A DNA stretch of 32,000 nt from Desulfotalea psychrophila LSv54 (GTDB lineage: Bacteria > Desulfobacterota > Desulfobulbia > Desulfobulbales > Desulfocapsaceae). The translations under genes were made by a program, and so were the position numbers. Location: the NCBI RefSeq assembly GCF_000025945.1, contig NC_006138.1:1620001-1652000 (forward strand), given 5' to 3'. The notes beneath the pieces are model-generated. The model was not told the DNA's origin. It saw nothing but the letters and a program-made list of their open reading frames with translations, and searched no databases. Numbering within the stretch: position 1 is the stretch's first letter; each line of letters begins with the position of its first letter. Shown piece by piece: positions 1 through 32,000 of the stretch.

Positions 1-423
1 GCTGTGCCGCCTCTGCGTGATCGACTTGGCGATGTGCCTCTGCTGGCCCGATACTTTGCCGAGAAGTTTGCTGGCAAAAATGGCAGGACCCTTAATGCCA
101 TCACCCCCCTCTGTCTGGAGGTTTTACAGGTCTACCGCTGGCCGGGTAATGTCCGGGAGTTGGAGAATGCCATTGAGCGGGGAATTATCATGATGCGTGG
201 CGATCAGCTCACCGAACAGACCCTGCCCCTCTCCCTGCAAAAACAGAAGGAGCAGACCCAGCATGCCAGAATGAGGGGCCGCTCACTCTTTGAGGCAGAG
301 AAAATACTCATCGAGCAGACAATGCAGGAGACCGAGGGCAATAAGAGTGAGGCGTCCAGAAGGCTTGGCATCACCCGTAAGACCCTGCAGAACAAACTCA
401 ATAAGTATTTGGCATCTCAGTAG
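1..423 (+). CDS. sigma-54-dependent (NtrC/Fis family) transcriptional activator, C-terminal part; the 5' end lies outside the window
   Basis: Frame 1 is open from base 1. The translation ends the AAA+ sigma54-interaction domain (WPGNVRELENAIERG) and continues into a Fis-type HTH (SEASRRLGITRKTLQNKLNKY). Stop TAG 421-423. Confidence 0.85.
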   Translation, partial: AVPPLRDRLGDVPLLARYFAEKFAGKNGRTLNAITPLCLEVLQVYRWPGNVRELENAIERGIIMMRGDQLTEQTLPLSLQKQKEQTQHARMRGRSLFEAEKILIEQTMQETEGNKSEASRRLGITRKTLQNKLNKYLASQ

Positions 424-494
424 GCAGGGCAGGGGCCGGTGAGCTATGGGTTCTAGCCAGCTTGCCTTTAAGGAAAAAACAGTGGGGGGAAGAT

Positions 495-1799
495 ATGAGA
501 ACTGATATTGTTCACATAGGTGCGGGTGAGCTCACCTATGAAATTAGAAATATTGTGGAGGTTGGTCAGCGTCTGCAACGACTTGGGGTGGAGGTCAATT
601 GGGAAAATATCGGTGATCCCATCGCCAAGGGAGAGGAGGTTCCGTCCTGGATGAAGGCTCTTGTGGCCGAGGCCGTGCAGGATGATGCCAGCTATGGCTA
701 CTCTCCCACCAAGGGTGTGCTGGCAACCCGTCGGTTTATCGCCGCAGAGACCAATAAGAAGGGTGCTGTTCAGATTAGCGCCGAGGATATTATCTTTTTT
801 AATGGACTTGGTGATGCGATTTCAAAGATATTTGGTTTTCTCAAGCGCACTGCCCGGGTGCTGGTGCCGACCCCGAGCTATACCACTCACTCTTCGGCCG
901 AGGCCGCCCATTCCGGTGATAAACCTCTGACCTATAAGCTTGACCCTCATAATGACTGGTATCCCGACATTGCCGATATAGAGCGGCGGGTGAAGTATAA
1001 TCCCATGGTGGCCGGAATTCTGATCATCAACCCCGATAATCCCACTGGTGCTGTTTATCCGGTGGAGATCCTTAGGGCCATTGTTGATATTGCCCGTCGC
1101 TATGACCTGTTTCTGATCTGTGACGAGGTCTATCAAAACATCATCTATAACGGTAAAAAAACGGCAAGCCTTGCCGAGGTTATCGGCGAGGTGCCCGGCT
1201 TTGCCATGCGCGGTGCCTCAAAGGAGATGCCCTGGCCGGGTGCCCGCTGTGGCTGGATAGAGGTCTATAATGCCGATCGCGATCCCATGTTTCAGCGCTA
1301 TATCGATTCGATCTTCAACGCCAAGATGCTTGAGGTCTGCTCGACCACCCTGCCCCAGATTGTCTACCCCAGGGTGGTAACCCATGCCGAATACCCTGGC
1401 TATCTGCAGAGTCGGATAGCGCGTTATCAGAGATTTTCCAAAATTGCCTACGATTGCTTAAAAGATATCGAAGGTATCCTGGTCAATCAGGCAAATGGCG
1501 CATTTTATATGAGTGTCTGTTTTGAGGACGGTGTTCTTAACAGCGGCCAGAGCCTGGCTATTGCCAGAGATGAGGTCCGGACCATGGTCGAAGATCTGGT
1601 CTTCTCTGCCGATACTGCCCTTGATAAGAGGTTTGTCTACTATCTGTTGGGCGCCACCGGTGTCTGTGTGGTCCCTCTGACCTCCTTTGCCTCGGATATC
1701 AACGGCTTTCGAGTGACCCTGCTTGAACGCGACGAGGCCGAGTTCATCCGTATTTTTACGGTCATAGCCGCCGCAATCAGAACCTATTTAAAAAGTTAG
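495..1799 (+). CDS. pyridoxal-phosphate-dependent aminotransferase, class I/II (alanine/aspartate aminotransferase-like)
   Basis: 434-aa ORF with class I/II aminotransferase features (GDPIAKGEE, YSPTKG, NPDNPTG, and SKEMPWPGARCGW with the PLP lysine). ATG 495 follows a G-rich RBS (gggggga); the track's TTG 462 is a less likely start. Confidence 0.85.
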   Translation: MRTDIVHIGAGELTYEIRNIVEVGQRLQRLGVEVNWENIGDPIAKGEEVPSWMKALVAEAVQDDASYGYSPTKGVLATRRFIAAETNKKGAVQISAEDIIFFNGLGDAISKIFGFLKRTARVLVPTPSYTTHSSAEAAHSGDKPLTYKLDPHNDWYPDIADIERRVKYNPMVAGILIINPDNPTGAVYPVEILRAIVDIARRYDLFLICDEVYQNIIYNGKKTASLAEVIGEVPGFAMRGASKEMPWPGARCGWIEVYNADRDPMFQRYIDSIFNAKMLEVCSTTLPQIVYPRVVTHAEYPGYLQSRIARYQRFSKIAYDCLKDIEGILVNQANGAFYMSVCFEDGVLNSGQSLAIARDEVRTMVEDLVFSADTALDKRFVYYLLGATGVCVVPLTSFASDINGFRVTLLERDEAEFIRIFTVIAAAIRTYLKS

Positions 1800-1864
1800 A
1801 TGTTGGAGGGTGGATGGATAGGCAAAGGTTAAGCTGTGCGCAGAGTTTTGCCAGGAGCTACTCC

Positions 1865-1883
1865 TCACCTTGGCGAGGGGAGG
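1865..1883. repeat. 19-nt direct repeat copy 1 (tcaccttggcgaggggagg)
   Basis: Exact 19-nt match to 2554-2572. It can fold as a short CTCCTC/GGGGAG hairpin. Confidence 0.8.
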
Positions 1884-2553
1884 ATGGGTGGGGTGCGTGG
1901 CTTTTTCTTGATGTTGTTTTCTTTCAGCTCTTTTGCCTAAAACTTCCCCTCAAAGAGGTGGAGGTGACGTAGTACAGCATAATATTTAAAATTTCGGGTT
2001 AAGCTGTTTTAGCTATATATGTTTGTTATTCAGTATTTTCTTTTACTCAAATGCGAATCAGTAGTGTGGCTTGACCATACGACGAAAGAAAGAGCCCCGC
2101 CACTCCGGCCCTCTGGGCACCCTGCGCTCCTCAAAATTTGCGGGAGTTTGAAACTCGCTACGCTCAAACAGGTCAAACTCCTTTATCGCAAATTTTTTCG
2201 GTGCTCAGCTCCGTGTCAACGGGGATAGCCCAGGCAAGGTCCATTTTTGAAATGAGAACGGATGGCCCCATTCCAGCCAGTAAATTTTTTTTTCCGGTCT
2301 TAAAGTTGTTTATTTGTGTCTCCGTGCTTGACTATTCCTCTCCCCTCCTTTTGGAAAAACTGTGTCTTTTGCAGTAGCTATGGGGGAGAACCCTGTCCTG
2401 CACCCTTGCTTTTTCTCGCATCTGTTTTTTTGTCCTTTAACTTAAGGAATCCTTTCTCTGTGTTCTCGGTTCCAGTGGTTAGCCGCTTTTTTTGGCTGAC
2501 AGCGATAGCTCGCCATTCCGCTGCGCTCCACTGCTACAACTGACAGCTTGTAG

Positions 2554-2572
2554 TCACCTTGGCGAGGGGAGG
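2554..2572. repeat. 19-nt direct repeat copy 2 (tcaccttggcgaggggagg)
   Basis: Exact 19-nt match to 1865-1883. The two copies bracket ~670 bp of ORF-poor DNA. Confidence 0.8.
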
Positions 2573-2773
2573 TGTGCTGTGCTGTGCTTAATTTTTTCCA
2601 CAGTAGATCGGGGGGAGCTTCGATCTGTGCCTCAATGTAAGGCATCTCTTTTAGGTTTTTCATTCAAGCTGTTCTGTGCTCTCCAAGCAGTTGTGAACGC
2701 TTTTTCGTCGCGTCGCCACAGACCAGCCCATTTTGGGTGAAAAAAATGCTTTCGCCTCAAGGGGAGAGAGGGA

Positions 2774-4483
2774 CTACTCCTTTTCTGTGAAAAGCTGTCC
2801 ATTTTCTATACGCATTTGCTTTTGCGGGAAGAGGTAGTTATTCTCGGCAGCTATGTACTTCGCATAATCTTCTTGCTTGAGTGCCAGCAGGGCCCCGGCG
2901 TACATCTTATAAAAAACAGGACGTGGTTCGTATTTGATCCAGTCTCTCATGTAGCTAAGAAACTGATTAAGATCCTCTTTGTTTCCTGTGCTTATGGCAA
3001 CGTTATAGCGCATAATCAGGTTATAGCTTGTGAGCATGTCGGATAAGCCAATGGGGTTGATGACTTGTGAGAATAGAGTTGTTGCTTTTGTTTTGTCGAA
3101 TTTTCTAACGAGATAAAGTGTGTGTAGGTTTGTGAGCATAAATAGCATGGTGCATACCACGAGTATCGGTGTTAATGCTCGTAAAGCAAAGGTATATTCG
3201 ACAGCGAAACTATACTCTTTACTGTGGTCCGTAAGCCATATGAGAAAGATAAATAATATCCAGGGACTTGCCGCATGATAAAAGGGGAGCTCAAGCATAC
3301 AGTGGATGGCCAGTGGGGCGAAAAGTGCAAGGAATATTAGCTTTTGTTTGCTTTTGCGGAGTTGCCAGAAGAAATAGGCCATTAGCAAAAAGATACCGAC
3401 AACAGAGACCAAGCCACCCTCTACTGCCCAGTAAAGTAATTCGTTGTGGGGATGTTCCAGTTTGTCTGGTCCGAGGGCGATGTTTTGATCTTCTGTGTAT
3501 GCCTTTGCCTGGTGGTTTAAGTAAGACCATTCAAAATTACCGTAGCCCCAGCCAAGAACGGGGTGTTCAGTAACCATTTTGAAGCTACGCGTATAGATGG
3601 CCTTTCGTATGCCCATTGACGAGACCTGTTCGAGACTCCTTCCATCTGTTTTGGAGAGCTGGATAGATGCCATACCTAAGAGGATTCCTGAAATCATCAG
3701 GCCTAGCCAGATATTACGTAATTTAAGTTGGCTTTTAAAGCTGCTATAGCTGCCCAGATATCCCAAAATCATAACCACACCAAGACCAAGGGTCCCGGCC
3801 CGCGATTGGGTAAGCATAACGGCAAGAGGGCAAATTAATGAACAGGCTAATAATGTTATTTTTAAGTAGCTGTTGCAGGAGTCCTGTCTGCTCTGCTGGA
3901 GCAGGAGGTAGAGGGATAGGGCCACGCCCGTTGCCATAAATGATGCGGCAACATTTACCTGTTGGAAGACACCATATGGGCGGTACTCAATATTGTAGTT
4001 AAGCCAGTTGTTTTCTGTAAGGAGGAAGAATTGGCCCAGGATAAAAATAGCCTCAATGGCAATGCCAAAGAGCACTATATAGCTGAGTTTGAACATTGCT
4101 CCAGACGTTTTGGGTACCTGCTGTAGGGCTATAAAGAACAGTAACCCGGCAACGAGTCCAAGGCCCCGACCTGCACTTTCAGCTGTAAGGAGCTCGTCGG
4201 CAAACCAATTTTCCGGGTAGAGATAGGGGAGGCTCATCAGGCAAACTGAAGCAATAAAGAACCAGGTCGTTTTGCTAAGGGTGAGTTCTTTTTGTTGGAT
4301 GATCCGGTAGCAGCAGCTTGCAATTAATAGGGCAACGAAACACCATGTCATATTGCTAGATGGTATTTCAAGACCTGATCCGCCGCTATTATATTGAAAA
4401 TAATGGATAGCGCCTAGCCACAGGCAAGCCCAAAAAAAAACGAAATATTTTGAAATTGGAGTGAATTCTTTAGTCATGGTCAT
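2774..4483 (-). CDS. O-antigen ligase (Wzy_C) family membrane protein with a C-terminal soluble extension; likely pilin O-oligosaccharyltransferase (PglL/TfpO-like)
   Basis: 569-aa polytopic membrane protein with the ligase-type loop LEHPHNELLYWAVEGGLVS. It lies immediately downstream of a major pilin gene on the same strand, as tfpO does after pilA in P. aeruginosa group I strains. Confidence 0.75.
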   Translation of the reverse strand: MTMTKEFTPISKYFVFFWACLWLGAIHYFQYNSGGSGLEIPSSNMTWCFVALLIASCCYRIIQQKELTLSKTTWFFIASVCLMSLPYLYPENWFADELLTAESAGRGLGLVAGLLFFIALQQVPKTSGAMFKLSYIVLFGIAIEAIFILGQFFLLTENNWLNYNIEYRPYGVFQQVNVAASFMATGVALSLYLLLQQSRQDSCNSYLKITLLACSLICPLAVMLTQSRAGTLGLGVVMILGYLGSYSSFKSQLKLRNIWLGLMISGILLGMASIQLSKTDGRSLEQVSSMGIRKAIYTRSFKMVTEHPVLGWGYGNFEWSYLNHQAKAYTEDQNIALGPDKLEHPHNELLYWAVEGGLVSVVGIFLLMAYFFWQLRKSKQKLIFLALFAPLAIHCMLELPFYHAASPWILFIFLIWLTDHSKEYSFAVEYTFALRALTPILVVCTMLFMLTNLHTLYLVRKFDKTKATTLFSQVINPIGLSDMLTSYNLIMRYNVAISTGNKEDLNQFLSYMRDWIKYEPRPVFYKMYAGALLALKQEDYAKYIAAENNYLFPQKQMRIENGQLFTEKE

Positions 4484-4672
4484 TTTTTTGGAAAGGAGAG
4501 GCTTTGGCTGGGTAAGGTGTGTGGGATAATTAGCTCACAGCTTCTCCAGTGAGAGTAGGATTTGTAGCAGCCTTGTTAGATATTGGTCTTATCTGTCTTT
4601 GGAGTATTGTTAATATGTTACTTCTTTTGCGGGATGGCTGTTAGGGTAATTGTTTGATTAGGGGAGGGGGCC

Positions 4673-4707
4673 AATAGAAGTTAGTTCGAAGAGAACTAAC
4701 TTCTATT
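4673..4707 (-). terminator. perfect 15-bp stem / 5-nt loop hairpin between the pilin gene and the O-OTase gene (attenuator or mRNA-stabilising hairpin)
   Basis: aatagaagttagttc-gaaga-gaactaacttctatt, 13 nt after the pilA stop. On the minus-strand transcript no U-run follows it, so it is not a textbook intrinsic terminator. Confidence 0.45.
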
Positions 4708-4719
4708 CTTTATTAATTA

Positions 4720-5148
4720 TTAACGACAGTTTGCTGGGACATAATTATCCATGTCGGTGCCTGTGTTTGTACATGTCCAAGTTAAGCCAGCTCCTGTTGT
4801 TGATAATGATGGAGTGAGAACAATAGTGGCATCAAGTAGAACTGGAGCCTTAAAGGTAACAGTAATAACTCCACTGGCTCCTATTCCGAGTGATTTAACG
4901 ATGTCTGTATCGACAGTAGAGATACCTGCCTCAGCCAGACTTGTTGGCAAAACATTTTGAGATTGATAGTACTCGCTAACCGCTGTCTTGGCAGCACCGG
5001 CCATATTGAGGCCCTCTGTTACCTTGGCCCGTTTAGTGTAGTTCTGATACTGAGGAATAGCTACAGCTGCCAAAATTCCGATGATTGCCACAACGATCAT
5101 CAGCTCGATAAGTGTAAAGCCCTGTTGGTTCTTGAGTGCCTTTTTCAT
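4720..5148 (-). CDS. pilA: type IVa major pilin (prepilin)
   Basis: [10 protein letters not shown]|[24 protein letters not shown] has a class III signal peptide with Gly-1/Phe+1/Glu+5. The C-terminal Cys pair ([19 protein letters not shown]) is a D-region disulfide loop. RBS AGGAGA lies 5 nt upstream. Confidence 0.9.
5041..5148. repeat. 108-nt near-identical 5' coding block shared with the second pilin gene
   Basis: Aligned by eye to 6295-6402: 6 mismatches in 108 nt, all synonymous. Confidence 0.85.
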
Positions 5149-5174
5149 TTGTCTCTCCTATGACATTGATTGAT

Positions 5175-5184
5175 GGGGGGGGGG
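5175..5184. repeat. homopolymeric G10 tract (C10 on the pilin-coding strand), 27-36 nt upstream of the pilA start codon
   Basis: tgatGGGGGGGGGGaattg read directly from the sequence. Confidence 0.9.
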
Positions 5185-5946
5185 AATTGAACTGGCCTTA
5201 AACATTCACCAGGCCATGAGTTTGCGACCCTAGGAAAATGTTATCACAGGCATCTAGGTGATATCAATGTTTATGCCCCACTTCGGGGAGAATGTTTTCA
5301 CCTCCGGGAGGAGGAACCACCCCGATTTGTCTGGAGCAGTTTATTTCTATGGGGTCTTGTCTTTTTGCGATGAATCAATGGTCTGGACAGGCTTTGGAAC
5401 TGTCTTGTCGCTGGCTGACCTGTGCTGTTGGGGCGACGGATATGGGCAATGAGGGCGTAGATGATGGAGATAGTAGACCGGCGTAACTGGAAGGCAAAAA
5501 GAGTCATAGAGATTTGTGATAGGGGATGTGTTGGGATGATCTGGGCTGGCAGAGGCAGATGGTAAAGAGGGTAATAACTAGCTTGTATTTGGCCGGATGT
5601 GCCGGGTTGAAAAATGGGGATAAAGCGATCGTTAGAAAGAGTACGAGAAGGGTAGAAAGGACAGGGGTATTTGCCGTCTCTTTCCCAGATGGAATCTATC
5701 CAGCTAGCTGTGTTTATCTTTTCCTAAGATACTATTGGTTGAGTAAATTTTTAATTATCACAGGAAAATATTGTTCAGTGGCAGTTGTTTCTTACTAAAA
5801 GCCCCAGTCTGTAAAAAGTCGCAATTTGATATATTACTCTTTTCAACTATACCTATCCAGGACATAAAACAACCGCCCCAGTTTTATCCAGGACGGCTTT
5901 TGGGCTTTGGCGATTATTTTACGTTACAAATAGTATGGAAAATAAT

Positions 5947-6402
5947 CTATATATTATTTTTTATAATTGCAGCCAAAGCAGCACTCTGTGTTACCGTAGT
6001 TGTGTTATTCCATGTGATAGTAGTGGTGCCAATAGTCGGCGTAAGGGTGATTACCAGGTCATCTACACCGGTGCCTATGCCATCTTCTAATGTGAGGGTT
6101 ATTATGCCAGCAGCTACTGTACCCGTAAGCGCTTCTTTAGTTGGTGTAAAGGCAGGGATCTCGGTAACAGTGTCTGCGGTGGTGGTGTTGCAGGTAGTTA
6201 GTATACCACCAGCTTCCTGCGCACAAACGGCAACAGCCGTTTTCAAGCTGTCGACAGAAGTGAGTGCATTTCCGACTTTGGCTTTAATAGTATAGTTTTG
6301 ATACTGAGGAATAGCCACGGCTGCCAAAATTCCGATGATTGCCACAACGATCATCAGCTCGATAAGGGTGAAACCCTGTTGGTTCTTGAGTGCCTTTTTC
6401 AT
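5947..6402 (-). CDS. type IV pilin paralog, Thr-rich, without a C-terminal disulfide loop
   Basis: The first 38 aa are identical to the pilin at 4720-5148 ([38 protein letters not shown]). The C-terminal half is divergent and T-rich. RBS AGGAGA lies upstream. Confidence 0.9.
6295..6402. repeat. 108-nt near-identical 5' coding block shared with pilA at 5041-5148
   Basis: See 5041-5148. Confidence 0.85.
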
Positions 6403-6454
6403 TTTTTCTCCTTGTTATGATGCTAGAATGTTGGAACTCTGTTTCCCCTTAACT

Positions 6455-6470
6455 AGCAGTTTATATGCCA
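6455..6470 (-). promoter_or_regulatory. candidate sigma54 (-24/-12) promoter for the pilin gene at 5947-6402
   Basis: The minus strand reads TGGCATataaaCTGCT, close to the consensus TGGCAC-N5-TTGCW with correct GG-N10-GC spacing. The GC dinucleotide is 54 nt upstream of the ATG. Confidence 0.55.
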
Positions 6471-6827
6471 ATTTCCATTTGTCCCTAAAATTTGTTGTAT
6501 TCGCCTTTTTAATAGGGCTGTTCTCTCTGGTAAATGATCAAGGCCTGCGCCCTCCTGTCAGGGGCGGCGTAGTCTACCTCGTGCCAGTCCCTATCCTGCC
6601 CTGTACCTCCACCAGAAAAAAACATAATTCTTTGAGGTTTGGGTCTTATCTGTTCATGTGGATGGGGAGATGGGGCTGGGCCTCTGGGCAGGCAAGTGAG
6701 TCTTTGATTGTTAGGTTGTTAGGTGTTCAGGCATAACAGGAGCATGTTATAAGAAAATAGGGATGATAATAAGGGCTAAGGCCTTTTTAGACCCTTTCTG
6801 TTTTTATCATCGCCTGTTTCTGTCTGT

Positions 6828-6868
6828 GGTGACCTTTATTGTCAGCTGGGGTGACGTTTTTTGTCACC
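6828..6868. promoter_or_regulatory. two tandem dyads GGTGAC-N7-GTCA(G/C)C, candidate transcription-factor or enhancer-binding sites
   Basis: GGTGACctttattGTCAGC (6828-6846) and the perfect GGTGACgttttttGTCACC (6850-6868), with centres 22 bp apart, in the divergent region between the pilin gene and the plus-strand minor-pilin operon. Confidence 0.35.
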
Positions 6869-7054
6869 TCAGCTCTTGTCGAGGCACAGGAGTTCTTTTG
6901 TGAGCTTTTTTTCTGGTGAGCTGTGACTGTTATAGTGACATAATTGTGATTATATTATTGCGTATTGCGCTGATTAATTGTTATTAATGGCACTATTTTG
7001 TTTTGTCATCTTACAATATGGTGAATTTTATTGAACTGTGGAGGGGGAGAGAGA

Positions 7055-7441
7055 GTGCAAAACAGAAAGAGAGATGGCTTCACCCTTATTGAGGTGATGA
7101 TCGTGGTGGCAATTATTGGCATACTGGCGGCCATTGCCATTCCCAGTTATAGAAGCTTTATCACGAGGGCTCGTTGCCAAGAGGTGGTGGCCCCGGTCCA
7201 TGACGTTATGGTGAGATTGGTAGGAGGCTATGCCGAGGATAATTCTACCCCTAAAGAAGATTTTAAGGCATCTCATACCATCAATGGAGTTCTCCTTAAC
7301 TATCCCGCAAATGTTCAGATAAGTTTTAAATCTGACGCTGCAGGTGCTTTTGCCGTGCAGGGTAAGAGAACGAATCCTGCCTGCTCAGATGGTGACGGTA
7401 TCTATGTTTTGCTAGAAGGACAGACCCAAGGAGTATGGTAA
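7055..7441 (+). CDS. type IV pilin-like protein (PilE-like), first gene of the plus-strand minor-pilin operon
   Basis: VQNRKRDG|[24 protein letters not shown] prepilin N-terminus. GTG 7055 follows the RBS ggagggggagagaga; the track start TTG 7031 would give an unusually long leader. Confidence 0.8.
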
Positions 7442-7444
7442 GAG

Positions 7445-8005
7445 TTGATTATAACAGTGAAAAATAGTGGTGGGTTCACCTTGATTGAACTGGTTGCGGT
7501 AATGATTATTATCTCCGTTTTGGCCATGTTTGCCATTCCCAGCGTTATGGAGGCCCTACCCAATTATCGTCTGAAATCTGCCGTCAACGAGCTTCGGGCT
7601 AGCCTGCAACAGGCCCGAGGAGTGGCGGTGCGTGAAAATGGTTCGGTGGCTTTTTCCGTGGGGCCCATGGATCTTTCAGAAGACGGCATGGATTTTTCTT
7701 TTATAGAGAACGAGGGGCCTAAAAAGCATGGGGCTGATTTTGCTAACTATGGCTCGACGGGGTATGGCCTTGCTCAGGTGAAAAAGGATTGGGATGGTAA
7801 TATTGCGGTTCAGGTCTCTTTACCTCACACTATCACTTTCACCAGTAGGGGCACGGCTGATCCTGCCACAGTATATCTGGATAACGGTTTTGGCCAAGAG
7901 AAGAACAATCTCTGTTATGCGGTGGAGGTTCTGACAACGGGCTTTATCAGGGTGCATAAGTATGTTCCCTGTCCTGCGGCCGACAAAACCTGTTGGGCGA
8001 AATAG
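7445..8005 (+). CDS. GspH/FimT/FimU-family minor pilin
   Basis: KNSGG|FTLIELVAVMIIISVLA followed by PNYRLKSAVNELRASLQQAR, as is typical of GspH/FimT. The start could be TTG 7445 or GTG 7457. Confidence 0.75.
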   Translation: MIITVKNSGGFTLIELVAVMIIISVLAMFAIPSVMEALPNYRLKSAVNELRASLQQARGVAVRENGSVAFSVGPMDLSEDGMDFSFIENEGPKKHGADFANYGSTGYGLAQVKKDWDGNIAVQVSLPHTITFTSRGTADPATVYLDNGFGQEKNNLCYAVEVLTTGFIRVHKYVPCPAADKTCWAK

Positions 8006-8008
8006 TCT

Positions 8009-8698
8009 ATGCTAAGCAATAAAAGAGGATTGACCCTGGTCGAATTGATGGTGGTGCTGGTACTTTCCATGATTGTCACTGGCCTAATGTACAGCCTCTA
8101 CAGGGTACAGACAGTCTCTGCCGAGGTGCAGACCAATATTGCTGAAATGCAGCAGGCGCTTCGTACCTCCGTTGACAGCCTAAGCCGTGAACTGCGGATG
8201 GTTGGCTATGATCCAACTGCTCAAGGTGGCTTTGGTGTAAAGGCCGTTTCCGAGGTGAATGGCGTGTCACTAGGGACTGGAAATTACATAGATAAGGCTG
8301 CAATGGATAAGGCGAAGAGGACAGATACTCTTCGTTTTCTCACTTATAGCTACGCTGATAGCCTTGGCAATGACAGGATTGAGCTTTATGACAAAGATGA
8401 TGGAGTATTTAAACTACATCTCATCGATGCTGGTGCAGCCGTCATTGAAGAGGTGGAGTATTTAGAGTTGTACTACCGTCTTGCCGATGGAACTAAAACC
8501 CTGACACCTACGAATTTAGCTCATATCCGTGCTGTGGAGGTCTCCCTGCTTGTTCGCTCCTCTCGACAATCGTCAGACTATATCAATACTACTGAGTATA
8601 TAACGGCATCCGGTGAAGAATGGAAACCTTCTGGCGACGACCGCTATCGACGTAGATTTGTACGAAAAATAATAAAGTTGCGCAATATGGGCCTCTAG
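8009..8698 (+). CDS. pilW: PilW-like minor pilin
   Basis: NKRG|LTLVELMVVLVLS, then a long helix ending in LSRELRMVGYDP, the PilW-type signature. Confidence 0.7.
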   Translation: MLSNKRGLTLVELMVVLVLSMIVTGLMYSLYRVQTVSAEVQTNIAEMQQALRTSVDSLSRELRMVGYDPTAQGGFGVKAVSEVNGVSLGTGNYIDKAAMDKAKRTDTLRFLTYSYADSLGNDRIELYDKDDGVFKLHLIDAGAAVIEEVEYLELYYRLADGTKTLTPTNLAHIRAVEVSLLVRSSRQSSDYINTTEYITASGEEWKPSGDDRYRRRFVRKIIKLRNMGL

Positions 8699-8706
8699 GA
8701 GGGAAT

Positions 8707-9174
8707 ATGAGATTATTAAATGAGCAGTCTGGCTTTACCCTCATTGAGGTCCTGATGGCGATTCTGATACTCTCCGTTGGCCTTATCTCTTTGAACTTTA
8801 TGCAGGTGAGTTCCGTCAAGGGCAATGCCGATGCCATTGGCCTCTCTACCATGTCCTGGCTTGCCTCCAGTGAGATTGAAGGGCTGATGGATGAGGGCTA
8901 TACTGCCGTGGTTGCTTTGGATAAGGGAGGGGCGGGGGCCGGTGCTGCTGGTCTGGATGATGGTCCTTCTTTAGTCGATTCAGATGTCTCTGCAGCGACT
9001 GCGGATAGGACGGATACTAAAACTCATTCTGGTTACAGCATTTATACGAATGTTGCCGATAATTCCCCGGTCAATGGGGCGGTGGCCATTCGGGTGATTG
9101 TGGTTCGTGCCCGTGATAATAAGTTCGTAAAGTATGATTCCTTTATGACTGATTTTGTCAAAGGAGGGCAGTGA
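8707..9174 (+). CDS. pilV: PilV-like minor pilin
   Basis: NEQSG|FTLIEVLMAILILSVGLISL, the PilV-type N-terminus. Its TGA stop overlaps the next start (GTGA). Confidence 0.7.
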   Translation: MRLLNEQSGFTLIEVLMAILILSVGLISLNFMQVSSVKGNADAIGLSTMSWLASSEIEGLMDEGYTAVVALDKGGAGAGAAGLDDGPSLVDSDVSAATADRTDTKTHSGYSIYTNVADNSPVNGAVAIRVIVVRARDNKFVKYDSFMTDFVKGGQ

Positions 9175-9662
9175 AACCTTTAGCGAAAAAGAGAGAGGAA
9201 GGCTTTGTTTTGGTCCTTGGCCTGATCCTGATGTTGGTCCTTACCTTGGTCGGTACCCTGGCTACCAGAACGGCTGTTATGGAACTGCAAATTGCTGGAA
9301 ATGAACGTCAGGCAAGTCAGGAGTTCTACGTTGCAGACAGTGTTTGGCAGCTTGGTGGTCTGTGGTTAGGCAAGAGATCAACCCCCCCTGATTGGGTCAA
9401 TGTGTCTACTCCATTGAGTAATATTGTCAGAAATTATGGTGACGGTGGTGATGGTGTATCACACGAAGATTTTACTGATGCCAGTAAAGACGGTAGTTCT
9501 TTAGAGATTCCGTATTGGTATAGAATTAAAGATACTGGAAGTACTAAGGTCGCGGGATACGGTAAGGGATACAAGAGATTTCATTATGAGATAGATGCTG
9601 TAGCAGGTGGGCGAGCTCATGTTAGCACTCGAGTAAATAAGGTCTATAAGGTTGACTATTAA
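9171..9662 (+). CDS. pilX: PilX-like minor pilin (PilX_N-type N-terminus)
   Basis: EEGFVLVLGLILMLVLTLVGTLATRTAVMELQIAGNERQASQEFYVADS resembles the PilX N-terminal domain. Its position between pilV and pilY1 fits. Confidence 0.65.
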   Translation: MKPLAKKREEGFVLVLGLILMLVLTLVGTLATRTAVMELQIAGNERQASQEFYVADSVWQLGGLWLGKRSTPPDWVNVSTPLSNIVRNYGDGGDGVSHEDFTDASKDGSSLEIPYWYRIKDTGSTKVAGYGKGYKRFHYEIDAVAGGRAHVSTRVNKVYKVDY

Positions 9663-9684
9663 GTAATTGTTTTTAGCGGTGGAT

Positions 9685-11193
9685 ATGGAAAATAATACAG
9701 TTAGGCTTTTCCCGTGGATGATTATTTTGCTTTTAGTTGGAATGCTATTCCATGTTGATTCGGTGGTGCAGGCCGCCTGTGTGATTGATCCCACAGGAAC
9801 TTATATTGAGGCGGAAAATTATACGGGTGAAGGTGGGCATAGTGATGATCACGATGAAAATTTTTCCTTAAAGAGTGATGGTAGTGCCCATGGTGGCCTC
9901 GCCCTGGTTGCTGGTAGTGATGATTCAACTCGAACGCCACCACGGCGGGAAATAAAAGAGTATGAGGTGGAGATCTCAACTGCTGGTACCTACTACTTCT
10001 GGATGAGAGGGGAGGGGTACAGTGGCTCAAGAGATTCTATGTTTTATACCGTTGATGATTCATCGTGGAGGGCCTGGAATTTTGCTGGACACTATTATAG
10101 GTATGTATGGACAAGGTCTATGCAGGTTGGCTCCAACGGAATCTATCTCAGTGCTGGCAGCCATACAATTAAAATAGCAATGCGAGAACATTATACCCGT
10201 ATAGATGGTTTTTTCTTAAGTACGAATCGCTATACGTCCCCAAGTTTTGCCAACATTTTGGATCCGACCAGCTGTCAGGATAGCGGGGGCACACTTCCTC
10301 CTGCCGATGGCACCTGTGGTGATGTGCCCATTTATACGCAGAATCTCTTGAGTCCTGCCATCATGGTCCAGCTTGATCTTTCCGGGAGTATGGACAGTTC
10401 AATGTTCTCGGGTTCTAAGTTTTTGAGTTCTGATTTGGCGCCCATTGTCCAGGAGATTGTTGATTTAACAGGCTGGGTATCCGGCCATAATATTGCCTTT
10501 AGGGTGAGGGGAACCGGTGACCGACAGGCCTACTCTTATAGGGGCAGTTCAGTTGGTGCTCCCGTTCTTACCATTAAATATATCCCCATTGGTGGCGTCG
10601 ATGAGGTAACTTTTACGAAAAAGATATTAGCAGATGCAGACGATAATCAGGTCTATAATGGTTCATTTGTCAATAATTATTATGGCCTATATTTTGGTGC
10701 AAAGGGTCCCGTAGGTCTTCTCTTTAAAAATATTAACATCCCTTCCGGTGCAGAAATCACCAGTGCCGAGATCCTCTTTACGTACAGAGGTTCCGACGAT
10801 ATAAGTCGAGTTGCCACCCTCGATATTGAAGGCTTTAAAGAGCCAAATGTATCATCGATTACAGAGACGATGCTTGAATCTGATACTGGCCTTACCCTGG
10901 CAAATGCATCCCTGAATTATACCCGGCTTGATTATGCCGTTGCCGTTTTGGCAGAGGTCTTTAAGGATGACGCAATTGCCTGGGGCTTTGCAACCTGGGC
11001 AGGTGGTAATGGGAGCTCTTCTGATACTGGTAGTCCCGACTACTACAGCAAATATAAGGTGGGGGTAAAGGCACATTCAGAGGTGCATCAGGGACATTTA
11101 GAGACGGCATTGGCCAGTACAGATGCCTATGGATGGACTCCGCTCACTCCAAGCATGAATGCTGCTATGATTACTTTACAGCAAGGCGCTTAG
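9685..11193 (+). CDS. pilY1: PilY1-like tip adhesin, N-terminal fragment (signal peptide, carbohydrate-binding-like module, first half of the vWA domain); fragment 1 of 2, ends at a frameshift
   Basis: MENNTVRLFPWMIILLLVGMLFHVDSVVQA is a signal peptide. A module runs from IEAENY to REHYTRIDGFFLS. The vWA MIDAS loop is MVQLDLSGSM, and the ORF ends inside the vWA motif GWTPLTPSMNAA. Confidence 0.75.
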   Translation: MENNTVRLFPWMIILLLVGMLFHVDSVVQAACVIDPTGTYIEAENYTGEGGHSDDHDENFSLKSDGSAHGGLALVAGSDDSTRTPPRREIKEYEVEISTAGTYYFWMRGEGYSGSRDSMFYTVDDSSWRAWNFAGHYYRYVWTRSMQVGSNGIYLSAGSHTIKIAMREHYTRIDGFFLSTNRYTSPSFANILDPTSCQDSGGTLPPADGTCGDVPIYTQNLLSPAIMVQLDLSGSMDSSMFSGSKFLSSDLAPIVQEIVDLTGWVSGHNIAFRVRGTGDRQAYSYRGSSVGAPVLTIKYIPIGGVDEVTFTKKILADADDNQVYNGSFVNNYYGLYFGAKGPVGLLFKNINIPSGAEITSAEILFTYRGSDDISRVATLDIEGFKEPNVSSITETMLESDTGLTLANASLNYTRLDYAVAVLAEVFKDDAIAWGFATWAGGNGSSSDTGSPDYYSKYKVGVKAHSEVHQGHLETALASTDAYGWTPLTPSMNAAMITLQQGA

Positions 11194-13382
11194 ATGAGAC
11201 CTACAGTTTGAAATATGCTCAGGTGTCCTGTCAGGCGAAGGTTCTTGTTATTGTTACCGATGGCATAGGTAATACAGGTACTACGACTACTAATGCAGGG
11301 ACTGCTACTGATAGATTGATAAATGCAGGTGTTTCTGTTGTTGCCCTTGGCTTTGGTTTAGATAATGCGACGCAACTTGATAAAATAGCGGAAATAGCTC
11401 AACGCGCCGGGAAAATTTCAGATACAGATAAGCTCTATGCCCTCCATGATGATGCGGGCGGGAAGGGCGTACCATTTCTGGCCGATTCCCCCGATGAATT
11501 TTTAGCAGCGATGAAATCCATTATCAGCAGTGTCAAATTGCAGTTGTATAATGGTGTCTCTCCGGCCCCAACCACCTCGGTTAAAGATGAACAAATTTTA
11601 GTGACTGCCACATTTAACCCAGCAAAGTGGACGGGAGATGTTGTGGCCAATAAATTTGACGGAGAAACGGGGAAGCTGGGAGAGATATTGTGGAGGGCAA
11701 GTGATGTTTATGCCTCTGCGGGGAGCCCGGATTTCGCTGATTGCTTTGTTTATGAGAAGGCGACAACCAGTGTGGTGAATTATGGTACTACAACTCTGGA
11801 TAAAGATAATTATCTCTGCAAAAATTTGGGAGATATTATTAATTCAACACCCAAGATTGTAGGAGCTCCTCCCTATTATTATGATTTTGATGACTATGAA
11901 GATTTTAACCGCAATACATCCGTTACTGGCCGAGATACCCTTGTTTATGTGAATTCAAATGACGGAGCCCTGCACTCTTTTTTACTTGCTCCGGGAACGA
12001 GCCGTGCCAGTACAGATACAACGCCTCTGGGGAAAGAGCTATGGCGATTTTATCCAGATAGTGTAAGGGAAAAACTTAATACAGATATGTGTTCTGCTGC
12101 ATACTGTCATGAGTATATCAATGATGGCCCTCCCCGAGTTGGAGATATTTATAAGGCAGATTTGTCAGGCAGTAAATGGCGGACTGTGCTGGCGGCTGGT
12201 ATTGGCAGAGGTGGCGCTGGCTTCTATTCTTTAGATGTTACATATGGAAAAGGTCTCGGTGGAGGAGTAAATGATACCTCTTTCCTGTGGGAGTTTACCA
12301 GTGTCGATGATAGTGAACTGGGGTTGGCTACAGCTTTGCCTGAGATTGAGAGAGTTGCTGATGATGCAGTTGCTAACAAAGCTTCGTGGCTGACATTTTT
12401 TGGCTCCGGCCGAGCTGTTAAGGCAGATGAACAGGCCAGTAAGCAGGCGTATCTGTTTGCTGTTAATTCGTGGACAGGGGCTTCTGTGTGGGGCGGCGAT
12501 AATAATACGAATAAGATCAAAATTGGTACAGCAGACCCGGCTGATGATAGTCAGTTGCTTAAAAACGATATTCCCTCTTCTCCTTTGGTTGTTGATGTCG
12601 ATGATGATAACAAGGCTGACAGGGTATATTTGGGTAATTTATACGGTGAAATTTTTAGAATTGCAGATATTTCAGTTGGCGATTCTCCACGGGTAAGCCG
12701 CCTTTTTGAATCTGGTCATACAGATCGATTGTCACCTATTATTACAAAACCTGCCTTCGCCTTTGATTCTGATACAGGCAGCAGCCTGTGGGTGTATGCT
12801 GGTACTGGAAAGTACGAAGATCAAGCAGATAAGGTGTCTTCAGACCAACAGTATATGCTTGGTCTTCTGGATGAGGGCGCTTCTCTGAGAAAGATGAGTG
12901 AAATAACAACCTGTGATGCGGGATTTGTTACAGCTGCAGATAGTAGTGCTGAGTATAGAACAGTAGGAAATTGTGTAACTGGTGCAGGTGGTGCAGGTTC
13001 ATGGGCCTTGAAGCTTATGAATTCTGAGAGCAGTGCAAGTGAGCGTTCCTTGTCACAGCCTTTGGTGGTCGGCGGTGTTGTCTTTTTTACTACCTTTGTC
13101 CCTGATGCAGATGTCTGTGGGGGAAGCGGTGATGCATATTTATTTGCCCTTGATTGGAAGACAGGAGCTGCCCCAACGGAGCATATATTTGTAGATTTTC
13201 CACAAACTGTTGGCAGCAGTGCAGTCGCTGGTTTGTATCTTGGTAAAGGTGTTCCTTTTCAGCCTGTGCTGCATGGGGATGTGCTTTTTGCAGGAACTAC
13301 AGAGCAACCACCCACTCCTTATAAGGTTAATTTGAAAAAGTCAAAAATAGAGCTGAAGTCTTGGAGACAGGACTTTAATTAG
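11133..13382 (+). CDS. pilY1: PilY1-like tip adhesin, C-terminal fragment (rest of vWA plus the PilY1/PilC beta-propeller); fragment 2 of 2
   Basis: The vWA continues (DYFTARR, KVLVIVTDGIGNTG). PilY1 hallmarks follow: LGDIINSTPKIVGAPP, LVYVNSNDGALHSF, and the Ca-binding-type loop DVDDDNKAD (12594-12620). Confidence 0.8.
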   Translation: MDSAHSKHECCYDYFTARRLDETYSLKYAQVSCQAKVLVIVTDGIGNTGTTTTNAGTATDRLINAGVSVVALGFGLDNATQLDKIAEIAQRAGKISDTDKLYALHDDAGGKGVPFLADSPDEFLAAMKSIISSVKLQLYNGVSPAPTTSVKDEQILVTATFNPAKWTGDVVANKFDGETGKLGEILWRASDVYASAGSPDFADCFVYEKATTSVVNYGTTTLDKDNYLCKNLGDIINSTPKIVGAPPYYYDFDDYEDFNRNTSVTGRDTLVYVNSNDGALHSFLLAPGTSRASTDTTPLGKELWRFYPDSVREKLNTDMCSAAYCHEYINDGPPRVGDIYKADLSGSKWRTVLAAGIGRGGAGFYSLDVTYGKGLGGGVNDTSFLWEFTSVDDSELGLATALPEIERVADDAVANKASWLTFFGSGRAVKADEQASKQAYLFAVNSWTGASVWGGDNNTNKIKIGTADPADDSQLLKNDIPSSPLVVDVDDDNKADRVYLGNLYGEIFRIADISVGDSPRVSRLFESGHTDRLSPIITKPAFAFDSDTGSSLWVYAGTGKYEDQADKVSSDQQYMLGLLDEGASLRKMSEITTCDAGFVTAADSSAEYRTVGNCVTGAGGAGSWALKLMNSESSASERSLSQPLVVGGVVFFTTFVPDADVCGGSGDAYLFALDWKTGAAPTEHIFVDFPQTVGSSAVAGLYLGKGVPFQPVLHGDVLFAGTTEQPPTPYKVNLKKSKIELKSWRQDFN

Positions 13383-13427
13383 AATAAAAACTATTGGTTA
13401 ACCAGTTGTCTACAGGGTAGGTGTAGT

Positions 13428-13889
13428 ATGAAAATGCTAAGGGTATTGTTTTTAGGGTTTGTTTGTTATTCTTTTACCTTACAAACTGGATTTGCTCAAA
13501 ATACAAAGCAGGAGATGGTCGATCTTCTTGTCGATAGCTCCGGAGGAGAACAAAGGGAAATGGTTGGCTTGGTATCTGAGTATACCCCCGGAGGTTCGCT
13601 TATATTGGTGGCAGATCAGCTTCTCAGTGTGCCCTCTGTAATATTTCGTAAAAATTTGGCAGGACAGTATTTAGAGGAGCCAATAAAAAATCTTGCTGTT
13701 GGCCAAGGTGTGCAGGCTATTGTCAGTAAAAAAGTTACTGAAGGTGTTCAGGAAACTGTTGTGCTGGCAATAGTTGAAGATATTGCTCAATCGGAAGGGC
13801 CTGCAGAACCTGCTGATGTTCTTGATAACAAAAAGGGGAAGCGTGTAGAAAGGCTCAGGTTGGAAAATGGTGTTTGGCTGAATGAGTAG
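13428..13889 (+). CDS. hypothetical secreted protein, last gene of the plus-strand operon
   Basis: 153-aa ORF with a signal peptide (MKMLRVLFLGFVCYSFTLQTGFAQ). I recognise no family. Confidence 0.55.
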   Translation: MKMLRVLFLGFVCYSFTLQTGFAQNTKQEMVDLLVDSSGGEQREMVGLVSEYTPGGSLILVADQLLSVPSVIFRKNLAGQYLEEPIKNLAVGQGVQAIVSKKVTEGVQETVVLAIVEDIAQSEGPAEPADVLDNKKGKRVERLRLENGVWLNE

Positions 13890-13890
13890 A

Positions 13891-13919
13891 GGAGATGGAA
13901 AGAATTTCTCCTATTTTTT
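13891..13919 (+). terminator. weak candidate intrinsic terminator
   Basis: GGAGA-11 nt-TCTCC followed by tatttttta, directly after the stop at 13889. Confidence 0.3.
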
Positions 13920-14064
13920 AGCTCCCCGTACAGTACGCTTGTCTGGTTTTTTTTTGTGCTTTTGTTGAGGCAATAGGGTCGCGTGATTTGCCAAGGGGAA
14001 AGCCATGTATCCCTATCGCCTGAGATGGATAATTATCTGAATCCCTGCTGGCATGGCCGTTAGG

Positions 14065-14523
14065 CTATTTACAGTCTACCCCCCGGCTGGGGGTGCTGCT
14101 CTTGCAGCCTGTACCGGTGAGGGACCACTCTGTGTAGCCCTTGCTGGTGGTCGGGGTATAGATGAAGTTTAGTTGAGTGCCGGCTGTGTCGGTGACGGTG
14201 GTGGTGATTGAGATAACGCCCTTAACTGTTGCGAGTTTATCCACATACGAGACCGTTGCCCCATCATCCCCTGTGGCAATATCTGCCGGAATAAGGGGGA
14301 CTGTGGCATTGTCGCAGTTGGTTGGCGCTCCCCTGTCCTGGATACACTGTTCAACGGCAACCTGCCAGGATGTGATATTGGATAAAACCCCGCCCAACTT
14401 GCTTCTTGCCACATAGTTAGTGTACTGAGGGACGGCAACGGCCGCAAGGATACCGACGATCGCTATAACGATCATAAGCTCAATAAGGGTAAATCCCCTC
14501 TCTGCTTTAAGAGAACTTTGCAT
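14065..14523 (-). CDS. type IVa pilin (third major-pilin-like gene), last gene of the minus-strand minor-pilin operon
   Basis: [10 protein letters not shown]|[24 protein letters not shown], with a C-terminal Cys pair [14 protein letters not shown]. Only 37 nt separate it from the upstream PilX-like gene. Confidence 0.9.
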
Positions 14524-14560
14524 GGACTTCTCCTGAGTGAAATTTTTTGTCCTTTAGGTA

Positions 14561-15094
14561 TTATTCGACCCAACCGTCCGGAATGAATTCTGTTTTATAA
14601 ATTATATCAATAATGGCCTGCTCGGGAGCCTTGGTTGAGAGTGATTGTTCATTTTCTGCGTAGACAGTAATTGCCTGCAGGCTGGTGACTTTTTCTAGCT
14701 GGGTGCCTGCCTGGGGGCCGGTATCAGGAATTTGGAACGCTGAAAGATTATTTGCGCCTCTATAGTAGGCATAAAGGCTTGTGCAATCGGCCTTTCCCAG
14801 GGCGGTGCAGAGGCCTAGGGGGATGTCTATTTTGGATGCCGTCGGGGTGCTGGGGCTTGTTGAACAGGTCATTCCCCCATTGCAGGTGAGGCTGTCGTCG
14901 CCCATTTTGGCCATCAAAAAATTGCCGGTTCCCCGGGCTATTTGCAGCTCTTGGTTATAGGAGTTCATCTGGTGGGTGCTTACCGTGGAACTTTTTATTA
15001 TGTGCCACATCACCGCCACCAGCATAATCCCGATTAGCCCCAGGGAAAGGGCTGTCACAAGTACCGTGCCTCTTTGGTTATTGACTGTTTTCAT
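14561..15094 (-). CDS. pilX: PilX-like minor pilin
   Basis: MKTVNNQRGTVLVTALSLGLIGIMLVAVMWHII is a PilX_N-like hydrophobic N-terminus. ATG 15094 sits 1 nt after the upstream stop; the track start 15112 is less likely. Confidence 0.6.
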   Translation of the reverse strand: MKTVNNQRGTVLVTALSLGLIGIMLVAVMWHIIKSSTVSTHQMNSYNQELQIARGTGNFLMAKMGDDSLTCNGGMTCSTSPSTPTASKIDIPLGLCTALGKADCTSLYAYYRGANNLSAFQIPDTGPQAGTQLEKVTSLQAITVYAENEQSLSTKAPEQAIIDIIYKTEFIPDGWVE

Positions 15095-15095
15095 A

Positions 15096-16082
15096 TTAAA
15101 ACCCTTTGGCAAAGGCCGTTATCTTTAAGACCTTCCACTGGTATCTCTTGAACTCCTCTATCTCGTCGCCAGTGGTAAAAAGTGTCTGGAACTGGACGGC
15201 CTCTCCATCAATGCTAAAGCTTATCTTGCCGTCGCCTAGACTGGGGCTTGGCCCACCATAGGTGTAGGTCTCGTCTTTTTTGCCAATTTGGGCCAGGATA
15301 TAGACGGTGCTGGTCTTGAGCTTATTGCGAACTGTGAGGGTGGAGCCTGTCTCGGCAGCCGGGATATCAGTAGTCTTGCTGGGATCAAGGTTTGTTTCGT
15401 CCGCCTCAACTGTTCCGTCGTCGTCTTTATCCCAGTCAACGCGGATGGCGAAATCGGCAATGCAGGTGAAGAGAGGAGTATCGTTTCGCAGTATGTTTCT
15501 GGTATTTGCCGCACAGGAGTCTATGGGTTGGCTGGCGCTGAGCCTATACTCTGTCTGGGTGCAGGGCTGGTTGCTACTGCTGCCGCAGCTGGTGGCCCCG
15601 TTTGCATAGGGATAGACGATATATATGTTATTGCCACTGCAGCCTGTGGTGGTAATATCCTCGTTGTAGATAGAGTCTTTGTCGATAAGGATGGAGTTTT
15701 GAGAATCATTGTCTCGCTGTTCAATATCAAGGGAGAAGCTACCACTCGAACAGGAACCTGTTGCCCAACCCATGGTTGCGCTATTGGTGTTACTGAGGGT
15801 GGAGTGAATCAAAAGGCTACTGCCATCCCAGAAAACAGGGGGAATGTCATTTATGGTGGCTGTTGAGTCTATGTAGGTGGCAATGCCTGTGCCTGCATGT
15901 TCCAAATCCAGACGTAAGAGCTCATTGGCAGAGAGATTGTCTCCTCTTGTCTGGCTGGCGGCCGTGCTACTCTTGACATTATGCGATATCCGTTGAAAAC
16001 TCTTGGTGGTGAAGAGGAGGAGGAGGAGCATGATGGTCATGGCCACGAGGAACTCAATCAGGGTAAAGCCGTCTCTTTTCAT
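15096..16082 (-). CDS. pilW: PilW-like minor pilin
   Basis: MKRDG|FTLIEFLVAMTIMLL, then LSANELLRLDLEHAGTG. ATGA start/stop overlap with the upstream gene. Confidence 0.7.
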   Translation of the reverse strand: MKRDGFTLIEFLVAMTIMLLLLLFTTKSFQRISHNVKSSTAASQTRGDNLSANELLRLDLEHAGTGIATYIDSTATINDIPPVFWDGSSLLIHSTLSNTNSATMGWATGSCSSGSFSLDIEQRDNDSQNSILIDKDSIYNEDITTTGCSGNNIYIVYPYANGATSCGSSSNQPCTQTEYRLSASQPIDSCAANTRNILRNDTPLFTCIADFAIRVDWDKDDDGTVEADETNLDPSKTTDIPAAETGSTLTVRNKLKTSTVYILAQIGKKDETYTYGGPSPSLGDGKISFSIDGEAVQFQTLFTTGDEIEEFKRYQWKVLKITAFAKGF

Positions 16083-16492
16083 ATGTCAGCCCGTATGGTT
16101 GTGGTTGTGTAGGACTCCTCGGGGCCATCATCTAGCACCTTCCATTTAACGGTAATGTTTACCAGTTTACCATAGGTGCCAATACCTGCCGGCTCCGATA
16201 CCGCCTGGTCTACGTTGAATGTTTTTTGACTGTCGCCAAAGAAACGGGCCAGGCTGGTGTTGGTTGTGCCGAGATTAAGGGCGGCAAAGGCCGTGTTGCT
16301 GATATTGGCAACCTGCAGTTGGGCAATCTGCTTGGCCTCGTTTTGATACTGTTGGCGTGCAGAATGTTGAAAGGTACGAATAAGCCCTGTAAGTGTGCCA
16401 AGCGACATTATGAGGAGGAGGAGAAGGGCCACCATTACCTCAACGAGGGTAAAACCCCTCTCTCTATTCTGCTGTGCAGGATGTTCCATCAT
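16079..16492 (-). CDS. pilV: PilV-like minor pilin
   Basis: QQNRERG|FTLVEVMVALLLLLIMSLGTL; small at 137 aa. Confidence 0.7.
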   Translation of the reverse strand: MMEHPAQQNRERGFTLVEVMVALLLLLIMSLGTLTGLIRTFQHSARQQYQNEAKQIAQLQVANISNTAFAALNLGTTNTSLARFFGDSQKTFNVDQAVSEPAGIGTYGKLVNITVKWKVLDDGPEESYTTTTIRADI

Positions 16493-16985
16493 ACTTTCCC
16501 TGACGAACGCGAATGTTATTTATTGTTATGCAGTCACCAGTGGCTGCGGGGTTGGACAGTGCTGTTTCCCTATTGTCTGCCAGCAGGCGGATATGACCAT
16601 TAGCGAGGTTTCCTCGACTGGTAATTGAAAAGCTGTCGCTACCGTAGTTGCTGGCGTAGATATAGTTAAGTACCACCTCTTTTTGGGTATCCGTGCCAGT
16701 GCCTGCATCATCCCACCGGGAGACAATGGTTGTATGCTTGTCGCCGCTAGTCCCCTCTTTTAGAAGAGAGACTGTCACCTCCTGTTTGTGGGTAAAGGCC
16801 CAAACCCGGCCGGCCTTAATGAATCTCGTTATTTTGCTAAGATCGTTTTCTATATTCTTGGCCTGGGTCATCTTTTGGTAACTGGCAAGGGAGAAGGTTG
16901 CCATTATGCCCACCAGGACAATGACTATCATCAGTTCCAGCAGGGTAAAACCCCTCTCCCTGTTTCTGCTTAGCGTTCTTGCCAT
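16464..16985 (-). CDS. GspH/FimT/FimU-family minor pilin
   Basis: SRNRERG|FTLLELMIVIVLVGIMATFSL, then NDLSKITRFIKAGRVWA as in GspH/FimT. Confidence 0.7.
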   Translation of the reverse strand: MARTLSRNRERGFTLLELMIVIVLVGIMATFSLASYQKMTQAKNIENDLSKITRFIKAGRVWAFTHKQEVTVSLLKEGTSGDKHTTIVSRWDDAGTGTDTQKEVVLNYIYASNYGSDSFSITSRGNLANGHIRLLADNRETALSNPAATGDCITINNIRVRQGKYDGTSCTAE

Positions 16986-19900
16986 AAGAGGGGCTCTCCT
17001 TTGGGTGTAATCCCATTACCAGGTAAGATAAAGGGGGAATTTTCTGGTGGCGTACCCATTATCCAAGAAGTTGCCCTATTGCCATCCTGGTCGAAACTAT
17101 CCTGATTGAGTAGGTTGAGGTCGCCGGCATTCAGGGGCAGAATTATGTGGAAGATTTCCGCTGGAAGATTATAGGCCTGACCTTCTGTGTTCTCCTCGCA
17201 ACCGGTGCTGATGCTATCTCCTGTCATGCAGTTCAGGGCCCACATTCTGGTCCGTCCACCAAAGGAGCATATATCATCTGTCGGTTGGGTGGTGGTGAAA
17301 AAGGTGATATTTAAATTGCTTACTGTGGGGTCGGTGAGAACACGTTCCTTCATGTAGATGGTGTCAGGGTCGTCTGCATCGGCGCCATATTCTGCCAGAC
17401 CCTTATCCAGCCTCCATGCATAGTTGCTGTTGCGTTTGGCATCGGAGACATCACAGGTCCCACTGGTGTTGTGGATTGAGTTGATGCCGACACTTTTTAG
17501 GCAATCCTCACCCTTAGCTAGATTATCCCTACACTCTTGGAGGTTAACGCCATAGAGGTTATTGGTCTTGCCATCTGGGTCGTCCTTCTTGAAAAACCAT
17601 TTGCCCGTACCGAAATAGACAAAGGGGTCATCAAAGCAGGTGCCGAAGGCAACTGCGCTGGTAACCGGTTGGCTGGAGTTGAGGATGTTCTTTTCCGTCC
17701 ATTTTTTTACTGCCTGATCGGTGGGGGCAATAGCCCGGAGCTGGCCTTGTGCACCATTTTTTTCATTGACCCCATAAAGGATAAGGTCGGTGTAGCCATC
17801 ACTGTCGATATCCATGCCGTTGTTGTAAAGCCTGCCGCCGAAAGAATTTTTTTGCACGTTTTTGGGTGCTATTGTATTAACCGCGGTTTTTTTGAAATCA
17901 TCATCAAGGGTGAGGATGAAGACCTTTAAATTCTGCTGTACTTGGCCCTGGTAGTCTGTGGGGCCGGAGACAAAGACTACGTATTTTTGTTTGAGGCTGT
18001 TGCCAGCTTTTTGTTTTCTGCTGATAACAGCGGGGCCGGAGTAGGCAAAACCAAGATCTGGATCGGTGAATTCCCAGAGGAATTTGGGGGCATAGGGATC
18101 GGTGATATTAAGAGCAAAGTATGAGGACAGGCCTTTGCCGGCAGTTTCAGGCGAGATAGCCTTATCACCTGTAGAGCCCGTTGCCCCGCCAAAACGCATT
18201 CCCATGATAAGAATTGTCTTGTCCCCGTGCTGGACGAAGTAGGGTGCGCCGTCAATCGCATAGAGATGCTGATAGTCCGGGTCGGCAAGGTATTTCAGAT
18301 AGGGCATGCTGTTTTTGGGGATGAAAGACCAGACCTCTTTACCTACGAGGTTGTTGCCGTCGTCGCCTTTTTTATTAATAAGCGTAGCCACTTGATCACC
18401 GCTAAGGCCCCCCCTCTCTATCTTGCCCCCGTTAAAGACATGGAGCATACCGTCGTTGGCCCCGGTGAAGATCAGGGAGTTGTCCCCGTAGTTAAGAACC
18501 TTGGGGGTTGAATGGATAATATCGCCCAGCTTCCATCTGTTTTTTCCACCGGTGGTGTCAGCGTCTGTTGCCCTGGATCTGCACTCTCCTCCGCCATTGG
18601 TAGTGAAATCATCTCCTGCCCCACGGGTATAGGAGATAGTGTTTACCGCCCTCTCTGCAGCTGTTCCACCAAGGCAGGGATCAAAGCCGCTGCCTCCAAA
18701 AAGAGAGTCGAAGCTGTTGACATTATCTGTGGTGAACTCTTGTATACTGTCCGTTTCATCTACTCCCCATATGACCCGTCTCGCTGTGTCAAGACCTGGG
18801 GCTGGATCAGCGATGAGGTCAGGGGCAGACTCAACCTCTCGATCGTTTAACATTTGTCCGCCATCCCATATCTTGGCAATATCTCCGATTTTGGCATGAT
18901 CGCCTAAGCGGGCTCCCTTACTTCCATCGGCCTCTACCGCATAGTAGGGGATGGAGAGTCCCCCTGTATTGGGATTTGGCACAATTTCAATAATATGGTC
19001 TGTAAATTTATTGCGAAAAAACCTGTCCACATTGTCTTCCTGCATATAGGCAATATCGTTTTGGCTGGAGTACCAGTAGGTATGGAGTATACCTGTCCAG
19101 TTTACTTGGTACTTCTTGTTATCTTGGAACTCTTTAGTGGGGAAAAAGAGGCTCTGGTTGAGGGTACCCCCTGTAGATTTATTTCCTGAGAGAATAGATA
19201 CGCCTGTGCCCGATGCGGTCTTGTCGAGGATGCTGTTGATGGTTCCCTTCAGAACATCTTTGAGCTGTTGCCCATCCTCTGCTAGAGAATAGGTCCCTTG
19301 GCCATGGGCGGCGGTATCCTGGAGGAGTCTCTCTTCGGCGGAGTTTGCAGAAATTCCGAAGCCCACGGTATAGGTGGTAAGATACTGCTCTCCCTTAAGA
19401 TCATCGCGGAGATCCCGACTGTTAGAGAGTGCTTCAGTCAGGGCCTGCCCCTTTCTGTTAAGGTTGGCCCAGAGGGCCAGATCATCGAGGTTATTTTTGT
19501 AACTATTATCGGTGTTCCTCGTATTAATGCCCTCGCCTGTTACGATGTTCCCATCGTAGTCGTTTGTGTAGTTGCTTCCGTCACTATATGCTGAAGCCGC
19601 CTGGGAGGCGCTTGATTCGTTAAATTCCTCGTCATTAAAAGGTGGCACGTAGCTATCGGTATATGAACCCCCATCGGTGAAGATAATAACAGATGAGTTA
19701 GCGCAACGTATCATGGCGTCCAGTTCTTTGAAATAGTAGGGGTCCCAGGCTTTTTCTGTTAAAAAGCTTGCCACGTCTCCTGCGCTGTTGACGCTGGAGT
19801 TGTAATAGGGGCCTTTTTGCTGGAAATAACGAATGACCTCATAGAAATTTTCAGCAAGGGGGGTTGTTCCCCAGATCAGTGGATAGTGTTCGACTGCATC

Positions 19901-21730
19901 CACCAGAATTTCTATGTCTGAATCTATGGGGGTATCGATTGTGCGAAAGTTGGTGTCTGAACTTTTTTTGACAAAGGGGTTGGTCGGGATGCGCAGGCGC
20001 ATGGTTCCACCGTGCCACCATGAATTGTATATATTGTTGGTGGTGAGATTGTACTTGTAGTAACTGAGGCCCTGACGGACATCATCCTTTATATCGTGAA
20101 GGAGTCCTTTGGGTACCTGATCTGTCAATAGGGCAATATTATAGTTTGTTCTTGGGGAGAGGGCGAGGTAGCCGACAGCCTCTGTTGTATGGCGAACCTC
20201 CGTATCATTTGAACCCTCTTCCTGCAGGGAGATTTGCACTGAATCCTGCTCTAAATTACTAAAGGCTACGGCCACTGTATCGGGCCCGTTAAAGGTTAAG
20301 GCTGTGGCTAGAAAGGCACTGGTGGCTTTGCTCGTGGCAAAAGTTATAGAGGCGCTGTTGGAAAGACTCTGGGTGCCCACTTCTAGAACTGTATCCGTGA
20401 AGTTATATTGTCCTTTCTCCAGGGCCACATAGTCCACTGTTTCGGTTGCATGAGTTCGGCGGCTCGCCTTCCATTCTAATTCTTCCTCCTGCAAAATGAT
20501 ATCAAAGTCGGCTGTTGATATATCGTTAAGGCGGGTGGTGACGGTTTGATGGTCTGTGTCTGAGGTGATTGCGGTGATTACTACGGGAGTCGAAGAAAAA
20601 TCACCTGAAGCCAGAGACACATTTTTCCACGCGGAGCGACTGTTTACATAGCTTGTGTTGATTTTTGTGCTTCCTGCCATAATTTTTCCCCCGCCAAGCA
20701 GGGTGTGCGTCCCTGCCTCGATGACCAGGTAGGAGGCATTTCGTTGAGGCAGGGTTCCGTTGAGATACTCCCACTGCTCTGCCCGTATTTTAAAAGAAGA
20801 ATTTTTGATCTCCTTTATTCTGATTACCGCAGGGCGATTAGCGGTTGAATCGAGGGGGCCGGCAACAATAACGGGATTGCTATAATTTTTGCTCAGGGTG
20901 ATTTTTTTCCATGTCTCATCAAGGTCCTCAATGGAGCTAAATTCACCAATGATATCACCAATGTTATCGGTGATGGTCTTGGAGTATTTTGTGCTTATTC
21001 CCGTTGCCGTCATCTTTGCATAGGGGTCGTAGGTAGTTTTACTTGAACCGCCATAGGCAGGGCTGTTGACTCTTATGGGGCTTCCCGCAGAAAGTGGGCT
21101 GTAGTCAATTGAATTTGCTGGGGCATTTCGGCAAATTTCTCTGTCAATTGGCTCATTGTTTCCCACAATTTTCCAGTATAGGGTTGAATTGCCTGTTATG
21201 TTTAGATATGGGTAGCTGCTTCTGCTCTCTGTCTTGCCTCCAACGAGAACCTTTCTGGCTGCATCCATACGTCTGGTGACGATCCAGTTGAGAAAGTTCC
21301 CGCTCCAGCAGTTTTTGTCTGTTTGAGAGGAACATGTGCTTGGTACAAAGGCTCCCGTGGCTGATAGGGCAACGGCTACATCGTAGGGAGTGCCATTAAA
21401 TCCATCTGGGTTTATGCTAACCTTGGGGTCGTAATTGTAATTTGCCGTACTTTCAAAAATACCGTAATACTCTTTTGTACTGTCATAGTCTGACGGGAAT
21501 GATTTGCAGTTCCAGCCACTCTGGCTATACATTGGTTGCTTCATGCTCCCTGAATTATCGAGCATGAATAGGATGTTAGGCTTGACTTTGTTGGCTATGG
21601 ATGGTGGGTATGCTGTATAGGCGGCTCCCTCGCATGTACCTGCACTTGCCACTAAGGGCCCTGTGAGAATAAGGAGAGGTAGGAGGAGAAAAAGCGGGAG
21701 ATTTATTTTGTTATTCGGGATCTGTTTCAT
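16970..21730 (-). CDS. pilY1: very large PilY1-like tip adhesin with an N-terminal vWA domain carrying a ~450-aa insert
   Basis: Signal peptide from ATG 21730 (MKQIPNNKINLPLFLLLPLLILTGPLVASA). vWA elements are the MIDAS loop LFMLDNSGSM, TTPLAENFYEVIRYF and VIIFTDGGS. PilY1 hallmarks are LGDIIHSTPKVL and FTGANDGMLHVFNG. The Ca-type loop is DIDSDGYTD (17786-17812). The track start 21892 adds 54 residues that precede the signal peptide and are probably not coding. Confidence 0.85.
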   Translation of the reverse strand: MKQIPNNKINLPLFLLLPLLILTGPLVASAGTCEGAAYTAYPPSIANKVKPNILFMLDNSGSMKQPMYSQSGWNCKSFPSDYDSTKEYYGIFESTANYNYDPKVSINPDGFNGTPYDVAVALSATGAFVPSTCSSQTDKNCWSGNFLNWIVTRRMDAARKVLVGGKTESRSSYPYLNITGNSTLYWKIVGNNEPIDREICRNAPANSIDYSPLSAGSPIRVNSPAYGGSSKTTYDPYAKMTATGISTKYSKTITDNIGDIIGEFSSIEDLDETWKKITLSKNYSNPVIVAGPLDSTANRPAVIRIKEIKNSSFKIRAEQWEYLNGTLPQRNASYLVIEAGTHTLLGGGKIMAGSTKINTSYVNSRSAWKNVSLASGDFSSTPVVITAITSDTDHQTVTTRLNDISTADFDIILQEEELEWKASRRTHATETVDYVALEKGQYNFTDTVLEVGTQSLSNSASITFATSKATSAFLATALTFNGPDTVAVAFSNLEQDSVQISLQEEGSNDTEVRHTTEAVGYLALSPRTNYNIALLTDQVPKGLLHDIKDDVRQGLSYYKYNLTTNNIYNSWWHGGTMRLRIPTNPFVKKSSDTNFRTIDTPIDSDIEILVDAVEHYPLIWGTTPLAENFYEVIRYFQQKGPYYNSSVNSAGDVASFLTEKAWDPYYFKELDAMIRCANSSVIIFTDGGSYTDSYVPPFNDEEFNESSASQAASAYSDGSNYTNDYDGNIVTGEGINTRNTDNSYKNNLDDLALWANLNRKGQALTEALSNSRDLRDDLKGEQYLTTYTVGFGISANSAEERLLQDTAAHGQGTYSLAEDGQQLKDVLKGTINSILDKTASGTGVSILSGNKSTGGTLNQSLFFPTKEFQDNKKYQVNWTGILHTYWYSSQNDIAYMQEDNVDRFFRNKFTDHIIEIVPNPNTGGLSIPYYAVEADGSKGARLGDHAKIGDIAKIWDGGQMLNDREVESAPDLIADPAPGLDTARRVIWGVDETDSIQEFTTDNVNSFDSLFGGSGFDPCLGGTAAERAVNTISYTRGAGDDFTTNGGGECRSRATDADTTGGKNRWKLGDIIHSTPKVLNYGDNSLIFTGANDGMLHVFNGGKIERGGLSGDQVATLINKKGDDGNNLVGKEVWSFIPKNSMPYLKYLADPDYQHLYAIDGAPYFVQHGDKTILIMGMRFGGATGSTGDKAISPETAGKGLSSYFALNITDPYAPKFLWEFTDPDLGFAYSGPAVISRKQKAGNSLKQKYVVFVSGPTDYQGQVQQNLKVFILTLDDDFKKTAVNTIAPKNVQKNSFGGRLYNNGMDIDSDGYTDLILYGVNEKNGAQGQLRAIAPTDQAVKKWTEKNILNSSQPVTSAVAFGTCFDDPFVYFGTGKWFFKKDDPDGKTNNLYGVNLQECRDNLAKGEDCLKSVGINSIHNTSGTCDVSDAKRNSNYAWRLDKGLAEYGADADDPDTIYMKERVLTDPTVSNLNITFFTTTQPTDDICSFGGRTRMWALNCMTGDSISTGCEENTEGQAYNLPAEIFHIILPLNAGDLNLLNQDSFDQDGNRATSWIMGTPPENSPFILPGNGITPKGEPLLWQER

Positions 21731-21989
21731 GTCTGTGCTCTTCTCCTGTTTTAACCGCAACAATGTCCTGTGCTGTTCAATTCGTCCATCAAGGGCCGAG
21801 AGTACCTTGCCTTTCTGGTACGCCGTTGTTTCTGGTAGGCGAAAATTAAATCCATGGTAAGTGCGCCTACCAGTATCCTTAATTGTAGCCAAAGTTTATC
21901 GGAGAGTACAATTTTTTATGCATCTGTGGCAGGAAGCTTTTGTGAGAGGTAGGTATGATCTGCTGCGTGTGGGGACTGTGGTGGTTGGG

Positions 21990-22015
21990 GAGTATAGGCT
22001 CTTCACTATACTCCT
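21990..22015 (-). terminator. 9-bp perfect hairpin downstream of copZ
   Basis: GGAGTATAG-gctcttca-CTATACTCC, 23 nt after the copZ stop, with no U-run. Confidence 0.3.
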
Positions 22016-22037
22016 CCTGTTCTGATAGTGGGTGAAA

Positions 22038-22229
22038 CTATTTTGTCTCGAAACCCTGCTCTTCAATAAGTCGGCAGGCATCTTCCCGCTTGATATCACC
22101 TGTAATTCTTGCCTCGCCTGCCTGCAGATCCACCTCTACCTCTGCTGGCCCCTTAAGTCCTGCGAGGGCCTCTTTGACACTTGCCACACAGTGGGCACAG
22201 CTCATGCCTTCTATTTTTATTGTTATCAT
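22038..22229 (-). CDS. copZ: heavy-metal-associated (HMA) copper chaperone
   Basis: 63 aa with the GMSCAHC metal-binding motif in a ferredoxin-like HMA layout. Divergent from copA. Confidence 0.9.
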   Translation of the reverse strand: MITIKIEGMSCAHCVASVKEALAGLKGPAEVEVDLQAGEARITGDIKREDACRLIEEQGFETK

Positions 22230-22323
22230 TGAGCGATCTCCTGTTTTAGGTTATTCTAACATCTGAGGTTTAAATCCACTATATTTTTACCAAAAAAATA
22301 AGAAGGGTGAAAGGGGTTATACT

Positions 22324-24774
22324 GTGGCAAAATATTCAATTGTTGGAATGCACTGTGCTGCCTGTTCGTCCCGTATTGAGAGGGCGTTAGCAAAAGTTGA
22401 GGGCGTTTGTCGAGCAGAGGTGAATCTTGCCGATGAATCCGTGGAGCTGGAGTTTGATGAGCGTATCTCTATAAAGGATATTGGTGACCGGCTTAAGGGT
22501 CTTGGCTTTGAGCTTGTTATTCCCTCGTCTGTGGTGGGCAAGGACTATCAGTTTAGAATAACAGGGATGCACTGTGCCGCCTGTTCGTCTCGAATAGAGC
22601 GAGTTCTGGCCCAGACCCCGGGGGTGTTGGCCGTTGAGGTCAATCTGCCCGCCGAAACAGCCCATATTCAGGCGACCACCTCTGTGCGCAGGATAAAGGC
22701 CGCTGTTGCCAAACTCGGTTTTGGGGCAGAGCTTGTCAGTGATTTGGTGGCAGAGGATCAGCTCCGGCAGGAGAGAGGGCGAAAGGCCTTGGCAGATCAA
22801 AAGCACTCTCTGCTTTTGATGATTTTCTTTGCCCTCCCCCTCCTCTATGTCACCATGGGTGAGATGATTGGTCTGCCCCTGCCGCTAGCCCTTGCTCCGG
22901 AACACTCACCTGCCATCTATGCCTCTTTGCAGTTCTTCCTGGCTTTGCCCATTGTCTATCTGGGTCGCAGGTTTTACCTGCGGGGAATTCCCGCTCTCCT
23001 TCGGGGTGGGCCCAATATGGACTCTCTTATTGCCATTGGTACCGGGGCTGCCTTTATCTACTCCTGTGCAAATCTGCTGGGTATTCTGTTGGGTCAGGAT
23101 GCCCAGGTGCGGGTGATGGATCTTTACTTTGAGTCCGGTGCTGTCCTTCTTACCCTTGTCTCTTTAGGAAAATTTTTGGAGGCGGGGGCAAAGTATAAGA
23201 CAGGTGGGGCCATCAACGCCCTGATAAAGCTTACCCCGAAAACGGCAAGGCTTATCGATAGCGATGGCAGTCATCAGGAAATTGCTCTGGAAGAGATAGA
23301 GGTGGGAGACCTTCTTTTGGTCCGGCCCGGCGAGCGTCTGCCCGTTGACGGCAGGGTGGTCTCGGGGGCAGGCAGTGTTGATGAATCCATGCTGACTGGC
23401 GAGAGTATGTCCGTTACCAAGAGGGAGGGCGATCCTGTTTTTGGTGGGACTCTTAATGCCACCGGCGCCCTGCAGATAGAGACGGAGCAGACAGGTGCAG
23501 GCACGGTACTTGCCGGAATTATAGCGATGGTGCAGCGTGCCCAGGGGTCAAAACCTCCCATTGCCGCCCTTGCCGATAAGATCAGTCTCTACTTTGTCCC
23601 GGCAGTTCTTGTTATTGCCTTTATTACTGCTGGCCTGTGGTTTTTTGTCGGAGCCGTTCCCCTGCACGAGGCCCTGCGTTATTTTATTGCCGTGCTTGTT
23701 ATTGCCTGTCCCTGTGCCATGGGTCTTGCCACTCCCACCTCTATTATGGTGGGTACAGGTCGTGGGGCCCAACTCGGTGTACTTATTCGAAACGGTGAGG
23801 CCCTGCAGCGGGCAGAAAAAGTTGATCTTGTCGCCTTTGATAAGACAGGGACCATAACCTATGGCAGGCAGAGGTTGGTCAAAATTATTAATCGCAGTTC
23901 AATGCCTGAACAGGAGATCCTCTCTCTGGCGGCCTCCATAGAGAAAAATTCAGAGCATTCACTGGCTCAGGCCATTGTTCTGGCGGCAGAGGAGGCCTCG
24001 GCGCCCCTTCTGCCCGTGCAGGATTTTCAGGCCGTTGTCGGGCATGGGGTAGAGGCTAGGGCGGGGGGATTATCTCTTCGCTTTGGTAATATTCAGTATA
24101 TGGAGGGAAGCGGGGTTACTGGTCTGCCTGAGGCCGAGGAGATGAATCGCTTTGCCTGTCTTGGTCAGACCGTTCTTTATTTCGCCATTGATGAAAGCCT
24201 GGCGGCCCTGTTTATTGTCGAGGATTCCCTGAGGGAGGAGGTTCCTGCCTTAATCAAGGACCTTACGAGGATGAAGGTCCTTTCGGTGATGCTCACCGGT
24301 GACCAGAAAATTACCGCTAAGGCCATTGCTGTACAGGCAGGAATTGGCAAGGTCGTGGCAGAGATTCTCCCCGATGAAAAGGCCGTGAGGGTGGAGCGCC
24401 TGCGCAAAAATGGTCACTGTGTAGCCATGGTGGGCGATGGCATAAACGATGCACCGGCCCTTGCCTCAGCAGATGTTGGTGTTGTTATGGGGGCCGGTAC
24501 CGACGTGGCCATAGAGGCGGCTGATATTGTTCTTATGGGTAATAGGATTGAACATATTGTCACAGCCATTGGTCTTTCCCGGGCGGTGATGCGAAATATA
24601 CGGCAAAATTTATTTTGGGCATTTATTTTTAATATAATAGGCATTCCCGTGGCGGCAGGTATTCTGGTTCCCTTTGGTGGACCGAGTCTGAATCCTATGC
24701 TTGCAGGTACTGCCATGGCCTTGAGCTCCGTTACCGTGGTTTCTAATGCCCTGCGTTTGCGTCGATATAAATAA
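22324..24774 (+). CDS. copA: copper-translocating P1B-type ATPase
   Basis: Two N-terminal HMA domains (GMHCAAC twice), plus TGES, the CPC motif ([11 protein letters not shown]), DKTGT and [11 protein letters not shown] start after the RBS gaaagggg. Confidence 0.95.
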
Positions 24775-24972
24775 AATTGTTAGGGAATATAAGTAAAAGG
24801 GATACAGACGGGACTAAAATAAATTTTGATGTTTTTTGCCTGGAATCAGACAGGGTGTTTAGTCTCGCAATAGCATTGGTATGCTCATAACAGCGTTTTT
24901 ATTCTTCTGCTCGGCCTTGGTTTTTTGGCAGAGCTTTCTTGGCCGGGCAGCTATCAAAGTATATATTTTTGC

Positions 24973-25000
24973 TTGACTTTTTTTCAACTAATTTTATACT
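24973..25000 (+). promoter_or_regulatory. candidate sigma70 promoter for sat
   Basis: TTGACT-16 nt-TATACT, about 130 nt upstream of the sat ATG. Confidence 0.45.
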
Positions 25001-25133
25001 CAATAATCATATCAAAGCAGTTACTTCAACGTTACATAGCTAGTTCCATTTTTAGTTCAGTACGCTCACGGGCCCGATGGCTTGGAGCGAGGTTTTATAT
25101 AAAATTATAAACTTTTAACTAAAGAGGTATTCT

Positions 25134-26411
25134 ATGTCTAAGTTAGTAGCACCACACGGCGGTAAAGGGTTGGTCTGTGCGCTTCTCGAAGGCGATGCTT
25201 TAGCAGCAGAGCTGAAGAAGGCAACAGGACTTAAACAGATTGAAATTTCTGACCGCGCCAAAGGCGATCTTATCATGATGGGTATCGGTGGATTCTCTCC
25301 ACTGACCGGTTTTATGACCAAAGCTGATTGGAAGGGAGTTTGTGAGAACCTTCAAATGGCTGATGGTACCTTCTGGCCTGTACCTATTACCCTTGATATC
25401 AGTGCAGCAGATGCAACAGATGTAGCCGTAGGCTCTGAGATTGCCCTGGTAAAAAATGGTACCACCTTTGCCACCATGTTGGTCGAAGAGAAGTACGAGA
25501 TGGCTGATGAAGATAAAAAGTGGGAATGTGAGAAAGTTTTCATGGGCGAAGGTGAAGAATCCGTAGATGGAAACTTCTGGAAGCTCGCTCCTGAAGATCA
25601 TCCTGGCGTTATCATGGTTCAGGCTCAAAAAGAGTTTAACCTTGCCGGTCCCGTTAAGGTTCTCTCCGAGGGAGAGTATCCTGCAGAGTATCCAGGTGTT
25701 TATCTTAAGCCTGCTGAAACCCGTGCCATGTTTGAAGAACGTGGTTGGGCAAATGTTGCGGCTCTTCAACTCCGTAATCCAATGCATCGTTCCCATGAAT
25801 ATCTTGCAAAAATTGCCGTAGAGGTATGTGATGGCGTACTTATTCACTCCTTGATTGGTAACCTTAAGCCAGGTGATATCCCTGCACCTACCCGGGTTAA
25901 GGCCATTGATATTCTTATCGAAAATTATTTTGTTAAAGAAAATGTAATCAATGCCGGTTATCCGCTTGATATGCGTTATGCAGGTCCTCGTGAGGGTCTT
26001 CTGCACGCAACCTTCCGTCAAAATTATGGTGTCAACAATATGTTGATTGGTCGTGATCATGCTGGAGTTGGTGATTTCTATGGTCTCTTTGAGGCTCAGC
26101 AGATTTTTGACCGTGTTCCTGTAACCGGTGATCCCGGCAAAGATCTTCTCTGTAAGCCAATGAAGATCGATTGGACCTTCTACTGCTACGAGTGTGACGG
26201 AATGGCCTCTCTTCGTACCTGTCCTCATAAGAAAGAGTCTCGTGTTATTCTTTCTGGTACCAAGCTTCGTAAGGCCCTCTCCGATGGTGCCGAGGTGGTA
26301 GATCATTTTGGCCGCGATAAGGTGCTTGTCTATCTTCGTGACTACTATGAGGGACTCACCGAGAAGGTTGAGGTGAAGATGCAAAAGGCCGCTTCCGGTA
26401 GCGCTATGTAG
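25134..26411 (+). CDS. sat: sulfate adenylyltransferase (ATP sulfurylase), dissimilatory type
   Basis: 425 aa with [13 protein letters not shown] and GRDHAGVG motifs and the N-terminus [10 protein letters not shown] typical of Sat from sulfate reducers. RBS aagagg. Confidence 0.95.
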
Positions 26412-26437
26412 TAAGTTTTTTGTCTCTGCAGTTTTGA

Positions 26438-26471
26438 GGGGTACTGCCTTTTTGGTGGTACCCCTTTTTTT
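26438..26471 (+). terminator. rho-independent terminator of sat
   Basis: GGGGTAC-13 nt-GTACCCC followed by a T7 run. Confidence 0.7.
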
Positions 26472-26525
26472 ATGTTTGTTGTAGAAAGAATAGAAGAATA
26501 TTTTTAACAAACAGAGGAGAAGTCA

Positions 26526-27110
26526 ATGGCAGAGTTAACAGTGGGTTTAGGGGCACGTAGTTATCCTATTCGGATAGAGAGAGGTTGTCTTGACGGGGTT
26601 GGTGACAGCCTGGCCGAACTACAGGTGGGTAATCGTTATGCCATTATTGTCGATGATTATGTGGCTGGTCTCTATGGTGATCGGCTCTGTGCTTCGCTTA
26701 CCAGGGCAGGTATTCGCTTTCAGCTCTTCTCTTTTCCCCGTGGTGAAGAGAACAAAAATCTTACCACCTTTGCAGACCTTGCCTCTCGTCTTGCCCGCGC
26801 TCGCTTTGATCGTCATGATGCAATCATAGCCCTTGGTGGTGGGGTGACAGGAGATCTGGCAGGTTATCTTGCTGCATCTTATATGCGTGGCATTCCCTTT
26901 GTGCAGGTGCCGACTACCCTGCTCTCTCAGGTGGATAGTTCCGTTGGCGGAAAAACTGGGGTAGACATTCCCGAGGGCAAGAATTTGGTTGGTGCCTTTT
27001 ATCAGCCCAAGGCCGTCTTTATTGATCCTCAGGTGCTTGAAACCCTGGCCCATGAGGAGTTGCTTGGTGGTCTTGCCGAGGTGATTAAGTATGGTGTTAT
27101 TTGGGATTGA
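26526..27110 (+). CDS. aroB: 3-dehydroquinate synthase, N-terminal 194 codons, ending at an in-frame TGA (fragment 1 of 2)
   Basis: GGGVTGDLAGY, VPTTLLSQVDSSVGGKTG and LAEVIKYGVIWD match AroB. The TGA is at 27108-27110. Confidence 0.85.
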   Translation: MAELTVGLGARSYPIRIERGCLDGVGDSLAELQVGNRYAIIVDDYVAGLYGDRLCASLTRAGIRFQLFSFPRGEENKNLTTFADLASRLARARFDRHDAIIALGGGVTGDLAGYLAASYMRGIPFVQVPTTLLSQVDSSVGGKTGVDIPEGKNLVGAFYQPKAVFIDPQVLETLAHEELLGGLAEVIKYGVIWD

Positions 27111-27179
27111 ACGTTCTTTCATTTTCTGGAGGAGAGCAGGGAGCAGATTCTTGCCCTTGATCCCGAAACAGTAGAGAAG

Positions 27180-27605
27180 ATGATTCTTACCTGTTGTTCC
27201 ATTAAGGCAGAGGTGGTTGCCGAGGATGAGCGCGAGGGCGGTTTGCGTAAGATTCTCAACTTTGGCCATACCATTGGCCATGCCATAGAGGCGGAGTCTC
27301 ACTTTTCCCTTATCCATGGTTTAGCCGTTGCCATAGGCATGGTGGCTGCTAGCCGACTGGCCTTTGCCAAGGGGCTTCTGGCAGCGGAGGAGGTGAGGGA
27401 GGTGGAGGAGATTATTGCCGGTTATGGTCTGCCAACAGAGATTCCGCTAGAATATGATAATGACAATATCCTCTCTTATCTACAGGTGGATAAGAAAAAT
27501 GTGGCCGGGCGGGTGGTCTTTGTCCTGCCGGAGAGAATTGGCGCCACCCTTATAAGCGACGGAGTGACTGAACAAGAAATTTTGTCTGTTTTACGTCAGG
27601 ATTAG
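27180..27605 (+). CDS. aroB: 3-dehydroquinate synthase, C-terminal part in the same frame (fragment 2 of 2). AroB-like sequence already resumes at 27111, directly after the TGA.
   Basis: TFFHFLEE...CCSIKAEVVAEDEREGGLRKILNFGHTIGHAIE is the AroB metal-binding region. Both fragments are in frame 3. Confidence 0.85.
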   Translation: MILTCCSIKAEVVAEDEREGGLRKILNFGHTIGHAIEAESHFSLIHGLAVAIGMVAASRLAFAKGLLAAEEVREVEEIIAGYGLPTEIPLEYDNDNILSYLQVDKKNVAGRVVFVLPERIGATLISDGVTEQEILSVLRQD

Positions 27606-27635
27606 CCTTTTATTAATGAGAAGGAGATGGTCGAG

Positions 27636-28100
27636 ATGTCTGTATATGAATTTTACTGTAAGGGCTGTAATACCATTTTGAAGTTTTCAGGCGAAACGGA
27701 AGGGGCTGGGCAACCATCCTGTCCTCTCTGTGGGGCTGCGGGGCTTGTTGCTGAAAAGTCTCGTTTTTTTCTGGGTGAGAACTCTGCTGACACGGGGCGT
27801 GAGGCCCTGTTGGCTGGCCTAACTGAGGAGAAGATAGGTTTGGCCTTTGAGCAGCTTGGCAAAGGGGCGGAGGTGGATGGCTCGCAGAGCATGGTGGATC
27901 TTCTGCAGAGCTTTTCCTGTGATGCCGGTCTTGCTCCGACAGAGTTGCTGAAGAAGGTTCTGTCCGAAGGTGTGGACTCTGAGCGTGTCGGACAACTGGA
28001 AGAAGATATTGCCTTTCGCCATCTCGTTGTTGGTGGTGAGGATCTGCCTCGGCGTAATGAGAGGGTCTACCCTCTTGCCCAGTATCTTTGGGCTTGTTAG
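27636..28100 (+). CDS. FmdB-type zinc-ribbon protein with an acidic C-terminal extension
   Basis: MSVYEFYCKGC...CPLCG has two CxxC pairs. AAGGAG lies 9 nt upstream of ATG 27636. Confidence 0.6.
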   Translation: MSVYEFYCKGCNTILKFSGETEGAGQPSCPLCGAAGLVAEKSRFFLGENSADTGREALLAGLTEEKIGLAFEQLGKGAEVDGSQSMVDLLQSFSCDAGLAPTELLKKVLSEGVDSERVGQLEEDIAFRHLVVGGEDLPRRNERVYPLAQYLWAC

Positions 28101-28158
28101 GAAATAACATGAGCATCTTGCCTCTCAGCTTCGGGCCATCTTATTTTGTAACAGATCT

Positions 28159-28506
28159 TTAGTGTAGGGTAGGTTTTGCTCCCCAGATAATGCTTTGGCC
28201 CCGGTAGATTTTTTCCTTTTCGATGATAATGGCTTGAACCTGTTCCTCTGTTAGTTGCAACTCTTCGGCAAGTTCTGCTGTGTTGTAGCAGGGTTGTCCG
28301 TCGGGGCTATAGGAACAGGGCTTGAGCCGGGGGAAGGCGTTGGTGGTTGCCTGGGCAGAGGCCATCAGGAGAAGATTCTGGATATCATGGGGGCCGTAGA
28401 GCATGATCCATTCGACAGCTTCACCCCATGTCTCAGAGTCAACTGTTTGATTTGTTACAATTTTCATTGCCATTTCAAGAGTCCACTGGTCTTTGAATTT
28501 TATCAT
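28159..28506 (-). CDS. hypothetical protein (about 115 aa; the track start 28608 is possible but lacks an RBS)
   Basis: ORF with an aggaaa RBS before ATG 28506. I recognise no family. Confidence 0.45.
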   Translation of the reverse strand: MIKFKDQWTLEMAMKIVTNQTVDSETWGEAVEWIMLYGPHDIQNLLLMASAQATTNAFPRLKPCSYSPDGQPCYNTAELAEELQLTEEQVQAIIIEKEKIYRGQSIIWGAKPTLH

Positions 28507-28690
28507 TATTTTCCTGTAGAGAGTTGTTTTCTTGCTAGATCTTAATGCCTTATTGTAGAGTAGTGCCCAAGTTAGGTTTTTGTTCGCCTTGCTGTAGAAA
28601 TGAATCATGTTATTATAGCAGTAAGGACCGGGCGCTTGTCCAGTAAAAAGATATAATTACCCTGTTTATATATATGGAGAGGAGGTTAGG

Positions 28691-29200
28691 TTGGACGTTG
28701 ATGAATCTTTTATGGAGGTGGCTCTGGCGCAGGCTGAGCGAGCTCTGGTCGCGGGCGAATTTCCCGTTGGCTGTGTAATTGTTTCTCAGGGAGAGGTGGT
28801 GGCCGTGGGCGAGAGGCGCAACTCTGTCTCTGCCAATGAGTTGGATCATGCCGAGATGAATGCCCTGCGCACCTTATTGGCTCAGGGCCAGCCAGCTGAT
28901 ATGGAAAAGTTGGTGGTCTATTCGACCATGGAACCCTGTCTGATGTGTTATAGTGCCCTTATTGTTAATGGCGTGCGCAATATTGTCTATGCCTATGAGG
29001 ATGCGATGGGTGGTGGTACGAGCCTGCCCCTCTCTCAGCTTGCTCCGCTCTATGCGGGCATCAGGATGAATATCAGGCCCCATGTTCTGCGGGCGCGGAG
29101 TCTGCGCTTGTTTCAGCAATTTTTTAGTCGACCTCAGCCATATCTGCAGGATAGTTTGCTCTGTCGTTACACCCTTGGTCAGACGTCTACCTTGCCGTGA
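28691..29200 (+). CDS. CMP/dCMP-type zinc deaminase (nucleoside or tRNA-adenosine deaminase-like)
   Basis: HAEMNAL and PCLMC zinc-binding motifs. TTG start 5 nt after ggagaggagg. Confidence 0.8.
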   Translation: MDVDESFMEVALAQAERALVAGEFPVGCVIVSQGEVVAVGERRNSVSANELDHAEMNALRTLLAQGQPADMEKLVVYSTMEPCLMCYSALIVNGVRNIVYAYEDAMGGGTSLPLSQLAPLYAGIRMNIRPHVLRARSLRLFQQFFSRPQPYLQDSLLCRYTLGQTSTLP

Positions 29201-29265
29201 TGGGTGAAATTTAAAATATAGAGGGCCCTGTGGCTTGGGCCAAGTTTTTATAAAGGAGATTTATT

Positions 29266-30276
29266 ATGGTGGATTCTGTGGCGCGGACTGTGGGCTTCCA
29301 GGCAGGGGAGCGTAATGTCTTTTTACATATATTGACTGCGTGTAATCTTTCCTGTGCGCACTGCTATATCAATCCCGAGCAGCACGGTAGTAATACCCTT
29401 GATAAAGAGACCATTGCCCATTGGCTTGATCTCTTTGCTGATGCTGAAAAAAAGTCTAACCTTATCCTCCTGGGAGGTGAGCCCACTCTCCACCCGGACC
29501 TTGCCGAGATAATATCGATTGCTAAGGCCAAGGGCTTTTCCGTAACCGTTGATTCCAATGGCTATCTGCACCATGATCTCTTGGAGCGAACAAGTCCTGA
29601 GGAGTTGGATTATCTCAGCTTTAGCCTTGATGGGCCCGATGCTGCGGTTAATGATCCCGTCCGTGGTGAAGGTGTTTATGATGTCTGCGTAGCTAATATT
29701 CGCAGGGCAATTGCCAAGGGCTTTCGGGTCAGTCTTATCTATACGGTCAGCGGTCGTAATATAGAGGCGCTGGATCGTATGCCTGCCCTTCTTGATTCCC
29801 TTGGGGTGGAACGGTTTTTTATTCAGGTCATTGGCCTGCGGGGAGAGTCGGCCAAGGCTGGTAAGGGGGATCTGCAGGTAGATCGGCGTCGTTGGTTCGA
29901 GGTGGTGCCGGCAGTGGCGGCAGATGCCGCAGCCAGAGGGATTCATGTAACCTGGCCCAAGGTCTTTTTAGGGGACGGGGAGGTCTTTCAGTGTGCGGGC
30001 AATGTGGCAGAGAACTATTTTGTCTTTCCCAATGGCCGGGTCTATCAGTGTCCTCTCTGTGAGGATTATCCGCTCCACTCTTACTGCATTAAAGATGGTC
30101 AGCTGCAGGCGCGGGAGGGTTTGACTGAAAAGAATTTCTTTTCTCTTGATATAGCTGAGGGGTGTGTGATGAATAAACTGCTTCAGCCTGAAAACATCAG
30201 CTATCGGGATGGGGTGGTGGAGAACAAGATCTCCTGCTGTATGCTTAAGCAGGAGATGGTTGGTGTAACTCGCTAG
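29266..30276 (+). CDS. radical SAM protein with a Cys-rich SPASM/twitch-like C-terminus
   Basis: CNLSCAHCY (CxxxCxxC) and GGEPTLHPD, with C-terminal Cys clusters (FQCAGN, YQCPLCED, EGCVMN, ISCCM). Confidence 0.85.
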   Translation: MVDSVARTVGFQAGERNVFLHILTACNLSCAHCYINPEQHGSNTLDKETIAHWLDLFADAEKKSNLILLGGEPTLHPDLAEIISIAKAKGFSVTVDSNGYLHHDLLERTSPEELDYLSFSLDGPDAAVNDPVRGEGVYDVCVANIRRAIAKGFRVSLIYTVSGRNIEALDRMPALLDSLGVERFFIQVIGLRGESAKAGKGDLQVDRRRWFEVVPAVAADAAARGIHVTWPKVFLGDGEVFQCAGNVAENYFVFPNGRVYQCPLCEDYPLHSYCIKDGQLQAREGLTEKNFFSLDIAEGCVMNKLLQPENISYRDGVVENKISCCMLKQEMVGVTR

Positions 30277-30305
30277 AGGTTCTGTCCGGCCGCCAGGTCA
30301 TAGGG

Positions 30306-31082
30306 CTAAGCATCATCCTTCTTGCTTGCCTTAACTCTGTTGAAGAGGGCGCTGAGGAAAATGCCTGATTCGTAGAGGAGGAACAGGGGGCCGGAGAGAA
30401 GGGCCGAGGCCATAAGGTCGCCTGCGCAGAGGAGAAAGGAGAGGGTGATGATGGCTATATAGAAGTACATCCTCTTCTGGCGAAAGTAGCGGGCCTGTAC
30501 GAGGTTTGCTTTGCCGGCCATCAGCATAAGAAATGGGATCTGGAAGGCAATGCCAAAGGTCAGGATGGTTCGTCCGACAAAGGTCAGGTAGAGTCCGAGC
30601 TTGGGTAGTGGCCTCATGGCCTCCGAGGTGTAGCTCATAAAGTAGGAGAGTATTTTGGGCAGTATAATGAAAAAGGCAAAACTCCCCCCGGCCAGAAAGA
30701 GCAGGGTTGACCAGAAGACCACTGTTCTGGCGATGCTCCTCTCCTTCTTGGTGAGACCGGGCGCAATAAAGGCCCAACTCTGGTATATGCAGTAGGGCAT
30801 GCTGCATATAAGGCCAATGAGGAGGGCAAGCTTGATATAGGCGAGAAAGGCCTCGGGGAGATTGGTGTATACCAATTTGTAGACAAGAGGGCTTGCCTCC
30901 TGCAGTGGCGTAATGCATGCCCGGGCAATTTGTTCGGAAAATATATAGGCAACTGCAGAACAGAGAACAATTGCAATGCCGATGCGGATAATCCTTTTGC
31001 GTAGCTCCAGGTGATGCGGGCGAAAGAGGGCAAGGCTACGTTCAAGCATTGGAATTGTCTGTTCGAGATTATAATGCCCCAT
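30306..31082 (-). CDS. tatC: twin-arginine translocase subunit TatC
   Basis: Six-TM TatC-like protein (HLELRKRIIR, PLVYTNLPEAF-like segment). ATG 31082 has AGGAG 7 nt upstream; the longer track ORF start is unlikely. Confidence 0.88.
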   Translation of the reverse strand: MGHYNLEQTIPMLERSLALFRPHHLELRKRIIRIGIAIVLCSAVAYIFSEQIARACITPLQEASPLVYKLVYTNLPEAFLAYIKLALLIGLICSMPYCIYQSWAFIAPGLTKKERSIARTVVFWSTLLFLAGGSFAFFIILPKILSYFMSYTSEAMRPLPKLGLYLTFVGRTILTFGIAFQIPFLMLMAGKANLVQARYFRQKRMYFYIAIITLSFLLCAGDLMASALLSGPLFLLYESGIFLSALFNRVKASKKDDA

Positions 31083-31518
31083 TCTCTTTCTCCTTATGAT
31101 CAGTACCAGGAGAATCTTGCTTTTCTTCTTTCTTATCCGTCTCGCTCTCCGGCTCAATTTCAATGAAGGTGCTGGTGTCAACCGCGTCCACGCTGGTGTT
31201 CTTCATCAGTTCCCGGTAGGCCGCGCCTGCCTCACCCAGATCCGAGGTGTCGGGGAGTTTGTCGAGGCCGTCTTTGAAGTTTGGAGTGGCAAGAAGATTG
31301 CTTTTCAGGGCAGCAGCGGCATCCTCCAACTCTTTTTTTGTTTCGCTGAGAGGGTTACCCTCTTTCTCTATGGATTGTTTGAATCCCTCTGCTGTTTTTT
31401 TCAGCTCCATGGCGCCCTTGGCAATGGAGCGGGCAAGTTCTGGAAGTTTGTCTGGGCCGACAACAATCAGGGCAAGGGCAAGGATGAGAATCATTTCCGG
31501 CAGGCCGATTCCAAACAT
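31069..31518 (-). CDS. TatA/TatB-family twin-arginine translocase subunit (its ~149-aa length suggests TatB)
   Basis: MFGIGLPEMILILALALIVVGPDKLPELARSI is a TM segment plus amphipathic helix, followed by an acidic tail. Overlaps the tatC start by 14 nt. Confidence 0.85.
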   Translation of the reverse strand: MFGIGLPEMILILALALIVVGPDKLPELARSIAKGAMELKKTAEGFKQSIEKEGNPLSETKKELEDAAAALKSNLLATPNFKDGLDKLPDTSDLGEAGAAYRELMKNTSVDAVDTSTFIEIEPESETDKKEEKQDSPGTDHKEKENGAL

Positions 31519-31712
31519 AGTATTTCCTTTTTCGTTATGGGACAATGTTATTGAGGGATGAGACTGGCAGATTTTACGTCATTTTATCTCTGGTGTCAAT
31601 AACACCCCCTCTGCTCTGTTGCAGTCTCAGTCAGGTTTTTCTTAAGCCTAAGGTCTTGTTTCTTGGGGTTGGGGGGCGGGGTGTAGAGGTTTCTTACTAA
31701 AAATTTCAATGA

Positions 31713-31741
31713 TTGACTTTTGCTCTTGATTTTGCTAAAAT
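31713..31741 (+). promoter_or_regulatory. candidate sigma70 promoter for purA
   Basis: TTGACT-17 nt-TAAAAT, about 145 nt upstream of the purA ATG. Confidence 0.5.
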
Positions 31742-31883
31742 ACCCTGTTTTTCTTGCGAGGTTGGCGACTGGGTTCGTAGGCCTCTTCTTTTTTTATGTC
31801 ATGTAACGTTTCGCAAGCAATCGTTATTTTAAATTTTTATGCTGAATCTAGTGACAGTTTCCAATCCTAATAGGAGAGAGTAG

Positions 31884-32000
31884 ATGTCCAGTGTTGTAGT
31901 TGTAGGTGCCCAATGGGGTGATGAAGGTAAGGGAAAGATTGTAGATTTATTGACAAAATACTCTGATTATATTGTTCGTTTTCAAGGCGGCAATAATGCA
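31884..32000 (+). CDS. purA: adenylosuccinate synthase, N-terminal 39 codons (runs off the window)
   Basis: [23 protein letters not shown] is the PurA P-loop. RBS aggagag. Confidence 0.9.

Follow-up and report, generated by a model that had tools for sequence, protein, structure and literature searches.

Two convergent minor-pilin/PilY1 operons of different families in Desulfotalea psychrophila LSv54, one with a frameshifted pilY1

Does Desulfotalea psychrophila LSv54 have the genes for pili with two different tips? The question arises from a 32,000-nucleotide stretch of its chromosome (the window), in which two convergent operons lie tail to tail, each with one pilin-like gene and with genes for a PilY1-family protein and four minor pilins of the prepilin type. 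A first-pass annotation of the window had suggested two alternative tip complexes, and all open reading frames (ORFs) in its list were found at the coordinates and lengths that it gave, except for the plus-strand PilY1 as a single ORF. The 175-bp gap between the operons (13890-14064) was likewise borne out, and the ORF map shows overlapping, operon-like gene spacing in both.

Gene content of the two operons

The plus-strand operon starts with a pilin-like gene of 128 aa from GTG 7055 (7055-7441; N_methyl 40.7 bits), whose ORF opens at TTG 7031 (7031-7441) and whose match to PilA1 and PilA2 is confined to the N-terminal helix. It is followed by a FimT/FimU (GspH-fold) minor pilin (7445-8005, 186 aa; N_methyl and Pfam GspH 36.2 bits, cut-off 21), PilW (8009-8698, 229 aa; N_methyl and Pfam PilW 35.3 bits, cut-off 26), a PilV-like minor pilin (8707-9174, 155 aa; N_methyl, with TIGR02523 PilV at 38.4 bits, below the cut-off of 52.2) and PilX (9171-9662, 163 aa; Pfam PilX_N 54.5 bits, cut-off 25.5), which has the N-terminus G/FVLVL and no Glu5. 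The place of the PilV-like gene behind PilW is kept throughout the family. After pilY1, in the pilY2 position, is a gene for a small secreted protein (13428-13889, 153 aa) with no Pfam or NCBIfam match. This protein is weakly conserved 3' of plus-type PilY1 (E 1e-8 and 8e-5 against its counterparts at loci L008 and L006), and it shares with these counterparts a C-terminal E[ND]GVW[KL]N. In all, the matches to GspH, PilW, PilX_N and T4P_PilY1 (48 bits, cut-off 28.1) in the plus set are above the curated Pfam cut-offs.

The minus-strand operon has pilY1 as its first gene (16970-21730), followed by genes for a FimT/FimU (GspH)-like minor pilin (16464-16985, 173 aa; N_methyl, with TIGR01708 GspH at 46.7 bits, below the cut-off of 80), a PilV-like minor pilin (16079-16492, 137 aa; N_methyl, with TIGR02523 at 26.4 bits, below cut-off), a PilW-like minor pilin (15096-16082, 328 aa), a PilX-like protein (14561-15094, 177 aa) and, last and in the PilE position, a pilin (14065-14523, 152 aa). 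Direct HMM matches in this set were to N_methyl only, plus Pfam Pilin for the last gene (22.9 bits, cut-off 22, in addition to N_methyl), which is PpdD-like (E 1.4e-23). The PilW-like protein, whose own direct match is to N_methyl only, has positional orthologues at loci L013 and L029 (33% and 23% identical) that match Pfam PilW above cut-off (31 and 36.5 bits). The 177-aa protein had no direct HMM match; its hydrophobic N-terminal segment (G/TVLVT) lacks Glu5, and it belongs to a conserved positional family (n=12 sequences), one member of which matches PilX_N weakly (8e-4). When this family was compared with the plus PilX family by hhalign, the probability was 49%. The protein can thus be called PilX-like only by its position, its missing Glu5 and the weak PilX_N match of one orthologue.

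Both operons appear to be T4aP minor-pilin/PilY1 modules rather than T2SS pseudopilins, an assignment supported by the profile-HMM check, which found neither a GspK nor a GspG signature, and by the PilY1 in each operon. N_methyl was above cut-off for four proteins of the plus set and four of the minus set, while both proteins at the PilX position are without Glu5; the curated cut-offs were not reached by either PilV or by the FimT and PilX of the minus set. In favour of one set being instead T2SS pseudopilins (GspH-K) are weak, sub-cut-off N-terminal matches to the GspH, GspI, GspJ and GspG models, all on the common prepilin helix. We consider this reading very improbable, given the PilY1 homologue in each operon, the PilW and PilX_N matches of plus-set proteins and of minus-set orthologues, and the lack of a GspK-domain match or of any T2SS gene within the window.

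The HMM scans found four pilin-like genes in the window, one more than the "up to three" first counted. The window ORFs scanned included no genes of the T4aP machine (PilBCMNOPQ), in agreement with the earlier statement that the window has no assembly genes. An Rfam search of the window gave no match. The σ54 promoter pattern occurred 13 times, with 17 expected, and thus showed no enrichment; only one match, 5' of pilA2, was well placed. σ70 promoter-like sites were somewhat commoner than in shuffled sequence (34 vs 21.9, sd 4.2), and none lies where it would mark the promoter of an operon. Terminator-like sites were at the shuffle level (18 vs 16.1). The convergent gap has no called terminator; a hairpin followed by a T-run was seen at 13891-13919 by eye only.

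The frameshift in the plus-strand pilY1

The minus-strand PilY1 is an intact protein of 1586 aa with a signal peptide, a VWA domain (MIDAS DNSGSM) split by H-type-lectin-like β-domains, and a C-terminal propeller with the Ca-loop DIDSDGYTD. It is of the type precomputed as PF28373 PilY1_homolog_dom. A PDB search with the single sequence gave nothing relevant, and the family profile was required to match it to P. aeruginosa PilY1 (PDB 3HX6; 7e-21).

The plus-strand PilY1 had been described as one gene at 9685-13382 for about 1230 aa. We found instead two ORFs in different frames, 9685-11193 and 11133-13382, and the public record also annotates two proteins. The N-terminal fragment (502 aa; ORF map, AlphaFold pLDDT 75.8) has the signal peptide, a CBM6/35-like β-sandwich and the first half of a VWA domain (MIDAS DLSGSM) with an inserted β-sandwich, and ends at an out-of-frame TAG (11191-11193). 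The C-terminal fragment, a 749-aa ORF with homology from 11166, carries the T4P_PilY1 match, the second half of the VWA (VWA 21.4 bits) and the PilY1 β-propeller with the Ca-loop DVDDDNKAD; it matches PDB 3HX6 with an E of 3.8e-13 and itself lacks a signal peptide. Neither the plus nor the minus PilY1 has lost its MIDAS or DxDxDxxxD motif. An uninterrupted, exportable PilY1 frame is present in the minus set and absent in the plus set, where it is split near 11166.

The frame switch lies within 11158-11170: homology follows the first frame until ...PSMNAA and the other frame from YDYF.... Because intact homologues of 1200-1400 aa cross the junction gap-free, one base is missing in the plus pilY1. 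The sequence of 11158-11170 is aatgctgctatgattac, with no homopolymer, slippery heptamer (X XXY YYZ) or repeat tract. Downstream of the break the protein stays 42-51% identical to homologues, and this is the one lesion in 3.7 kb. Elsewhere in the same 32 kb, a Leu position of aroB is taken by an in-frame TGA.

Neisseria is known to have phase-variable pilC genes. Programmed frameshifting by -1, the shift needed to pass from the first frame into the second, might yield a single protein from the split pilY1, or the gene might be phase-variable by slipped-strand events. The site has neither the heptamer nor a repeat tract and the homologues are plain continuous ORFs, so that both mechanisms seem to us highly unlikely, and they were rejected as candidates for want of a slippery or repeat sequence.

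It is quite possible, if short of probable, that the frameshift is genuine, with the plus module a recently inactivated remnant and a single tip complex made from the minus module. The two frames with the TAG at 11191-11193, the VWA cut in two and the 749-aa fragment without a signal peptide are all consistent with inactivation, and the genome is a finished one in whose record the split has been kept. However, the gene has a single lesion, its conservation is unchanged beyond that lesion, and all five genes upstream of it are intact. In addition, a genuine TGA in aroB would be surprising in an organism that lives free, so that this second lesion points rather to errors in base calling.

Alternatively, the frameshift may be a sequencing or assembly error, a reading to which we give a real chance that falls somewhat below even. 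Both modules would then be intact and used alternatively or jointly, as in Myxococcus xanthus. The single missing base, the gap-free junction against homologues, the lack of other decay and the second suspicious lesion in aroB fit such an error. On the other hand, the site is not a homopolymer, the commonest setting of errors of this kind, and exact-protein look-ups with the window proteins returned no independent contig of the locus for comparison.

Thus, of the proposal of two alternative tip complexes, the two gene sets stand, while the plus PilY1 is split within its VWA and its propeller part is without a signal peptide. The proposal holds only if the plus pilY1 frameshift is a sequencing error; unless it is, the minus module alone supplies a complete PilY1 in this strain. 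The first-pass annotation had named decay of one set as an observation that would speak against two tips, and this may apply to the plus set. That both pilY1 and the nearby aroB are disrupted in the reference sequence bears on any functional inference from this genome.

Kinship, gene order and synteny

The two operons had been called paralogous, strongly diverged and not the product of a recent duplication. They are paralogous at the family level and no closer: the plus and minus PilY1 propellers are 24% identical (E 1e-14), the alignment of the minor pilins is confined to the N-terminal helix, and the two FimT proteins are 19% identical over 145 aa (E 6e-4). The strong divergence is thus confirmed, and a recent duplication is ruled out by the lack of likeness between counterparts past the N-terminal helix. 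The modules belong to two anciently diverged families.

The gene order had been called permuted. The difference is not a local rearrangement, as each order is conserved within its own family: Y1-FimT-V-W-X, as in the minus operon, is also found in Desulfocapsa, Desulfopila, Aquificales and Deferribacter, and FimT-W-V-X-Y1, as in the plus operon, in about ten loci. The neighbourhoods are also shared. Just 5' of the minus PilY1 is a copZ-like HMA gene (22038-22229, minus strand, 63 aa), which was read from the sequence and served as a synteny anchor; the same HMA gene also stands ahead of PilY1 in D. sulfexigens and at locus L116. The minus-type operon adjoins copZ/copA/sat/aroB in D. sulfexigens too, and the plus-type operon adjoins copA/sat/aroB/tatCB in PDWI01000852, a metagenomic relative.

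Both operon types are also paired in two uncultured relatives, L115 (JGI 3300048627) and L117 (ENA ERZ25039483), but they are divergent there, around pilSR-like genes, and the same convergent pairing was absent from the 88 + 26 related loci searched. Within this lineage, two distinct module families are repeatedly found next to each other, the one of canonical order and the other headed by PilY1.

Predicted tips and known systems

Different adhesin modules had been suggested for the two PilY1 proteins, and the structure predictions agree. In a Foldseek search, the N-terminal part of the plus PilY1 resembled CBM6/CBM35 domains (2CDO, 2CDP, 2W1W; E 2e-7 to 3e-6, TM 0.65-0.75 on the target), a region with no Pfam match. 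For the minus PilY1, the H-lectin assignment is borderline: H_lectin (PF09458) scored 22.2 bits, short of its cut-off of 24, many homologues carry a precomputed PF09458, and the model (pLDDT 81.3) matched Helix pomatia agglutinin with a Foldseek probability of 0.98-0.99 and a TM of 0.55 at an E of only 0.06. A CBM6/35-like N-terminus in one PilY1 and tandem H-type-lectin domains inserted within the VWA of the other raise the idea, tentative and on the doubtful side, that both are glycan-recognising tip adhesins, so that one pilus machine in this cold-sediment sulfate reducer might bear two exchangeable, sugar-specific tips. Among the studied PilY1 proteins covered by a 2026 survey, the recognised N-terminal domains were only vWFA and DUF4114 (PMC13190605). 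The predicted lectin-type modules suggest possible binding targets of such pili in sediment.

We propose that the two operons probably encode two separate T4aP priming/tip modules from the two families, with different predicted sugar-binding PilY1 modules. Each would comprise a pilin-like gene, a PilY1 adhesin and four minor pilins, which are FimU/GspH-like, PilV-like, PilW-like and PilX-like. On the pattern of P. aeruginosa and M. xanthus, pilus assembly on a shared machine would be nucleated by these minor pilins. They would remain at the tip and hold the C-terminal propeller of PilY1, whose variable N-terminal region would point outward. The organism would in this way be equipped for pili with two different tips. 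The functional model for the minor-pilin/PilY1 tip is that of Treuner-Lange et al. 2020 (PMC7541494).

Alternative tip complexes are not a new idea; they have been proposed and studied already in M. xanthus, where a single machine is proposed to serve three minor-pilin/PilY1 clusters (PMC7541494), and genomes with more than one PilY1 have been called common (PMC13190605). The locus adds a Desulfobulbales example to this well-known pattern of several sets per genome. Like that of D. psychrophila, the M. xanthus genome has more than one complete FimU-PilV-PilW-PilX-PilY1 set, namely cluster_1, cluster_2 and cluster_3 (PMC7541494; Xue et al. 2022, PMC9109919), with PilY1 C-terminal propellers conserved and N-termini differing, and some of these sets are silent under laboratory conditions (PMC7541494). 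Unlike those of M. xanthus, the D. psychrophila sets are two, adjacent and convergent, one with pilY1 first and one with pilY1 frameshifted; their predicted N-terminal modules are CBM6/35-like and H-lectin-like, whereas those of M. xanthus are DUF4114 or plain vWFA.

The minus set agrees with fimU-pilVWXY1Y2E of P. aeruginosa in its FimU-V-W-X order and in the PilE-like pilin that comes next, and both PilY1 proteins have the VWA and the propeller with its DxDxDxxxD Ca-loop, the propeller being homologous to 3HX6. In contrast to P. aeruginosa, pilY1 leads the minus set, the plus set has W before V, predicted lectin-like insertions lie within the VWA, and the small downstream protein has no detectable PilY2 similarity. 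Desulfocapsa sulfexigens (UWK_02281 locus) and Desulfopila aestuarii, both with PF28373 PilY1_homolog_dom, have orthologues of the minus operon in the same gene order, with PilY1 37-40% identical over the full length, and D. sulfexigens also shares the copZ/copA/sat/aroB neighbourhood; their loci, unlike that of D. psychrophila, are without a convergent second operon. L115 and L117 resemble the D. psychrophila locus in having a FimT-W-V-X-Y1 operon beside a PilY1-first operon at a single locus, and differ from it in the divergent orientation, the pilS/pilR-like genes in between and a second PilY1 that is of another type again.

Identity of the two operons

The first-pass annotation described two convergent, paralogous minor-pilin/PilY1 operons, and our ORF list reproduced all of its gene starts, ends and lengths and the 175-bp gap between the operons, with the exception of the plus-strand PilY1: instead of a single gene at 9685-13382, there are two ORFs in different frames (9685-11193 and 11133-13382). 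The plus set was above the Pfam cut-offs for GspH (36.2 bits), PilW (35.3), PilX_N (54.5) and T4P_PilY1 (48), and its PilV scored under the NCBIfam cut-off. Direct profile matches of the minus set were limited to N_methyl, except that the last gene (14523) also matched Pilin. The minus-strand 1586-aa protein (21730-16970) shares 24% identity with the plus propeller (E 1e-14), its family profile matches P. aeruginosa PilY1 (PDB 3HX6, 7e-21), and Pfam PF28373 ('PilY1_homolog_dom') is present in its homologues. Both PilY1 proteins retain the MIDAS motif and the DxDxDxxxD loop. Positional orthologues of the 328-aa protein (16082) in an Aquificales MAG and a Desulfohalobiaceae MAG scored above the PilW cut-off, and the 177-aa protein (15094) is a member of a positionally conserved family that lacks Glu5, like PilX and GspK; one orthologue matched PilX_N weakly, and comparing the family profile with that of the plus PilX gave a probability of 49%. 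The alternative that one set encodes T2SS pseudopilins, which would have undercut the earlier reading, was rejected because profile searches found no GspK or GspG signature and no T2SS gene in the window.

Downstream of the plus PilY1 is a small secreted protein (13428-13889) with no family assignment. It is conserved 3' of plus-type PilY1 in two related loci (L006, 13793-14257; L008, 8392-8895), all copies having the C-terminal motif E[ND]GVW[KL]N; the protein sits where pilY2 would be and could have an accessory role.

The break in the plus-strand pilY1

The first plus-strand pilY1 ORF terminates at a TAG. Homology to intact relatives of 1200-1400 aa follows frame one until ...TPLTPSMNAA and the other frame from YDYFTARR.... 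With base 11166 read twice, the product is a 1232-aa protein whose alignment to these relatives is gap-free at the junction, so one base is missing. Neither a homopolymer nor a slippery heptamer was found at the site (aatgctgctatgattac). The public record likewise splits the gene into two proteins (502/508 and 724/749 aa). The break sits within the VWA domain: fragment one holds the MIDAS motif DLSGSM, and fragment two, which has no signal peptide, comprises the remaining VWA domain and the propeller. A genuine frameshift would leave the plus module unable to supply a full-length PilY1.

In the same window, aroB (3-dehydroquinate synthase, 26526-27605) is one continuous frame apart from an in-frame TGA at 27108-27110, where D. 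sulfexigens has Leu (VIKYGVIWD*TFF vs VIKYGVIRDLEF), and is also recorded as two proteins. This TGA points either to pseudogenization of a biosynthetic gene or to a miscalled base, and it affects how much trust can be placed in the pilY1 frameshift. Because of it, we rate base-calling errors and real lesions about equally as explanations of both disruptions.

Neighboring pilins and putative regulatory elements

A gene for a PglL/Wzy_C-type O-oligosaccharyltransferase (2774-4483) lies beside two tandem PilA-type pilin genes (4720-5148 and 5947-6402), in agreement with a 2013 survey that listed a D. psychrophila PglL homologue adjoining a pilin (PMC3643930). The tandem pilin genes have a 130-nt 5' segment in common (5021-5150 and 6275-6404, 90% identical). 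Together, this arrangement suggests that the major pilins are glycosylated and possibly interchangeable. Pilin 4720-5148 is preceded, 27-36 nt before its ATG, by a G10 tract at 5175-5184 (C10 in the coding direction), which may allow slipped-strand phase variation from within the promoter or 5' UTR. About 50 nt upstream of pilin 5947-6402 is a σ54-like -24/-12 element (TGGCATATAAACTGCT, 6455-6470, minus strand), which fits the C-terminus of an NtrC/PilR-type activator encoded at 4-423; the pattern overall was not enriched across the window. The region 1800-2774 (~1 kb) has no convincing ORF and contains a 28-nt direct repeat (1856-1883 and 2545-2572, 86% identical). The GC content of the window, 0.43-0.54, is consistent with that of the D. 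psychrophila LSv54 chromosome (0.468; PMC2731167).

Two module types and their predicted tips

Similarity between the minor-pilin counterparts of the two sets is confined to the N-terminal helix. This rules out duplication within the genome and bears out the earlier view that this is not a recent duplication. The order Y1-FimT-V-W-X is found in Desulfocapsa, Desulfopila, Ca. Desulfobulbus rimicarensis, Aquificales, Deferribacter and Desulfurobacteriaceae, and the order FimT-W-V-X-Y1 followed by the small protein in Desulfobacterales-type loci; the gene order of each operon is a trait of its own family. The minus operon is lineage-typical, and in D. sulfexigens it adjoins copZ, Cu-ATPase, sat and aroB exactly as in the window. 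In the metagenomic relative PDWI01000852, a plus-type operon occupies the site adjoining Cu-ATPase, sat, aroB and tatCB. The same convergent pairing was seen in none of the 114 related loci searched. Pairing of the two module types nevertheless recurs, since two uncultured relatives (L115, JGI 3300048627, 1-17411; L117, ENA ERZ25039483, 1-22127) have a FimT-W-V-X-Y1 operon and a PilY1-first operon, divergent around pilS/pilR-like genes for a histidine kinase and a σ54 response regulator. One second-operon PilY1 of these pairs is 2396 aa long.

In the model of the plus PilY1 (residues 31-494, pLDDT 75.8), an N-terminal β-sandwich matches CBM6 and CBM35 (E 2e-7 to 3e-6, TM 0.65-0.75 on target), and a second is predicted to be inserted into the VWA domain. 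In that of the minus PilY1 (residues 31-860, pLDDT 81.3), the VWA domain is interrupted by β-domains resembling H-type lectins (Helix pomatia agglutinin, probability 0.98-0.99 and TM 0.55, but E 0.06). This resemblance agrees with an H_lectin score of 22.2 bits, just under the cut-off of 24, and with PF09458 in many homologues. Sugar binding by these modules is inferred.

In the model for P. aeruginosa and M. xanthus, minor pilins and PilY1 first prime pilus assembly and afterwards form a cap, the outermost part of which is the variable N-terminus of PilY1 (PMC7541494). By analogy, this organism would be equipped for two pilus tips with different predicted lectin modules. The earlier proposal of two alternative tips is supported as to the two modules and their differing predicted adhesin parts, but holds only if the frameshift is a sequencing error. 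M. xanthus has three minor-pilin/PilY1 clusters (PMC7541494), and more than one PilY1 per genome was common in a 2026 survey (PMC13190605); genomes with several sets are already well documented, as is the concept of alternative tips. Two features are modestly new: the predicted lectin-type modules of PilY1, and the fact that Desulfobulbales-like genomes repeatedly pair a module in canonical order with one that begins with PilY1.

Follow-up and report, generated by a model that had tools for sequence, protein, structure and literature searches.

DP1469, a PilY1-type protein of Desulfotalea psychrophila encoded on the reverse strand of the window (the whole stretch of 32,000 nucleotides of NC_006138.1 analysed here), carries within its vWA region a discrete cassette of three consecutive repeats, each of which is a domain of ~95 aa with the H-type lectin fold. 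The three domains are predicted from modelling to pack into one compact pseudo-threefold body, and the cassette is an optional, modular and widespread extracellular module. We think it rather probable that it is a pseudo-trimeric lectin head made from one chain, which equips the pilus tip with an additional ligand-binding function, the ligand probably being a glycan. The variable N-terminal region of PilY1 is thought to determine tip-binding specificity and, to our knowledge, the ligands of type IVa pilus tips are not known for most bacteria outside a few pathogens.

The gene, its pilin-like neighbours and its conserved C-terminal region are the following:

16970..21730, reverse strand: DP1469, pilY1-type gene from the ORF list, 1586 aa, with its stop codon at 16970-16972
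14065..16985, reverse strand: run of ORFs downstream of DP1469 with Pfam N_methyl and Pilin matches
17219..18529, reverse strand: C-terminal PilY1 beta-propeller region, aa ~1068-1504, located by BLASTP to the homologue P0027

The protein matches 177439.DP1469 (COG3419, K02674; Desulfotalea psychrophila) at 100%, and the 1586-aa ORF, its motifs and its three units all lie at the positions given in the original prediction. Translation likely starts at the ATG at 21730 in preference to an upstream TTG at 21892, given an AGGAG 12 nt upstream of this ATG and the signal-peptide-like N-terminus that follows it. Directly downstream and on the same strand, as in minor-pilin clusters of the fimU-pilVWX type, are four ORFs with a prepilin N-methylation motif (Pfam N_methyl; 16464-16985, 16079-16492, 15096-16082 and 14065-14523), the last of which also matches Pfam Pilin; a Pfam search with the 183-aa ORF at 14561-15112 returned no match. 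DP1469 itself has an ordinary signal peptide followed by the vWA domain and no N_methyl or pilin match in Pfam. Its membership of the PilY1 family holds by transitive homology at the sequence level, via P0027: residues ~1068-1504 align with residues 965-1418 of that protein (BLASTP, E 2e-24), whose residues 965-1308 match Pfam T4P_PilY1 (PF05567, E 3e-67), a model that is present in the precomputed annotation of many full-length homologues but to which hmmscan found no match in DP1469 itself. NCBIfam searches with the whole protein and with the insert returned noise only, and a PDB sequence search with full DP1469 returned designed propeller proteins only.

In other PilY1s the N-terminal region is established as the outermost part of the protein at the type IVa pilus tip and, carried over by analogy, the same region of DP1469 would be exposed there. 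Other PilY1s are known to be located at the tip and to take part in adhesion or in the priming of pili (PMC13190605). DP1469 resembles the PilY1/PilC tip adhesins (those of P. aeruginosa and L. pneumophila with a vWA domain, and M. xanthus PilY1.1 and PilY1.2 with DUF4114) in its propeller homology, its minor-pilin neighbours and its N-terminal vWA domain with a MIDAS. Variable N-terminal domains, sugar-binding modules included, are an accepted theme among PilY1s (PMC13190605); unlike in the tip adhesins just named, the lectin module of DP1469 is nested within the vWA region and not placed in series with it.

The vWA domain that hosts the cassette is recognised by the following elements:

21545..21559, reverse strand: MIDAS DxSxS motif DNSGS, aa 58-62, after the first vWA beta strand
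21236..21301, reverse strand: conserved helical segment GNFLNWIVTRRMDAARKVLVGG, aa 144-165
19850..19873, reverse strand: MIDAS threonine loop WGTTPLAE, aa 620-627
19664..19690, reverse strand: vWA beta strand with the MIDAS Asp, VIIFTDGGS, aa 681-689

The DxSxS...T...D order is intact (DNSGS, aa 58-62; TT, aa 622-623; Asp of FTDG, aa 686), and all of these residues are invariant in 31 relatives. The first motif lies in LFMLDNSGSM (aa 54-63, nt 21542-21571), whose MIDAS D, S, G, S and M are unchanged across the alignment of the 31 relatives and in which DNSGS comes after strand E25-30 (model numbering) of the N-terminal model. The segment GNFLNWIVTRRMDAARKVLVGG, with GNFLNW beginning at aa 144, has invariant W, G, L, N and W residues in the alignment and corresponds to helices H117-124 and H127-136 of the same model. 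Equally conserved are W, G, T, T, P and E of WGTTPLAE, invariant in the 31 relatives and followed by helix H598-610 (model numbering), and D and G of VIIFTDGGS, on strand E652-658. In the AF2 N-terminal model (pTM 0.77) strands alternate with helices in the manner of a Rossmann-like vWA domain. Its Foldseek matches to vWA folds are moderate (BatB 3ibs, probability 0.80, TM 0.51; Mfa5 vWF, 0.41), PilB is a weak fold match, and the Pfam VWA model gave no match to DP1469.

The cassette interrupts this domain at a single beta-hairpin:

20144..21010, reverse strand: triple H-type-lectin cassette, the true discrete insert, aa 241-529, ~289 residues
21011..21025, reverse strand: left arm of the interrupted beta-hairpin, PYAKM, aa 236-240, modelled as strand E212-215
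20126..20143, reverse strand: right arm of the interrupted beta-hairpin, YNIALL, aa 530-535, modelled as strands E502-504 and E506-509

These borders were drawn from BLASTP break points against cassette-less relatives together with column-level alignment. The original prediction had placed here an insert of ~450 residues; the gap of that size between the vWA motifs is real, but only the ~289 aa of the cassette are a discrete insert. The wider borders were rejected since relatives without the repeats have the flanking stretches (aa 176-240 and 530-619) too, and the remaining ~165 aa are a scaffold common to the subfamily, a beta-rich accessory region. The cassette-less relatives P0011, P0028 and P0052 read PYAKL, a turn of 6-11 aa and then FNIAL, which places the cassette in the position of one beta-hairpin turn. 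Across the cassette there is no DNA-level tandem repeat beyond a trivial 12-nt one of 2.2 copies and no GC anomaly, GC being flat; together these mark the triplication as ancient, and neither a duplication at the DNA level nor a horizontal patch of recent date was retained as an explanation. A six-frame search found no further copy of the lectin unit elsewhere in the window.

Within the cassette the repeats follow one another as listed below:

20714..21010, reverse strand: lectin repeat 1, aa 241-339, lead hairpin and core of unit 1 (U1)
20414..20713, reverse strand: lectin repeat 2, aa 340-439, unit 2 (U2)
20144..20413, reverse strand: lectin repeat 3, aa 440-529, unit 3 (U3)

The unit cores span aa 274-340 (U1), 368-440 (U2) and 460-525 (U3). 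Compared as single sequences against 1000 shuffles, U1 and U2 are related (z=10.4), as are U2 and U3 (z=4.9); with z=0.2, the relation of U1 to U3 holds in the single sequence by transitivity only. Searched with an HMM of the unit that was made from homologues, DP1469 contains three units and no more, at aa 274-341, 368-441 and 460-528 (E 2e-18, 2e-22 and 2e-20, in order), and hhalign comparisons among the three unit sub-alignments give probabilities of 99.4-99.7% (E 3.6e-25, 2.7e-23 and 1.3e-21). The three tandem units, aligned by eye in the original prediction, are real. The cores had been correctly recognised there; the extent of the units had not, as in the AF2 model a beta-hairpin lead precedes each ~70-aa core and brings the structural repeat to ~95 aa. 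Across the family the unit HMM finds units in multiples of three only, truncated ends aside, and the best cross-protein match falls at the same repeat position for 173 of 174 units. As read from these comparisons, the three repeats have diverged into position-specific types and have moved as one obligatory triplet.

The loose resemblance to lectin-type beta sandwiches that had been noted at the outset was borne out by the predicted structure, by Foldseek and by Pfam, all of which lead to the H-type lectin fold. In the insert, Pfam H_lectin (PF09458) is matched by repeat 2 alone (E 5e-4, 20.6 bits vs a cut-off of 24 bits); in the wider family the same model matches 16 of 46 units (best E 1.3e-7), scores 48.7 bits on the PilY1 homologue P0027, and is exceeded at its gathering score by all ten of ten sampled cassette proteins. 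An AF2 model of a 300-aa three-domain construct (pLDDT 90.8, pTM 0.90) shows in each repeat the small beta sandwich typified by Helix pomatia agglutinin (HPA), to which Foldseek assigns a probability of 0.98-0.99 (2ccv; TM 0.56, rmsd 3.7-3.8 over 100 columns), with TM 0.58-0.60 to coral SLL-2 (3wmp). Taken over the H-type lectins as a group (HPA, Helix aspersa agglutinin (HAA), the C-terminal domains of discoidin I/II, and SLL-2), the Foldseek probability is 0.85-0.98 and TM, normalised to the lectin, 0.56-0.58. A PDB sequence search with the single-sequence repeats returned nothing, and the unit profile reached HPA and HAA at E~1 only, in agreement with the fold result and no evidence by itself.

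The three domains are modelled as one rigid body, putatively a closed ring. Among solved structures, just one single chain matches the cassette over its full length, the C-terminal (Cys/His-rich) domain of PCSK9 (279 columns; Foldseek probability 0.94-0.96, TMq 0.30-0.35 vs 0.21 for a single-domain match), a domain made of three beta-sandwich subdomains with pseudo-threefold symmetry. The PCSK9 domain is eukaryotic, disulfide-rich, ~7% identical to the cassette and not a lectin, and the two are alike in architecture only; no paper connecting PCSK9 with Helix pomatia lectin was retrieved in a literature search. A viral protein in BFVD matches the whole module more closely (TMq 0.77, rmsd 2.9 over 280 columns).

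The triplet is present in at least 8,290 protein clusters, whose members include PKD/FN3 surface proteins, a subtilisin, a pilin-like protein and the viral protein. Among the closest species-level PilY1 relatives, 22 of 79 (about a quarter) contain units and 20 contain all three, always at the same site, as inserts of 278-309 aa, in proteins from four phyla (Desulfobacterota, Gammaproteobacteria, Aquificota and Nitrospirota). The original prediction had called the architecture unusual; counts of this size make it less unusual than supposed. Its further expectation that the segment is not general to PilY1 vWA domains agrees with the existence of close relatives without the cassette and with its absence from most Geobacter and Nitrospira-type relatives. 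In a tree of the flanks, cassette-less proteins are nested among cassette-bearing ones. Residues 241-529 of DP1469 are an optional module with sharp borders that should fold by itself, and natural pairs with and without it exist. The triple-domain lectin cassette is very common in environmental bacteria, occurs in at least one virus and may provide a stable single-chain scaffold for lectin engineering. We found no description of a triple lectin cassette in searchable papers: no paper retrieved in the literature search contained both 'H-type lectin' and 'PilY1', and the word lectin is absent from a survey of myxobacterial PilY1s (PMC13190605). Its component families are all known, and it is no new kind of system.

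Each repeat of the family has a conserved Arg, His and Glu (R/H/E). All nine of these residues are kept in 303 of 399 modules, with a conservation of 87-99% per position. DP1469 is missing three of the nine, spread over two of its three repeats: in repeat 1 the His and Glu are replaced by L327 and R330, repeat 2 keeps R400, H427 and E430, and repeat 3 has A489 in place of the Arg and retains H514 and E517. Loss of conserved residues in two repeats could reflect relaxed selection. Across the family, modules that have lost the R of repeat 3 tend to have lost H/E of repeat 1 as well (OR 23, p 2e-12, shared ancestry uncontrolled), and those without the R of repeat 2 tend to be without H/E of repeat 3 (OR 33, shared ancestry again uncontrolled). 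This cyclic R(i)-H/E(i+1) co-loss, the strongest pairing for the R of repeats 2 and 3, is suggestive of sites formed between repeats, although R of repeat 2 and H/E of repeat 1 are lost together nearly as strongly (OR 20), general degeneration confounding the co-loss signal. On this assignment, one of three putative sites is degenerate in DP1469, the one from which H/E is gone in repeat 1 and R in repeat 3. A literature search on the sugar-binding residues of HPA gave nothing usable for mapping the GalNAc site.

The favoured reading of a single-chain lectin head would work as follows. A ready-made cassette of three H-type-lectin-fold domains would fold together into a single-chain lectin trimer and, seated in place of a hairpin turn, would leave and re-enter its host a few residues apart. 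Given that the PilY1 N-terminal region is outermost at the tip, as we infer for DP1469, the cassette would form an extra ligand-binding head beside the metal-dependent vWA site. Its ligand would most likely be a carbohydrate on a surface, in an exopolysaccharide or on another cell, bound in pockets lined by the conserved Arg, an acidic cluster and His-x-x-Glu; as in H-type lectin trimers, these pockets may lie where adjacent repeats meet. In the H-type lectins a threefold assembly is the functional unit and the sugar sites lie at protomer interfaces (PMC6048534); in the cassette, unlike in these lectins, a single chain contains all three protomers, and they are of three position-specific types. 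Identity to HPA is ~19%, and what the cassette conserves is the R, the acidic cluster and HxxE.

A functional parallel is CofB of the ETEC CFA/III pilus which, with related type IVb minor pilins, has a threefold body of H-lectin fold at the distal end of the pilus and uses it for attachment (PMC6048534). CofB is a pilin that trimerises from three chains on a type IVb tip, whereas DP1469 is a non-pilin PilY1 of a type IVa system with three domains in one chain nested in a vWA domain; it has neither the pilin domain with class III signal peptide nor the homotrimeric make-up of CofB/TcpB-type minor pilins. No sequence similarity of the cassette to CofB was detected, and the likeness to CofB/TcpB is one of functional analogy only.

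A broader and more tentative reading, which we hold to be possible and well short of likely, joins these observations: the at least 8,290 clusters would be a large class of bacterial single-chain pseudo-trimeric H-type lectins, absent from searchable papers, in which an Arg, acidic cluster and His-x-x-Glu site unlike the classical GalNAc pocket serves another class of ligand (a partner peptide, for example, or polymers that are cationic or made of amino sugars), and the PilY1 tip would be convergent with CofB. If this is true, type IVa pili gain through PilY1 the threefold H-lectin tip that is built in type IVb pili from three CofB chains, and one tip design has been reached convergently by two routes. 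On the favoured reading, too, type IVa and type IVb pili would be linked through a common threefold H-lectin design of the tip.

The parallel with CofB also gives rise to an unlikely alternative, namely that the cassette binds no sugar and is a docking platform for a protein partner, the flexible N-terminal peptide of a secreted protein lying in the grooves between domains and being displayed at the tip or exported, CofB/TcpB style. The H-type lectin trimer of CofB at the pilus tip does bind the CofJ peptide and not GalNAc, the peptide occupying the predicted sugar site at the interface of the trimer (PMC6048534), the R, acidic cluster and HxxE are not obviously a GalNAc-binding set, and the unit HMM aligns weakly to HPA. 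One dedicated peptide partner is, however, unlikely for the thousands of non-pilus proteins (with PKD, FN3, TSP3 or protease domains) that carry the cassette; nor was a candidate partner gene identified or a sequence relation to CofB detectable.

A shade less likely again is that the cassette is mainly a structural or mechanical element that binds no ligand itself. Acting as a rigid spacer or a shield, it would change how far the vWA domain reaches, how stable it is or how it responds to force. Close relatives do without it, three of the nine conserved residues are lost in DP1469, and a role of the PilY1 vWA domain as mechanosensor is under discussion (PMC9210963 and PMC8806160). Against this stands the retention of R/H/E, at the level given above, across very different host proteins, which argues for a function of the module itself; moreover, lectins, pyocin fibres and phage tail fibres all use this fold for binding.

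Improbable, finally, is that the units are no meaningful H-type lectins and represent either knobs of the phage-tail-fibre type acquired from phage (gp53-like C-terminal domain, R-pyocin fibre foot) or a convergent small beta sandwich: local Foldseek probabilities equal or exceed that of HPA (AP22 gp53 4mtm, 0.99; R2 pyocin fibre 6cl6, 1.00), many tail fibres match in BFVD, one unit matches Pfam Gp53-like_C and sequence searches of the PDB reach HPA at an E-value of no better than about 1, but the sequences recover Pfam H_lectin (the 16 units and the ten sampled proteins above threshold), GC is flat across a cassette that is old and widespread in cellular proteins, and the receptor-binding domain of the pyocin fibre is itself called a lectin fold (PMC6363177), which makes this a difference of naming within one fold class more than a separate explanation. 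By Foldseek and the title of PMC6363177, the receptor-binding ends of R-type pyocin fibres and of phage tail fibres with a gp53-like C-terminal domain have the fold of the cassette, there at the working end of a trimeric fibre; they are homotrimers with one domain per chain and are not pilus parts.

The single-chain lectin head favoured here has a further parallel in Streptococcus sanguinis, in which adhesive modules are grafted onto pilus parts (a vWA module in PilB and a lectin module in PilC; PMC8179133 and PMC9934059). The streptococcal modules are C-terminal and on separate Gram-positive pilins; in DP1469 both kinds occur in one PilY1, one nested in the other.

DP1469, the 1586-aa PilY1 protein encoded on the minus strand, is built entirely of known families, and what is new in it is a PilY1 vWA region with a nested, single-chain triple H-type lectin (H-lectin) head. 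Its gene lies in the following ORF of the ORF list:

16970-21892, minus strand, pilY1 ORF

The ATG at 21730, which yields the 1586 aa, is the likely start, favoured because an AGGAG lies 12 nt upstream and a signal-peptide-like N-terminus follows. The database copy of the protein (Desulfotalea psychrophila LSv54 DP1469) is assigned to COG3419 / K02674, that is, PilY1. The original description of the host, as a pilus-tip adhesin of PilY1 type that contains a vWA/MIDAS domain, is supported by propeller homology, prepilin-motif neighbours and an invariant MIDAS. The DP1469 C-terminus has no direct PF05567 match in Pfam; its aa ~1068-1504 do, however, match at E 2e-24 a segment of a Methylomarinovum PilY1 (P0027) that takes in the Pfam PilY1-propeller match of that protein (E 3e-67). 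Directly downstream of pilY1 are four same-strand ORFs with a prepilin N-methylation motif, the last of which also matches Pilin (Pfam) and among which a 183-aa ORF has no Pfam match. The N-terminal region, modelled as alternating strand/helix, carries the MIDAS motif DxSxS...T...D, invariant in 31 relatives, and gives moderate fold matches with solved vWA domains, the top one being BatB (probability 0.80, TM 0.51). An Asp/Asn/Ser-rich loop of the vWA domain (aa 699-743; 19502-19636, minus strand; pLDDT under 50), located after the MIDAS-Asp strand and before the helix that follows, has a DYDG(D/N) motif conserved in the family and could be a calcium-binding loop. Divergent from pilY1, a copper-type P1B ATPase with two N-terminal HMA domains (22324-24774, plus strand) appears to be ordinary and unrelated to it.

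Close relatives that lack the lectin units align to aa 5-244 and then again from aa 528-530 of DP1469. Their sequence in the multiple alignment is ...YDPYAKL-(6-11 residues)-FNIAL..., against ...YDPYAKM[aa 241-529]YNIALL... in DP1469, and both arms bordering the insert are beta strands in the model. From these alignment break points and strand arms, aa 241-529 (nt 20144-21010; hereafter the cassette) form a discrete insert of ~289 aa in place of one hairpin turn. An insert of ~450 residues had been proposed; the discrete part is confined to aa 241-529, and the other ~165 residues are shared throughout the subfamily, where they form a beta-rich elaboration lying between the first vWA helix and the RQGLSYYKY strand.

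The vWA motifs and the three units (U1, U2 and U3) were all found where they had been placed, and the three tandem repeats passed statistical detection both by a unit HMM and by profile-profile comparison of sub-alignments. The homologue-trained HMM finds exactly three units in DP1469 (E 2e-18 to 2e-22), and all three unit pairs match in the profile-profile comparison of the three sub-alignments (probabilities 99.4-99.7%, E 1.3e-21 to 3.6e-25). When single sequences are compared, U1-U2 (z=10.4) and U2-U3 (z=4.9) score above all 1000 shuffles; U1-U3 (z=0.2) does not. Neither a DNA-level repeat across the units nor a GC anomaly at the cassette was found, which indicates an ancient triplication, and no further copy of the unit was detected in any frame of the window beyond the minus-strand PilY1.

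The first guess for the units, a lectin-type beta sandwich, proved right; specifically, they have the H-type lectin fold, to which sequence and structure matches both lead. PF09458 (H_lectin) is the sole Pfam family touching the insert; in DP1469 it matches repeat 2 only, below the 24-bit cut-off (E 5e-4, 20.6 bits). Among homologues it is matched by 16 of 46 units (best E 1.3e-7), the curated threshold is passed by all 10 sampled cassette proteins, and the bona fide PilY1 relative P0027 scores 48.7 bits. The AlphaFold2 model for aa 236-535, computed with 38 cassette sequences, is all-beta and of high confidence (pLDDT 90.8, pTM 0.90), each repeat of ~95 aa comprising a beta-hairpin lead and the ~70-aa core originally aligned. 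Foldseek searches of the PDB match single repeats to Helix pomatia agglutinin (probability 0.98, TM 0.56, rmsd 3.7, 100 columns, 19% identity), to the coral lectin SLL-2 and to receptor-binding domains of R-pyocin fibres and one phage tail fibre.

The cassette models as one compact body, probably a closed pseudo-trimer, whose ring we infer. The pTM of 0.90 for the three-domain chain fixes the domains relative to each other (the 843-residue N-terminal model has pTM 0.77), and, since a hairpin turn is replaced, the cassette ends must adjoin, which a closed ring would provide. The only solved single chain aligning over the whole cassette is the PCSK9 C-terminal domain (279 columns, probability 0.94-0.96, TMq 0.30-0.35, against 0.21 for one-domain matches), which consists of three beta-sandwich subdomains with pseudo-threefold symmetry. 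H-type lectins act as trimers with sites at the protomer interfaces (PMC6048534). Each repeat has a near-invariant Arg (R), an acidic cluster (QEEE / EEW) and a His-x-x-Glu pair (H/E), and R, H and E are all kept in the three repeats of 303 of 399 cassettes. Across cassettes, whose sequences are related, R3 tends to be lost together with H/E1 (odds ratio 23, p 2e-12), R2 together with H/E3 (OR 33) and R1 together with H/E2 (OR 5.7); H/E1 is the main predictor of R3 in a joint logistic model, and R2 versus H/E1 also gives OR 20, so that the co-loss signal from these interrelated sequences is not clean. The pattern is expected if, in a closed ring, each site combines the R of one repeat (i) with the H/E of the next (i+1), and is suggestive of such putative sites. 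DP1469 itself reads R-L-R / R-H-E / A-H-E: H and E are missing from repeat 1, and R from repeat 3. On this pairing, one putative site would be cleanly lost and two kept.

Relatives of the N-terminal region were collected at one genome per species (at least 486 confirmed); the best 80 loci were kept, and 79 of them yielded a qualifying ORF. Among these best 80 of at least 486 relatives, 22 of the 79 carry units (20 exactly three), in line with the proposal that the units are not general to PilY1 vWA domains. Wherever both flanks were mappable the units sit at an identical site, in inserts of 278-309 aa; unit-less loci with a mappable site have at most 44 residues there in 17 of 18 cases and 110 in one. 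Annotated carriers in this set belong to Desulfobacterota (Desulfocapsa, Geopsychrobacteraceae, Desulfobacterales), Gammaproteobacteria (Methylococcaceae, Arenicellales, Chromatiales, Cellvibrionaceae, Amphritea, Oleiphilus), Aquificota and Nitrospirota; Geobacter, Citrifermentans, Syntrophobacter and most Nitrospira-type relatives are without units. In a neighbour-joining tree of the flanks, which has no support values and is suggestive only, the three cassette-less proteins fall within cassette-bearing groups, one beside DP1469, hinting at repeated loss or gain. In the more distant PilY1 relatives P0057-P0059, which have Big_5 (PF13205) or other domains of Ig-like type, the MIDAS motif is set back from the N-terminus by a further ~330 residues, which points to N-terminal extensions in place of a nested cassette as a second way of decorating the vWA domain.

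In all collected proteins the domains come exclusively as triplets: every cassette-bearing PilY1 has three, a subtilisin-family protein has 6, P0053 has 9, and a PKD protein has four sets of three plus one truncated set. The best cross-protein match falls at the same triplet position for 173 of 174 units, including all 33 non-PilY1 units compared with PilY1 units, indicating that the triplication predates the spread and that the three positions are now distinct. Among 1.84 billion representatives, a whole-cassette profile retrieves 8,290 clusters (50% identity) at E<=1e-3 and 4,170 at E<=1e-30; in the top 150, the best stretches are mostly near full profile length and many proteins have several whole cassettes. 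Partner domains include FN3, PKD, bacterial TSP3, InlB B-repeats, Hint and subtilisin. P0078 (3071-4438 of its locus, L001), encoded third in a row after two N_methyl pilin genes, has 455 aa, a pilin-like hydrophobic N-terminus and a C-terminal triple lectin cassette, and is a predicted modular minor (pseudo)pilin version of the cassette-on-pilus idea. Viruses too carry the single-chain triplet, as a 784-residue viral protein model (BFVD UPI001E6AE1CA_1) matches all three domains (E 1.9e-12, TMq 0.77, rmsd 2.9, 280 columns); many phage tail fibres in BFVD match single lectin domains.

The cassette is a widespread module not described in the papers searched. PF09458 is already tagged on many cassette PilY1 homologues in database annotation; a search for 'H-type lectin' together with 'PilY1' found no paper, and the 14 papers that name PF09458 or H_lectin deal, to judge from titles and abstracts, mostly with lectins of invertebrates, algae and plants. 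In a 2026 survey of PilY1 diversity among myxobacteria, vWFA and DUF4114 are described as N-terminal domains, and the word 'lectin' is absent from it (PMC13190605).

PilY1 has been modelled and shown in other species to occupy the pilus tip with its N-terminal region outermost (PMC13190605), and by extension from these DP1469 would be placed likewise. In that position the cassette would act as a lectin trimer already assembled within a single chain, presented next to the metal-dependent vWA site, and may add to or change tip binding, most plausibly to a carbohydrate. Three observations favour accessory specificity over pilus assembly as its role: close relatives can lack it, it recurs in a protease and in many further surface proteins, and domains of related fold form the receptor-binding tips of pyocin and phage fibres. 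Functionally, the nearest precedent is CofB, from the type IVb pilus of ETEC, in which three chains unite three H-lectin domains at the pilus tip and the site binds the N-terminal peptide of secreted CofJ, not GalNAc (PMC6048534); a protein ligand for the cassette is therefore a real alternative, if an unlikely one. A purely structural or mechanical cassette is less likely still, since R/H/E are strongly conserved in host proteins unrelated to one another.

The window also encodes a putative pilin glycosylation function and a second PilY1 set:

2774-4483, minus strand, PglL/Wzy_C-type O-oligosaccharyltransferase (PglL_A, Wzy_C and Wzy_C_2 matches)
4720-5148, minus strand, major pilin gene (Pilin and N_methyl), adjoining the O-oligosaccharyltransferase gene
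7031-9662, plus strand, second minor-pilin set (N_methyl, GspH, PilW and PilX_N matches)
9667-13382, plus strand, second pilY1 gene, after its own minor-pilin set, split into two ORFs

The adjoining O-oligosaccharyltransferase gene suggests that the major pilin may be O-glycosylated, and its occurrence in one locus with a lectin-bearing PilY1 raises the idea of pilus-glycan recognition between cells. The second PilY1 N-terminus (YIEAENYTGEGG...GTYYFWMRG...), which has no Pfam match, looks like a carbohydrate-binding module. The first of its ORFs (9667-11193) holds the MIDAS DLSGS and the GWTPL loop, and the second (11133-13382; 61-nt overlap) the VIVTDG strand and the PilY1 propeller, so that its vWA domain is interrupted by a frameshift, which could reflect a pseudogene, a sequencing error or recoding. 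The two complete minor-pilin/PilY1 sets are convergent (7031-21730; plus-strand end 13889, minus-strand end 14065), similar to the multiple PilY1 clusters of Myxococcus, and of the two only the minus-strand PilY1 has the lectin cassette.
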